Shown here piece by piece: positions 1-64,000 of a stretch of 64,000 bases of DNA (positions are counted from its first letter, which is position 1; every line of letters starts with the position of its first letter). Source of the DNA: Haliotis rubra (Eukaryota); assembly GCF_003918875.1 (NCBI RefSeq), contig NW_025767265.1:124001-188000 (forward strand), given 5' to 3'. The notes beneath the pieces are model-generated. The model was not told where the DNA came from and made no database searches. It saw only the letters and a program-made list of their open reading frames with translations. A program made the translations under genes and the position numbers.

Positions 1-1121
1 ATGGGAAAACCAATCATCGGGACACCTTGCAAGAAAGCTTCATTCTGACCATTAGCCCCACAATGGGTGATAAACAATTTAGCGTTTGGGTGGGCAAGTA
101 AGTCCGACTGTGGCATCCAGTCAGTTAACAATACATTTGGTCCCACTTTGAAATTTTTGTCTGTTTTGAATATGTATTTGTAGTTCGTCCGCGAAAATGA
201 ATCCAGTAACCTTTTCGATATTTTATCTTGAAGCGACTTCATAATACTTCCAAACGAAACAATGACCACGCCTTCTTTTGCCTTGTCCATAAACTCCTTG
301 TATTTTTGAGGGAGTGGCTTTGGTTCAGACGCTGACAGAGATCCAATTAGCTTGACGTTGGGCAAGGTGGCTGCTCGGTAGTCAAGGAGAGGTTCAATGT
401 CGATGAGCCAAAGCCAGGCCTTAGCTGTCAAGGCTTCCATTGAGATGTACGGCTTCTCTGGGGCATAGGCTGCTACTGGCCTATAGGTAGAGAACAGATC
501 ATAAACAAACACGTACATCACTGTCGTAATGACATTCGCAACACGTGTCAAAAAGTCCATTTTTGGTGTCTTTGGGAAAAACATGGACGGGAAAGCAGAT
601 GGAATGAAAGGATTCCGGCTAACTTGAGGAATGGAAGCTGCCCCCATGAATATGAAAGGCATGTCCAGTCTGTGAGCAATGATGGTCAACATTCTCGCTA
701 CGGGTGTAGCATCGAATATAATCAGATCAAACTTCAACTCTTTGATTTTCCTGAATAATTCCTGGTCACTCAGTATACTGCCACGTCTTAATCTTATAAA
801 ATCCAGGGGCAAAAGAGCACTGCCTTTATCGAAATATGCGTTTACAATGTCTTCAAATTTGTCTTTGCCGAAGACATATTTATCAACCGATTTGTATTTC
901 AGGATGTGGACGCCCTGTGCTTGAAGGCCCTTGTGATTGGCCAGTTCAGTTGACAAAGCATTCCATACCACGTGACCACGCGAAGCCAGCTCTGTTGCCA
1001 CATTCAGAGATCCCCGAATGTGACTGTATGTAGGCATGTACAGGAAGAGAATCCTAGCGGCCTGAAACCCAGGCAGACACAGTAGCAACAGCAGAACCAC
1101 ACTTCCGGTATCAAACCTCAT
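1..1121 (-). CDS. UDP-glucuronosyl/glycosyltransferase (GT1 family), copy 1; 3' part lies beyond the window edge
   Basis: ATG at 1121 gives MRFDTGSVVLLLLLCLPGFQAARILFLYMPTYSHIRG (signal peptide, catalytic His). The same frame reaches WMPQSDLLAHP...GVPMIGFP at the window edge. Closely collinear with 40611-42134. Polypyrimidine+CAG splice acceptor at 1141-1160, just upstream of the ATG. Confidence 0.93.
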   Translation of the reverse strand, partial: MRFDTGSVVLLLLLCLPGFQAARILFLYMPTYSHIRGSLNVATELASRGHVVWNALSTELANHKGLQAQGVHILKYKSVDKYVFGKDKFEDIVNAYFDKGSALLPLDFIRLRRGSILSDQELFRKIKELKFDLIIFDATPVARMLTIIAHRLDMPFIFMGAASIPQVSRNPFIPSAFPSMFFPKTPKMDFLTRVANVITTVMYVFVYDLFSTYRPVAAYAPEKPYISMEALTAKAWLWLIDIEPLLDYRAATLPNVKLIGSLSASEPKPLPQKYKEFMDKAKEGVVIVSFGSIMKSLQDKISKRLLDSFSRTNYKYIFKTDKNFKVGPNVLLTDWMPQSDLLAHPNAKLFITHCGANGQNEAFLQGVPMIGFP

Positions 1122-1396
1122 CCTGGACAATTGAAGCAATCTGTAAGATACAAAGATATTACAGTGAGTGCTAAGCGACGTGAGGAGGATAGGTGGTGGG
1201 ATGATTCATCGTGTTCCCTCAACGCATCATACCTTAATCGAGTGCAGACTAAGTGTTCTTAGTTTAGGACTAGAAAGTAACATCCATCCAGTTTGGTTGG
1301 TACTACCACTTTTCAACAAAACAAGCCCAACAAAATTGAAAGATTTTAAATATGAAAGTGCTAAAGAATAACTAGTGTTGACGATCCTCAGAAATA

Positions 1397-1700
1397 TACT
1401 CTCCCAAAAAAGAAACGCATGTAGGAATTTCAACTGTATTTTTATGTTTATTTTGAAACATCTTTTAGGCTTTATGAGTCAATGAAATATAGCACCAACT
1501 CGAGGAAAGTCAGTCTGAGTGTCACATTGAGACGTGTGGTGGCGCTGAAGTCAATACCTCGTGTAACCACCGTGGGCATCCAGAACTGCACGGAATCGCC
1601 TCGGCATCGAACGAATGAGTCTCAGAAGTTTCATCCCACATCAATGACATCACCTGAGCCGATTCCTAATGCAACTAATTGGTAAACTATGCTTGTTGTA
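1397..1700. mobile_element. Degenerate Tc1/mariner terminal fragment
   Basis: TATACTCTCCCAAAAAAGAAACGCA resembles the TA+TACTG...AAAGAAAC termini of the other Tc1 elements in the window. No intact ORF. Confidence 0.35.
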
Positions 1701-2099
1701 CTAATGGTTCGGGCTGTCAGAATCGAAAGCTCCTATTTTCTTTCACTTGTTTGTCTGGTTCAGAATCGACAATCAATGTGTTATCGTTATGTATTTGGAC
1801 AACAGATGACTGTGGCAGTAGACAAAGACACACACTAAATACATCCTAAAACGATGCATGTAGCGATTGCAACTTCTATGCAGATATCAATATTGGGATG
1901 TAGCTAATATGTGTTGCCATCAGTTCTAGTCAATTTCATATAAGCATTTAGACAATATATTAGAACCAGGGCTTTTCAAAATATGATCAGCACCCATGAG
2001 GACAGGTCAAGGGGATTAAATGGAGAGTCCCCAGGTCTGATCCTGTGAACGCACGTGCTCCAGTCGCATCCTATGTTCACTGAACACCAGGGTGTATTT

Positions 2100-2181
2100 G
2101 CACACATGCACATAAACAGGCACACAGACAGACACGCACGCACCCACGCACAGACACACGGACACAGAGAGACACACACAC
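2100..2181. repeat. Imperfect (CA)n/(CACG)n microsatellite
   Basis: Visible low-complexity CA-rich run. Confidence 0.8.
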
Positions 2182-2989
2182 GTCTACTCAGTTATACAGG
2201 AACTCAAAGCGTCCCTACCTTTCTCCCAGAAAGCGTCTCTACATGCACAATGCACCACCCCAAATACTATCGCTGTGCTGTCGAATGACCCACAAATTGC
2301 ACTTTGTGAGAGAGATATGTAGCTAGCCTGGGTTCACAAGTGGAAACATGTCAATATGACCTAGTTGCATGGTGTTCCAGTTACATCACGGTGTGGCAGT
2401 TTGCTGGTGGAGGAAAAAGGTGGAAACTTGGGATGATGGTGCAAACAAACCAAGGATCATTTGGGTGAATCTGGGACTCGAACCTCAATATTATACACAA
2501 CGCCCCTCATTGGTGTGAGTGAAAGGCTGGGTAATTGATATCAATACTGAAGATAATGGAGATATCAAAGTTGACAAAATGAGAAATTATAGGACGCTGA
2601 AAAGGCACTGGAAGATAGAAGGAAACTAGAAAAACAGACCAGAGTAGACAAAAATTGAAGAAACAAAGACAATAGAAGTTATTATTGGGTCTGGGATATT
2701 TTGATCTGCTGTTTATGAATTATTGACTACTTTGAATTGCCTAGAGTCCTAAGACAGAACTCCGTGGCTCATGGGACAATCTGGTGATGTTGACCTCTGA
2801 ATAATGTATGTCTCCAATTTCTTGTAGAACACCCATGTATCCCTGCTGTCAGCTTCTTGGATATCCGATGCATATTGATGCCGTGCTTGTTAGCACTCTG
2901 TGGTGGGCGAAGACCAGGGGTGCTGAATCTTTTTCCTTTCATCATGACTCACCAACAACCTGGTTCAACTCGAAATCATCTGATTCCTG

Positions 2990-3460
2990 ACCTAGATTTC
3001 ATAGTGAATGAGGCTACAGACTATCTACCCTTTAAACTAAACCTATTTGCTGTGTCCAAGGCTACCTATGGGATTTGTGGGGAAGTGAGAAATGCCACCC
3101 GTCTCCGTAGTGGGTCACATTTGGTGGAGTGCGCACGGAGACAGCAGTCTCTAAATCTTATGCCAAAACATTTGCCAATATAGAGGTTGCTGTGTCCATG
3201 CATGGAATTCTCAATTCTTGTCGTGTTATCATACGTGACAGGGCACGCTGTCTGTATGATATGAGCGGAGAGGAAATTGCTAGAGCGCTTGAAGATCAGG
3301 CTGTTACAGAGGTGAAACGTTTCACTATTACAAAGGATTGGATCATACCTAAAACCAATACTTATCTCCTAACATTTGCTAGATCATCTTTACAACAGCC
3401 AATAAAAGCAGATTATGTATGTCTCAGTTCCACCCGGGTGTTACAAATGTCAACAGTTTG
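2990..3460 (+). mobile_element. Nimb/I-clade LINE ORF1 (gag-like), N-terminal half, frameshifted
   Basis: LNLFAVSKATYGICGEVRNATRLRSGSHLVEC and LNSCRVII...VTEVKRFTI...TNTYLLTF motifs. Ends in the start of a zinc knuckle, CYKCQQF, at ~3439-3459. Confidence 0.75.
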
Positions 3461-4090
3461 TCTGGGCTGTGTTCTGAGTCCAGTATTATTCATTTTCTTC
3501 ACTAATGAACTTGTCACGGAAATGTACGCAAATTGTGAAAGTGGTATTGTTGTTTCTCATCACATGGAAGACATTCTCTTATTAGTGTTCGCTGATGATC
3601 ATGTTTCAACGTTTGCCTACATTGTGGTTGGTTTGCCAAAAAACAGCTTGATGTGGTCTATGCATTCTGTCAGAAGTGGGGACTTGAAATCAGTATGAAG
3701 AACACGAATGTTATTGTATTCCGAAACGGTGGAAATGTGAGCGGAAAGGAGAAGTGGTACACTGGGAGCTCACATGTTAAATGGTAAAACTGTAACCTAT
3801 TATAGCTACCTTGGTGTTCTGTTTCCATCATCATTGAAGTGGTCAAAAGCATGTCAAACTATCTCCCTCAAAGCTAGTAAAGTCATTTTCTCCCAGTATG
3901 GATTATTTTGAAACAATAAGCATATTTCTTTTACAGTTGCTTGTAACAATTTGTATAGTAGAATCTTGCCTGTATTATTAAATGGTTTAGATATCTGGGG
4001 GGCTAGGTATTATGAATACATAGAAAAGGTACAAACTACATACTTCAAAATATTTCCAAATGTTGGCAGGTATGCATCAAATACTGGGTG
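3461..4090 (+). mobile_element. Fragment of a second non-LTR retrotransposon reverse transcriptase (RTE-X/CR1-L2-like)
   Basis: GCVLSPVLFIFFTNEL and LLLVFADD motifs, followed by VIVFRNGG and YLG remnants in shifted frames. Confidence 0.7.
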
Positions 4091-4099
4091 ACTTCTTTG

Positions 4100-4215
4100 A
4101 CTGGCATTCTAGAAGTTGGGTAGATGAAGAATGAGGATTATGTTTATGGATATACAACTTCTTTATTCTATATAGGCGACGTTTCTACATAAATTCTAAT
4201 GTCGTTGTCAAGCAA
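4100..4215 (-). mobile_element. Penelope-like element 3' pseudo-LTR remnant with hammerhead-like motif
   Basis: Minus strand reads TTGACAA-CGACAT..ATGTAG-AAAC-GTCG...AATAAAGAAGTTG. Shares GGCATTCTAGAAGTTG with 29886-30060. Confidence 0.5.
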
Positions 4216-4647
4216 GTGGTGCATGGGAAGTAATTTGGGTGATACATATACATGAGATGTTTGTACAATAGATGAGGGATGAGGCGAAACTGAGTTTGTT
4301 TTGAATGAACAATGACTAAATGTGGAGTCTTCTAATATCCTTTTAATGTAGATCAAGGTATATTCTACAAGAATGAAATGCAGAAAATAATGTCCATAAT
4401 GTCTTCATAGTAGATACATATGAATACCAGATTATTACATCAAATGTAAACATCTCTGAAACCCAAGATTTAAACTGAATCTCAAATTCAATATTGGACT
4501 CTCCCACGTGGGAACACATAATATAAATAATCAGACCAGATATGCTCGAAATGATATGAGCAGAAAAGTATTATAACATTAACGTAGTGATAAACCACTT
4601 CAATGTGCCTAATTAACAACCGATAAGGCATATACCCTATTTACATA

Positions 4648-6163
4648 TACTGAGTCAAAAAAAGAAACTTCACATTCTTTCTTCAGGGCACTATAAAAGA
4701 ACGAGAGATGGAACGATGGTTAAATTGTTATTATTTCATTGCTGAGATATGTGTGATGTACTCGATACACTGACAGTGCCATAATCAGTTCCATTAGGCT
4801 ACACCGTCGTTCCAAAACATGGGTATACAGAATGTCAAGTCACAAGAATAAAAAATGAGAAATTTCTCAGTTCAATATCGTGTATGGCCGCCCCGCGCAT
4901 TCACCACTGCCAAACACCGTCTCCTCATCGACTGCCTGATGCTTCTGAACACGTGGTTGGGGATTCTGCGCCATTGCTCTTGCAAGGCAGCGCCAAGTTC
5001 CTGCAAAAATTCTGAGGTTGGTTCCTAAGACCACGAAGCCTTCTCCCAAGTGCACCCCAAACGTGCTCCATTGGATTAAGGTCCATGACGTTGATTCCAG
5101 CGTTTTGAAGGAAATTTCGTGTCAACATCGCGGTATGCGGCCGAGCATTTTCATGCTGGAACTGTAGACCTGGGCCATCAGCCGCCATGAAAGGAACGAG
5201 TTCAGGGGGTGAGCACCTGGTCGTGGTAAGCAGCAGCTGTGAGGTTTCCACGGATGACCAGAAGTCGGGAACGGTTGTTCCCACAGAAAGCACCCCACAC
5301 CATGCAACTTCCGCCCCCGAATATGTCGACTTCCTGTACACAACATTTGGCATACCGTTCACGGCGGCGTCTCCAGACTCTATGCCTGCCGTCCGTGAAT
5401 CTGAGGGTAAACCTGGATTCATCGCTAAAGACGACTCGATTCCAGTCTCTTTGTGTCCATCGGAGGTGACGTTGGGCCCACAGCAGACGTTGACGTTGAT
5501 GAAACGGCGTCAATATTGGTCCACGATATGGACGTCGAGAACGGAGATTGGCAGCCCGCAACCGATTTCGAATGGTCGGTGAGGATAGTCGACCTTTAAA
5601 CATCTCAGCCCTGGTTCGTGTAGCCGGCAGAAATCTGTCACGTAGGTGACGTAGGATGATTTGACGGTCTTCTGCTCGTGACGTCACACGTGGACGACCC
5701 GACCTTGGGCGATCAGAAGTGGTGCCAGTTTGTTGTAGACGACCTAACAAGTCATACACAGTACGACGGCTGCATCCCATTGCTCTTGCGACGTCACTAA
5801 CTGATCTTCCCGCTTGCAACATGCCAACGGCACGTTCACGTTGCACATTTGACAATCGTGACATTTCAAGTACCGTTAGAACTGTGCTTTAAAAGTGTTT
5901 TTTTATTTCTTGAGGCCAATGCAAACACGTGCATATGAAGAAAACTTCGATGCGAAGATCACGTGATCGACTGCACGTGCAAAACCTGATTTGGCACTAA
6001 CGTCATTTGCACGACGAATGTATGGGTTTGAGTGGGTTTTGCTAACGCTTTTCTAGAGTCGAAAGATAGGGATCCCATTTCGGATACATAGATGTATCAT
6101 CAGAGAAAAAATATTCATTATTTTTCAAATTACATTTTGTGAAGTTTCTTTTTTGACTCAGTA
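4648..6163 (-). mobile_element. Tc1/mariner DNA transposon, both ends present, transposase disrupted
   Basis: TIRs TACTGAGTCAAAAAA(A)GAAACTTCACA at both ends with TA TSDs. Transposase 5864-4872: MSRLSNVQRERAVGML, RSGRPR, FSDESRF, LNPMEH, GGHTRY. Frameshifted; QHDN reads QHEN and the WPxxSP segment is deleted. Confidence 0.95.
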
Positions 6164-7760
6164 TATATTAATGGACTCTTCCAAAAGTTAGTCAAATTCG
6201 GAAACTATCGTCAAAACTCAAAATTTTGTGTACAAAGTAATTATTTAAAGAACCGTGAATAAACTTGTAAAGTATTAAACAGACCTTTCCATTACAAACA
6301 CGGCCTACATACAGCAAATTGCCAACTGAATATCATCTCCGAAATAAAATGGAATCTTCCAAAGCGTGCATGTGAAGATATTTGAAAAGATAAATACAAT
6401 ACTCCATAAGTTGCTATTATTAGTGAAATAGTAGTCATTAGGAGTATATTGGGAACATTCTTTTGCATAATGTATCATTTCCTACCTGAAGAGTGACTTC
6501 TCCGCAAAGAAATGTTGGGCAACATGTACTCGCTCTGACCGTTGCACGTTTCTCTGTGAGCGAATCGCCAGTTGCCTAAAAACGAGTTTATAAGGGGAGA
6601 TAATTTGCAATCAATAATGCCTAATGATGCAAACCACTAAACAAATATAAGAAGTTTCTACGGTTCTAGAAAATACATGGCATATTTTGTTACTAGTTTC
6701 AAATGAAAGTGCCACCAAGCAAATCTGCACTAGTTCACACATCTGGCATACATTTATAACACTATAAAACCCATGATACACAAACAGTGTATACAACTTA
6801 AAGCTCAGTAATCATAATAATATTCAGATTTTTTTATGTTTCAGAACAACTGTTTAAACAGTATCTACAAAATAATATATGTTCCATGAAGTCATCTCTC
6901 TGGGAAATAGAAAGATACATATCTCAGCTACAAATTACTGATTTCATAACATATCACCATACTCACTCAGTGATTTTCCTAATAATAATAAACGTAAATT
7001 ATGGGTGAATGCATTTCAAACATACAGCTCAACATGATTGTCAATAATTCTTTGGTACACAGATTCCATAACGTTTCAGAACAGAGTTTTTTATACAATA
7101 GAAGAGGTTGATAACACAGGATTAAGTGGGTTGATAGGAAGCCAGTAAAGAACATGTACATGGTTGTATGTGTCCTCTCACTTAGCCAGATTCTGTCAAA
7201 ACAGGTCTCTCACATAGCCAGAGTGGGATTTGGCTGACTAGGGTTAGTGTTGTGATAACGCATGTCCACATGAGCCATAGTTTGTTTCAACAAGTGCTCA
7301 ATAAGCAAGATTAGTGAAATTTGTATTAAAGTGAGATATATGTACAAAAGTCATTAATATGGTATTATTTGAATTTTTTGGAGGATTTAAGGAAATGCTC
7401 CATTGATGACATTAGTGACAGTTGTTTTTACGTGAGATACATTTATATCGTATTATTTGAATTCTCTACGGGGATTTCAGGAAATGCTCAATGAGTGATA
7501 TTAGTGAAATGATTTTAACTAGTCCAAGATTATTAATGCAAAAATAATTATTATTCCGAACACAAACAATTAGGCCTCTGGTTTCAAAAAGACACAAATT
7601 GGACTGCACATATAAATTCTGTAGTAGTAGAGGGAAAAGCGAGAAAAAGACGTATGGGTGCACCTTGCTTAGAAGCTTCCATACGGGCTAAAATCCCAAT
7701 CCAGGAAATCCCAATCACAATTCCCTGAGCCGTCGACCCTTTTGGCTGCTAACTCGCTAG

Positions 7761-9962
7761 CAGGCAACGAATACGTTGTCGGCTCGTGTGGAGCAAACCA
7801 CGAATTTGTTGGTCGACATCTTGTCGAGGCTGGACAAGGACGACGACGACAAGGAAGAACTCCTGGTGGAAATATACTGAACCGCAAAAGAAACGCAAGT
7901 CAAAATCAAGATTTTGAAAAACTTTACTTTTGACAGATAATACATGAAAACAGGTACATAATAACAATCAACACTTGTTGCATGATGATTGGGACATGTC
8001 AGTCAATGCATGGAAACATTGTTGGTTTACTTTGCCTTGAAGACAAAATCGAAATTGATCCAACAAATCAGTAACGCGTATGTCCACCTCGTGCATTCAC
8101 TACAGCTGTGCACCGCTTGAACATGGAGTGAATCAGACGGTTGACAAAGGCCCTAGGGATTGCCGCACATGTCCGGATGATGGCTGCCTGGAGTTCTGCT
8201 GCAGTTGTCGGACGTGGTCGGACTTCATTCAGTCGTCTCTGCAGCTCGTCCCAAAAATGTTCGATCGGGTTTAAATCGGGACTGACAGCAGGCCATGGCA
8301 GTAGTCGGATGTTATGCTGCTGGAAAAATGCCTGAGTGCCTCTAGCAGTGTGGGGCCTGGCATTATCTTGCTGGAAAATGAGTTGCTGGTGTCGGACGAA
8401 AAATGGCACAACCTGGGGTCGGAGGATCTGGTCGATATAATGTTGGGCAGTGACTCCATTTCCCCGACCTGGCCCAATATTCTGGAAGAATACTGGCCCT
8501 AATCTCTGATTCAGGCCAATCGCTGCCCATACCATAACACTCGGACCTCCCCATGCATCATCTTGCATTACACATTCGTCAGCAAAGCGTTCACCTCGTC
8601 TTCGCCATATTCGAACTTGTCCGTCAGCATGAGAAATGCAAAACCGACTTTCATCAGAGAACAATACCAGTCTCCACTGTTGATGACGCCAGTTTCGATG
8701 CAACGTAGCCCACTGCAGACGATTCTGCGAACGTAAGAGGACGGACGTCGAGCTGGACGACGACAACGGAGGTGGACTGCTCTGAGTCTGCGCCAAACTG
8801 TATCTCCGCTTATTGCTCGGTTGTGACGTCCAATAGTCTGTCGGGCAGTCTCGTTGGCAGATAAAAATCGATCCCCGATGTGCGAACGTTGAATGTGTCG
8901 ATCTTACCGTGGTGTTGTGACTCTCGGACGTCCAGGACGTTGGCGGTCAGCAGTGGTCTGTGTAGCAACAAAACGTTCCTGAGGACGGTAGATGGTCGTT
9001 ATGTGCACATGGAATGCATTGGCAACATCTGCAACACTCTGTCCAGCTTCAAGACGGCCGATGGCTTGTTCCCTCTGTTGCGTCGTTAACCTTGGCATTC
9101 TTGGTGGGCGTTTGTCGGGAGTGATTTCAAACTGATTTGAGGGCATTTTTATACCCCTATGTGTCCGTTACATAATGCGCATCATGATTTTCATGAAAAA
9201 CTTCTGCAACCACATCCCACGGGCAATTCAATTGCTGCGTTTTGGCGATGTGCAATATCCAAGAGAAATCACCAAACAGAACCTGAACATTAACAAACTG
9301 TTTTTTCACAACAAAGGTAACCAATGTGTAGTTACACTATAATATTTAACAATGTTCTATCGAATATTTATTCATTTTGAAAAACTTGCGTTTTTTTATG
9401 CGGTTCAGTATAGAAGGGGAACAAGAAGAGACCCATCTGGATATCCAGAAAGTGCGACACTTTCTACAATCGATGCAAAAGTTGATCTATCTTTCGATAG
9501 CGGCTGTGTTTCTCTTGAAGGTCGTCCACAAGACCTTGAAGCACAGCACGCCGTCGACGAGAAGACAGAAACACCCAAAACAGTTTCCACGGCCAAACCC
9601 GGGGATCCCCACTATATGGAGTAGAGAAGTCGATGTGTGGAATGCAGCCTATTTGGAAAAAAGTATTGTAGTAGGGTAAACGAACCATGCGTTTGTTGTT
9701 TTTTTTTGTCCGGGCATGCACCCTACTTTCCGTACCACGAAAAGCAGTTGGAATACGAAAAGTCTACGACTCCATTCGTCTTTTGCAACCCCAAGCACGC
9801 GACTGTGCATCTGCAAAAATACTAGGCGAGCTGCCCAGAAAACTATTCCCGCCCAAGGTCTGGGAGCAGCAACTCGACTTCTCTATCGTCTTTCTTTTTC
9901 GATATGGGCGAGCGGCAGATTTTGCTGAGCCTGCACAGAAACGGTTCCCCCACCAACCGTAG
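7761..9962 (+). pseudogene. Putative second, convergent ORF of the TIR element, interrupted by the Tc1 and decayed
   Basis: Removing the Tc1 joins QATNTLSARVEQTTNLLVDILSRLDKDDDDKEELLVEI to EGEQEETHLDIQKVRHFLQSMQKLIYLSIAAVFLLKVV (126 codons, to 9679). ORF 9687-9962 follows and ends 5 bp from the stop of the opposite ORF. No upstream ATG. Confidence 0.35.
7875..9410 (-). mobile_element. Tc1/mariner transposon nested in the TIR element
   Basis: TIRs TACTGAACCGCA..AAACGCAAGT with TA TSDs (7873-74, 9411-12). Transposase 9098-8068: MPRLTTQQREQAIGRL, FSDESRF, QQDNARPH, WPAVSPDLNPIEH, GGHTRY. Frameshifted near 8800-8900. Confidence 0.95.
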
Positions 9963-9967
9963 GTGTT

Positions 9968-10972
9968 CTATTCTGCCGGCTTCTCGAATCGTTTCTCGTA
10001 TATTGTAGCCGTGGACTGGAAACATTTTGTCTCCAGTTTGCGAATCGAGAAGCAGCAACAGTCGGGCTTCCCTTCGTATTTCGCTATGGCAAACTTTTTG
10101 CATGTGTAGATTCCTTCCGGAATGTCTGCGTCTTTTCGATGTTTTCTGCACGGAGGGGCTGCTACTTCCATATCCTTGGGCCCGCCATAGTTGGGCAAAG
10201 GGGTATGCCAAATATTGCTCCGTCCCTGTGGTACCTCTGCTATCCACGATAGCTGTTGGAAGAGACAAGAATCTTTCTCCTTGCACGGATAATAGTCCAC
10301 CAATTTGTTGAGGAGGAGTGCGTACTGTATGTTCCAGAAAGCGCAGGCGTTGTCGGACAGGTTCTCTATTTTCGAGATACAGACATCGAACCCGATTACT
10401 TCTGGAACCTTGAGTGGGAGTCGCTCCTGGGGTGTGTAGTCTATTGCTTTCTTTTCCCAGAGAACGCATTTCTTGCTGTCGATGCAGTGGTCGATGGCAC
10501 CACACTTCCATATAGAGTTGTCGGGTCCGAAGAGAGCAGGCAGTTCCGATAGAGCGGCGAGGCAGTCGCAGCATCGGTTGTGCCTGTGCTTGGGTTCCGG
10601 ATAGTATTCGTCAGCAAGAATGATTTGGAGTTTGCCGGCTACGGGTCGAAATTGGTGGGGTGGGTAGATGTAGACGAAATCGATTATTTTCCCGGCTTCT
10701 ACTAGTGGGCGAAAGCACAGCAAATAGAGATCGAGAAACTGGTGAGGGATCTGGGAGCGCTCGTAGAAGGTGTGCCCCGATTGCTCCAGGATTTGTTTCT
10801 CTCGGTTGGAAAGCAACATAGGGCGACACTTCTGCAGCAGGGTCTCGAAGTCTTCTGCTATGTCGGGAGTACTCGGCGTCTGGGGCTTGGGGCCTATACC
10901 ATCTGGGATTCGTGTATATCTGGCTTGCGATATGTGGTACTTCCCCTTCTCTTCCCGGGACAAACGATACAT
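9968..10972 (-). CDS. Uncharacterised Cys-rich protein (334 aa from the first in-frame ATG) carried by the TIR element
   Basis: Stop-free for more than 1 kb with protein-like composition. Cys/His clusters HNRCCDC, DHCIDSKKC, PPCRKH, DCCCF. TATAAAA lies ~75 bp upstream (11046-11052, minus strand). No family recognised. Confidence 0.7.
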   Translation of the reverse strand: MYRLSREEKGKYHISQARYTRIPDGIGPKPQTPSTPDIAEDFETLLQKCRPMLLSNREKQILEQSGHTFYERSQIPHQFLDLYLLCFRPLVEAGKIIDFVYIYPPHQFRPVAGKLQIILADEYYPEPKHRHNRCCDCLAALSELPALFGPDNSIWKCGAIDHCIDSKKCVLWEKKAIDYTPQERLPLKVPEVIGFDVCISKIENLSDNACAFWNIQYALLLNKLVDYYPCKEKDSCLFQQLSWIAEVPQGRSNIWHTPLPNYGGPKDMEVAAPPCRKHRKDADIPEGIYTCKKFAIAKYEGKPDCCCFSIRKLETKCFQSTATIYEKRFEKPAE

Positions 10973-11517
10973 AGCTCTAATTTGGAGTGCTCTTGCATTG
11001 GGAGCCCCCGAAAGTGGTCTTGTCGAAGTTTTGTGCAACCACTCATTTTATACTAGTGCTGGAAGCGTAATTAACCCGTATGGAAGCTTCTAAGCAAGGT
11101 GCACCCATACGTCTTTTTCTCGCTATTCCCTATACTACTTATGTACTTTATAAAGTTTCACCAATGATAAATTGTTTTAGGTGTTACAAATACCGATTAT
11201 CAAGAAAAACACTATTCGTTATGTTTTAATCCTTTATTCTGACATTATTTGATTATTGTAGTTGTATATGGGATAACTGTACAGTTAGTCAGGCATCAAT
11301 GCTCCAAAAATTACATTTTTATGTACTTAGAACAACATGTGGGACTACAAGGGGAACTGATCTCATACCTCTTGTAGAAAGAAGGCGCATTAAGAAAGTA
11401 ACTATTACTATATTGCTATAATCATTATACCCAGTACTATTAAACTTTCGTATGAATATAAACCAAATTTCCTCCGTGGATAATAAGTCTTATCTTACCT
11501 TATCTTAACTAGATATG

Positions 11518-11939
11518 TACTACCCATCAAACGTTTAGACTCACTTAAAGCACTCACTATACGTTATGTATAGTGGTAACATCGAAGATGTATTTATCTA
11601 CTAACTTGGGGGAACCAACTGCAAACCTTATGCAGATGAATTGCACGAGGATCATGCATCAAATTGCTGAAAACCATTGTGCAAATATTGTGCATGTGAA
11701 AAGCTCCGTTTTGGTGTAAATGTTTTTTATGAATTCACCAATTTTCACTGAGTTTCATCATTTATTGAACTCATGACAATAATCTTTTCAACGTTGCAGA
11801 TTTGTTTACAATACATCAGTTCATGTGTAAACAGTACCTTTAAACAGTATGGAATATTTTGCAAATTCTAGTTCAGATCAGTTGACTGAAGTAAGTGGCT
11901 ACATTAACACTAGTGAGTGTAAAGTTTTGATGGGCAGTA
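11518..11939. mobile_element. Tc1-type MITE (~422 bp), copy 1
   Basis: TIR TACTACCCATCAAA.GTTTAGACTCACT. Highly similar to 15985-16408. Confidence 0.85.
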
Positions 11940-13154
11940 TATAAATCATGATATCATCAAATCAGTACATAACGTTATTATCACCGAAGAAGATTTAATC
12001 AATCTTAAGTTTTCATCTGGCCCTTTGCAGAACTAAAAGTATCATTGCTGTATAGATGTTTATATTCATGTATATTGTATGCTTAATGTTATTTATGATA
12101 TCACGTTTGCTTGTTTGCAGATCCAGTTTTTGAACAATATATCAGAAATAAATATGTTAAAACCGAATTTCCATATTACAAACAAACGCACACACACTTG
12201 CTTACTTCTTTAATTGTAGATATTGACTATAGCCTTTGAAGAAAGTCTCATGCTTCAGTGGCTAATGCTAATTACCTGGCTCGCATCTCTCACCTAGCCA
12301 TGACGGCACAGAATAATCTCAAATGTGTAAACTGCAACGGGACACACCCTGCTTCATCTAGGGCATGCCCTGAATATCAAAGGGAATCAAATATAATGTG
12401 AAAAACACATTTCCTATCTTGAACAAAAAAACCTTTACACAAATCAATCTTCAACCCCGTCAAATATCACGTATTCCACTGCAGTCACTTGCTGTGTAGC
12501 AATGTGTTCGGCTGCTTGCCAGACTGACTTGACATGGGTCAAGACAGATAAGCCTGTCTTTTCATCAAAAAAATATACTTCCCAACCCAAAAAAGCTCTG
12601 TCGACGTCTGGGTCTCACACGGAAATCCAGCCTGAGACATCACAATTGACGGTTTTCCAACGAGCCACTTCACAGTCAGCCACTGAGTCATCCAAAACGA
12701 AGGAAGGAAAAAACATAAATAGAAACTTGCCATCTACTTTCATCTAGGTTCTTCTCCAAAATTCATTTGGACCTCTGAATATGGAGGTCACTCTGCCTCC
12801 ACAGGACAGGCGGAGGAAAAGTTCCTCCTCCTATTCACGTGAAAGATCGCCAATTTAGCCCATATAATTCAGCGGAACTGCAGAGTACTTAAAAAAACTT
12901 TAGCTAGATACAGTTTCTAATTCAAGATTTTCAACCGTCAGCATTATGTCTCCAAGAGACATATCTAAAAATACAGATAACTTTCATTTATGACAATACA
13001 GTGTCCATATGAATAATAAAGGTAAAATCCTTGAGGAATTCATTTCCAATAATAATTTATAATGTATTTTCAATGATGATTCAGACACTTATTTACATCT
13101 AGCTACGGGAACATATTCTTCCTTGGATCTGTCACTCGCCGATTCCAACTTATA

Positions 13155-14148
13155 TACTCTTCAAAAAAACAACTATACGTGCTGTTTTGGAGTTACTTAC
13201 TGAGTGCATATAACTAATTCAAACATGACATCATTGCTCAATTACAGTAAAATCATCACTTTACAAATTCCAAAACATTATCCAGAAAGTGTTTGGTAAA
13301 ACCACAGAGGGCTATTAAAGCCACTTGGTAAAATGTCAGTATCTGGTGTGACCACCATGAGCATCGATAACAGCTTGGCAGCGGTGACCCCTAGAAGAAA
13401 GGAGATGCCGAATGCTGTCTTGAGGAAAGTTTTGATACTCTTGCTGAAGTGCTGTGTGCAGTTCTTGTAGTGTCTGTGGTGGCGGATTACGCTGGTGCAA
13501 GCGTCGATCAAGATTATCCCATAGATGTTCAATGGGGGACAAATCGGGTAATCGAGAAGGCCAAGGTAACACCTGAATTTTGTTTTGCTTGGAGAAGTCC
13601 TGTCAAACACGTGCAACAAAGATCAACCGTTGACGTTGATGAAGGGAACGACGTGACGTTGAACTGGTCTTCTGGCAAAAAGTCTGCCTTCCCATAGCCA
13701 ACTGCGCACTGTCTGGTCAGAGATTTGGCACAATCCAGGGATTTGGATTGTTGTGGATGATACGGCCGTGGTGTTTGACCGCAGATCTCTCAACCGGATG
13801 TAGCGATCCTTGGTGGCAGAGGTAATTCTAGGTCGACCTGACCTGGGTCTGTCATTAACACTCCCAGTTTTGTTGTATCGGGTCCATAGGTTTGAGATGA
13901 TTTGTCTGGACACGCTGAAGTGCCTTGCCACCTCATGCTGCGTTGCCCGCCCTTGTAAGCGGCCGATGACGTTGTGTCGTTGAGCTTCTGACAATCTTTT
14001 CATTCTCTTGTCGTCTATAGTGGCTTTAAGCAATACATGTGGAGTACCATTGATGTGGCTTTTTAAAGTCTACACTCATAGGCTTCAGTTCAAGGTGATA
14101 CACAATTTCATGATGCACGTGCATTTTATGTAGGGTGCGTTTTAGCGA
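13155..14148 (-). mobile_element. Truncated Tc1/mariner inserted in the LINE
   Basis: MKRLSEAQRHNVIGRL, RPRSGRPR, WPSRLPDLSPIEHLW, GGHTRY. The central catalytic region is deleted. Only the left terminus (TA-TACTCTTCAAAAAAA) is visible. Confidence 0.85.
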
Positions 14149-15984
14149 TTAACTACAGACGCCAGGACAGAAAGTGTAGGAAGAAAGAAGAAACATATTT
14201 TCGCCGACATCCTACAGTCAATAATTTAGATAAAGTAAACATTTTAAATGCCAAGGCTCGACGCACTTCAAACAGAATAAGTGTCGGTCTTGGAGGAACT
14301 ATGTTTCTAAAATACATTCACGTACACCTATGTCAAAGGTGTAGAACATGGTCCAAAGAATAAAGGGTAAAGGTTACACATCTATTGTACGCCATCTGAA
14401 GGATCTATTAACTAATAAAGCTGAAATAGCAAGTAAAATTGGCGAAACTACCTTCAGTTCTTGCCAAACATTCTTCATCATCCAATTATGTCCCTGGGTT
14501 TCCAGAAACACCAGAAACAACATGAGAGGAAAAGAATCAATTTTAACTCAGACAATGGTGAAGTTTATAATGAATTATTTTCACTATATGGGCTACATAC
14601 CGCCTTTGAGCAAGCTCATGACACAGCAACAGTGGCTGATGGTATCCATTATCAGCTCCTGAAGCATTTGCCTGATTCATGTCTGGAAACACTTCTAGGT
14701 TATAATTGATAAAATATGGACATCAGGGAATTTTCCACCTTCGTGGCGTAATGATACCCAAGCCTGGCCGAGATCATAGCGATCCTACAAATTACAGACC
14801 AATTACTTTAACGAGTTGTTTCTGTTAAACCATGGAACGAATGGTAAACAATAGACTAATTTGGTATTTAGAAACCAATAAACTAATTACAAATATTCAA
14901 TGTGATTTCCGGAAAAATCGCTGTACTATTAATCATTTAGTACGACTGGAATTCTATCTTAAGAATGCGATTGCAACTAAACAACACATAGTATCAATTT
15001 TCTTTGATTTGGAGAAAACATACGATACCACATATGAAAACGGCATCCTCAAGGATTTACATGATTTTGGTTTAAGGAGTCGTTTACCACTTTTTATATC
15101 ACAGTTTTTAACACACAGGCAATTTCAAGTCCGAGTCGGTTCAACGCCTGTCTGATCATTACAATCAGGATCAGGATGTCCCACAAGGAGGTATGTTGTC
15201 TGAAACATTATTTAGTTTTAAAATATACAGTCTTTCTAAGGTTTTAAATGGTTCAGTTGATTGATCACTTTTGTGGATGATTTTAATGTTTCTTGTCGTG
15301 GTAAAGATAAGCATACAATAGAGAGACAGTTACAACTTTATCTCAATAAAATTCATAAATGGTCAATTGAAAACGGTTTTAAATTCCTAAATCAAAACAA
15401 ACTGTATAAATTTTTGCCATAAACCACATAAAGACCCAGAAATAATTTCAAATGGTACACCCATCAAAGTTGTCAAGGAGGCTAATTTCTTAGAGTTATT
15501 TTTTATTCTCATTTGACTTTTTACACACATTAAATACATCAAAATAAATGCTTGAAGGCACTTGGCTTGTTGAAAGTCGTTTCCAACTCTAAGTGGTGGG
15601 GGATCAAGCTCCCCTCCTACACCTAAATCGATCACTGGTCCGCTTGGAACTTCCTAATGGCTCCATCGTATATGGTTGAGCCTGAAAAAGTAACCTAAAA
15701 CTATTAGATTCTGTCCACCACCAAGGCCTTAGACTTTGCCTTGGGTTTTTAGAACTTCTCCTGTTGACAGTCTCTACGTCGATGCCAATGACCCATCTCT
15801 CAACCAACGCTGTATTAAATTATATTTACAGTATATAACAAAACTATATTCTAACGAGTCTAACCCGGCATTTAACTGTGTTTTCAATCCTCTTTATTAG
15901 GATCTGTGCAACCAAACGTCTTCTCTTATTCCGCCCCTTGGACGGAACCTTTCCTTTCTGCTGCTGACATTGAGCTAGGAAATA

Positions 15985-16408
15985 TACTACCCATCAAAAG
16001 TTTAGACTCACTTAAAGCACTCACTATATGTTATGTATATGTATGTGGTTACATCGAAGATGAATTTCTCCACCAACTTGGGGGAACCAACTGAAAACCT
16101 TATGCAGATGAATTGCACAAGGATGATGCTTCAAATTGCGAAAGGCATGAGCAAATGTCGTGCATGTGAACAGATGCGTTTTGGTGTAAAGTTTTGTTAA
16201 GAATTCGCCAATTTTCACAGATTTTAATCATTTACTGAACTCATGACAATAATCTTTTCAATGTTACGAATATGTTTTACAATACACCAGTTCATAACTA
16301 AACAGTACCTTTAAACAGTATGGAATATTTTGCAAAAGCTAGTTTAGAACAGTGGACAAGTAAGTGGCTACATTTACACTAGTGAGTCTAAACTTTTGAT
16401 GGGTAGTA
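15985..16408. mobile_element. Tc1-type MITE, copy 2, inserted in LINE ORF2
   Basis: Perfect 28-bp TIR TACTACCCATCAAAAGTTTAGACTCACT with TA TSDs. Confidence 0.9.
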
Positions 16409-16789
16409 TATATCTCCTCCCCGTCTTCTTTCTTCTCCTCCTTGGCTATTGGTGCTGTCAGAAGTTGACCTAACACTGGCAACATTTAAAAATCAGAAAC
16501 AAAATAATTACAATATAAACAAGAATTTAATCAGTTAAAGAGTAAATATAATACATACAAATCCTTATTTACAGATGGGTCCAAGGATGGTGGCGCGGTG
16601 GCATGTGCCACTGTCATTGAATCCAGAAAAATATCGTCTTTATCAGTTACACCTACTTGGGTTGTCAGTCCAGATTTGAAGTGGTCATCATCGACGATGT
16701 CGTATTGGCCACACTAGATATACTCACGAATACCTGTTAAAATTTGAGGATCCTCCGTTCTGCATCCCTTGTTTTAATGATAATTATCA

Positions 16790-17660
16790 TGAATTTTAAA
16801 AAGAAACAGATTTGATGCATAAAGATTGATATGTTTTGTAAATAAATCAATGTTTGGTAAATTTAAACTTACGAGGATTTCTAATCATAGTATTTTTGTG
16901 ATTCTAATTTTGGCTAAAGTTTCCAACAATCGCCAGCGGCTAAAATGGATGGTGTAAATCTAAATATGGTCCATGGTCCCTAGTATGGGGATCTCCCTAG
17001 TATGGTGATCTACCTTCAGTTGTTCGCGATCTATTGCCTGTATTTATAATGTATCCTCTTCTATAGTTAAACTGGGTTTTATTTAATTACTAGTAATTAA
17101 TTTATATCTGTGGTAGTATAGTTGTATTACTTTCCTTCGTTCACAGGTATTTATAATTTTCTTTTAATCATCATAAATCTATAACATTAGTCACGATATG
17201 GCTGAAGTATTACCGATGTAAATTTTAAAAGAAACAGAAGTGATACATAAAGTTTGATATGTTTTGTAAATGGATCAATGTTTTATAATTGGTAGTTAAA
17301 CTTACCAGGATTTTTAAACATAGTATTTTTGTGATTTTAATTTTGGTTAAAGTTTCCTACAATCGCCAGCGGCTGAAGGGATGGTGTAAATCCAACTAGG
17401 GCCAATGCAGGTAGCAAAGGTACTGTAAGTTCCCATGGTCCCTAGTATGGTGATCTACCTTCAGTTGTTGGCGATCTATTGCCTGTTTTCATAATGTATC
17501 GTCTTTTATAGTTAAACTGTTTTTTATTTAATTACTAGTGATTCATGTATATCTGTGGTAGTCTAGTTGTTTTACTTTCCTTCGTTGTCAGGTGTTAATT
17601 ATTTTCTTTTAATCATCATAAATGTATTTAGTCACGATATGGCTGAAGTATTACCAATGT
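16790..17660 (+). repeat. Tandem duplication (~430 bp x2) of the LINE 3' UTR
   Basis: AATTTTAAAAGAAACAGA... starts at ~16792 and ~17221. Both units end AGTCACGATATGGCTGAAGTATTACC. Confidence 0.85.
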
Positions 17661-17939
17661 GACTTAAAATCGTAACTCACTCGCTCGTTGAAATGTCGAC
17701 TAATTTCTGTTACTTCAATTATTTTTCTGACTCTTTAAAACTCCGAAGTTCCATTGACCTTCACAATTATTTTCTTTTTCAAAAATTTCGATTGCCGTTT
17801 TATTGCGTCCATTAATTTCTTGCAACTTCAAGTTTCTTTTCATATTATTGTCTCGTTACTGATGCTGTCGTGGTGCCTCTCACAAAACAGTAAACTTGAC
17901 CTCGTATATATCATAATATCACACAAAATCATCTCCTGG

Positions 17940-18990
17940 ACAGGGTTGTTGTTAACGACAAGAGGCGATACAAACTGTACCTTGCCCCTCCAGAAATCTA
18001 GATCTCAATTCCATAGAGCATGTTCGGGACAGTATTGATCGCAGAACATTTATGTATTATAAAAAGGAACCCATCAAGTATGGAATCCATCAAATCCGAG
18101 TATGGAATGGAATTATTCCAACGTCAATTATCCGACGTCTGGTTTGATACAGTCACTGAGAGCAAGTTTATTTTTGTGTTTTCTTCTTGATCTACTGTGT
18201 AATTATTCGTTGAGGGTCAATTATCCAGATAACATGTTCATTTTGGTTTGATTAAGATCCTTTGTCATGTTTAATGGTATCCTATAACAGATCGAGCAAG
18301 TTTATTTCTGTGTTTTTCTTGTGTTAAGATCTACTGTGTATTATTATTCAAAGTTTGATGCTTCATGGTAGCATATTGATCCTATATAAAAATGTTGTGT
18401 TGCAATACTTTCAATGGTATATAGCATTGAAATATGATGCAACTCAGACGCTCAGGTACTTGCAAAGACAATGGTGAACATGAAACGAACTGGTTCATTT
18501 TTGCATACACTCTACAAATATGAAATATGGTTTGGCAACTCAGAAAAGCTGAAGGTACTTGCACAAGACACACCTGGCTACACGAACACCGTGATAAACG
18601 AATTCGTTGCTCGTCCATTTTTTAGAAATTACACTCTACAAATATACAAGACTTGATTAATGGACTTTTGAAAGAAGAAATCGGAAACACACCAGACTTG
18701 AAGCTGGCGCAACAAAATACACCTGGTTGTCAGTTAATGTCATTTGGTCACAGTGATGGACCTCGTTCGTTGCCAGGATGACCCTGACTCCACAGGGATT
18801 TTTCCGTTTATAGCCCCTCCAGCTGGCATGGTCAGCTCTCAATTCAGAGTTTAACCCATAGAACATGTGTGGGGTATTCTTGGAAGACCACTCTCAACAA
18901 ACTTGGCAAGTCGCTGGCAAGTGGCAAGAATGGGGTGGAAAGAACTGACGTGATGGACAAGAAGGCGCTTTGCCAATCAACTGACAAAAA
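17940..18990 (+). mobile_element. Two old Tc1 transposase fragments
   Basis: DLNSIEHV remnant at ~18000 and NPIEHVWGILGR at ~18850. Confidence 0.55.
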
Positions 18991-19167
18991 TCTGTTTGCA
19001 AGTGTCAGTCAGATGTCCCTGTTACACTGTTAAACCATTAATTTCATTAAAGAGTATTTATATAAAGATATATATGAGACTTTCTTTAAATATCCACTTG
19101 ATAATATTTCCATGGTATATAACTTCACAGCAACAATGTAATATTTTCAGCCTAAATAACAAATTAA

Positions 19168-20687
19168 TTATTCACGTTTTTCTTTTGGTCCATGGACAAT
19201 AGTTCTGTAACAGAAGCTGCACGACTTCCATAGAAGAAAAACACACACATGGAGGATGAGCAGGACAAGCCCGATGACATCCAGACACAAATACTGATAC
19301 AACGGCATGTCCTGACAATACGACCTCAGATGGGCGCCGCCATATTTGAGCACATGTTCTATCCAGTAAACAGCTTCATCTTTGGGACTTCGTTCCCGGA
19401 GCTTGGTGATTTCGGCAGCTTTCTTGATTTTCCGTGAGTAGGAAGAATTCTGGATCACTTCATTGATGTTGAATACCAAATCGTCAACAGTAAACGTTTT
19501 CAAATCCATCGCCATACCGAATCCAAAATACCCTAACTTCTTGGCATTATAAGGCTGCTCAGCAAACATGGGAAAACCAATCATGGGAACACCATGCAAG
19601 AAAGCCTCGTTCTGACCATAAGCCCCACAATGGGTGATAAACAATTTAGTGTTTGGATGGGCGAGAAGATCAGACTGCGGCATCCAGTCAGTTAACATAA
19701 TATTCGGAGCAGTGTTAATTTTTTTAGATGTTTTGAAAACATAGTTATACTTTGTCCGAGTAAATGCGTCCAACAGGAGTCGAAAGGTTTTATCCGGGAA
19801 AAGTCTAACCTTGCTTCCGAATGATACAATGATCACTGGCTCTTTCTTTCCTTCCACGAACGTCCTATATGGCTCAGGTAAAGGTTTGATATCAGCTGAT
19901 GATGTTGAACCTACGAACTTCACGCTTGGCAGAGTTGCTTTCGGGTATTCGAAGAGGTTCTTGCACAATTAGCCACAGCCAGCCATTAGCGGTGAGTGTT
20001 TCCATGGTGACATAAGGCATCTCGGGTGCGTATATACCCACAGCGTCGGGGTACGAGAAGGGGTCACTGATATAATACATGGAATGCACAATGAAATTAA
20101 ACATACGATGTCCGAAGTCCATGACCGTTGTAGCGGCTATACCACGGCTTGGATCACTGGCTAGCACCAACGGGGTGCGGCTAGCCTGGGCTTCAAAAAA
20201 AGGTACCGTAGAAAATAAATGGTACATCAAGCTTGTAAGCTATAATGGTCAACATTCTTGGTAATGGTGTTGAATCGAATACTATCAAATCCAAATTCAG
20301 TTTCTCAATCGCATGAAACAGATTCGTGTCACGTAATATCATGTCACATATTTTCCTGAATTCATCAAAAAGGGGAGGCGTTTTATCTTGCTCAAAGAAC
20401 CCAGTGATAGTCTTGTCAAATATATCCGCCTCAATGTCATACCCATCCACTGATTTGTATTTCAGTATATTGACTCCCGATACTTGAAGACCTTCCCGAT
20501 TGGCTAGATATGACGGAAGAGCATTCCAGACCACGTGACCTCGTGCAGCCAGCTCTGCTGCCACGGGCAGACAGCCCCGGATGTGACTGTACTCGGGAAA
20601 GAAAAGGAAGAGGATAGAAGCAGCGTCCAGTCTGGCAACGATCACCATCAGCATCAGAGAAGTGACTGTATACGTCTGCCGAGACAT
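19168..20687 (-). pseudogene. UDP-glycosyltransferase copy 2 with two frameshifts (pseudogene or assembly errors)
   Basis: Three consecutive ORFs (20193-20687, 19892-20230, 19168-19968) rebuild a full UGT: signal peptide, YSHIRG, WMPQ...FAEQ signature, TM helix, KEKRE end. Shifts occur at the A7 run 20195-20201 and at ~19952. Confidence 0.88.
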
Positions 20688-21954
20688 ATTGGCAGATCTG
20701 TTTCCTGTTTCAAAAGAAAATTGGATAAGTGAGTGCATTTTACATTGGATATTAGAGTCAATGCATGACTTCTACCACAAACTGAATCTGCCAAGAAAAG
20801 CCAGGGATAATAGCTTGAACTGCGATCCAGAAACAACGGCCATGTACCATACGCTCCCAAATCCCAGGTGTGTCGAATGGGCTTTACGATGCAGTGGATA
20901 AATGCATCCTTCTGTGCCACGTGTGCGTGCAATGGATGATTGTACTAGCCACATGAGATGTCGTATTTCAACATGGATACAGAGATATTCAGACACAGAG
21001 TTTACAGACTTCCAACCAACCAGTCCTCGTCTTACAGCTCCAGGCACACTAACAACAAGCAGTTTTTAAAGTCTTTTGGTCCTTTCCCACTCATCCGGAT
21101 AACGCCCTATCCATTGATTCATAACATCGATCGGAATTGTATCAGCATGTGTTTGACGAGTTAATATTGTCCAAAATCGTACTCCCATCAATACAATATG
21201 TAAAGTTGTTGTTTGAAAAAGTGTCTAACACGATATGTTATCTACACTTGTCCAATTTATGTCAAGCTCGTCAAAATATGACCAGCTAAGCAGGTTTTGT
21301 CCATGAGAATTGTCAACCTAAACACATTGTTATCATTTCATATGCCTTTAAAGAAGGATACGGGAAGCCGGCAGACAGCGGGACGAACACGGACAGAACA
21401 GCAGAAAGGAAAGCCAGCTAGTTGTACTGCGAGCATAAAAACACCAGTTCTTTGTACGCCTCTATGCCTGTTGTTGTTTGAGGAGGTGTTACCTAGTGCC
21501 AGAGGAGTCCGTAAAATGGATGTGCTACAAGAAAATGCAACACTGCTGATACCGCGATAACAAGAATTCAGTCAGTCACTCTAGTCGCATGTACATAATG
21601 AGCAAGCACATTATGAGTTAACTTACTGAACGTAAATAAGTTCATACACTTACTATGGACTTGTTCTTACTGGCTGGGAAAGTTCAGGGCAGCTTGCAAC
21701 ACACGTGATCGGGTTCCCACTGAAATGTGATGGGTACAGAATGAATCGAGCTATAGCGTCTGTCTTGTCGTGTTGTCCACAGACCACACAGACCATATTT
21801 AGATCCCGCCGAAGGTATCATTACACAATGACACTTAGAAAGTGGTCAAATGTATATATTGACACCCGCGGGAGCCGTGCCAGTTTACACTTATCAGAGG
21901 GGTACACAAAGTCTGCAGTCTAGACTACCAGTTGTCCGACTTCCATTTTTGTGG

Positions 21955-22083
21955 AAGTCGCGGTGGCTGAGCGGGTTAGGTGATGATTAGGTGCCTGACT
22001 CTGAGGATGTGGGTTCGAATCCCGGATGGGACTCAGCCCAACAAAAGTACTAGAATCTGTCCTTTACTACGAAAGTGTGATCC
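21955..22083 (+). mobile_element. tRNA-derived SINE family B
   Basis: A-box GTGGCTGAGCGG and B-box GGTTCGAATCC. Inverted homolog at ~34450-34595. Confidence 0.7.
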
Positions 22084-22520
22084 CAGCATTTAAAATTCCT
22101 GCCGGCACGGTCTATGTTCATATCGGACGGTCAGATTTCAAAAGTAGCCTGTCCGGTGGTCTGGTAGATGTTTTTTACCCCTAACAGTAAATATTTCATA
22201 ATATCAGACAGGTTCTCTTTTCGTCAGTTTGAGGTGTTTAAGGTATTATGATAATTATGTTAAACTATTTACAATTGGACAGTTCATTTTGCAATAACCA
22301 ATCACAACACATGTACTTTCAGTTTACGTAAACTCGGTACATTGCCAGTTAGTGCTATGTTGTTCATTGCGACCCCTATAAACAGTAAAATATTCAGAAA
22401 CCTAATTATTTTGTTTTTCATTGTTGAAAACCGGACAGGCAAGTTTGTTTTCGGACTGGTATTTTTTCAAAGTTACCACTCCGGCTGTCTGGGTTGGGAT
22501 TTTGGGAGTTTTAAACACTG
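22084..22520. mobile_element. MITE-like insertion in the SINE tail
   Basis: Imperfect TIR CAG(CA/TG)TTTAAAA(T/C)TCC, with ATCC duplicated on both sides. Confidence 0.5.
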
Positions 22521-23455
22521 ATCCCAAATATAACACATGTTACCCACCGAAGGTGTCTGTCAACAGTCACAGATCCGTGAACAACATTCAACAAGGCGGA
22601 GAATCAGACCATTTGTGGCTGTGGTTGATGACAAGGAAGGTTTGGATTGCCGACATTTACAATACAGCATTCCTATCTGAGAATGAGACTGACGGTCTGC
22701 TGCACGAAGTCTGTCCTCTAAATGTAGCTTTAATGGTTGTTTGTCAACACTGACCTCGTGCAAAGAGTTCGCTCCCCTGATGCCATAACCGTAAGCTTTC
22801 GACTCGTATCTTGAAATCATGCAACACTGGCGGATGTACGGAGAGCTCCTGAAACCCCGTGACCATGTCCCAAACAGATGGTTGAAGCACATGAATACCG
22901 AGATATACAGTCTCTGAATTCTCCCTGGACTGAAGTTTCAGTCCACCATAAGTTGCACCGTCGTGCTCTCGCCAGTCAGTGAACTTTGACTTTGGACCTG
23001 CTTTCCGATACTTGTTATCTGTAACACTGACCTACTTCCTCTGTACATAAGCTTCACTCAGTGAGGCAGTCCCTGTATTACACGCTGCCGACTGATATGA
23101 CGGCGATGTGGGGATATAGACGTAGTCTGGTACGCGTAGATCGTTGCTTTCAGTCCTCTGTTGTATTTGTCATCCTTGGTTATATCCTGGTGTGGTACAG
23201 TTAGTCTGCAGTGTAAACCGTGTCCACTTCCACACTGATAAACGCATCTGCATAGATAGAGGGTAAACCATGTAAAGGATACATGTATATATATTGTTGA
23301 AGATGTACCAAGAGATGCCATCGAGCAGAATACGATGACACAGAGAGAAATTCTGTATTTCCTCCTGATATCATTCCTAAGATTACAGTTATAATATACA
23401 TTCAATTGTAGGTGGCTAATACAATAAAATTGTATATGAATTGTAAATTCCTATA

Positions 23456-24480
23456 TACACATGGCAAAAAGTATCGCACCACCCTTATTTGTTCCTAGTA
23501 TCAATATGTTTGTTTCATTAACCATAGCAAAGAACTTATTCAAACTTACGATTTGACAATACAGGTTTAAAAAGAACGAAAACCTGTACTCTGTTCAAGA
23601 GAAGCAAACATTTTGCGGAGCTGATAACTACATGTATGGTCGTATGACGCTAACAAATGGGGTCATTTTCAAGATTCCAGTATAGAATCCTGTCTAGAAT
23701 GTCAGTGATGTTCGGTTGTCCATTCAGATTTGGTCTGATCGTCACAAGGTTAAGTTTCCAGTTATATGAGAGGTACCTATGCAATAAGTCAATGAACACC
23801 CGCCAAACGACATGTGCTGTAGGATAATATGTTGTGTATATGCGGGGTTTCTGCAGCATCAAACACGAGCTCGGCCGTCAGCCATGAACAAAAGAAATCT
23901 GCTTTCGTCCGACCAGAGGACCGTTCCTCATACCATTACATTCCAATGACGTTGAGCTTGACATTAAGGAAGTAGTCCTGCTTTGTGCTCTATGGACAAC
24001 AAGGTACGTTCTGCAGATTTTGGACCGTTCTTTTGGACAAAGTGGAAGCCACTCGGTTTCTAACGCGCCACTTGACATGAAGGGATGAAGTCTTGTGATT
24101 CTGAGAAGGGCTGTATCCTCCCTTGGTCGATCTGAACGCATAAGGTCAGTAACGTCATTAGTTTGCTGATATTGTCTTGCCAATCAGCTGATGACAACCA
24201 ACATCTCTTGCAGTAGCCCTCAAGAACATGAGTAGTTATTAGTTGACGGGGTTCCATACGTGCTTATCAAAAACGAAATATATTGATTTTCCGAGTTATC
24301 GAGCTGTAAGAACAGTTAACTGAAACTGAATATTTGGTACACGTTTTGCTCTAATGCTCGCCTTACATCAATGTTTGGTTCGACTAAGGGTGAAGTCAAT
24401 TACCCAAACAAGTATAATTATGATATGAATATAAATGGCTGTATGGGGGTTAAAATCATACGTGTTGCGATAGTTAGTTT
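23456..24480 (-). mobile_element. Degenerate Tc1/mariner
   Basis: QYQQTNDVTDLMRSDRPREDTALLRITRLHPF (HTH/GRPR-region remnant). Terminus TA-TACACATGGCAAAAAGTATCGCA. Related fragment at ~33830-34430. Confidence 0.6.
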
Positions 24481-24512
24481 TTATATTTGTATGCATATAC
24501 ATTTGCAGATTC

Positions 24513-25550
24513 AGGTAGGTAGGTAGGTGGGTGGGTGGGTGGGTGGGTAGGTAGGTAGGTAGGTAGATGGGTAAGAGATAGTTATGTGGGTGGGTAGATA
24601 GGTAGGTAGGTAGGTGGGTAAGAGATAGGTATGTGGGTGGGTAGATAGGTAGGTGGGTAGATGGGTGGGTAGGTGGGTGGGTGAGAGATGGGTATGTGGG
24701 TGGGTAGATGGGTAGGTAGGTATATGGGTGGATTGTCGGGTGGGTAGGTAGTGGGTAAGAGATAGGTAGGTAGGTGGGTAGGTAAGGTAGGGGGTAGGTA
24801 GGTAAGGTGGGTGGGTGGTAGGGTGGGTAGGTTTTAGATAAGTAGGTAGGTAGGTGGGTAAGAGATAGGTATGTGGGTAGGTAGGTAGGTAGATAGGTAG
24901 GTGGGTGGGTAGGTAGGTAGGTAGGTGGGTAAGAGATAGGTAAGTAGGTAGGTAGGTGGGTAAGAGATAGGTATGTGGGTGGANNNNNNNNNNNNNNNNN
25001 NNNNNNNNNNNNNNNNNNNNNNNNNNNNNNNNNNNNNNNNNNNNNNNNNNNNNNNNNNNNNNNNNNNNNNNNNNNNNNNNNNNNNNNNNNNNNNNNNNNN
25101 NNNNNNNNNNNNNNNNNNNNNNNNNNNNNNNNNNTGTGGGTAGGTAGGTAGGTAGATAGGTAGGTAGGTAAGAGATAGGTAAGTAGGTAGGTGGGTGGGT
25201 GAGAGATAGGTATGTGGGTAGGTAGGTAGGTAGGTGGGTAGGTAGGTAGGTAAGGTGGGTGGGTTGGGTAGGTAGGTAAGGTGGGTGGGTTGGGTAGGTA
25301 GGTAAGGTGGGTGGGTACGTAGGTGGGTAAGAGATAGGTAAGTAGGTAGGTAGGTGGGTAAGAGATAGGTATGTGGGTAGGTAGGTAGGTAGATAGGTAG
25401 GTGGGTAAGAGATAGGTATGTGGGTGGGTAGGTAGGTAAGTAGGTAGGTAGATAGATAGGTGTGTGAGTGACTATGTTTGTAGGTAGGTAGGTAGATAGA
25501 TAGGTGGGTGAGTGGCTATGTTTTTAGTTAGGTAGATAGGTAGGTAGGTA
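24513..25550. repeat. (GGTA)/(GGTG) microsatellite spanning an assembly gap (N at 24984-25134)
   Basis: Directly visible. Confidence 0.97.
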
Positions 25551-25694
25551 GGATGTTAGAGTTGGTACAGGTATATGAGGTGAATTTAATACCATAGTTC
25601 TTCCCAAGTTTGTTGAGCCAAGTTGTGAGTAAATTCTCTTTCTGCCCCGGGTGAAAATTAGAACGTATCTGTTTCTTCTTCGAAATCATAGGGT

Positions 25695-28600
25695 GATCTG
25701 ACACCGACATGTGTCTGCAGCATGGAGGTCGGCAACGTGGTCTCTTGTCCAGGTATGTACCAGGATGCAGGATACAGCCTGATCTGACACCGACATGTGT
25801 CTGCAGCATGGAGGTCGGCAACGTGGTCTCTTGTCCAGGTATGTACCAGGATGCAGGATACAGCCTGATCTGACACCGACATGTGTCTGCAGCATGGAGG
25901 TCGGCAACGTGGTCTCTTGTCCAGGTATGTACCAGGATGCAGGATACAGCCTGATCTGACACCGACATGTGTCTCCAGCATGGAGGTCGGCAACGTGGTC
26001 TCTTGTCCAGGTATGTACCAGGATGCAGGATACAGTCTGATCTGACACCGACATGCGTCTGCAGCATGGAGGTCGGCAACGTGGTCTCTTGTCCAGGTAT
26101 GTACCAGGATGCAGGATACAGTCTGACCTGACACCGACATGTGTCTCCAGCATGGAGGTCGGCAACGTGGTCTCTTGTCCAGGTTTGTACCAGGGTGCAG
26201 GATACAGCCTGATCTGACACCGACATGTGTCTGCAGCATGGAGGTCGGCAACTTGGTCTCTTGTCCAGGTATGTGCCAGGATGCAGGATACAGTCTGATC
26301 TGACACCGACATGTGTCTGCAGCATGGAGGTCGGCAACGTGGTCTCTTGTCCAGGTATGTACCAGGATGCAGGATACAGCCTGATTTGACACCGACAAGT
26401 GTCTGCAGCATGGAGGTCGGCAACGTGGTCTCTTGTCCAGGTTTGTACCAGGGTGCAGGATACAGTCTGATCTGACACCGACATGTGTCTGCAGCATGGA
26501 GGTCGGCAACGGGGTCTCTTGTCCAGGTATGTACCAGGATGCAGGATACAGCCTGATCTGACACCGACATGTGTCTGCAGCATGGAGGTCGGCAACGTGG
26601 TGTCTTGTCCAGGTATGTACCAGGATGCAGGATACAGCCTGATTTGACACCGACAAGTGTCTGCAGCATGGAGGTCGGCAACTTGGTCTCTTGTCCAGGT
26701 ATGTACCAGGGTGCAGGATACAGCCTGATCTGACACCGACATGTGTCTGCAGCATGGAGGTCGGCAACGTGGTCTCTTGTCCAGGTATGTACCAGGATGC
26801 AGGATACAGCCTGATCTGACACCGACATGTGTCTGCAGCATGGAGGTCGGCAACGTGGTCTCTTGTCCAGGTATGTACCAGGATGCAGGATACAGCCTCA
26901 TCTGACACCGACATGTGTTTGCAGCATGGAGGTCGGCAACGTGGTCTCTTGTCCAGGTATGTACCAGGACGCAGGATACAGTCGGATCTGACACCGACAT
27001 GTGTCTGCAGCATGGAGGTCGGCAACGTGGTCTCTTGTCCAGGTATGTACCAGGATGCAGGATACAGTCAGATCTGACACCGACATGTGTCTGCAGCATG
27101 GAGGTCGGCAACGTGGTCTCTTGTCCAGGTATGTACCAGGATGCAGGATACAGCCTGATCTGACACCGACATGTGTCTCCAGCATGGAGGTCGGCAACGG
27201 GGTCTCTTGTCCAGGTATGTACCAGGATGCAGGATACAGCCTGATCTGACACCGACATGTGTCTCCAGCATGGAGGTCGGCAACGTGGTCTCTTGTCCAG
27301 GTATGTACAAGGATGCAGGATACAGCCTGATCTGACACCGACATGTGTCTGCAGCATGGAGGTCGGCAACGTGGTCTCTTGTCCAGGTATGTACCAGGAT
27401 GCAGGATACAGCCTCACCTGACACCGACATGTGTCTGCAGCATGGAGGTCGGCAACGTGGTCTCTGGTCCAGGTATGTACCAGGATGCAGGATACAGCCT
27501 GATCTGACACCGACATGTGTCTGCAGCATGGAGGTCGGCAACGTGGTCTCTTGTCCAGGTATGTACAAGGATGCAGGATACAGCCTGATCTGACACCGAC
27601 ATGTGTCTGCAGCATGGAGGTCGGCAACGTGGTCTCTTGTCCAGGTATGTACCAGGATGCAGGATACAGCCTGATCTGACACCGACATGTGTCTGCAGCA
27701 TGGAGGTCGGCAACGGGGTCTCTTGTCCAGGTATGTACCAGGATGCAGGATACAGCCTGATCTGACACCGACAAGTGTCTGCAGCATGGAGGTCGGCAAC
27801 GTGGTCTCTTGTCCAGGTATGTACCAGGATGCAGGATACAGCCTGATTTGACACCGACAAGTGTCTGCAGCATGGAGGTCGGCAACTTGGTCTCTTGTCC
27901 AGGTATGTACCAGGGTGCAGGATACAGCCTGATCTGACACCGACATGTGTCTGCAGCATGGAGGTCGGCAACGTGGTCTCTTGTCCAGGTATGTACCAGG
28001 ATGCAGGATACAGCCTGATCTGACACCGACATGTGTCTGCAGCATGGAGGTCGGCAACGTGGTCTCTTGTCCAGGTATGTACCAGGATGCAGGATACAGC
28101 CTGATCTGACACCGACATGTGTTTGCAGCATGGAGGTCGGCAACGTGGTCTCTTGTCCAGGTATGTACCAGGACGCAGGATACAGTCGGATCTGACACCG
28201 ACATGTGTCTGCAGCATTCACCGACATGTGTCTGCAGCATTGAGGTCGGCAACGTGGTCTCTTGTCCAGGTATGTACCAGGATGCAGGATACAGTCAGAT
28301 CTGACACCGACATGTGTCTGCAGCATGGAGGTCGGCAACGTGGTCTCTTGTCCAGGTATGTACCAGGATGCAGGATACAGCCTGATCTGACACCGACATG
28401 TGTCTCCAGCATGGAGGTCGGCAACGTGGTCTCTTGTCCAGGTATGTACCAGGATGCAGGATACAGCCTGATCTGACACCGACATGTGTCTCCAGCATGG
28501 AGGTCGGCAACGTGGTCTCTTGTCCAGGTATGTACAAGGATGCAGGATACAGCCTGATCTGACACCGACATGTGTCTGCAGCATGGAGGTCGGCAACGTG

Positions 28601-29242
28601 GTCTCTTGTCCAGGTATGTACCAGGATGCAGGATACAGCCTCACCTGACACCGACATGTGTCTGCAGCATGGAGGTCGGCAACGTGGTCTCTGGTCCAGG
28701 TATGTACCAGGATGCAGGATACAGCCTGATCTGACACCGACATGTGTCTGCAGCATGGAGGTCGGCAACGTGGTCTCTTGTCCAGGTATGTACAAGGATG
28801 CAGGATACAGCCTGATCTGACACCGACATGTGTCTGCAGCATGGAGGTCGGCAACGTGGTCTCTTGTCCAGGTATGTACCAGGATGCAGGATACAGCCTG
28901 ATCTGACACCGACATGTGTCTGCAGCATGGAGGTCGGCAACGTGGTCTCTTGTCCAGGTATGTACCAGGATGCAGGATACAGTCTGATCTGACACCGACA
29001 TGTGTCTGCAGCATGGAGGTCGGCAACGTGGTCTCTTGTCCAGGTATGTACCAGGATGTAGGATACAGCCTGACCTGACACCGACATGTGTCTGCAGCAT
29101 GGAGGTCGGCAACGTGGTCTCTTGTCCATGTATGTACCAGGATGCAGGATACAGCCTGATCTGACACCGACATGTGTCTCCAGCATGGAGGTCGGCAACG
29201 TGGTCTCTTGTCCAGGTATGTACCAGGATGTAGGATACAGCC
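25695..29242. repeat. 86-bp tandem satellite, ~41 copies
   Basis: Unit GATCTGACACCGACATGTGTCTGCAGCATGGAGGTCGGCAACGTGGTCTCTTGTCCAGGTATGTACCAGGATGCAGGATACAGCCT, highly homogeneous. Confidence 0.98.
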
Positions 29243-29885
29243 ATTGATGTCCTTTGATCTACATGTATAAGATATGGATTGGGGGGAGAGGTCACAAATT
29301 GTGTGTGGGTGTCCATAAGATATTACTGTTCTATCTGGCTTATAAGGAAAGAGAGTAGGGAGATTTTGCAAACAAATGTTTGTATTAAGGTCACCGAGGC
29401 TGATGGTAAATAGCACCGAAAAAAACCTTTCTACTTCCATAAGAAATATCTGCTAAAAGCAGAGTCGATTGTATAGTTACGGCTATATAATGAACATGTG
29501 TTTGTAACGTCACACACACCAATATCACTGCTGTATGACGCGGTCTGTCAACAAGTCTGGCCCAGACAAACCATTTAATTACATCATGATATACTATGAC
29601 AGAGTATGTGTTTATGAATATCGTATCAAATAGGGATGACTGGTTTCAGCACGACAGTGCAACTTGTTATGGCAGATCCCGCGCCTCCTGAAACTTAAAA
29701 CTTCACAGTCTGTATATCTTGGTATCCATGGGCTGCAACCATGTGTTGGGGACATTGGTCATGGTGTTTCAGGACTTCTCCGTACATACGCCAGTAGGTG
29801 TCCATGGCCTACCGTTATGGCATTAGGGGAGACAACTCTTTGCACGAGGTAAGTGTTCACAGGTACAAGAAAAAACTGTTTGAGA

Positions 29886-30060
29886 GGCATTCTAGAAGTT
29901 GCAAGTAATGACAAGTCTTTGTGGATGATCAACTTTTGTATTGTACAATGGCGACATACCGGTATAGATACTTATACCGTTTTCAAGCAGTATACGTAAC
30001 TATACCGAAATGTTGCCATTGTACAATACAGAAGTTGATCATCTACAAAGACTTGTGATT
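29886..30060. mobile_element. Inverted pair of Penelope-like terminal sequences (hairpin)
   Basis: ACAAGTCTTTGTGGATGATCAACTTTTGTATTGTACAATGGC is inverted as GCCATTGTACAATACAGAAGTTGATCATCTACAAAGACTTGT. Confidence 0.6.
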
Positions 30061-30419
30061 CTTGGTATAAGAATAGAAGCGACAAAACCCTTTTCCACAT
30101 TCATACAAAATCTCTGCTAAAAGAAAAAGTCGATTGTACAATTGTGACTATATCAAGAGTATACATGTATATTTGTTTCAGCAGTATTACAGCTGTACCA
30201 TGTTGTTTGTAAACAAATCGAGTCTGGACCAGACAATCCAGTGATCCAATGCATGTGATACGATGACAGAGCATGTATGAATCACTATGAAATAGTGATG
30301 ATACCAGGTTTTCGATGAAAGGGCAAATGTGCCCTGCCCTGCCGTGAGCACGCGTCAGAAACAAATGAAAAGTCTTGTCAACTGTTCACCTGAAATAATT
30401 CGAGAAAGTAGGGTAGAAA

Positions 30420-30900
30420 ATAGGGAATTGCATAGGACATCATTTTTGTCACTGATTCATCAAATGTATAACTTTTCTCAAGATGTTTACCATGAAACGT
30501 TTCTCAAGCTTTACTAAGGCCTTGAAAGTTGTAACCTTGATCGAACAACTTCTGAGCAAGAGTGGTATGACGCACTCTGACATTTTGGTAAAAAAAGCAT
30601 TCTCGAGTGTACCTAAAAAGTTGCTCCACATGAAAGGAATGTTGACCATTGAAAAGATTTCCTCTTTATTCATACATAAATTTGGAGAGTTTTTGTCACT
30701 CTGATTCTCCATGCATAAATCTAAATATGAAACATTTGTGGCGCTCTCACGCCTTAATTTCAGGTTTAGGTGGGTAAATCAGTAGAAGGAATCGGCTATG
30801 TGATGGTAACTGAACGATATCAGATCATCGATATACCTGAAGCTTACTTCTTGGCCAAATTACCTGGTTTTACATGAACTTCTAAAAAAGTTCAAAAGTA
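30420..30900 (-). mobile_element. Penelope-like element reverse transcriptase fragment
   Basis: FRYIDDLISF, NVSYLDL and FSMVNIPFMWSN motifs, typical of the PLE RT C-terminal region. Confidence 0.75.
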
Positions 30901-30999
30901 CGATCTCTGAGTGAATGTATGAAGACTGGTCACTTTCCGTGGAAGCTTGAATGAAGTAGAACTATAAATAGAAAAGTAGCAGACGCAGAAGATGACGCA

Positions 31000-31505
31000 A
31001 ACTGGCAAATGAAGAACTGGCAAACAACGCCCACTCAGACACCAGAAATGAGCCGTTTTGCCAACAATCACGGTGCTCTAGCCCCACAGAGACTGTAGAC
31101 TCAACCAGACCTGAGTACAGTCTAGTTAAACTTGGTGTATTACCTGTTGTAGGTGGGATGTGCCTACTCTGTGACACCGAGTGTGATGATATCGTGAAAC
31201 ACCAACTCTTAAACTGCTGCAGTTTATTATCTAAGTTTAATGCACTTAGTGAACGTTTGTTTGACAATATGACCATTGAAAGCCATATGCAATGCAACGA
31301 TTGTGATGATAATGAACTCAAGATTACCACCCTTCTAGGTGGAATCACACCACTCATTGAAAACATGTCACTGAATGAGTGGGCTGTATTTATTGACATT
31401 GCATCACCTCCTGGGACTTCACAGCCCTGCTGTATCTGTGAAGCTGAGACTTTGTCAGAGACTATGTTTGAATACGTAAATGTGTTTAATATTACAATAT
31501 GAGAT
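31000..31505 (+). mobile_element. 3' end of a non-LTR retrotransposon ORF2 (C-terminal zinc-binding region)
   Basis: CLLCDTECDDIVKHQLLNC fits a CCHC pattern; TTLLGG follows. Confidence 0.5.
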
Positions 31506-31695
31506 GCTTTCATATATGTACTATTCATCTCAATTGGACAAAATAAAGGTCATTCATTTACATGTATTCATTTATTCATTTATTCATTTATTCATTCATT
31601 CATCTTCATCTCAGTCTCCATCTCAATCATTCACGTTTTGCTTTTGGCATCTGAGCTATTCTTCTACAAACTGAGCAACATGACTTCCATAGACA

Positions 31696-33213
31696 TTATT
31701 CACGTTTTTGTTTTCGCTGTTTACTGGCTTTCCTCAAGCAATAGCGCCACGACTTCCATATAAGGAAAACACACACATGGAGGATGAGCAGGACAAGCCC
31801 GATGACGTCCAGACACAAATACTGATACAACGACATGTCCTGACAATACGACCTCAGATGGGCGCCGCCATATTTGAGCACATGTTCTATCCAGTAAACA
31901 GCTTCATCTTTGGGACTTCTTTCTCGGAGCTTGGTGATTTCGGCAGCTTTCTTGATTTTCTGTGAGTAGGAAGAATTCTGAATCACCTCATTGATGTTTG
32001 ACACCAAATCATCAACAGCAAACGTTTTCAAATCCATTTCCAAACCGAATCCAAAGTAACCTAACTTCTTGGCATTATAAGGCTGCTCAGCAAACATGGG
32101 AAAACCAATCATCGGAACACCTTGCAAGAAAGCCTCGTTCTGACCATTAGCCCCACAGTGGGTTATGAAAAGTTTTGTGTTCGGATGGGCGAGAAGATCC
32201 GACTGTGGCATCCAGTCGGTTAACAAAATGTTAGGTCCCAAGTTTACTTTCTTTTCCGTTTTGAAAATATATTTATAGTTGGTTTTAGAAAATGCCGTCA
32301 GTAGCTTCTTGGACATCGTGTCTGGAAGACTTTTCACAATACTTCCGAAAGAAACAATGACCACACCCTCCTTCGCTCCGTCCATGAACTTCTTATATTT
32401 GTCAGGGAGAGGCTTCGGTGTCACTGCGGACAGAGACCCAATCTGCTTCACATTGGGGAGAAAGGCGCTGTTGTAGTTTATTAACGGTTCCTGGTCAATT
32501 AGCCAAAGCCAGGCCTTGGCTGTCAGAGATTCCATAGAGATGTAGGGCCTTTCTGGAGCGTAAGTTGCGACACATCCATAGAGGGAGAAGGGGTCGTATA
32601 CCCACACATGCATGGTAACAAGGATCACATTTGCAACACGTGTCCAAAAATCCATGTTTTCTGTCCATGCGAAAATTGGATACGGAAGAGCAGAGGGGAC
32701 AAAGGGCGTCCGACTAGCATGGGGTTCGAACCCAGCTCCCATGAAGGCAAACGGAACGTCAAGCTTATATGCAATTATGGCCAGCATCCTTCCAGGAGGT
32801 AGGATATCAAATAAAATAAAATCGAAATGTAGCTCTGACAGAGTTTTAAATAGCTTCTCGTCCTTCAGTATGAGATCAGACACGTGGATCACTTCCTCGA
32901 ACGGATCCTGTGCGTTGGTATTGTTTAAGTAATCGTTCACAACACGATCCAGTAGCTTTTCTTCAATGTTGAAGTCATCTACCGACTCATATTTCAGAAT
33001 ATTGACGCCCGGTAACTGCATACCCCTGTGATTGGCCAGTCTAGTTGGAACAGCATTCCATACCACGTGACCACGTGAAGCCAGCTCTATGGCCACGTTC
33101 AGAGAACCCCTCATGTGACTGTATATCGGGAAAAACAGGAACAATATATTGGCGGCTTCCAGGTTCGACACGCAGACCAGAAACAGAAGGAGACTTCCGG
33201 TTCCGGGTCCCAT
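31696..33213 (-). CDS. UDP-glucuronosyl/glycosyltransferase copy 3 (505 aa), single coding exon
   Basis: MGPGTGSLLLFLVCVSNLEA signal peptide, YSHMRG, VSFGS, WMPQSDLLAHP...FAEQ signature, TM helix, KQKRE ER-retrieval end. Splice acceptor at 33231. Confidence 0.96.
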   Translation of the reverse strand: MGPGTGSLLLFLVCVSNLEAANILFLFFPIYSHMRGSLNVAIELASRGHVVWNAVPTRLANHRGMQLPGVNILKYESVDDFNIEEKLLDRVVNDYLNNTNAQDPFEEVIHVSDLILKDEKLFKTLSELHFDFILFDILPPGRMLAIIAYKLDVPFAFMGAGFEPHASRTPFVPSALPYPIFAWTENMDFWTRVANVILVTMHVWVYDPFSLYGCVATYAPERPYISMESLTAKAWLWLIDQEPLINYNSAFLPNVKQIGSLSAVTPKPLPDKYKKFMDGAKEGVVIVSFGSIVKSLPDTMSKKLLTAFSKTNYKYIFKTEKKVNLGPNILLTDWMPQSDLLAHPNTKLFITHCGANGQNEAFLQGVPMIGFPMFAEQPYNAKKLGYFGFGLEMDLKTFAVDDLVSNINEVIQNSSYSQKIKKAAEITKLRERSPKDEAVYWIEHVLKYGGAHLRSYCQDMSLYQYLCLDVIGLVLLILHVCVFLIWKSWRYCLRKASKQRKQKRE

Positions 33214-34176
33214 CACGATGTCGAGGCTATCTGCAAGGAATAAGAAAAGACAATGAGTGAGTAGGTTCTCAGGGGTCACTGCTTCCACTGTCCAGGACAG
33301 TTATATCCGCATTTCTATATCATTTGTCCGGACTTTTCTCTTGTTTGTAAAGGATTAGATTCTTTCTGAAATCAGAACAGACTGGCGTTATGCAAGCCTT
33401 TCGGTGCGTTATATATTAATATATATATTGTTTTTCATAATTAGATAATTATATACTACTAATGGGGTTCAGGACTGTTCCCTTGTATGTCAGTGTAACC
33501 GAATCGCTAGCTCTCCGCAGTGCTTCAATGACTGTGGCTATGTAGCCAATGCAAACACGGGTTTGTTGCAGACAATACAACAGTTAATCGGGGCTAATGT
33601 GAAACCCACGACCACCTTCCTGGCTTAACTAAGGGACACAACTCTGTGCCTTGATGACTGCAGCATCCGTGACCGAACAGGTGAACCTGTACACCTTTGT
33701 ACATGAATATCATGTCACCACACATGGCACTGAAAACATAACTAAATATATCATCCGCCAGGTGTCGCTTCACATCTGTCGAGGGACGAGCGACGCCTGG
33801 TGGCACTGTGGCGGCGCTAATCAGTATACAGTGGGACATGGAAGTTGCAAGGTCAAGGAGAATGTATGTGATAACACGTAAGGGGAATGAATATGATAAC
33901 TCATAACTCATAACTCAGAATGAAGTTCTCCAAACCTGACTTTGACATTCGTCCGTCCAGAGGACCTTTAATCCCCTGACCTCAAATTCCAATGGCATCG
34001 AGATTGATACCAGGCTAGTCAAGCTACTTCGTGCTCTTGCTCTCTGCCCGGTCAATTTTAGCTGATTTCCTTCTGATGGGCAAACGACGATGGGGAAGCC
34101 ACTTTGTTTTTAATACGCCACTTGACATGAACGGATGGTCTTGTGATTCTGAGAAGGGTCATATCCTCCCTGGGAG

Positions 34177-34345
34177 GTGGGGCGGTGGGGTAGCCTGGTG
34201 GTTAAAGCGTCCGCTCGGCACGCCGAAGTCCCGGGTTCGAATCCCCACATTGGCACAATCTGTGAAGCCCATTTCTGGTGTCCCCCGCCGTGATATTGCT
34301 GGAATATTGCTCAAAGCGGCGTAAAACCATACTCATTCACTCACG
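34177..34345 (+). mobile_element. tRNA-derived SINE family A
   Basis: A-box TAGCCTGGTGG, B-box GGTTCGAATCC, core TGTGAAGCCCATTTCTGGTGTCCCC, tail GATATTGCTGGAATATTGCT...ACTCA. Confidence 0.9.
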
Positions 34346-34449
34346 CCATTAGGTAGCTGGTGTTTTCTGGCCAGTCGGCTGATAGTCGATGGATCACTAT
34401 GTTGCAATAGGCCTCAGTGACATGTTAGCATTCCGCATACCAACATATT

Positions 34450-34595
34450 TTATATTTGGGACTACAATTTTTTTAGTGAAGTACAGATTCTAGTACTTTT
34501 GTTGGGTTGGATCCCATCCGGGATTCGAACCCACACCGTCAGAGTCAGCAACTTAATCACACAATGTCAGTCACCTTACCCGCTCAGCCACCACG
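34450..34595 (-). mobile_element. tRNA-derived SINE family B (inverted copy)
   Basis: Reverse complement matches 21955-22075. Confidence 0.7.
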
Positions 34596-34729
34596 GGGTA
34601 TTGACGCATGTTGTAGTAGCTCGGGGTATACATAGCTATACCACAGTGTTATATCCAAATAGACAAGTGACAACGAATATCTTTGATCGGTATGCTATAT
34701 AGCTATGTATACCCCTAGTTACGTTAATA

Positions 34730-36975
34730 TGCGTCAATACACCTTCAATTCGTCGGATATCCTAAAACAAATAACCTGGTTGATATTCATCTGATAGGGT
34801 ATATATTAACATAATGTCAATACACCTTCAGTTCGTCGGACATCCTAAAACAAATAACCTGGTTGATATACATATGATAGGGTATATATTAACATAATGT
34901 CAATACACCTTCAGTTCGTCGAGCATCCTAAAACAAATAACCTGGTTGATATACATATGATAGGGTATATATTAACATAATGTCAATACACCTTCAGTTC
35001 GTCGGACATCCTAAAACAAATAACCTGACTGATATACATCTGATAGGGTATATATTAACATAATGTCAATACACCTTCAGTTCGTCGGACATCCTAAAAC
35101 AAATAACCTGGCTGATATACATCTGATAGGGTATATATTAACATAATGTCAATACACCTTCAGTTCGTCGGACATCCTAAAACAAATAACCTGGTTGATA
35201 TACATATGATAGGGTATATATTAACATAATGTCAATACACCTTCAGTTCGTCGAGCATCCTAAAACAAATAACCTGGCTGATATACATCTGATAGGGTAT
35301 ATATTAACATAATGTCAATACACCTTCAGTTCGTCGGACATCCTAAAACAAATAACCTGGCTGATATACATCTGATAGGGTATATATTAACATAATGTCA
35401 ATACACCTTCAGTTCGTCGGACATCCTAAAACAAATAACCTGGTTGATATACATATGATAGGGTATATTTTAACATAATGTCAATACACCTTCAGTTCGT
35501 CGGACATCCTAAAACAAATAACCTGGTTGATATACATATGATAGGGTATATATTAACATAATGTCGATACACCTTCAGTTCGTCGGACATCCTAAAACAA
35601 ATAACCTGGTTGATATACATATGATAGGGTATATATTAACATAATGTCAATACACATTCAGTTCGTCGAGCATCCTTAAACAAATAACCTGGTTGATATA
35701 CATATGATAGGGTATATATTAACATAATGTCAATACACCTTCAGTTCGTCGGACAAAAAACAAATAACCTGACTGATATACATCTGATAGGGTATATATT
35801 AACATAATGTCAATACACCTTCAGTTCGTCGAGCATCCTTAAACAAATAACCTGGTTGATATACATATGATAGGGTATATATTAACATAATGTCAATACA
35901 CCTTCAGTTCGTCGGACATCCTAAAACAAATAACCTGGCTGATATACATCTGATAGGGTATATATTAACATAATGTCAATACACCTTCAGTTCGTCGGAC
36001 ATCCTAAAACAAATAACCTGGCTGATATACATCTGATAGGGTATATATTAACATAATGTCAATACACCTTCAGTTCGTCGGACATCCTAAAACAAATAAC
36101 CTGGCTGATATACATCTGATAGGGTATATATTAACATAATGTCAATACACCTTCAGTTCGTCGAGCATCCTAAAACAAATAACCTGGCTGATATACATCT
36201 GATAGGGTATATATTAACATAATGTCAATACACCTTCAGTTCGTCGGACATCCTAAAAACAAATAACCTGGTAACCTGATATACATCTGATAGGGTATAT
36301 ATTAACATAATGTCAATACACCTTCAGTTCGTCGGACATCCTAAAACAAATAACCTGGTTAACCTACATATGATATACATCTGATATGTCAATATATTAA
36401 CATAATGTTCGTCGTCGGACATCCTAAAACAAATAACCTGGCTGATATACATCTGATAGGGTATATATTAACATAATGTCAATACACCTTCAGTTCGTCG
36501 GACATCCTCAAACAAATAACCTGGTTGATATACATCTGATAGGGAATATATTAACATAATGTCAATACACCTTCAGTTCGTCGGACATCCTAAAACAAAT
36601 AACCTGGTTGGTATACATATGATAGGGAATATATTAACATAATGTCAATACACCTTCAGTTCGTCGGACATCCTAAAACAAATAACCTGGTTGATATACA
36701 TCTGATAGGGAATATATTAACATAATGTCAATACACCTTCAGTTCGTCGAGCATCCTAAAACAAATAACCTGGTTGATATACATATGATAGGGTATATAT
36801 TAACATAATGTCAATACACCTTCAGTTCGTCGGACATCCTAAAACAAATAACCTGGTTGGTATACATATGATAGGGAATATATTAACATAATGTCAATAC
36901 ACCTTCAGTTCGTCGAGCATCCTAAAACAAATAACCTGGTTGATATACATCTGATAGGGTATATATTAACATAAT
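34730..36975. repeat. 83-bp tandem satellite, ~27 copies
   Basis: Unit AATGTCAATACACCTTCAGTTCGTCGGACATCCTAAAACAAATAACCTGGTTGATATACATATGATAGGGTATATATTAACAT. Confidence 0.98.
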
Positions 36976-38713
36976 GCTTCACAACGCTGTCCGTGTATCT
37001 ATACCTGTCACTAGAGATAACATTATGTTCCTCGGTCAGTTTGTCCTTCCCCGGCTTTTTCGTTTCGTGGACTGAGTCTCCGAGGTAATGGCTCAGATAT
37101 TCACATGACATGGTTACGTTGCCTAATGGGATCGAACTGGGATCGAACATAAAGTTTCATTTTAATGTAAGCGGAGTCCTTGAGTCTCTAGCACTCCGGC
37201 CTAAGTACAAGCATACAGTTTGAATGTTACATCTTACATTCTGGGCAATATCTACAATGCTTATTCTACAACTTCCTTTGAATGGACACACATAAATTGA
37301 CTTTATCTTGACATTTATGATTATCTAATCTTTGATGAGACCAGGGTTCGCTTGGGGTGTCAATCAGCAATGAAAAATAGCGGCTGGGGCACGTACAGTT
37401 GATTCAACAGCCGAACCATTTACTTGGAGTGTGAGAGTAAAAACTTACATTGGACAAGGAACGGATGAGGGATTAGGTAATCTAGAGCTGGGTCTCATCT
37501 GACAGCCAGTAAATCCAGTGCTGATCACAGTCTGATGGTCCCTTACGTCTCTGCTACCCACGCAGATATCCCGGGATACTGACTTCAATAGACCGTGGGC
37601 TGTCATGTGATTCAACTGTCCTAGTAAGGGGAATTCTCAAAAGTCATTTGTTCAATTATTTGGCAGTGTTTTTTGTTTATAATTAACTTTGAGCACCTCA
37701 AACATACATTTGAAATTTTATAATCGTGGATAATTATTTTGAGGTGACAAAAACTCCACTTCCAGCAGTCTGAAGTAAACTATACATAGTCGTTTTTGAG
37801 ACGAACCATCCCTGAGGCTTGAAAGGGGTAGCCAGATTACCCGAATATCAACATTGTCTGTTCAGAGAAGGGTCACATGACAGGCGTGACTCAGGTAACG
37901 ACCTTGAGCAGTATTTCACCTGAATCATGCTTTACCGCCTAGTGTCGCCTGCAGCAGTCTGGGGTAACCAACGAGAACTGGGACGGTACATACAGATAAC
38001 GTACTATAACTGGGTGACGTCCCATTTAACATAACTCCGATTAATAACCTCATTACAGCATCTACACTCAGAGTGAATGTTGTGAGACGCCGCAGCTACA
38101 TTGTGTATGTAACTATTGGACCAAACAAACCAGTGACTGTAAACATCAGAATGATTCATGCCGGGAGGGCAGGACAACACGTTAAATAATATCTTATTAA
38201 AATCTTTATTTTAGAAACACTACAGATATCGTTATTATTGAAATAGACATTACGCCACAAAACACCAGACAATACATGAACACTTGTCATTGTTTAGATA
38301 TGCAGCTAACTTGGACGATAACACTGATTCGTTTTGTTATTTATATGTGAATACCTGTCAGTAATCGGTAACTTGCACATCCACACCACATGCGCAGAAA
38401 CATCGAAAATGAAAATGATAATTCTCAATGTTTCCTAACAAAAAACAAATTAAATCATACTCATCGCATAGACCAAGTTGTTCAGTCAAACGGGAGCAGT
38501 ACTGCAGTAAATAGGGGTTTACGACATTGTGTACTGTTTATCTCGGCTTTGGTCGCTACACACGTTCACAGAGGTAACAAATGAGCGTGGTTCCTAGCTG
38601 CCATGGTCCAGCACTGCGCAGTTACCGGAAATATCCTCGTAAATTGTAGCAATGTGGAGGATATGGCGTGACGAGAACACGATGTAACCACAGGGCTATA
38701 CCACACACGCGCA

Positions 38714-38745
<32 letters not shown>

Positions 38746-38787
38746 CACACACACACTTAAGAAGACTGAATTGTACACCTATATCCA

Positions 38788-38826
38788 TTATTAACGTTTT
38801 TGTTTTGGTCGAATACTGGCTTTCCG
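38788..38826 (-). pseudogene. Remnant (last ~13 codons) of a deleted UGT copy
   Basis: Reads RKASIRPKQKR** versus RKACNRPKQKRE* in copy 4, and sits between duplicates of copy 4's flanks. Confidence 0.75.
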
Positions 38827-39780
38827 CTGGGCACTGGTCCGTCCACACAAATGTCAGATCAACAACCAAACAACAAAGCACTGCCATCAACATGTTTTAG
38901 GAAAGGAAAATACTTTAACTCTCTTTTTGAGGCGTTTTCTTCCCCATCATGTCAGTAAATCATTATTGTCAAATAGGAGCGCCCATCTGAACTACAATGA
39001 AAATGGACACCTGTTCCAAACTGTCCATTAATATATTTAATTCATCACACTAAACATCTCTCTTTTTCCTCTGCGTGAATACTCTTAGTTTACTTGTGAT
39101 GTAATATATTTTTTCTCTTTGTGTATCCTCTGTGCTCCGCCCATTATCCAGCTGTGATGTTGTATAATTATTCTATTTGTCTGTAGTTATTCTTTTGAAC
39201 ACGTTTCACTTATGTTTACATATAAGTCAGATCATGCCAGTGTTTAATGTCAAACACTAATGGCCTGGCACGTCCGTGTGCCAAATACGCATTATGTCAG
39301 AAAGCGCACAAAAAATCTCCAAATCATGTCTAATCTTATTGAAATCTTTATTTTAGAAAAAAAACTGGCGGTATCTTTGTTCTTGAAATAGACATTACGC
39401 CACAAAACACCAGACGATACATGAACACATGTCATTGTTTAGATAAACAGCTGCCTTGACCATAACACTGATTCATTTTGCTATATATATGTCAATATCT
39501 GTCAACAATCTGTTAATTTCACATCTACACCAAGTACACAGGAATATGGAAATATGTAAATGATAATTCTCAGTGTTTCCCCACAAAAATATAAACTGAA
39601 TCATATTCCTCGCATTGATCGCCTTAAGGTTTAGAGTTAACCGGAAGCAGTACTGCAGTAAATAGAGTTTCAGAAATTGTCGACTGTTCTGGTTGTATCC
39701 CAGTTCTGGTCGCTACACACTTTTACAGAGCGAGCAAAGGGGCGTAGTCCACAGCTGCCTTGGTCCAGCACTTTGCGGTC

Positions 39781-40515
39781 ACACGATGTATCCTCGCAAA
39801 CTGTACTAATGTGTAGAATATAGCGTGACGAGAACACGATGTATCCTCGCAAACTGTACTCATGTGTAGAATATAGCGTGACGAGGACACGATGTATCCT
39901 CGCAAATTGTACTAATGTGTAGAATATAGCGTGACGAGGACACGATGTATCCTCGCAAACTGTACTAATGTGTAGAATATAGCGTGACGAGGACACGATG
40001 TATCCTCGCAAACTGTACTAATGTGTAGAATATAGCGTGACGAGAACACGATGTATCCTCGCAAATTGTACTAATGTGTAGAATATAGCGTGACGAGGAC
40101 ACGATGTATCCTCGCAAACTGTACTAATGTGTAGAATATAGCGTGACGAGAACACGATGTATCCTCGCAAACTGTACTAATGTGTAGAATATAGCGTGAC
40201 GAGGACACGATGTATCCTCGCAAATTGTACTAATGTGTAGAATATAGCGTGACGAGGACACGATGTATCCTCGCAAACTGTACTAATGTGTAGAATATAG
40301 CGTGACGAGAACACGATGTATCCTCGCAAACTGTACTAATGTGTAGAATATAGCGTGACGAGGACACGATGTATCCTCGCAAATTGTACTAATGTGTAGA
40401 ATATAGCGTGACGAGGACACGATGTATCCTCGCAAACTGTACTAATGTGTAACACGATGTATCCTCGCAAACTGTACTAATGTGTTTAGAATATAGCGTG
40501 ACGAGAACACGATGT
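39781..40515. repeat. 53-bp tandem repeat, ~14 copies, just downstream of UGT copy 4
   Basis: Unit ACACGATGTATCCTCGCAAACTGTACTAATGTGTAGAATATAGCGTGACGAG(A/G). Confidence 0.97.
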
Positions 40516-40610
40516 AACCACTGGGCTATACCCCACCCCACCCCCACCAACCCCCACATAATTACACACACTGAAGTAAGAAGACTGAATTGTACACTTG
40601 TATATATTCA

Positions 40611-42134
40611 TTATTCACGTTTTTGTTTTGGCCGATTACAGGCTTTCCTCAAGCAATAGCAGCACGACTTCCATATAAGGAAAACACACACATGGAGGAT
40701 GAACAGGACAAGCCCGATGACGTCCAGACACAAATACTGATACAACGGCATTTCCTGACAATACGACCTGAGATGGGCGCCGCCATATTTGAGCACATGT
40801 TCTATCCAGTAAACAGCTTCATCTTGGGGACTTCTTTCCCGGAGCTTGGTGATTTCTGCAGCTTTCTTGATTTTCTGTGAATAGGAAGAATTCTGGATCA
40901 CCTCGTTGATGTTGGAGACCAAATCGTCAACAGTAAACGTGTTCAAATCCATTTTAAAACCGAAGCCATGATATTCAAGCCTCATTGAATTATACGGTTG
41001 ATCTCCAAACATGGGAAAACCAATCATCGGGACACCTTGTAAGAAAGCCTCGTTCTGACCATTAGCTCCACAGTGGGTTATAAACAATTTAGTGTTGGGA
41101 TGGGCAAGTAAGTCCGACTGTGGCATCCAGTCAGTCAACAGTACGTTAGGTCCCACTTTGAACTTTTTGTTTGTCTTGAATATGTATTTGTAGTTGGTTC
41201 GCGAAAATGAATCCAGTAACCTTTTCGATATTTTATCTGGAAGCGACTTCACATTACTTCCAAAAGAAACAATGACCACGCCTTCTTTTGCCTTGTCCAT
41301 AAACTCCTTGTATTCCTGAGGGAGTGGCTTTGGATCAGACGCTGACAGAGATCCAATTCGCTTGACGTTGGGCAAGGTGGCTGCTGGGTAGTCAAGGAGA
41401 GGTTCAATGTCGATGAGCCAAAGCCAGGCCTTAGCTGTCAAGGCTTCCATTGAGATGTACGGCTTCTCTGGGGCATAGGCTGCTACTGGCCTATAGGTAG
41501 AGAACGGATCATAAACAAACACGTACATCACAGTCGTAATGACATTCGCAACACGAGTCAAAAAGTCCATTTTCGGTGTTCTTGGGGAAATGATGAAGGG
41601 GAACGCAGATGGAATGAAAGGATTCCGGCTAACTTGAGGCTCGAAAGCTGCCCCAATGAATATGAAGGGAATGTCCAATCTGTGGGCAATGATAGTCAAC
41701 ATTCTCGCTATGGGTACAGCATCGAATATAATCAGATCAAACTTTAACTCTTCGATTCTCCTGAATAGTTCCTGGTCACTCAGTATACTACCACAAATAC
41801 CCCTTATAAGACCAAGAGGCAAAGTAGAACTGCTTTCTTTGAAATATGCGTTAACCATGTCTTCAAGTATTACTTTGTCAAAGTCATATTTATCAACCGA
41901 TTTGTATTTCAGGATGTGGACGCCATGTGCTTGAAGGCCCTTGTGATTGGCCAGTTCAGTTGACAGCGCATTCCATACAACGTGACCACGCGAAGCCAGC
42001 TCTGTTGCCACATTCAGAGATCCCCGGATGTGACTGAATGAAGGCATGTACAGGAACAGAATCCTGGCGGCCTGAAACCCAGGCAGACACAACAGCAGCA
42101 GCACCACCACCACACTTCCGGTATCGAACCTCAT
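40611..42134 (-). CDS. UDP-glucuronosyl/glycosyltransferase copy 4 (507 aa), single coding exon
   Basis: MRFDTGSVVVVLLLLCLPGFQA signal peptide, FSHIRG, WMPQ...FGDQ signature, TM helix, KQKRE. Splice acceptor at 42154. Confidence 0.96.
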   Translation of the reverse strand: MRFDTGSVVVVLLLLCLPGFQAARILFLYMPSFSHIRGSLNVATELASRGHVVWNALSTELANHKGLQAHGVHILKYKSVDKYDFDKVILEDMVNAYFKESSSTLPLGLIRGICGSILSDQELFRRIEELKFDLIIFDAVPIARMLTIIAHRLDIPFIFIGAAFEPQVSRNPFIPSAFPFIISPRTPKMDFLTRVANVITTVMYVFVYDPFSTYRPVAAYAPEKPYISMEALTAKAWLWLIDIEPLLDYPAATLPNVKRIGSLSASDPKPLPQEYKEFMDKAKEGVVIVSFGSNVKSLPDKISKRLLDSFSRTNYKYIFKTNKKFKVGPNVLLTDWMPQSDLLAHPNTKLFITHCGANGQNEAFLQGVPMIGFPMFGDQPYNSMRLEYHGFGFKMDLNTFTVDDLVSNINEVIQNSSYSQKIKKAAEITKLRERSPQDEAVYWIEHVLKYGGAHLRSYCQEMPLYQYLCLDVIGLVLFILHVCVFLIWKSCCYCLRKACNRPKQKRE

Positions 42135-43336
42135 CCTGGACAATTGAAGCTCTCTGGAAGATAGAAAAGATATTATATTGAGTCGAGAAATATGCAACGG
42201 AGGCACCAGAAATGTGTTTCACGCATTGTATCCTGTTTGGAATTGAACCCGGGCATTAAGCGTCATGTATAAACGCGTGTTTGCCTAACCTACCCCACCT
42301 TCCTAAACGTTTCAGATGCTATGATGTTGTTAGTTTAGGTTTCCGAGTTTAGGTTGTTTGGTGAAACAAACAAAGTGGTCTTTTTACCTTCGACGTCTTG
42401 AGGATGAAATGCGTGTTTTCAACAACTGCATGAAGACTTAAACATCGTTTTATGCAAGGATGGCCCAGAAAAGTTGTTTCCTTCAGGATCTTCGGCATTC
42501 CATTTCCTTTTCGCACAATCTGAATTCCAAGTTAAATTATTGTCCTGGAAGATTCATTGCAGATAAGATTGGTTTTCTAGCAACACCCAACGTGATAGCT
42601 GTCCATAAAAGGGGGGAGATTCGACTTGAGATAGGACAGTGAGCTTGTCCCCACTCGCAGATCTGAAAGTCGCGTAACTGTCAGACCATAGCAACACTTG
42701 CTGTGATTATCGATGTGAGAGCAGTGTCATTGTAAGTCAATGTTGCCAAGATGCAGAGACGACAATAGTTCTGATTTACTCTACTTCCATCCAACTATGA
42801 TGGGTTTCACAGGTTGTACCCATGCAGGGAATGGATGCAGGGTCTTCCACGTGACCAGACATGACACTAACCTTCAGACTACCCGACATTGGCAGAGACA
42901 AACAAGATGTGATGCTTTTTAAAAAAATATTAATGATCTTCTCTTGGGCCTGGTCCATCCAAACCATGTCAAACCAACAACCGAAATACCAAAACACGGC
43001 CATCAATACGTTTACGAAAAGGAAAAAGCTTTAACTCCCTTTTTCCAGGAGTTATCTCCCATCTTGTCAGTTTGTTAGTATTGGGGAGCGCCCATCTGAA
43101 CTACAACGAAATGTACACTTGTTCCAAACTATCCGTAGATATATTCATCAGACTAAAAGAATGAAATGAATGTAAAACTGCTGCACATCTCTCTCTCTTT
43201 CCTGTTTTCTGAATACTCTTAGCTTTCTTGTGATACAATATAATCCTTCTCTTTGTGTATCCTCTGTCCTTGGTACAGATTCCAGTTGTGATGTTATGTA
43301 ACTATTCTATTTGTAAGTACTTGTTCTTTTGAACGC

Positions 43337-43480
43337 GGGCGGTGGGGTAGCCTAGTGGTTAAGGCGTTCGCTCGTGGCGCCCACATGGGCACAATGTGTG
43401 AAGCCCATTTCTGATGTCCCCTGTCGTGATATTGCTGGAATATTGCTAAAAGCGGCGTAAAACTAAACTCACTCAACCAC
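43337..43480 (+). mobile_element. SINE family A, B-box deleted, with 12-bp TSD
   Basis: Flanked by TCTTTTGAAC(G/A)C. The paralogous site at 39191 is empty. Confidence 0.88.
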
Positions 43481-43697
43481 TCTTTTGAACACGTTTCACT
43501 TATGTTTACATATAAGTCAAATCCTGCCAGTGTTTAATGTCACAAACTAAATGACCTGGCGGGCCCGTGTGCAAAATACGCATTATGTTGGAAAGCGTAC
43601 ATTAAATCTTAAATCTCCAAATCATCATCATCACTATCAGCCTTTTAGGGGACAGGGTAACCTCAGTTGTGATAACTATCAGTCCTTTCGTTGTGAA

Positions 43698-43732
<35 letters not shown>

Positions 43733-43810
43733 TATATATATATATATATATATGAATGAATGAATGAATGCTATAATCTAATAATAATATACATGCATTT
43801 ACATTATATA

Positions 43811-45322
43811 TACTAGCCACATAAAGAAACTGTGCATTGTCAAAATGTTATCCCAGTTGATAAGTACGATAACAAGTTCAAAGGTACATATAAACTTTAA
43901 TTGAGGGATCATGAGACCATAACAAGTCGGGAGAATTTCAATTGAAAAGTCAATCACAATGACGTCACGAGTCCACATGCGGGACAGGGCTCAAACGACC
44001 ATGTCACAAGCTCAATAATGGGTATGTCCACCATCGGCATTGAGAACAGCAGTGCATCGACGGCGCATAGAGCCTATCAAACGTGCAAGGAAGGCTTGTT
44101 GGATGTCACGCCAGATTCTTTCAAGTTCTGTTGCAAGGTCAAGGACGTTATCTGGCGGATGAGGAAGACGGCGTAGACGTCGATCCATCTCGTCCCAAAC
44201 ATGCTCTATCGGGGAGAGATCCGGTGAATTTGCAGGCCAAGGCAGTAAGTCAATGTTGTGGTGTTGCAAGAAATCCATAGCAACCCTTGCCGTATGAGGG
44301 CGGGCATTGTCCTGTTGGAATGTTAACCCAGGGCCATGACGTTGCAGAAAAGGAATTGCCACAGGTCGAAGAATCTGATCCCTGTAGCCCACACCAGTTA
44401 AGTTGCCCGGACAATCACCAAAGGAGTTCTTTGGCGTGCTGTTATTCCACCCCAAATCATCACGGAACCACCATCAAAGCGATTCCTCTCCAAGACACAG
44501 GCCTGTGCATAACGTTCTCCCACGCGTCTATAGGCACGTTGACGTCCATCACTATGGGAAATGTTAAACCTGGACTCAGCTGGAAAAACAACATTTCTCC
44601 ACCAAAACAAGGGTCTGCGGACATGATTTCGGCACCACATTCGGCGAGCTTGTCGATGACGTTGTGTCAGGATAGGCCGTATGGCGGGACGTCGTGGTCT
44701 GATCCCGTGATGAGGTAAACGTTGTCGAACTGTGTTGGGGTGGATACGGCGAAGTCCTGGGATGGTTCGGGCAGTCATCACTGCAGTCTGAAACCTGTGG
44801 CGAAGATGGGTCACCCTTATCCATATTTCCTGTCTTGGCGTTGTTACACGTGGACGTCCAGGACGTGGCCGATCGATGACGTCATTTGTGTTCTGGTAGC
44901 GTCTCACCAGTGCAGAAATGGTGTTCCGGTGGCAGTGGAAATGTGCAGCCACTTGTCGTTGAGACATTCCCCCACGGACCATCCCAATGGCCTCATGACG
45001 TTGGGCAGACGTGAGCCTTGGCATGCTATGCATTTCAGTAGCCGTTTAATTTTTTTGAACGATCGCATGAGCAGGGCTTGAGCTTTCCAAAGTGACAGTA
45101 TTGTGTGGCATTCATTTGCTCTGTTTCTCTTTCCCGGAATGCACGTGCAACAACGTATTGCACGTCTCAAGGACGAACCCACTGACGTCACGGAACGTGG
45201 CACGTGCATGTATGTTGGATACATGTCACTTATCTCTGAGTTTAAATCCTTATGTGTCTACACAGGTTTGATAAATTTAGATTTTAAAGTTTTGTATGCA
45301 CAGTTTCTTTATGTGCCTAGTA
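43811..45322 (-). mobile_element. Tc1/mariner transposon, both ends present, inactive
   Basis: 27-bp TIR TACTAG(C/G)CACATAAAGAAACTGTGCAT with TA TSDs. Transposase 45024-44012 has a frameshift at ~44410, and FSDES reads FPAES. QQDNARPH and WPANSPDLSPIEH are present. Confidence 0.95.
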
Positions 45323-46656
45323 TATTATACCCTTGGACTTTCAAACTGTGACTTTCAGCACCCGTGTGGACAGATCAAGTCCACCCGGACCCAAACCAAC
45401 TGGGACTTCTTGGCACGCAACTAAGAGCTAAAGTCCACTAAGTCAACAAACCCGCGAGGCAAGGCCGGGCTTCTGTTTTCGCTGAACAGGGAGAAATAGG
45501 GTCACTCTGAAAGCGCCAAGTTGATTGTGCACCCCGACAACAGAACAAGTTTACGGCAGTGTAGTCTCTCGTACAGACCCTGAAACAAATATATCCAAGA
45601 AAGCCCACACAAGTCTAGAAAATGTGGCAAGTCTAGATTTCCTCAAGAAGAAAGTCTCAGGGCTCCTTTTCATTATATATATTTTCTTTTACTATGAACT
45701 TTTTTCAGTAAAATATGTTCATTTCAGAGACTAGTTGTTAGTCTAACGGCAGTGTCGAAGTACGAGATTAGACTGGGGAGAATTCCATACAGCTGGAGAT
45801 GGCAGTTCAAACTTTAAATAAATCACATGGGTTTCCAGTACGTCTCCCCCTGAATAGTTTAATCTTCCCACGAGTGACAGGACTGCATGGGTGCATGGCG
45901 AGAGTAATGAAAGTCAATACTACTATAATATTAATGTTCATGATAGCAGGGACCATGTAAACGTCGGGTCGCCCTCGAGCCAATGCGCAGAACCAGCGCA
46001 ACGGCCTGTACTATCATCTGGTCTCTGATAATAGTAAATGTCCAACAACCCAGTCTCTACATATTTGAAGACGAAAGACAGACTCGTTTGATAAGCATAT
46101 ATGAAATTTCAAATTTTACTATTTCATGAATGTACATATTTTCTGAAAACTGTTTCTAATGCATTAAAGTAAAGTTCACAACAAACTTCAAACTTATTAC
46201 TTCAGTTTAATTGGGGCTTGGGGTTGGGAGAGGTTCTGAGTGGCATATTATGCTACGATCCTGTACGTCTTGTGTTATTACAATGAACAAATGTTTACAA
46301 CAGAACTAAATTTAACTGGAGAAAGTTTTGATAAGTCTAACAAAAATACTACACAAATATATCACCCCCTCTAGGAAGAATTTAATGTCTAGCATGCTGA
46401 TGTCAGCATCAAATAAGCGTACAACCCTAACCCTGCACAGCAGGGGGAGGGGGTCATTTTCATTGCTTTCGAAAAAAATTAACACATTAAACTTCTCCTG
46501 TACTAGCAGACTTGTTGCTATGGAAAAACACCTCCTATGACCACCGGACAGATACAGTCATGAATTCAAATTTGGATTTCAAAAAAGAGAAACATATTTT
46601 CAAAATGAATGTCTTGTAGATTCTCTGCATCAGTACATTTTGCAGTGAGTCTTCAC

Positions 46657-46798
46657 CACACGGGCGTGTCACGCTTAGAAACAGCGTTAGAAAGACATAT
46701 GGGTATATAGACCCTTTTAGTACTATATAGTACTAGGGTATGGTCTATATACCTATATGTCTTTCTAACGCTGTTTCTAAGCGTGACACACCCATGTG
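46657..46798. mobile_element. 142-bp fold-back MITE with 8-bp TSD (hAT-like)
   Basis: Near-perfect palindrome flanked by GTCTTCAC at 46649-56 and 46799-806. Confidence 0.85.
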
Positions 46799-46957
46799 GT
46801 CTTCACATCATCCTTCTGTATACTTTGGCTTAATTACATCATGAACCGGTAAGCCGATGTTTGTACTTGAATCCTGCTTTGCTTTGCATGGAAAGACAGC
46901 TTTAACCAGGCAACGTGACCACGCTCCATTAGTGTATAAGATTGTGCCCGGCCTTTA

Positions 46958-47630
46958 ATCAGAATAGTCCTGAATTCAAACTGTCCGCTAGCCACGAGAC
47001 GTCGTCTTCGCGCACAAGCGATGAATGATAAATGGACGGTGTTCTCGTGTCAACCTACGATAAACTCGCTGAAAGCTATACTCAGGGATAATGCTAAACG
47101 CACCGGTTTTCTTACCTTTCTGCAAGCGGGGTGTTTCTACATACGTCCCGAACCTATTGAGGGACTGCTGTGAGACCCACAGTGCAAACCGTAACAGCTG
47201 CCACGTGACACATCCGAGGGGTCTTCTCAAAAAGTTAAAACACCGATTATAAGATTTTCCTGTGTCTGATTGAACGCTTGTTGGGCCTGCTTTGGCAATT
47301 GACGACAAACGTTTAAATAGATACTATAACTTACACATTCACAATTCCTCTCATGAAACGATATGTTATAACAAACGAAGAAAACTGTCAGCGAGATTTT
47401 GGGATGATCCATACATGAAGGTCAATACGTTTAAAGGTTGTGAGTTCACCAGTACTTACGAATGTTGAGGCCTTTCAGTAGAAATCATTGAATACACAAA
47501 CTACACACGTGTACGGAGCTCCGTACGGGACACAAGCATCCCAGACCATTGAGACCAGATTAGCAAGATTGGGTATGTCCAGATTACCAAAGCGCCAGAA
47601 AATAAGCACTGTTCTGGACTCTATTCTGAT
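46958..47630. mobile_element. Possible non-autonomous TIR element
   Basis: ATCAGAATAG..TCC.GAA is inverted at the two ends. TSD unclear. Confidence 0.35.
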
Positions 47631-48097
47631 CATGCACTTTTTATCTTGTAGATATGTATTTTGAAATTAGATTACTCTATTTTAGGGGATACATGTTTGT
47701 CTAATTCGTTTGATTCCCCACAATGGTATCAGATGTAAAGCCCATACCTCGTGTTCCCTTCCGTGTTATTGCACAACATATTGCTGTGAGCAATGTAAAA
47801 CAACACCCCTCGCTCTCTCCTCACAAACCATCACTGCGACCCTGCAAGTATACGCATCTGGCTCTATGCGATCGTGTGTGCATTCGTTTGTGAGCTTGTA
47901 GCGGAGGATGAGAGTGTAGCCATGCCCTTACAACGCTGATGGGTCTGGGTTCAATTCCAAACAGGGGTCCATTTAATCCATAATATTTGGGCAAAATTGT
48001 TGCAATCGGCATAAATTTCAGTTACCTCCGTCATTCTCTCAAGGGTCGAACATGTGGCCTAATGCTTAAAGAATTAAAGATGAACCCCAACAATAAT

Positions 48098-48245
48098 GAC
48101 AGGTCCGTTCTCAGACTAGAAAGGTCCGTTCTCAGAGTTAACAGGACGTTCTCGGACTTAACAGGTCCGTTATCGGACTTGACAGGTCCGTTTTCAGACT
48201 TAACAGGTCCGTTCTCGGATTTCACAGGTCCGTTCTCAGACTTCC
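48098..48245. repeat. 21-bp minisatellite, ~7 copies
   Basis: Unit ACAGGTCCGTTCTCAGACTTA. Confidence 0.9.
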
Positions 48246-51200
48246 ATTTCATTTAACAAATGTATCGATGAACACATCATTAAGGTAGAAATGCATCCCT
48301 AAGACATTTTAAAAAGTACAACAAATTCATTAGTTGGATTTGCTCTTATTCTCCTCACTGAGAGATAGAACATCTTACGATAAAACAACCAAGGGATGAT
48401 TCACTGAATCCGGCATTTGTCACATGACGACGCACATGAGTCCATGGTCACATGTACTTTTTAACGAATCAAAACAAAGTATTGGAACAAGTGATCAGAA
48501 TCAGGTCATACCGAGTCGGCCATTACGTTATGGAAACCTGAAAGAACTGTTGTTTAACTTGACACGATCTTTTTAAGAACCAATCTTTCATAACACAGTT
48601 TGTATGATGGAATCTATGGGTACGTAATTTTATTTCATTGGTCATTAAAATAGATGATTGATCGAATAAAGTCAAAAGGAAGAAATGTAATCTTAACCCC
48701 ATGACGACTTTGAAACCTTGTTGAAACTTTGGGCACAAAAGAAGCACATTTGTTGATATACCCATAAAGAGTTCTGTGTTATGCTTCAATCAGTATTTCC
48801 ACATTCTCTTCCCACAGAGGTTACTCCTGTCATATCTTCCTACGTATACGTAACCTCTGTTCTAATACGGCCCTTTCATGGTGTGAGCGTTCAAGACTCG
48901 TGATTGGAGGCAATCAGATTTAGTTGTGCAATCAGCGACGTTGTTTCAAAAGTGATCATTCGCAAGGCCTCGGTAATTTCCGTATGCTTCGAGAAAACTA
49001 AACCTCTTCCCCTGCGCGATGCGCAAACGTTTCTTCTAGACAGAACTCAGTCATGTTATGGCGGATCAGTTGCGTCTCCATCGCCCTCGTTGACAACGGA
49101 CAAGCTAGCCATTAAACGTCTTGTGTGTAATATCAACACAAGTCCCCGGCAGATGGGGGATATTTGTGGCCCCACATTTGCTTGTGTTAGTCAAGTTGAA
49201 TCTAAGTCGATGTAACACGTGTTCTGATTGGATAGAAAGAAGGGAAATAATTCGTGTTGCGATCTTTTGCCGCTAGGGGATTTTACGAGAACCGGGAAAT
49301 ATGGCCGTATTAGAACAGAGGTTCGTAGGAAGATATGACAAGTAACCTCTGTGGGAAGAGAAAGTATTTCCAAGGTTTCAGTGAAATTATTTTTTACAAG
49401 TACATGTTCTCTTTTGAGTGCTGACAAAGTTCGATTACAGTTCATTGCTGGGATATAATTTTGCCAATTTAGAAATTTTCGAAACAGAATACCAAACTTC
49501 AGTTATATCATAAATTCAAGTGTTACGCGTTGATTCCCAAGTTGAAACTAAAAGGTTAACCGGGAATGGGTCCGTAAAAGAACTTACTGTGAAACTAACA
49601 AACAACGTTGCAATGTGATATAATTAACCATTGCATTCTAAAACTAACTAAATTTACAAATTAATACATTAGTGACACTACAAAGTAGAGTGGCTGTACA
49701 AATTAAAAGAATACTACAAAAACAGTGATTGTAGCAAAAAAAGGCATATATTCCCCACCTGCAACAATGGTGAAGTTTCCAAATAGACTAGGTAAGGTAA
49801 GAATAATCCCAACCCAATGGCTGTATTTCTTGTAACGAGCTGTGATGTGAAATGAGAGGCAGGGGTTAAAGCTCCCTTTATATACTCAAGAAAAAGACTC
49901 TGATCTGGAAGATTGTCCAACTCCCTTGGTCAACTCCCAGGAAAGCCCATACCAGTGTAGCTCCATGCTAAATATAACACATCACATTCCATATGGTTCT
50001 AGAAATGACATTGTTGCTTCTATTTCACTCACAGTATCCATTTTGGGAACTGAACTCCGGTCTTCCGTGTGACAAGCACGCGTTTTATTTAACCACAAGG
50101 TTACTCACTGCCCTGCTGTGAAAGAGACATCCTCGATGTGTTTCAACAATATTCATTACACACGCTGCGGTTCCATGCCATGATACATATCACGCACATG
50201 GTGACTATCTGGCGTCATGCTGACTCATGTAAATATAGCTGATATCAAGACGATTATAATAGCCTACGTAAACAAATATTACTTTTTACAACTGAATCGC
50301 GTTGTTATTTTCATGGAAACTTTCCACTTCAAGTGAAACTTTATAAAGTTTAAATTATACCCATGTCACAATTATTTTCAGACTTAATGTGATCACCTCA
50401 GTGGGGTCACTGGTTGTACCTGTGCATGTCCTTGATTGCCCGACCAGAGACACGATCAACAAGTGAATTAATTCTGATTATGACTTACAAATGTCTCAGG
50501 TTTAGATCAGTACAGACCAAATATGTAAAATAGTGGCTATCAACAATTATTTCCGTGAACAAAGTTAGCGGCGACTAAACTTAGTGAGTTCACGGCATGA
50601 GTTGGAGCGAGTCGATTGTCATACAGTAGGGGCAATCAATAATTCGCTTGAGAAAAATCAAATAATTCTACTTGCTCAAAGTGTAAGCTGTAGTTTTGTA
50701 TCTATGTATGCTACTTGTAACAAATACAAGCATACTGGTTCCTGAAATAAAGCATTTATGTTGTTGAAAATGTCTTATTTTGTTCATTACACAACCAGTC
50801 ACTCAATTGGAAAATTCCAAGAGATTTCCAGGAAAAAGGTCCCTTCACGTCTTGTGTTCAAACTACAAAACTAAATTGTATTGGGGTCATTATCGCTTCA
50901 ATTTTCTCAAAAACCCGGTGGGCATTATACTTCAAAGGTTAAGCCACTTCCTCTCAAATGATAATCCATTTTCTTCAAATTGGGGCAACTTCTATAACCC
51001 GCCTGCAAACATCTACATCTACATGTTTGCGAACACTAGAAATCTACTCAGTTGCATGCATTTTCTGCAAATGATACAAATTGACAAATAACACGACATG
51101 CAAATGTCCACCACTCGAACCCACGTCATCACATTCTGACATGCACTGGATAACGTTTCCGCAGTTATACAAGAGTTACCTCCCTTAGACTGCGGACCCC

Positions 51201-51999
51201 CATTGGGAGTATGAAGAAACGGAGGGGATGCATCATGGACGACAGAGTACAGAAACTGCCGCCGTGGATACCAGAGAGGGACACTTCTAGGTGTGTGCAT
51301 CAAATATGTGTGTGTTGATAATGGTTCTAGGTTCAAGGAGGTCTTTCACTCGAAATCCAAGTCAAAATTTGGATTTCGAGAAAAACTGGTGTATCTGTTA
51401 CTCAAGTCATGCCCGATAATGGTGCCATTGTTGTGTATGATGCTGAGGGGTGTAATTTTAAAAAGAAACAATATGTGTCAGAACTATTTTAAAGTTTACA
51501 TACGCTGTAAAATATTCCGGCCCAATATTCCAATTCAATAGTTATAATTTCGATGCCGAAATTAGTATTGAGTTGCTAGTTCCACATCTCGATGTGACAA
51601 AACGGTTTGAACACACTGAATGTTGTTGTTCCCCATTATTGTGATTAGATCATCAGTGAGGTCGCTCCAATCCACTGGGGCTTGTCGTGCCGAAAATAGC
51701 ATCAAGGTAAAGATTATCGCTTTCAGAGTCATGGCGATGTAAATATATAGTGCCAAGACCCAAGTAATGGCAAGATATAGATCTAGATCTACCTTGATGC
51801 TATTTATGGTATCATGGTTTACAGGAAGTATAGACAAGGCTGAATACAGGGCAGTTTCCTGCCGGTATTTGTCTCAGTCAGACCATATTTAGTAAATCCT
51901 CTCTATATTTATGAAGGTTCTGGGTTCATTTGATTAAACAGCGAGAATCCCACTAGAGGAAGAGTATAGACAGCACTAGATACTGACACTTGCATCCAG

Positions 52000-52474
52000 T
52001 AGCACTGCACCGTATCACCGGTATATGTCAATACGCTTTTCAACCGATATATATTGCAAAAATATTTTTTTCTCAGAGCCGGTATTGGGTAAATAACTTA
52101 TGAAGTTTTTGTGATTATCTTTGTGGTTTAAATTATAATATACTATACTACTTAAATTATAATAGACTTTCAGTTTCATTCACAACAAATGTTTTTCTTC
52201 GTTATTCAATGACAAAATGTCATACTGTAATACTATAAATGGTATAAGAAAGAAAATTGAATCCCTATGCAACCTAATTTTGAGATTTGCTGTTATCAGA
52301 ACCATAACATATATGTTTAGGGACTTATAATGTAGAAAATAGGATTGACATGCACAATTAATGTCACTCACTGTCAAACACTTAAGCCAGCAATGTATAG
52401 CAATAATTATCGCAATACAGGTACCTGAATCGCAGTATATTGCAATACAATTTCTTTGCCAATATACAGCCGTA
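52000..52474. mobile_element. hAT-type MITE
   Basis: Perfect 8-bp TSD GCATCCAG; degenerate termini starting TAG. Confidence 0.6.
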
Positions 52475-53451
52475 GCATCCAGTAAATGACTCCTTCAGAA
52501 GGCATTTAGAAGGCGATGTCATGGAGATATTTCTGTGGATATGATGCAATATTTGCAATATAGAACAAGTTTTATGGATAACAACTTTATTTTAAATTGA
52601 TGATTGTGTTGATTTTACCGTTGTACTTGATATAGTGTAGGAGCTGTATGTATATGCTTGAAACAACTGACAATTGCAGCATAGTTCCAAATGGTTGTAA
52701 GTTGAAGAAGCCAGTGAGTACACAAAGGATAGTTGGAAGCCAGAGATGTAGTTACAATGAGATGAAGTTTATCTGGGCTTTGGAGATTTGGACTTGTTTA
52801 GTATACCCATGCTTGACTGAGCAGCTTAGTTCCAAAATGTTGTGATCAGAAGGAAGTTCCCCATGAAGATCTGGGTTAGATTTGGTCATGCTTGCTCGCT
52901 GATGGTTGAACATGTCATCGTATCCCAACTGCGTATATCGATGCTCATGATTGTCTTGTTCAGACTCAAATATTTACAGACCACAGCCATATAGCTGGAA
53001 TATTGCTGAGTGTGGCGTTGAAACAACGAACAACAAAAACAAGGAGGTTTTATATCCATAGAATTATCTCCCCTGTTGATCCTCCCGACATCACAATGCC
53101 ATTAGCAGATGGAACATGATGTAGTTGCAGGGATGTTCAAATACATGTACCAAAATTTCCCACTAGCCGAAGGGCAAGTAAACTGTAAACTTCATCTTGT
53201 CCTGTCTGATTTCCCGCTCGCCCTGTTAATCAGAGAGTAGAAAGGTGTACGCACACAAGCTAAGTTCGAACCTAACCAAGAATATTGATACTTTCATTTC
53301 CATTTGTTTCAAATGTTTTAGACCAGATATTTCAATTGAACCAGAAATATAAGTATATGATGTGTTATCTTCAGACTTTCCCCCTTGCCCAACAATGTAT
53401 TTTCAAGGGTTAGGAAAGTCATGCATACAAATTGTACGTGCCAGTACATCG

Positions 53452-53603
53452 ACGGGGTAGCCAAGTGGTTAAAGCATTCGCTCTACACACCTAACATCCA
53501 GGTTTGATTGCCCGCACAGGTACAGTGTGTGAAATCCATTTCCGGTGTCCACCCGCTGTGATGTTGCTGGAATATTGCTAAAAGCGGCATTAAAACTCCA
53601 CTC
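53452..53603 (+). mobile_element. SINE family A
   Basis: Same head, core and tail as 34177-34345. Confidence 0.85.
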
Positions 53604-53743
53604 CTTCTCTCTCTTTCTCTCTAGTTATTTACCATGTTTAACCAGATTTGTTTTATTTATTGCAGGTACCCCTCATCATGGTGTAAAGTCTAAAAATGTC
53701 CATTCTGTGGGATTAAGTACCAGCAGTTATCCAACAACCAATC

Positions 53744-54580
53744 ATGGTTGAGATCAGCTTGATAACGGCCAGCGCCTATTACGCCTTGACCGCGCTGTGG
53801 TGGCTCATCCAAGTGACAAAACATTACCACTTCATGAAACAGCGACACTGTGATTACTTCAGCTCGGTTACCTACCCTTGCTGTGCCTGGGACAAGAAAC
53901 ACCCAGTAGAGGGCGTTTTCAAAGTGATTTCTAGTCTTGCTATTGCAATCAGTTTATTTTCCTTCAGTGGTGCTACCAAAGTACAGTTTTTGACTAACAG
54001 AGAAATTGCAACAATGTTCATGTTCTTCATGATATCGGGTGTGATGGACATAATGGCGCGATGGAGTGGGAAGACATTCTACCAGCAACTGGATTATGTG
54101 GCTCTCATGTTATTTTTCGCCATCCAGTCAGTCGTTTTCGTGTCACGGTCACAGTTCTCGGAGGAGCCATTGACGATGTTGTACTCACTCATGTTGTACA
54201 CCTCAGTCGCCACTCTTGCCGCAACTGCCATGGAGATGAGGTACAGGGATCAGGTGCTGTGTTCGGTCATGCGGAGTTATCTCCTCCTGACTCAAGGGAC
54301 ATGGGGTTTACAGGTGGCGTTTCTGGTGGAGGACAAATCTCTCATGGTCAACACTGACACGGATGATATCTTATTGACGGCCATGTATTTCACGTGGCAT
54401 TGTGGAATCAATTTTTTCCTTGTGTTATCAATTTGGTTAATTATGTTCAAGATGTTGCAGAAACAGCTTTGTTGCTGCGTTGCCATGGACACAGCTGCCG
54501 GACAAGACACCATCTACCTGGAAAACAGGGTGCATTTTGATTATCATGTTTTAGATAGATTCGAATCTGATGTTGAGTAA
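53744..54580 (+). CDS. TMEM45: TMEM45/DUF716-family multi-pass membrane protein (278 aa), single coding exon
   Basis: Family motifs TMFMFFMISGVMDI, RSYLLLTQGTWGLQVAF, AMYFTWH and an acidic SDVE end. About 7 hydrophobic segments. Splice acceptor TTTATTGCAG at 53665. Confidence 0.85.
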   Translation: MVEISLITASAYYALTALWWLIQVTKHYHFMKQRHCDYFSSVTYPCCAWDKKHPVEGVFKVISSLAIAISLFSFSGATKVQFLTNREIATMFMFFMISGVMDIMARWSGKTFYQQLDYVALMLFFAIQSVVFVSRSQFSEEPLTMLYSLMLYTSVATLAATAMEMRYRDQVLCSVMRSYLLLTQGTWGLQVAFLVEDKSLMVNTDTDDILLTAMYFTWHCGINFFLVLSIWLIMFKMLQKQLCCCVAMDTAAGQDTIYLENRVHFDYHVLDRFESDVE

Positions 54581-55056
54581 AATATCACACAGAATGACGG
54601 GGTAAAGCAGATGATGGTTGATACGCCAGATATCACACCTTCAAGATGGTGCTAACTTGGAAATAGTGTAATAATCGTTGTACATCTGTACATTGACAGC
54701 ACTGTGAAAATTTCACAGACATATCTTTTTCTAAGTTCCAATTTTTAGAATCGTCCATTAATATCAGTTCTACGACTGTATGTTTTGACACTGGACTTGG
54801 AGTAATGTAATCATTACAGATGTGTTGCCCGGAGAGGACATGATATAGTTCATTTATAATCAAGACTTTCTTTTTTGTCCCCTAGTTAATAAGCAATGCA
54901 GGCCAAACATGGATTTATGTGGACACTTGAGATACTTTTAAAACCTACTTATATATATATTTATATGAGTTTTTTCTTGCCAGTGCAGTTGTCATAATGA
55001 CAGCTGTTCCACCATCACTCATTCTTCCAGATCGTTGTAAGTTATAAAGACATCAG

Positions 55057-55470
55057 TAGTGTAGGGAATCGGAAATCAAATCCACTATCGATTATCGGAG
55101 TACTTGTGGTGAACGATTATCGAATATAATCAAAATATATACATTTTTAATGTAATCACCAATTTTAAAGGTTTTTCCCCAGTTTTTTTCTAATTAATGT
55201 TTTTTTATAACTAATACTGTCATGCAATGAAATGCACGCATGCAAGAAAGACACTGGAATTGTAATTCAACAATAAAAGTGGTTAAACTTTTACAATGCG
55301 CATAGCTTTACGCTGTTGAGCGCATGTTTGTTCGTGAATATTCATCAAATTATATGGTTAGTATACTTTAATCAAGGGTGTTATACAAAATATTTTTTTA
55401 CAATCGATAATCATTTTTAATCCTTCTTTCGATCGATTTTTTATTTTCTTCGATCATTGGAACACCACTA
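55057..55470. mobile_element. hAT-type MITE
   Basis: TAGTG...CACTA termini; 8-bp TSD GACATCAG/GAGATCAG. Confidence 0.6.
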
Positions 55471-55924
55471 GAGATCAGTAAGGGAGATCAGAGATCTGAG
55501 ACCTGTCAATATTTACGTAGTTCAGTAAGTTGTGTGTCTACCAAGTTCATGGAAATTGTTGATTTGCTCAGTTGTTAACTTCAGTAAGGGAAGGGCTCAA
55601 GCTTTGAAAATAGAGGAGGGGACTGCTGGGAAATCCCAGTATTGATATAAATAGAATGATGGTGAAAGGCCAATCAAAAGTCTTCATATAAAAAAACTTG
55701 ATCCCAAAGCATTATCACTGAATATCTTAGTTAATGGTTTTACATATCTTTATCAAATGTATACAATGTAAAGACAATGAGGAACTTCCAGTATTGTCTG
55801 GGGACAATATGTGCTTTCAATTGTAGTGCCAGAAAGTAATTATTCTGAGAGTGCGTAGCTAAGCTGATTGGTGGTCAGAGGTGCTTCCACTTCACACTGG
55901 ATCTCACATGCTTAGATATTGCAG

Positions 55925-56048
55925 TCACTGAAGGTCCGGGTTTGATTCCCCACATGGGTACAATGTGTGAAGCCCATTTCTGGTGTCCCCACCATGATAT
56001 TGCTGGAATGATGCATAAAGCGGCATAAAACCCAACTCACTCGCTCAC
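55925..56048 (+). mobile_element. SINE family A, 5'-truncated
   Basis: B-box, core and ACTC tail present. Confidence 0.85.
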
Positions 56049-59000
56049 TGGACACAGTGCTGCCAAGTAGAGTGAGTTATGATGCTTCCAACAAAACACT
56101 ATTATTACCAAGTGGATTTTTAAATTTTTAAAAATATGTTACACAGTGGAATAGAAAATAATAATGGCCTTACAAGGGGTACGTGTCATGAGCCTAATCC
56201 GCCATGGCCTCTGTGTAAGAATTGTCACGATGCTAATGTTCTGAGGTTAGTTTCTCTCTGTGAGGTCACATATCTGAACAATAACAGATACATGCATTTG
56301 TTTCTTTATATGGCAACTTCTCTCAGGTTTTGCCAAGCATTTATTGAAAGAGATATTGTCAGATGGACCCCACTTCATGAGTTTTTTTAGCAGTCAAGGC
56401 ATGTTAGGTGTTCAAAAATGGAATTCTTGCAGCAGAAATTAACTTACTTTGAAGATATTCACACATGTTTTCCTCTTTCAATCTTTTTTTTAATTCTATT
56501 GTTGCAATAATACATGTCCTTGCTGCTGAGAGGTTGGGTATGTGATCTGGCAATCGTACCAAATGCCTCCATTGTCTATGAAGGTGCAACCATTGCGGTA
56601 TTGGCTGCCACACAGTTTTATACCCTAGCTACACTCCTGTCTTGTCTGAAACTGTTTGTGTCAAGTATTTATCTGGTGATCCTGCTATGTTAGAGATTGC
56701 AACTTGTCCTGGCCACCTGAAAACATAAAAAGATTGTTCTTTATAATAATATTACATTACCATTGTGATCGGTATATATACCATTAACTTAAAATGAGGT
56801 AGATGGAATCTTGTGGTTTGAATAGGATAACATGAAATGTTAACAATCAGTCACCCTTCTTGCTTTCTCTGTATATTCCACTCCACTATTGGTATTTTTG
56901 TTACATCTCCAGGATACACAAAACCAATCCTCTTATGTCAGGTGCATATCATAAAATGTCATGTGGTTATCTAAGCTGTGTATCACAAAAACATGTTTTG
57001 TATGGAGAGGGGTGTTTTATGGTAAAAGTATTACAGATTTCAAATATGTCCTTCATTAGGATTTGTCAAGGTCATCATCTTATTTATTGAACTTTTTTAT
57101 GGCTTTTACGATTATTGAATCTTTAGACAATGTTACAAAAATGGTGTCTCTTTTAATTGTATTTCATTCCATCCTGTGTTTCTAGTCTTTTATTGAGTGT
57201 GTTTCATGGTGGGGAAACAGTCACACAAACTGTTCTGCCTGTACCATTCCTGTTCATTAGCAGATACACAGTTATTGGTGATTGGTGATTGGTAGTGCAG
57301 TAGGCTAGTGGTTAAAGCATTCGCTGGTCACACCGTTTCGCCACATCGGAAAATGTCATCTAGACCAGTCTATACAGGATCCGGCTGTATAGTGTCGCAA
57401 TATATGTGCTTTCTTAATGCTCAGAGCTGAACAATCTTCAAGTTTTTTAGCTCCACCCCCTTTCTTTTTTGACTTTTATATCAGAACATATCTTTCTAAT
57501 TATAGTGCTGTCCATTTTAATTCATCAGTAGCTTTCAGATTGTGTCAAATAATATGAATGTTAAGTCCATATGTCCAAGCATTTACATATATCATCCCTG
57601 TGTCAAATGAAAATGAATTTACAAACTGTAGATTGTTTTATCAAATTATGTACTGTTGACAAATTTAGTGATGCCAAAATATACCATGTACTTCCATAGT
57701 ATGTATTTACATTTAAAATTGTTGAATTGAGTTTGTAGAAATGCTAAATGATTGTTTCTCTTGGGTGTATTCCAATGAATAATTTGCAGCATTATCCTAG
57801 GTAAGCCCATCTTCCAAGATATTGATAATATTGATCCTGCCCAACATTGTATTTTCGGAGGATGGTATTTCACCAAAATGCTGGGCAGGATGACTTGCTG
57901 GATATGCTGAGTGTTATGAAGAATAATGTGATGTGGGGCAAGGTTTTTAGTTCTACCTGACAAAGTATTTATATTTTGAGCTTCACGTCTCAAAAGAACA
58001 TGGAAACAGTTGTCTCAAAATCTTTTTCTCTGTTTTTATGTTATGTATGGTCTGCTGTGGTGAAATAATGATATGATATTCACCTGCGGGCTCCATTACT
58101 CCACTTGAAATGCTGTATACCCTGGACCATATACTGTCCTGGACTATAAACTGTCGTAACTCCTGAACGTATGCATGCCCTGCCATCAGTCGGGCCTGGG
58201 TACCATTATGGAGTGTTGGGCGTCATCTCCAATCAGCGCTGTATTGATCAGTATTGTTTTCTGGCATAATGATTGCCCCCTCAAGAGGATTACATGAACA
58301 ATGTGGTTGCCTTTGATGTTTTGACCTTCTGAGAGGCCTGGCATTATGTCATCATAGCATGTTTTCTGGTCTTGCACAATGTGGGTTTAGACAGGGGTTG
58401 ATGTACCTTGCAAAGATTCATTGTTATTTGTGAAAGTATTTGCTATCAGCAGCTGTTTCAAGAGCTTTCAGAACTGTTACATTTCACCTGATTAAACATG
58501 TCATTAAGACTCTTGTTCTCCAGGCTTAGTGGCAATACCGGAGACCCTTTTGATGTATGTGTGTACGTAAAACAAATTTGGCTGTAACTAATTGAAAAGA
58601 ACATGCCTGTATGGGTTGTTTGTCACAGGAAAAAATATGCCACTTTGAAAATAGCAAATAATTGTTACTTTCTTCTGTATCTGTGTTACCATGGTTACAG
58701 AATGTGATACAGTCTGATGTTTATATGATCAGTGCTCTAGTCAGGGCTTACAAGGTATACTAGATATACTAGATATTATGCTGTTTTGTATATTTTCCAT
58801 TGTGCAATTTTGTGTTGCCTCAATGATCATTAGATGATTCTGTATAAACTACTGACACAAAGTTAAGGAACGCCTGATTTCTCAATATGACTTTCGGTAA
58901 TCTATTGTGGCTGTTAAGTAGCCATGACTCACTAATGTTTTATGAAGAAATCAGGGTTTTTTTAAGTTGTTTTGAGTAGTATACATGTGTTCATGTTTCC

Positions 59001-59732
59001 CAGAGTGATTGTAGAGATGCCAACCTCTGATTTTATCAGTCCCTACAAATCTTAGCCTCAAACTATGCCAATACAATTGCACTAGAAATTCTACAAAAAA
59101 TTTGAAGAAAATTCATTAAAATTTGTATATATAAATAGACAAAAACATTCATTTTCGCCAAAAGAGACAAGAAGAAATGTAATGCTGATGATTTGGAAAT
59201 CTGAAGTGTGAAATTAAAGCTCTTGATTAGTGTCATATTATCTTTCTCAGAATCCATCATGGTTTTAAATATTTAGTTGACAACTAATTTTATGGTCAAA
59301 CTACTAATTTTGATCCTTGAAACTACTATTTGCAACACTTTGGGTGGCATCTCTGCGATTGTAGATGTACGATAGTAAGTCTGTGTGAAACTGTTGACGC
59401 TATGACTAAAGGTGCTACGATGGTGTTGTGAAACCCGGGCGAGGGGACCTGTCTCCATCAGGGTGTGGTATGCTGTGGGTGGAGTTGAACTGTATATGTG
59501 ATACAACCACGATATTTCAGGTGCATTACAATAACTAGAGCTGATGTTATGTCTGCTATTCATACATGCTGGTCGCCAGGTTCTCATCCAGGAATGTTTA
59601 GTGGCCATCTTTGTTTCACCAGTCAGGGTCAGACTTTGAGGTTTTGTGGCTCAGTTTCTGTAACTCTTTGTAAAGCATTTCAGAACTGTTTTAAAACATA
59701 TTGTCATGTTAGTGCCCTTTATGTCATCACAG

Positions 59733-59894
59733 GGTGCAGTAGGGTAGCCAAGTGGTTAAAGTGTTCGCTTGTCACACCAAATACCCGGGTTCGATTCCCC
59801 ACATGGGCACAATGTGTGAAGCAATTTCTGATGTTCCCCGCTGTGATATTGCTCGAATATTGCTTAAAGCGGTGTTAAACTAAACTCACTCACT
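59733..59894 (+). mobile_element. SINE family A
   Basis: A-box, B-box GGTTCGATTCC, core and ACTC tail. Confidence 0.88.
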
Positions 59895-60365
59895 AACTTG
59901 GTCTTCGCAGAAATTTGAACTCAGCTTCCAAGAGACATAGATAGTTATGAATAGCCAAGGTTGTTGTATCTATTTCATTCTGTAAAACAACAGCTATAGC
60001 TGGGATCAGTGAAGTACTAACAGATCAGAGACAACACATGGTACACAGGACACGCAACATCAGGTGGGCATTCACTCACATTGCCCAAGTTCATGAAAAA
60101 TCAGGTGTTGAAATTGAAACTCCACATTTTAAGAAAGCACCCACCCACCCCGTTGTCTCTAAGCACTGTTCCCCTTTCATTCATGCATTAGGAAACAGAC
60201 TGAGGATAAACTGAATGGGTTTGTGACAACAAACATACATTTTGGTTATGTTAATGGTAGTATATTGTACTTTTGCCAAACTAAAGAATGCCTTGTATAT
60301 TTGTTATGACCATTATTTTTTACGAATAACTTCGGTCAATATAAAATATAGTGAATCAGTATTAA

Positions 60366-62996
60366 GATTTGGGCAGAGACTGGTATATGGGCTCTGATTG
60401 GGGCAGAGACAGGTATATGGGCTCTGATTGGTGTAGAGACCGGTATATGGGCTCTGATTGGTGTAGAGACCGGGATATGGGCTCTGATTGGTACTGGTAT
60501 ATGGCTCTGATTGGGGTAGAGACCGGTATATGGGCTCTGATTGGTGTAGAGACTGGTATATGGGCTCTGATTGGTGTAGAGACTGGTATATGGGCTCTGA
60601 TTGGTGTAGAGACTGGTATATGGGCTCTGATTGGGGTAGAGACAGGTATATGGGCTCTGATTGGTGTAGAGACTGGTATATGGGCTCTGATTGGTGTAGA
60701 GACTGGTATATGGGCTCTGATTGGTGTAGAGACTGGTATATGGGCTCTGATTGGTGTAGAGACTGGTATATGGGCTCTGATTGGTGTAGAGACCGGGATA
60801 TGGGCTCTGATTGGGGTAGAGACTGGTATATGGGCTCTGATTGGGGTAGAGACTGGTATATGGGCTCTGATTGGTGTAGAGACTGGTATATGGGCTCTGA
60901 TTGGTGTAGAGACTGGTATATGGGCTCTGATTGGTGTAGAGACTGGTATATGGGCTCTGATTGGTGGCTCTAGAGACTGGTATATGGGCTCTGATTGGGG
61001 TAGAGACTGGTATATGGGCTCTGATTGAGTATATGGGCTCTGATTGGTGTAGAGACTGGTATATATGGGCTCTGATTGGTGTAGAGGCTATGGGCTCTGA
61101 TTGGGGTAGAGACTGGTATATGGGCTCTGATTGGTGTAGATGGGTATATGATTGGTGTAGAGACTGGTATATGGGCTCTGGATTGGGTGATTGGTGTAGA
61201 GACTGGTATATGGGCTCTGATTGGTGTAGAGACTGGTATATGGGCTCTGATTGGTGTAGAGACTGGTATATGGGCTCTGATTGGGGTAGAGACTATGGGT
61301 ATATATGGGCTCTGATTGGTGTAGAGACTGGTATATGGGGCTCTGATTGGTGTAGTAGAGACTGGTATATGGGCTCTGATTGGTGTAGAGACTGGTATAT
61401 GGGCTCTGTATATGGGCTCTTGGGTGTAGAGACTGGTATATGGGCTCTGATTGGTGTAGAGACTGGTATATGGGCTCTGATTGGGGTAGAGACTGGTATA
61501 TGGGCTCTATATATGGGCTCTGATTGGGGTAGAGACTGGTATATGGGCTCTGATTGGGGTAGAGACAGTATATGGGCTCTCTGATTGGGGTAGAGACTGG
61601 TATATGGGCTCTGATTGGTGTAGAGACTGGTATATGGGCTCTGATTGGTGGGGGCTATAATTGAGGGGCAGAGACTGGTATATGGGCTCTATTGGGGCAG
61701 AGACTGGTATATGGGCTGATTGGTATACTGGTATATGGGCTCTGATTGGTGTAGGCAGAGACTGGTATATGGGCTCTGATTGGTGTAGAGACTGGTATAT
61801 GGGCTCTGATTGGGGTAGAGACTGGTATATGGGCTCTGATTGGGGTGCAGAGACTGGTATATGGGCTCTGATTAGAGACTGGTATATGGGCTCTGATTGG
61901 GGTAGAGACTGGTATATGGGCTCTGATTGGTGTAGAGACAGGTATATGGGCTCTGATTGGGGTAGAGACTGGTATATGGGCTCTATGTAGAGACTCTATG
62001 GATCTGGGGTAGAGATTGGTGTAGAGACTGGTATATGGGCTCTGATTGGGGTAGAGACTGGTATATGGGCTCTGATTATATGGGGCTCTGAGAGACTGGT
62101 ATATGGGCTCTGATTGGGGTGAGAGACTGGTATATGGGCTCTGATTGGGGTAGAGATTGTAGAGACTGGTATATGGGCTCTGATTGGGTAGAGTAGAGAC
62201 TGGTATATGGGCTCTGATTGGTGTAGAGACTAGAGACTGGTATATGGGCTCTGATTGGGGCAGAGACTGGTATATATGGGCTCTGATTGGGCAGAGTAGA
62301 GACTGATTGGTGTGGTATATGGGCTCTGATTGGTGTAGAGACTGGGTATATGGGCTCTGATTGATTGGTGTAGAGACTGGTATATGGGCTCTGATTGGGC
62401 TCTGTAGAGACTGGTATATGGGCTCTGATTGGTGTAGAGGCTCTGATTGGTGTAGAGACTGGTATATATATGGGCTCTGATTGGATTACTGGGGCTCTGA
62501 TTGGTGTAGAGACTGATTGGTATATGGGCTCTGATTGGTGCCGGTATAGAGACTGGTATATGGGCTCTGATTGGGTATATGGGCTCTGATTGGGGTAGAG
62601 ACTGGTATATGGGCTCTGATTGGTGTAGAGACTGGTATATGGGCTCTGATTGGTGTAGAGACTGGTATATGGGCTCTGATTGGGGTAGAGAGTATATGGG
62701 CTCTGATTGGGTATATGGGCTCTGATTGGTGTAGAGACTGGTATATGGGCTCTGATTGGTGTAGAGACTGGTATATGGGCTCTGATTGGTGTAGAGACTG
62801 GTATATGGGCTCTGATTGGTGTAGAGACTGGTATATGGGCTCTGATTGGTGTAGAGACTGGTATATAGGCTCTGATTAGAGACTGGTATATAGAGACTGG
62901 TATATGGTGATATGGGCTCTGATTGGTGGGTGATTGGTGTAGAGACTGGTATATGGGCTCTGATTGGGGCAGAGACTGGTATATGGGCTCTGATTC
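60366..62996. repeat. 30-bp minisatellite, roughly 85-90 copies, irregular after ~60960
   Basis: Unit GATTGGTGTAGAGACTGGTATATGGGCTCT. Confidence 0.97.
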
Positions 62997-64000
62997 ATTC
63001 AAGACCATAGTTTCTATTTCATTAATGGTCAGTTTGCCACAATGCAGAACAGTTTTTCTTGAATGTTGCAGATTACATATGAGATAATTGAAAACATATA
63101 TCAAAGTGATTGAAATAACAATAATTGTTTTGAAGTGACTAGGGCTAGTTGATCAGTGGGACAGGACTGGTGGGACCTCTTGAACATACTGTTCATCTGC
63201 TGTTCAAACCTAAAGTTATATTTTTATCATGCGAAGGATTCCAAACAAGTGCCCATGAAAGACAAATTTATAAATATAAAGTTCAAATTAGAATTTGTGG
63301 AAGTTAATTTTTCTAGATTCAAATGTTATTTAACATTGCATTCAATGCAATAATGTAAATACTGGGAAATCAGTAACTACCATTTGGGATATTTTTGTGA
63401 TGTTTGCCTGAGAGCAGGTGCAGATTATGTCAGGTTCATCCGTCTGCCTTGGTGTTGCCTTGTCTTCACATACTGTCGTATTATAAAGCGGAGACTGAAT
63501 CTCGTCTCTATCATATCTGACATTATGAGTACTGTTTTATTTACATCATGTATATGCCTGTGTCATAATGCAAATAAAGATTTTATCTGGAAAATTTGTC
63601 TGTCTACATGAAAAATAATCGTGGCTGTGAATTTGTAATTACGGTGTCTTTCTTTGAAGATGAAAGCTTTTCAACAGATCAAGATGTCAGGCAGAATGTA
63701 TGGAGTTGTTTTTCACATGCCTTCAGAATGGATTACTTTATTTATTTTATTGAGAGAGGGATTTTCAAAGAATTGTATTAAATTTCTCTAATCCAGCTTG
63801 TTCATTTGCAAACCAGATTTCATTTGATCCTTCGTGGAGGTCATTGCATTTGCTGATATTGATGTATGAATTAATTACAGTGTCAATATTCATGTCCATT
63901 TATGATTATTGACACTACATTAATGATTTACTGCCACAGAAATATTTACATTTGTCGACAATGATGCTTGATATACAAAGAGAAGGCAGAAAATTCACAT

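What the first reader, a model, noticed from the sequence alone, without database searches (positions are those of the whole stretch)
7623..11139. Miniature ~2-kb element with Polinton-type AGTAGT ends carrying only unknown genes
Seen: 69-bp TIRs (AGTAGTA(G/T)AGGGAA(A/T)AGCGAGAAAAAGACGTATGGGTGCACCTTGCTTAGAAGCTTCCATACGGG(C/T)TAA, 3 mismatches). Flanks TCTGT/TATGT form a 5-bp TSD with one mismatch, and the interior is GC/CpG-rich. After removing the nested Tc1 the element is 1979 bp, with reading frames pointing inward from each end. I recognise no DDE transposase, integrase, pPolB, RT or capsid motif. Established: 5'-AG(T) short-repeat termini and 5-6 bp TSDs are typical of Polintons/Mavericks, which use protein-primed replication and a retroviral-like integrase but are normally 15-25 kb. 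Inference: this is a non-autonomous, protein-coding satellite, defective genome or genome segment mobilised in trans by a Polinton-like virus. That would be an undescribed class of mini-element.
Basis: partly seen in the sequence, partly recalled or inferred. Interest (0 to 1): 0.92.

Follow-up and report, generated by a model that had tools for sequence, protein, structure and literature searches.

The report
Decayed mini-copy of mollusc self-replicating element
This is a real but dead, internally deleted copy of a little-known family of virus-like mobile elements in sea-snail genomes; its larger relatives carry their own protein-primed DNA polymerase, so it is a remnant and not a new kind of miniature satellite.

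Summary
There are 69-nt inverted ends (66/69 matching) at 7623-7691 and 11071-11139, a 5-bp flank repeat with one mismatch, a nested Tc1 and two convergent genes. The host is an abalone (Haliotis).

Neither gene matches Pfam or PDB by sequence, but both have relatives.
- The long gene has an N-terminal helix-turn-helix and a cysteine cluster. It is broken by one frameshift.
- The small gene belongs to a family of about 200-aa proteins with a helix-turn-helix, a coiled coil and a membrane anchor. Here it lacks its first ~100 codons, abuts the left end, and carries the Tc1 plus one frameshift.

The same AGTAGTATA terminus bounds related insertions:
- a 3.4-kb rearranged copy in Haliotis rubra;
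- a 9.7-kb element in Elysia crispata with 299-nt TIRs and a perfect 5-bp duplication. It carries a protein-primed B-family polymerase, an SF1 helicase and the small gene.

Other relatives add an 883-aa ORF and an RNA-ligase-fold gene shared with giant viruses. I found no integrase or capsid gene anywhere.

Verdict: this is a decayed deletion derivative of a poorly described, Polinton-like, polymerase-bearing family. The "new class of coding satellite" reading is not. No intact autonomous element was found.

The parts
7618..7622 (.). left flank TCTGT (candidate 5-bp target-site duplication, 4/5 identical to the right flank)
   Evidence: read directly; chance estimate; a perfect 5-bp duplication on the Elysia relative
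7623..7691 (+). left terminal inverted repeat, 69 nt. It starts with AGTAGTA and contains a sub-terminal 8-bp stem (a palindrome inside the TIR) and a CACCTTGC box
7776..9624 (+). remnant of the small gene (g198 family: HTH, coiled coil, membrane anchor, conserved C-terminal tail). The 5' ~100 codons are absent. It is interrupted by one transposon insertion and one frameshift
   Evidence: BLASTP of the two pieces, kept apart, against the Elysia crispata homologue P0099 (58% over residues 100-132; 47% over residues 148-192); tblastn; family alignment A5
7875..9410 (-). nested Tc1/mariner element (1536 bp) with 21-nt inverted ends and a TA on each side. The transposase is in pieces (HTH ORF and DDE_3 ORF)
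   Evidence: The H. rubra relative is contiguous across this point
9625..9842 (.). spacer between the two convergent genes
9843..11038 (-). long gene (g511 family: N-terminal HTH, conserved Cys/His cluster, C-terminal beta-rich domain), about 400 codons, broken by one frameshift
   Evidence: phmmer, 17 relatives, best 1e-62; tblastn with P0001; alignments A1 and A3; no Pfam or PDB match
11071..11139 (-). right terminal inverted repeat, 69 nt
11140..11144 (.). right flank TATGT

Best explanation
The feature is an old, inactive, internally deleted copy of a family of virus-like linear DNA elements of gastropod genomes. The family is recognised by a 5'-AGTAGTATA terminus, a sub-terminal CACCTTGC-type box, TIRs of 69-299 nt and a 5-bp target-site duplication.

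The window copy keeps only the two ends, the HTH/Cys-rich gene and the 3' part of the small gene.

Inferred mechanism:
- The family replicates as a linear duplex by protein priming at the reiterated AGT/AGTA ends.
- It integrates through a staggered 5-bp cut made by an enzyme not yet identified.
- A copy like this one could only ever have been moved in trans, through its ends.
- It has since decayed: about 4% TIR divergence, one frameshift in each gene, and a Tc1 insertion.

Shown: the anatomy, the homologies, the shared termini and the duplications. Inferred: protein priming, trans-mobilisation and the binding of the HTH proteins to the ends.
For: TIRs and flanks.

Host: window proteins cluster at 90% with Haliotis asinina proteins.

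Long gene: 17 relatives.

Small gene: 48 relatives, several in Elysia crispata. The window's small gene matches only from about residue 100 onward.

The AGTAGTATA terminus recurs at the ends of related insertions:
- H. rubra L009:23507-26946, 77-82% nt identity, flanks CATCT/CCTCT;
- L003 and L010, directly upstream of the long-gene homologue;
- Elysia L013:5180-14887, 299-nt TIRs at 99%, perfect ACCAC duplication.

The Elysia element carries DNA_pol_B_2 (24 bits, E 2e-5), endonuclease VII-like, AAA_30 helicase and the small gene. The Exo and Pol A/B/C motifs are visible in the ORFs printed.

Gene linkage across loci:
- polymerase next to the RNA-ligase-fold gene in L011;
- polymerase fragments 3.4 kb from the H. 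rubra copy;
- fragments of the 883-aa gene inside the H. rubra copy;
- small gene, long gene and ligase-fold gene together on L001/L002;
- the 883-aa ORF with the small gene on L014.

The joint chance of the three flank matches is about 3e-7.
Against: - No intact full-length member was found. Every genomic copy examined is degraded, so the complete gene set and the integrating enzyme are unknown.
- No rve integrase, capsid, protease or packaging ATPase was detected in any locus.
- The Elysia element shares with the window only the terminus, the box, the 5-bp duplication and the small gene. It lacks the long gene, so the two may be different sub-lineages using similar ends.
- The polymerase score is just under Pfam's gathering threshold.
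- Two of the three duplications have a mismatch, both at position 2.
- I could not census the Haliotis genome, so copy number and homogeneity of short copies are unknown.
Confidence: 0.7

Rival explanations
1. One reading: a functional, protein-coding mini-satellite or genome segment. It would form a distinct class of ~2-kb elements kept for their cargo genes and mobilised by a Polinton-like helper.
For: - Both Haliotis copies retain the same two gene families next to the ends.
- The long gene sits 48-270 nt from the terminus in L010 and L003 too.
- Both proteins have an N-terminal HTH that could bind the ends.
- Polintons without polB that stay mobile have been reported in insects (bioRxiv 10.1101/2025.02.07.637071).
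Against: - The small gene lacks its conserved first ~100 codons and has no start in frame.
- Each gene carries a frameshift.
- The TIRs have diverged and a Tc1 has landed inside.
- The H. rubra copy has a quite different, near-palindromic structure with fragments of a third gene.
- Only one copy lies in 64 kb.
Confidence: 0.1
2. A non-autonomous cut-and-paste DNA transposon of a DDE superfamily with 5-bp duplications. It would have captured foreign gene fragments, and its resemblance to polymerase-bearing elements would be incidental.
For: Short TIRs with a short duplication are typical of cut-and-paste elements (established knowledge). No polymerase lies in the window copy. The gene content differs among copies.
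Against: - The same terminus bounds an element whose largest gene is a protein-primed polymerase.
- No DDE transposase was found in any related locus except unrelated nested or neighbouring TEs.
- From memory, the termini do not resemble those I recall for Transib or Ginger. This was not tested.
Confidence: 0.1
3. An endogenous fragment of a giant (asfarvirus-like) DNA virus of molluscs.
For: - On L001/L002 the two gene families lie beside a gene whose predicted fold best matches the putative RNA ligase of African swine fever virus (TM 0.72/0.85, E 3e-34) and a homologue in abalone asfa-like virus.
- That gene family occurs in giant-virus contigs of IMG/VR.
- The host is an abalone.
Against: - The window copy has no such gene.
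- Neither window gene family, nor the polymerase or helicase, lies within 10 kb of that gene in ten giant-virus contigs.
- TIRs with a target duplication mark an insertion of a small unit, not a piece of a large genome.
- No giant-virus core gene appears in the related mollusc loci.
Confidence: 0.05
4. Chance inverted repeat or assembly artefact.
For: none
Against: 66/69 matching arms with sharp boundaries, 0 expected by chance. Homologous TIR-bounded insertions occur in two other gastropod genomes.
Confidence: 0.01

Closest known systems
Polintons / Mavericks (self-synthesizing, virus-like DNA transposons)
   Same: 5'-AG termini; TIRs; a short (5-bp) target duplication within the 5-8 bp range given by Jeong et al. 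(10.1101/2023.08.22.554363); a relative with a protein-primed B-family polymerase that has a nuclease-domain insert, as described there for pPolB2; presence in Haliotis and Elysia genomes.
   Different: No retrovirus-like integrase and no capsid, protease or ATPase module was found in any related locus. The largest bounded member is 9.7 kb, against 13-25 kb. It carries extra genes (SF1 helicase, RNA-ligase-fold gene, three ORFan families). The window copy is 2 kb with 69-nt TIRs and no polymerase.
polB-lacking, TE-carrying Polinton derivatives in Lepidoptera (Pannagram preprint, 10.1101/2025.02.07.637071)
   Same: TIR-bounded derivatives that have lost the polymerase and carry nested transposons.
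   Different: Those keep most capsid genes, are longer than 12 kb and look recently active. This one is 2 kb, broken and old.
Transpovirons and Tlr1 / polinton-like elements with an SF1 helicase (Krupovic et al. 2016, PMC5499653, seen)
   Same: Small linear TIR-bounded elements. An SF1 helicase is present in the family, and one gene is shared with giant viruses.
   Different: Here the helicase and an apparently active-type polymerase are separate genes. No dependence on a giant virus is shown. The copies are integrated in animal chromosomes with target duplications.
Protein-primed linear replicons in general (adenoviruses, phi29-like phages, linear plasmids)
   Same: TIRs whose first bases are a short reiteration (AGT AGT A). 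Established knowledge links such reiterations to sliding-back during protein priming.
   Different: No terminal protein has been identified here. The copies are chromosomal.
African swine fever virus pM448R-type 'putative RNA ligase' family
   Same: The 524-640-aa gene linked to the family in L001/L002 and L011 has this fold.
   Different: It is absent from the window. No invariant lysine is present in 42 aligned members, so ligase chemistry is doubtful.

Membership tests
Polinton/Maverick | [quoted passage not shown] | tested here: not met
   No polymerase in the window element (tblastn; Pfam). It is met only by relatives: Elysia L013, L011 and fragments in L009.
Polinton/Maverick | encodes a retrovirus-like (rve) integrase | tested here: not met
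   No rve hit in the window element or in any related locus scanned. All copies are degraded, so absence from an intact member is not proven.
Polinton/Maverick | virion module (major and minor capsid proteins, packaging ATPase, maturation protease) | tested here: inconclusive
   No Pfam hit in any locus. Sequence profiles detect Polinton capsid proteins poorly, and I had no structure jobs left for the 883-aa ORF.
Polinton/Maverick | TIRs of 100-1500 bp and total length of 13-25 kb | tested here: not met
   Window: 69-nt TIRs, 1979 bp without the nested Tc1. Elysia relative: 299-nt TIRs but 9.7 kb.
Polinton/Maverick | target-site duplication of 5-8 bp; 5'-AG termini (criterion recalled from Kapitonov & Jurka 2006, from memory) | tested here: met
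   5-bp flanks match 4/5 (window), 4/5 (H. rubra) and 5/5 (Elysia). All ends start with AG.
Non-autonomous deletion derivative of an autonomous element | shares termini with a larger element and lacks internal genes; internal breakpoints cut through genes | tested here: met
   The terminus, box and duplication are shared with the 9.7-kb Elysia element. The left TIR abuts a gene lacking ~100 N-terminal codons.
Homogeneous miniature-element family (MITE-like or satellite) | many copies of uniform length and structure | not testable with these tools
   No tool searches Haliotis genomes by DNA. The two Haliotis copies seen differ in structure.
Tc1/mariner (the nested insertion only) | DDE_3 transposase with N-terminal HTH, short TIRs, TA duplication | tested here: met
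   DDE_3 6e-17, HTH ORF, 21-nt inverted ends, TA on both sides.
Endogenous Nucleocytoviricota element | giant-virus core genes (capsid, PolB of NCLDV type, A32 ATPase, VLTF3 and others) | tested here: not met
   None in the window element or in the mollusc relatives. Only the RNA-ligase-fold gene is shared.

The most novel reading that the evidence does not exclude
The AGTAGTATA-ended elements may be an undescribed lineage of small (10 kb or less), capsid-less, protein-primed linear elements of gastropods. They would have their own gene set: a polymerase with an endonuclease VII-like insert, an SF1 helicase, two HTH proteins, an 883-aa ORF and a giant-virus-type RNA-ligase-fold gene. They would integrate by an unknown enzyme that makes 5-bp duplications. 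They may be associated with mollusc giant viruses or Polintons much as transpovirons are with mimiviruses. The window copy would then be one of their end-retaining mini-derivatives.
Probability: 0.25. Interest if true: 0.8.

Novelty: new variant of a known kind. Interest (0 to 1): 0.45.

Why it matters
The window copy itself is a dead remnant and matters little.

What it led to is more useful. A set of gastropod insertions shares a reiterated terminus and a 5-bp duplication, and links a protein-primed polymerase to several protein families with no annotation and to one gene otherwise typical of giant viruses.

If intact members exist, they would extend the known range of self-synthesizing elements in animals towards much smaller, capsid-less forms. 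They would also give names to three ORFan families that recur in mollusc genome annotations, sometimes as chimeric gene models or as contaminants in symbiont MAGs.

Tried and rejected
- Pfam, PHROGs and PDB sequence searches of the long gene, the small gene, the 883-aa ORF and the 511-aa homologue gave nothing significant.
- The word-indexed protein search with the window ORF gave nothing. Only exhaustive phmmer found relatives.
- The AlphaFold model of the 511-aa homologue was poor (pLDDT 55). Its Foldseek search gave no match below E 0.2; the weak top hits were OB-fold DNA binders, which I do not rely on.
- Scans of IMG/VR and JGI metagenome contigs for the long gene and the polymerase found no relatives. 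The small gene gave one JGI contig.
- L008, L010, L011, L012 and L015 are degraded copies with no recognisable second end.
- I looked for an integrase remnant in the 2.2-kb non-coding left part of the Elysia element and found none.
- I considered an ambisense RNA-virus segment or a parvovirus-like genome because of the convergent genes and complementary ends. I rejected both: the relatives are DNA elements with a B-family polymerase and target duplications.
- I considered that the 883-aa ORF might be a rolling-circle initiator. This came from a remembered motif resemblance, and no tool supports it.
- I could not test for an empty orthologous site in other Haliotis species.
Full report
OBSERVATION. 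The two arms 7623-7691 and 11071-11139 are 69 nt long and match at 66 positions. Similarity ends sharply at position 69. The inner 39-mer occurs nowhere else in the window and is not expected by chance. Each arm starts with AGTAGTA and holds a short internal stem, which is not unusually stable (z = -1.2). The five bases outside the arms are TCTGT and TATGT. A match of 4/5 or better has a chance of about 0.017 at this base composition.

Between the arms lies a 1536-bp Tc1/mariner element at 7875-9410. It has 21-nt inverted ends, a TA on each side, and DDE_3 and HTH reading frames in pieces. The element is richer in G+C (0.47-0.51) and CpG (o/e 0.90-1.02) than its flanks (0.35-0.36; 0.57-0.83).

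HOST. Three proteins encoded elsewhere in the window are on record in NCBI on a 726,537-bp contig. They cluster at 90% identity with Haliotis asinina proteins: a UDP-glucuronosyltransferase and TMEM45B-like. The window also holds an array of intronless UGT genes. The host is an abalone.

THE TWO GENES. On the minus strand a gene of about 400 codons runs inward from the right arm. Its longest ORF (356 codons) has no Pfam or PDB match and no hit in the word-indexed protein search. Exhaustive phmmer found 17 relatives, the best a 511-aa protein (P0001, E 1e-62, 43% identity). Comparison with P0001 shows that the window gene continues in a second frame to a stop at 9843, so it carries one frameshift and no internal stop.

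Five aligned members share invariant Cys, His and Asp positions forming a cysteine cluster. The N-terminus is a confidently modelled three-helix bundle, but the rest of the AlphaFold model is poor (pLDDT 55). Its fold search gave nothing significant.

On the plus strand the second gene is only a remnant. The piece left of the Tc1 matches residues 100-132 of an Elysia crispata protein of 218 aa (58% identity). The piece right of it matches residues 148-192 (47%). The conserved C-terminal tail follows in another frame.

This family (48 hits; alignment A5) has four parts: a nearly invariant N-terminal helix-turn-helix, a proline-rich linker, a coiled coil with an acidic stretch, and a hydrophobic helix followed by a short conserved tail. 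In the window the first ~100 codons are missing. Only about 85 nt separate the arm from the first homologous codon, and they contain a stop in frame. The breaks in this gene are one 5' truncation, one transposon insertion and one frameshift.

RELATIVES AND THEIR ENDS. The closest relative is in Haliotis rubra. It surfaced as a chimeric 'fibropellin-like' gene model, P0011. In L009 an element at 23507-26946 is 77-82% identical in DNA to the window's pieces. It is contiguous where the window has the Tc1. Both of its ends begin AGTAGTATAT and the flanks are CATCT and CCTCT. It is a near-palindrome with arms of about 1.4 kb. The arms contain the 5' half of the long gene fused to a fragment of another gene, and they surround the small gene.

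In an unidentified marine invertebrate assembly the long-gene homologue lies 48 nt (L010) or about 270 nt (L003) inside an AGTAGTATAGG or AGTAGTATATAGG terminus.

In Elysia crispata (L013) a 9708-bp element at 5180-14887 has 299-nt TIRs at 99% identity that begin AGTAGTATATA. It is flanked by a perfect ACCAC duplication. It carries the following:
- the small gene, apparently intact;
- an SF1 helicase in pieces (AAA_30, 3e-10);
- convergent with the small gene, a ~1250-aa family-B polymerase in two ORFs. These hit DNA_pol_B_2 (E 2e-5, 24 bits against a cut-off of 25.8), a PHROG DNA polymerase and an endonuclease VII-like insert. The Exo and Pol A, B and C motifs are visible in the printed ORFs.

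An alignment of the termini shows the shared first 9-10 bases and a CACCTTGC-type box some 30-45 nt inside. The joint chance of the three flank matches is about 3e-7.

THE GENE POOL. These loci link the genes to one another:
- On two metagenomic contigs (L001, L002) the long gene and the small gene converge as in the window. The small gene is preceded by a 524-aa gene. A 19-nt motif lies just upstream of both the small gene and that 524-aa gene.
- The 524-aa gene has 63 relatives and a confident model (pLDDT 90). The fold is that of RNA ligases. Its best viral match is the putative RNA ligase of African swine fever virus (TM 0.72/0.85, 27% identity, E 3e-34), and there is a match in abalone asfa-like virus. 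No lysine is invariant among 42 members.
- In L011 this gene lies directly after a polymerase that is 72-76% identical to the Elysia one.
- Polymerase fragments lie 3.4 kb from the H. rubra copy.
- A JGI contig (L014) has an intact 883-aa ORF followed by the small gene, between inverted arrays of a box-containing repeat. The C-terminal domain of that ORF resembles the C-terminal domain of the long gene. Fragments of it lie inside the H. rubra copy.
- L015 repeats the order helicase then small gene.

The polymerase, the helicase, the ligase-fold gene, the small gene, the long gene and the 883-aa ORF therefore travel together in varying combinations.

The ligase-fold gene also occurs in ten giant-virus contigs of IMG/VR. 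None of the other genes is near it there. The 14-18-kb contigs L004 and L006 share only that gene.

No integrase, capsid protein, protease or packaging ATPase was detected in any locus.

INTERPRETATION. The window element is a true insertion and a member of this family. It is a deletion derivative: one end abuts the middle of a gene, and the genes that relatives carry between the two retained genes and the ends are gone. It is also old, with 4% TIR divergence, a nested Tc1 and a frameshift in each gene.

The reiterated terminus and the family's protein-primed-type polymerase fit replication by protein priming with sliding back. That step is inferred from established knowledge of adenovirus-like and phi29-like replicons. 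The 5-bp duplications show integration through a staggered cut, but the enzyme is unknown. That the two HTH proteins bind the boxes in the ends is a guess.

COMPARISON. The nearest known kind is the Polinton/Maverick. Shared features are the AG ends, TIRs, a 5-8-bp duplication, a protein-primed polymerase with a nuclease insert as described for pPolB2, and occurrence in Haliotis and Elysia (10.1101/2023.08.22.554363). By definition Polintons encode both the polymerase and a retrovirus-like integrase (PMC5499653). Here the integrase and the virion module were not found, the sizes are too small and the accessory genes differ. I therefore do not file the family as Polintons. I call it a Polinton-like variant, and I call the window copy its non-autonomous remnant. 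Polymerase-less Polinton derivatives with nested TEs are already on record in insects (10.1101/2025.02.07.637071). I found no paper describing this terminus or these gene families.

LIMITS.
- No intact full-length member was seen.
- The Haliotis genome could not be searched by DNA.
- The empty-site test could not be run.
- The polymerase hit is marginally below Pfam's curated threshold.
- The link between the Elysia element and the Haliotis copies rests on the terminus, the box, the duplication length and one shared gene.

The pieces either side of the Tc1 and the frames either side of each frameshift were always queried apart.
- I fetched no known animal virus. The giant-virus contigs L016-L025 came back from a protein-family scan of IMG/VR and were used only for a presence/absence table.
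- The N run at 24984-25134 was left alone.

Noticed in passing
L001:3655-5229 (-), family A2; also L004, L006, L011, L016-L025: A widespread family of 520-720-aa proteins with a confident RNA-ligase fold. Its best viral match is the asfarvirus pM448R-type protein. It has no invariant lysine among 42 members. It occurs in giant-virus contigs, in Mb-scale eukaryotic contigs and in MAGs labelled as clam symbionts.
   Followed up: partly
L001:5168-5794: The contig folds back on itself. A perfect 133-nt inverted duplication of the start of the ligase-fold gene surrounds about 360 nt of short repeats. This could be a hairpin or head-to-head junction, or an assembly artefact.
   Followed up: no
L009:23507-26946 (Haliotis rubra): The related copy is a near-palindrome with ~1.4-kb arms. 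One end region appears to have been duplicated in inverted orientation, which extends the TIRs to include gene fragments.
   Followed up: partly
window 7618-7622 / 11140-11144 and L009 flanks: Both imperfect 5-bp duplications (TCTGT/TATGT and CATCT/CCTCT) differ at the second position. This may be coincidence or a feature of the integration chemistry.
   Followed up: no
L014:616-3267 (+): An intact 883-aa ORF with no family match. Its last ~100 residues resemble the C-terminal domain of the long gene. Fragments of it occur in L009, L010 and L012.
   Followed up: partly
L004 and L006: 14-18-kb metagenomic contigs ending in short tandem repeats. They carry the ligase-fold gene with an ERCC4 nuclease, a kinase-like 781-aa ORF and a double zinc-ribbon ORF. 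They are a different virus-like lineage that shares only that gene.
   Followed up: partly
window 19168-42206: Array of intronless UDP-glucuronosyltransferase genes (two full-length, one in pieces).
   Followed up: partly
window 24001-26000, 60001-63000 and 25528-29316: Strongly G-over-C skewed stretches (skew 0.5-0.6), an N run at 24984-25134 that I left untouched, and a 1262-codon repetitive ORF with only repeat-like Pfam hits.
   Followed up: no
window 3129-3698, 5202-5864, 44398-45033: Other transposon debris: a reverse-transcriptase fragment and two Tc1-type HTH reading frames.
   Followed up: no
P0011 (XP_046583665.1, Haliotis rubra) and hits named Candidatus Thiodiazotropha: Public annotations absorb these element genes. 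One is a chimeric 'fibropellin-1-like' model. Several are 'hypothetical proteins' of clam-symbiont MAGs that are probably host or element contamination.
   Followed up: no

What the first reader, a model, noticed from the sequence alone, without database searches (positions are those of the whole stretch)
9968..10972. Intact orphan 334-aa Cys-rich ORF with its own TATA box next to the right TIR
Seen: the ORF is stop-free although every transposase and RT in this window is broken. TATAAAA (minus, 11046-11052) lies ~20 bp inside the TIR. Cys/His clusters: HRHNRCCDC, WKCGAIDHCIDSKKC, PCKEKDSC, PPCRKH, TCKK, DCCCF. Inference: a metal-binding viral accessory or regulatory protein, recently inserted or under selection. 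Cys-rich NS3-type proteins of denso/bidnaviruses and Polinton accessory genes are worth comparing, but I recognise no match.
Basis: partly seen in the sequence, partly recalled or inferred. Interest (0 to 1): 0.8.

Follow-up and report, generated by a model that had tools for sequence, protein, structure and literature searches.

The report
Decayed gene of unclassified inverted-repeat element
The 334-codon cysteine-rich reading frame in this abalone genome is real but not intact: it is the decayed main gene of a dead copy of a small, previously unannotated mobile element bounded by inverted repeats, and in two other genomes relatives of that gene sit beside a gene typical of asfarvirus-like viruses.

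Summary
The ORF (9968-10972, minus strand, 334 aa), the TATAAAA (11046-11052) and the 69-nt inverted repeat (7623-7691 / 11071-11139, 66/69) are all there. The ORF is neither intact nor orphan. It has 31 relatives among 1.84 billion representative proteins. Two are full length (P0219, 399 aa; P0001, 511 aa); most of the rest are short fragments, several on megabase eukaryote contigs.

Against those two, the window gene (9843-11020) has one frameshift and no ATG at the family's start. It has also lost 2 of 12 invariant Cys/His.

The gene is one of a convergent pair inside a 3.5-kb element. Its partner, a 198-aa-type gene, is truncated, frameshifted and split by a nested Tc1/mariner.

A 3.2-kb element in another host genome (L014) has the same gene pair, 139-nt inverted repeats (99%) and the same 14-nt termini (AGTAGTAKAGGGAA). 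No known transposase, fold or Pfam family matches.

In two other contigs the family lies next to a homologue of asfarvirus M448R (RNA-ligase fold). The host is a Haliotis.

Verdict: a dead copy of a new kind of inverted-repeat element. A denso/bidnavirus or Polinton origin is unsupported.

The parts
7623..11139 (.). Whole element bounded by inverted repeats. It is 3517 bp, about 1.98 kb without the nested Tc1.
   Evidence: 69-nt inverted repeat, 96% identical. The two-gene layout matches L014 and L001.
7623..7691 (+). Left terminal inverted repeat. It starts with the 14-nt terminal motif AGTAGTAGAGGGAA.
11071..11139 (-). Right terminal inverted repeat. Its outer end is AGTAGTATAGGGAA, identical to both termini of the L014 element.
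9843..11020 (-). Broken large gene of the element ('p511 type': HTH-like N-terminus, two Cys/His clusters, C-terminal beta domain). Breaks: 1 frameshift and no ATG at the family start position.
   Evidence: tblastn against P0001 and P0219 gave 2 HSPs in 2 frames, outer bounds 9858-11017, query 2-401 and 13-395, no stops inside.
11046..11052 (-). TATAAAA, 19 bp inside the right repeat arm and just upstream of the position that aligns with the family's start codon. A possible promoter element, untested.
   Evidence: 20 occurrences in the window. Not conserved in L014.
7776..9624 (+). Broken small gene of the element ('p198 type': coiled coil plus C-terminal hydrophobic helix), convergent with the large gene. 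Breaks: N-terminal part missing (1 deletion or truncation), 1 transposon insertion, at least 1 frameshift.
   Evidence: tblastn with the L001 198-aa protein gave 2 HSPs in 2 frames, query 106-197. The left piece matches query 86-103. tblastx results are.
7875..9410 (-). Nested Tc1/mariner transposon, with its own 21-nt inverted repeats and TA on each side. Its transposase is split into at least two ORFs (8068-8796 and 8904-9146).
   Evidence: Inverted repeat 7873-7893 / 9392-9412. DDE_3 at 6e-17 plus HTH_38.

Best explanation
The ORF is the largest surviving piece of the main gene of a dead copy of a small mobile element, inserted in an abalone (Haliotis) chromosome.

Shown: intact relatives of the gene are 399-511 aa. 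They carry an N-terminal three-helix (HTH-like) module, an alpha/beta region, two clusters of invariant Cys/His and a C-terminal beta-rich domain of about 105 aa. The element carries this gene and a convergent small gene between terminal inverted repeats, and the outermost 14 nt of those repeats are conserved between hosts.

Inferred: in live copies the large protein is a zinc-stabilised, sequence-specific DNA-binding protein. It would recognise the element's ends or control its genes. The small protein has a similar N-terminal HTH and would act as a partner. The enzyme that moves the element is not recognisable in either gene, so it is either supplied in trans or of a kind not yet described.

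Shown: the window copy has decayed in both genes and carries a later Tc1 insertion. Inferred from that: it does nothing.
For: - ORF and repeats.
- Family: one word-search hit at 1.5e-61. 31 hits in the exhaustive search, mostly 89-330-aa fragments, several on megabase eukaryote contigs. Full-length forms are P0001 and P0219.
- Breaks in the window gene. Relaxed constraint. Neutral-decay arithmetic.
- Same convergent gene pair in L001 and in L014, a 2-Mb contig at 38x. The L014 element spans 6273-9465 with 139-nt inverted repeats at 99%.
- Identical 14-nt termini in the window and L014, against 0.01-0.02 expected by chance.
- A third repeat-bounded copy in L016.
- Model of P0001: N-terminal helices 8-39 at pLDDT about 96. 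The N-terminus resembles that of the 198-aa protein.
- The C-terminal domain is shared with an ~860-aa family: hhalign probability 98.2%, E 4.6e-14.
- The genome's own annotation has the neighbouring genes but not this ORF.
Against: - No transposase, recombinase or replication protein is recognisable in the element, so 'mobile element' rests on anatomy and copy distribution alone.
- Target-site duplication is weak evidence: TAT/TAT in L014, TGT/TAT in the window.
- Only one copy lies in this window, and the host genome could not be searched.
- The P0001 model is mediocre overall (pLDDT 64) and the Cys-cluster regions are poorly modelled. Zinc binding and DNA binding are both inferences.
- A single-base assembly error could mimic the frameshift. 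It could not explain the missing start, the lost ligands or the wrecked partner gene.
Confidence: 0.62

Rival explanations
1. The element is a piece of, or a small satellite-like passenger of, an asfarvirus-like large DNA virus that became integrated in mollusc genomes. On this reading the Cys-rich protein is a viral or virus-associated regulatory protein.
For: - In L001 the full-length relative lies 1 kb from a 524-aa gene. Its high-confidence model (pLDDT 89) best matches the ASFV putative RNA ligase: E 2.3e-34, TM 0.74/0.86. It also matches the 'PM448R homolog' of Abalone asfa-like virus at E 9e-20.
- An independent, divergent copy in L016 again has such a gene within 3.4 kb.
- Relatives of the 524-aa gene sit on virus-like contigs with an RNA polymerase subunit, a poly(A) polymerase and an ERCC4 nuclease.
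- The host of the window is an abalone, and an asfarvirus-like virus of abalone has been described (PMC7067878).
Against: - Neither gene of the element has a detectable homologue on the virus-like contigs held.
- The window and L014 copies contain no M448R-like gene.
- In L016 that gene lies outside the inverted repeats.
- Copies lie on megabase host contigs as discrete units bounded by inverted repeats, with conserved termini.
- M448R-like fragments also occur alone in host genomes.
Confidence: 0.2
2. The large protein is itself a transposase or recombinase of an undescribed type, and the two-gene unit is autonomous.
For: - The terminal 14 nt are conserved between hosts whose proteins are only about 43-62% identical, which points to ends recognised by a cognate protein.
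- The repeats in L014 are near-identical (99%), which points to recent movement.
- No other candidate enzyme lies inside the L014 unit.
Against: - No RNase-H-like, HUH, serine- or tyrosine-recombinase signature appears in the sequence or the model.
- The invariant residues are mostly Cys/His and hydrophobic.
- Both L014 genes also span two frames or are incomplete.
Confidence: 0.1
3. The 334-aa ORF is a functional or domesticated host gene, expressed from its own TATA promoter.
For: The frame is open for 334-359 codons. TATAAAA is suitably placed.
Against: - One frameshift and a missing family start.
- 13 of 69 invariant columns and 2 of 12 invariant Cys/His are lost.
- The C-terminal domain is out of reach of the frame.
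- P(no stop) is about 0.33 under neutrality.
- The ORF is not called as a gene, although its neighbours are.
Confidence: 0.04
4. The protein is an NS3-type zinc protein of a densovirus or bidnavirus, or a Polinton accessory protein. These are the reader's suggested comparisons.
For: None from tools. The only shared trait is being Cys-rich.
Against: - No named viral protein, Pfam family, PHROG or solved structure matches the ORF, P0001 or the family profile.
- The element has no parvovirus-type NS1 or capsid genes. It also has no protein-primed polymerase, integrase or capsid genes.
Confidence: 0.02

Closest known systems
Class II (cut-and-paste) DNA transposons with terminal inverted repeats, especially unclassified or non-autonomous ones that carry non-transposase ORFs
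   Same: Discrete 3-4-kb units bounded by terminal inverted repeats. Termini are conserved within the family. Copies occur in several host genomes, most of them decayed, with other transposons nested inside. There may be a short target duplication.
   Different: No DDE/RNase-H-type or other known transposase is present. The two genes are convergent and both unannotated. The terminal motif and the candidate 3-bp duplication match no superfamily that I could test with these tools.
Transpovirons of mimiviruses (small linear DNA elements with terminal inverted repeats that travel with giant viruses). This comparison rests on my own knowledge and was not tested.
   Same: Small size, terminal inverted repeats, a few unannotated genes including zinc-type proteins, and, in two relatives, proximity to a giant-virus-type gene.
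   Different: No homology was shown. The copies seen here are integrated in animal chromosomes. No helicase or primase gene is present. Association with virus particles is unknown.
Endogenous asfarvirus-like sequences in animal genomes (reported for soft ticks, from my own knowledge), and the ASFV M448R putative RNA ligase
   Same: The 524-aa neighbour gene in L001 and L016 has the M448R fold. Fragments of it are scattered in eukaryote chromosomes.
   Different: The finding's own gene and its partner have no asfarvirus homologue that the tools could detect. The window element contains no M448R-like sequence.
Tc1/mariner
   Same: The nested insertion at 7875-9410 is an ordinary Tc1/mariner, with a DDE_3 domain, an HTH and TA flanks.
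   Different: This applies only to the nested insertion, not to the outer element or to the Cys-rich gene.

Membership tests
Terminal-inverted-repeat DNA transposon (class II) | Terminal inverted repeats at both ends | tested here: met
   69 nt at 96% in the window. 139 nt at 99% in L014. About 720 nt at 91-92% in L016. The 14-nt termini are shared by the window and L014.
Terminal-inverted-repeat DNA transposon (class II) | Target-site duplication of fixed length | tested here: inconclusive
   L014 has TAT on both sides. The window has TGT on one side and TAT on the other. Three bases in two copies are too few to decide.
Terminal-inverted-repeat DNA transposon (class II) | Encodes, or is derived from an element that encodes, a recognisable transposase | tested here: not met
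   No Pfam, PHROG or PDB match for either gene. The model has no RNase-H-like fold and no significant Foldseek hit.
Terminal-inverted-repeat DNA transposon (class II) | Multiple dispersed copies, or presence/absence differences between genomes | tested here: inconclusive
   Fragments lie on at least six different large (0.36-3.0 Mb) eukaryote contigs from other assemblies. Only one copy lies in this window, and the host genome could not be searched.
Densovirus/bidnavirus NS3-type zinc proteins | Sequence or fold similarity to a named NS3-type protein | tested here: not met
   No named hit came back from any search with the ORF, P0001 or the family profile.
Polinton/Maverick | Protein-primed DNA polymerase, retroviral-type integrase and capsid genes between the inverted repeats | tested here: not met
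   The element holds only the two genes plus a nested Tc1.
Endogenous asfarvirus-like element | The sequence itself is homologous to asfarvirus genes | tested here: not met
   There is no M448R-like sequence in the window. Neither element gene matches the virus-like contigs. The only link is adjacency in L001 and L016.
Zinc-binding protein | Conserved Cys/His ligand clusters; bound metal | tested here: inconclusive
   12-13 Cys/His are invariant among members. Metal binding cannot be tested here, and the window copy has lost 2 of the 12.
Helix-turn-helix DNA-binding protein | Three-helix DNA-binding module | tested here: inconclusive
   Helices 8-16, 21-28 and 32-39 of P0001 are modelled at pLDDT about 96, but no Pfam HTH family matches. 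The window ORF starts after the first helix.
Tc1/mariner (nested insertion only) | DDE_3 transposase with an N-terminal HTH, short inverted repeats and a TA duplication | tested here: met

The most novel reading that the evidence does not exclude
The two-gene inverted-repeat units are a new class of mobile element of marine invertebrates. Either they move by an enzyme of an undescribed type, or they live as passengers of asfarvirus-like viruses (transpoviron-like) and integrate into the animal host genome. On the second reading, the repeated neighbourhood with M448R-like genes is a trace of that shared life.
Probability: 0.12. Interest if true: 0.8.

Novelty: new variant of a known kind. Interest (0 to 1): 0.42.

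Why it matters
The copy in this window does nothing, but it points to two things worth knowing.

- A family of small elements bounded by inverted repeats occurs in abalone and in other, unidentified eukaryote genome contigs recovered from metagenome assemblies. Neither of its proteins is in any curated family, and it has no recognisable transposase. Either a mobilising enzyme remains to be found, or the elements depend on something else.
- In two independent contigs the family sits beside a gene typical of asfarvirus-like viruses. The host here is abalone, an animal known to be infected by such a virus. If that link is real, these elements record gene traffic between large DNA viruses, their passengers and mollusc genomes.

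For annotation, the practical result is simpler. This ORF should be labelled a pseudogene remnant of a repeat element, not a host or viral gene.

Tried and rejected
**Searches that found nothing**
- Pfam on the ORF, on P0001 whole and in six pieces, and on eight relatives gave nothing usable.
- PHROGs gave nothing.
- PDB sequence searches with single proteins and with family profiles gave nothing.
- Foldseek of the P0001 model against PDB gave a best E of 0.68. The weak OB-fold/HIN hits are not credible at pLDDT 64.
- The JGI metagenome scan failed once on a gappy alignment. With a tighter alignment it found no relative.
- An exact look-up of the ORF in public gene calls found nothing.

**Ideas tested and dropped**
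- Hairpin potential of the repeat arms is not significant: z from -1.2 to -1.6.
- A shared homologue of the 198-aa or 511-aa proteins on the virus-like contigs: none.
- The 382-aa ORF opposite the gene in L016 as a 198-type gene: no similarity.
- A partner for the third terminal-motif site at 55055: none found.

**Not run**
- dN/dS among copies. All available copies are 28-65% identical in protein, so synonymous sites are saturated, and no second copy from the same genome was available.
- Identifying the hosts of L008, L014 and L015 through neighbouring proteins returned no names.

**Slips and disclosures**
- In my working I also noted which codon sits at the family's start position.
- I have not repeated these here and have deleted nothing.
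- Contigs L003-L005 and L009-L012 were fetched by protein look-up before one search showed them to be asfarvirus-like. No further such contig was fetched afterwards.
- L015 and L016, fetched later, are host-chromosome contigs of 900 kb and 357 kb that carry decayed fragments.

Full report
**1. What is in the sequence**

The minus strand carries an ATG-to-stop ORF of 334 codons at 9968-10972. The stop-free run around it is 359 codons, 9971-11047. TATAAAA lies at 11046-11052 on the same strand.

A 69-nt inverted repeat with 3 mismatches has its arms at 7623-7691 and 11071-11139. Its 39-nt core occurs nowhere else in the window, against 0 expected. The TATAAAA is 19 bp inside the right arm's inner edge.

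Inside the repeat-bounded unit lies a second, unrelated element. It is a Tc1/mariner at 7875-9410, with its own 21-nt inverted repeats and TA on each side. Its transposase is split into at least two ORFs that match DDE_3 (6e-17) and HTH_38.

**2. The host**

Three neighbouring ORFs of the window are in the public protein collection, on a 726,537-bp contig. They are two single-exon UDP-glucuronosyltransferases and a TMEM45B-like protein. Two of the three cluster at 90% identity or more with named Haliotis asinina proteins; the third (the UGT at 40614-42134) stands alone in an unnamed cluster. The window therefore comes from an abalone genome. The 334-aa ORF itself is not in that collection and is not on record as a called gene.

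**3. The ORF is not an orphan**

- Pfam found nothing for it.
- The word-based protein search found one relative, P0001: 511 aa, 42% identity over 89% of the ORF, E 1.5e-61.
- The exhaustive search of 1.84 billion representatives with P0001 found 31 proteins at E up to 1e-3, and 8 at E up to 1e-30.
- Nearly all of these are fragments of 89-330 aa. Those looked up come from ENA metagenome assemblies, several on contigs of 0.5-3 Mb, which are eukaryote chromosomes.
- A second full-length form came to light as a cluster member: P0219, 399 aa.

**4. The ORF is not intact**

tblastn of P0001 and of P0219 against the window each gave two HSPs in two different reading frames with no stop codon inside them. 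Together they cover residues 2-401 of 511 and 13-395 of 399. The outer bounds are 9858-11017. That is one frameshift.

The family's remaining residues are matched in the other frame.

The ATG at 10972 aligns with an internal residue of the family. Homology continues upstream in the same frame, but there is no ATG where the family starts.

The gene also shows relaxed constraint:
- Of 69 columns invariant in at least four other members, the window copy keeps 56. Other members keep 91-96% in a leave-one-out count.
- Of 12 invariant Cys/His columns it keeps 10. Other members keep all, or all but one.

The open frame is not evidence of selection. The repeat arms differ at 3 of 69 positions. About 5.1% of possible substitutions in the ORF would create a stop. 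At the implied divergence of about 2.2%, the chance of seeing no stop is about 0.33.

**5. The element**

P0001 lies on a 5.8-kb contig, L001, which is the same as L002. That contig has three tightly spaced genes:
- the 511-aa gene;
- a convergent 198-aa gene;
- behind the 198-aa gene and in the same direction, a 524-aa gene.

The window holds a remnant of the 198-aa type gene on the plus strand, convergent with the Cys-rich gene. Its N-terminal part is missing, the Tc1 has inserted into it, and its remaining homology spans two frames. The 524-aa type gene is absent from the window.

A second complete unit lies on a 2.0-Mb, 38x eukaryote contig, at L014:6273-9465 (3193 bp). It has 139-nt inverted repeats at 99% and the same convergent pair. 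The large gene covers query 1-504 in two frames. The small gene is 49% identical over query 3-172. There is again no 524-aa type gene.

The outermost 14 nt of the repeats are the same in the two hosts: AGTAGTAKAGGGAA. The expected number of such sites in the window is 0.01-0.02.

The flanks are TAT and TAT in L014, and TGT and TAT in the window. A 3-bp duplication is possible but not established.

L001 has a similar terminus-like sequence about 300 bp upstream of its large gene. AT-rich, non-coding-looking DNA lies beyond it, so L001 too is probably an integrated copy.

A third, more divergent copy is L016, on a 357-kb contig. Its large gene is 28-40% identical, in two frames. It lies between long, repeat-rich inverted repeats of about 720 nt at 91-92%.

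**6. The proteins**

The AlphaFold model of P0001 is mediocre overall: pLDDT 64, pTM 0.48. Three parts are better modelled:
- an N-terminal three-helix module, residues 8-39, at pLDDT about 96;
- an alpha/beta region at residues 60-135, pLDDT in the 80s;
- a beta-rich domain from about residue 300, pLDDT about 80.

The Cys/His-rich stretch between them is poorly modelled. No PDB fold match is significant.

The N-terminus of the 198-aa protein resembles that of P0001.

The C-terminal domain, residues 295-400, is shared with the C-terminus of a large unannotated ~860-aa family (hhalign probability 98.2%, E 4.6e-14). That family has 140 hits, including proteins of the sea slug Elysia crispata.

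I infer a zinc-stabilised DNA-binding protein. This is inference, not a result. Nothing in either gene resembles a known transposase, recombinase or replication protein.

**7. The viral link**

The 524-aa protein of L001 has 63 relatives. Its model is confident: pLDDT 89, pTM 0.88.
- Against PDB it matches RNA ligases (T4 Rnl1, archaeal Rnl3, the Trl1 ligase domain) at probability 1.0 but low TM-score.
- Against predicted viral structures its best matches are the ASFV putative RNA ligase (E 2.3e-34, TM 0.74/0.86, 27% identity) and the 'PM448R homolog' of Abalone asfa-like virus (E 9e-20).

Relatives lie on dense, virus-like contigs next to an RNA polymerase second-largest subunit, a poly(A) polymerase, an ERCC4 nuclease and a protein of about 1500 aa. 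I read these contigs as asfarvirus-like.

Neither gene of the element has a homologue on those contigs. However, in L016 an M448R-like gene (query 10-521, two frames) again lies near the Cys-rich gene, 1.7 kb outside the left repeat. Elsewhere such fragments occur alone.

Two independent neighbourhoods among five loci with enough flank are suggestive, but they are not proof of a common origin.

**8. Verdict**

The best explanation is a dead copy of an unclassified, two-gene mobile element bounded by inverted repeats. The main rival is an origin in, or dependence on, asfarvirus-like viruses.

**Limits**
- The host genome could not be searched.
- dN/dS could not be computed.

- In my working I also noted which codon sits at the family's start position.

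Noticed in passing
window 55055-55068 (+): A third site carries the element's terminal motif (AGTAGTGTAGGGAA, one mismatch), against 0.01-0.02 expected by chance. The similarity fades after about 15 nt, and no inverted partner was found within 9 kb. It may be a solitary or very old terminus of a related element, or chance.
   Followed up: partly
P0090 and relatives (P0095-P0213); not in the window: A large unannotated family of ~860-aa proteins has 140 hits, including Elysia crispata RRG08_032318. Many sit on ~3-kb contigs or on megabase eukaryote contigs. The family shares its C-terminal ~105-aa domain with the finding's family. It has no Pfam or PDB match and looks like the single gene of another unclassified repeat element.
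   Followed up: partly
L001:3497-3519, 5264-5286, and inverted copies at 5400-5418, 5518-5535 and 5676-5698: A motif of about 20 nt (CTCTCTAGATGTGGGAAAG) lies just upstream of both the 198-aa and the 524-aa genes of L001. It recurs inside 21-nt tandem repeats at the contig end, so it may be a shared promoter or binding site. The last 133 nt of L001 are a perfect inverted copy of 5168-5300, probably an assembly artefact.
   Followed up: no
window 11511-11943 and 15979-16415: Two copies (85-93% identical) of a ~435-bp miniature element with 34-35-nt inverted repeats lie 4.5 kb apart, just beyond the right end of the element.
   Followed up: no
window 25694-29242; 34733-36976; 39781-40451; 60366-62995: Four satellite arrays: 86-nt unit x 41 copies, 83-nt unit x 27, 53-nt unit x 12.7, and 30-nt unit x about 67. 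The 86-nt array is open in several minus-strand frames and produces a spurious 1262-aa ORF. The long ORFs at 60-63 kb are also repeat artefacts.
   Followed up: partly
window 19168-20738, 31696-33288, 40611-42206: A cluster of UDP-glucuronosyltransferase genes on the minus strand. Two appear as single uninterrupted ORFs of about 505-507 aa, and one is split into two ORFs. A TMEM45B-like gene lies at 53744-54580 (+).
   Followed up: partly
window 4925-5864 and 44398-45033 (minus strand); 3129-3698 (+): Further Tc1/mariner-type transposase fragments, seen as split or partial ORFs, and a reverse-transcriptase-like fragment.
   Followed up: no
P0021 and P0157 (NCBI records named Candidatus Thiodiazotropha endolucinida): Members of the M448R-like family and of the ~860-aa family are deposited under a bacterial symbiont bin of lucinid clams. 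They are more likely host or virus DNA mis-binned into that genome.
   Followed up: no
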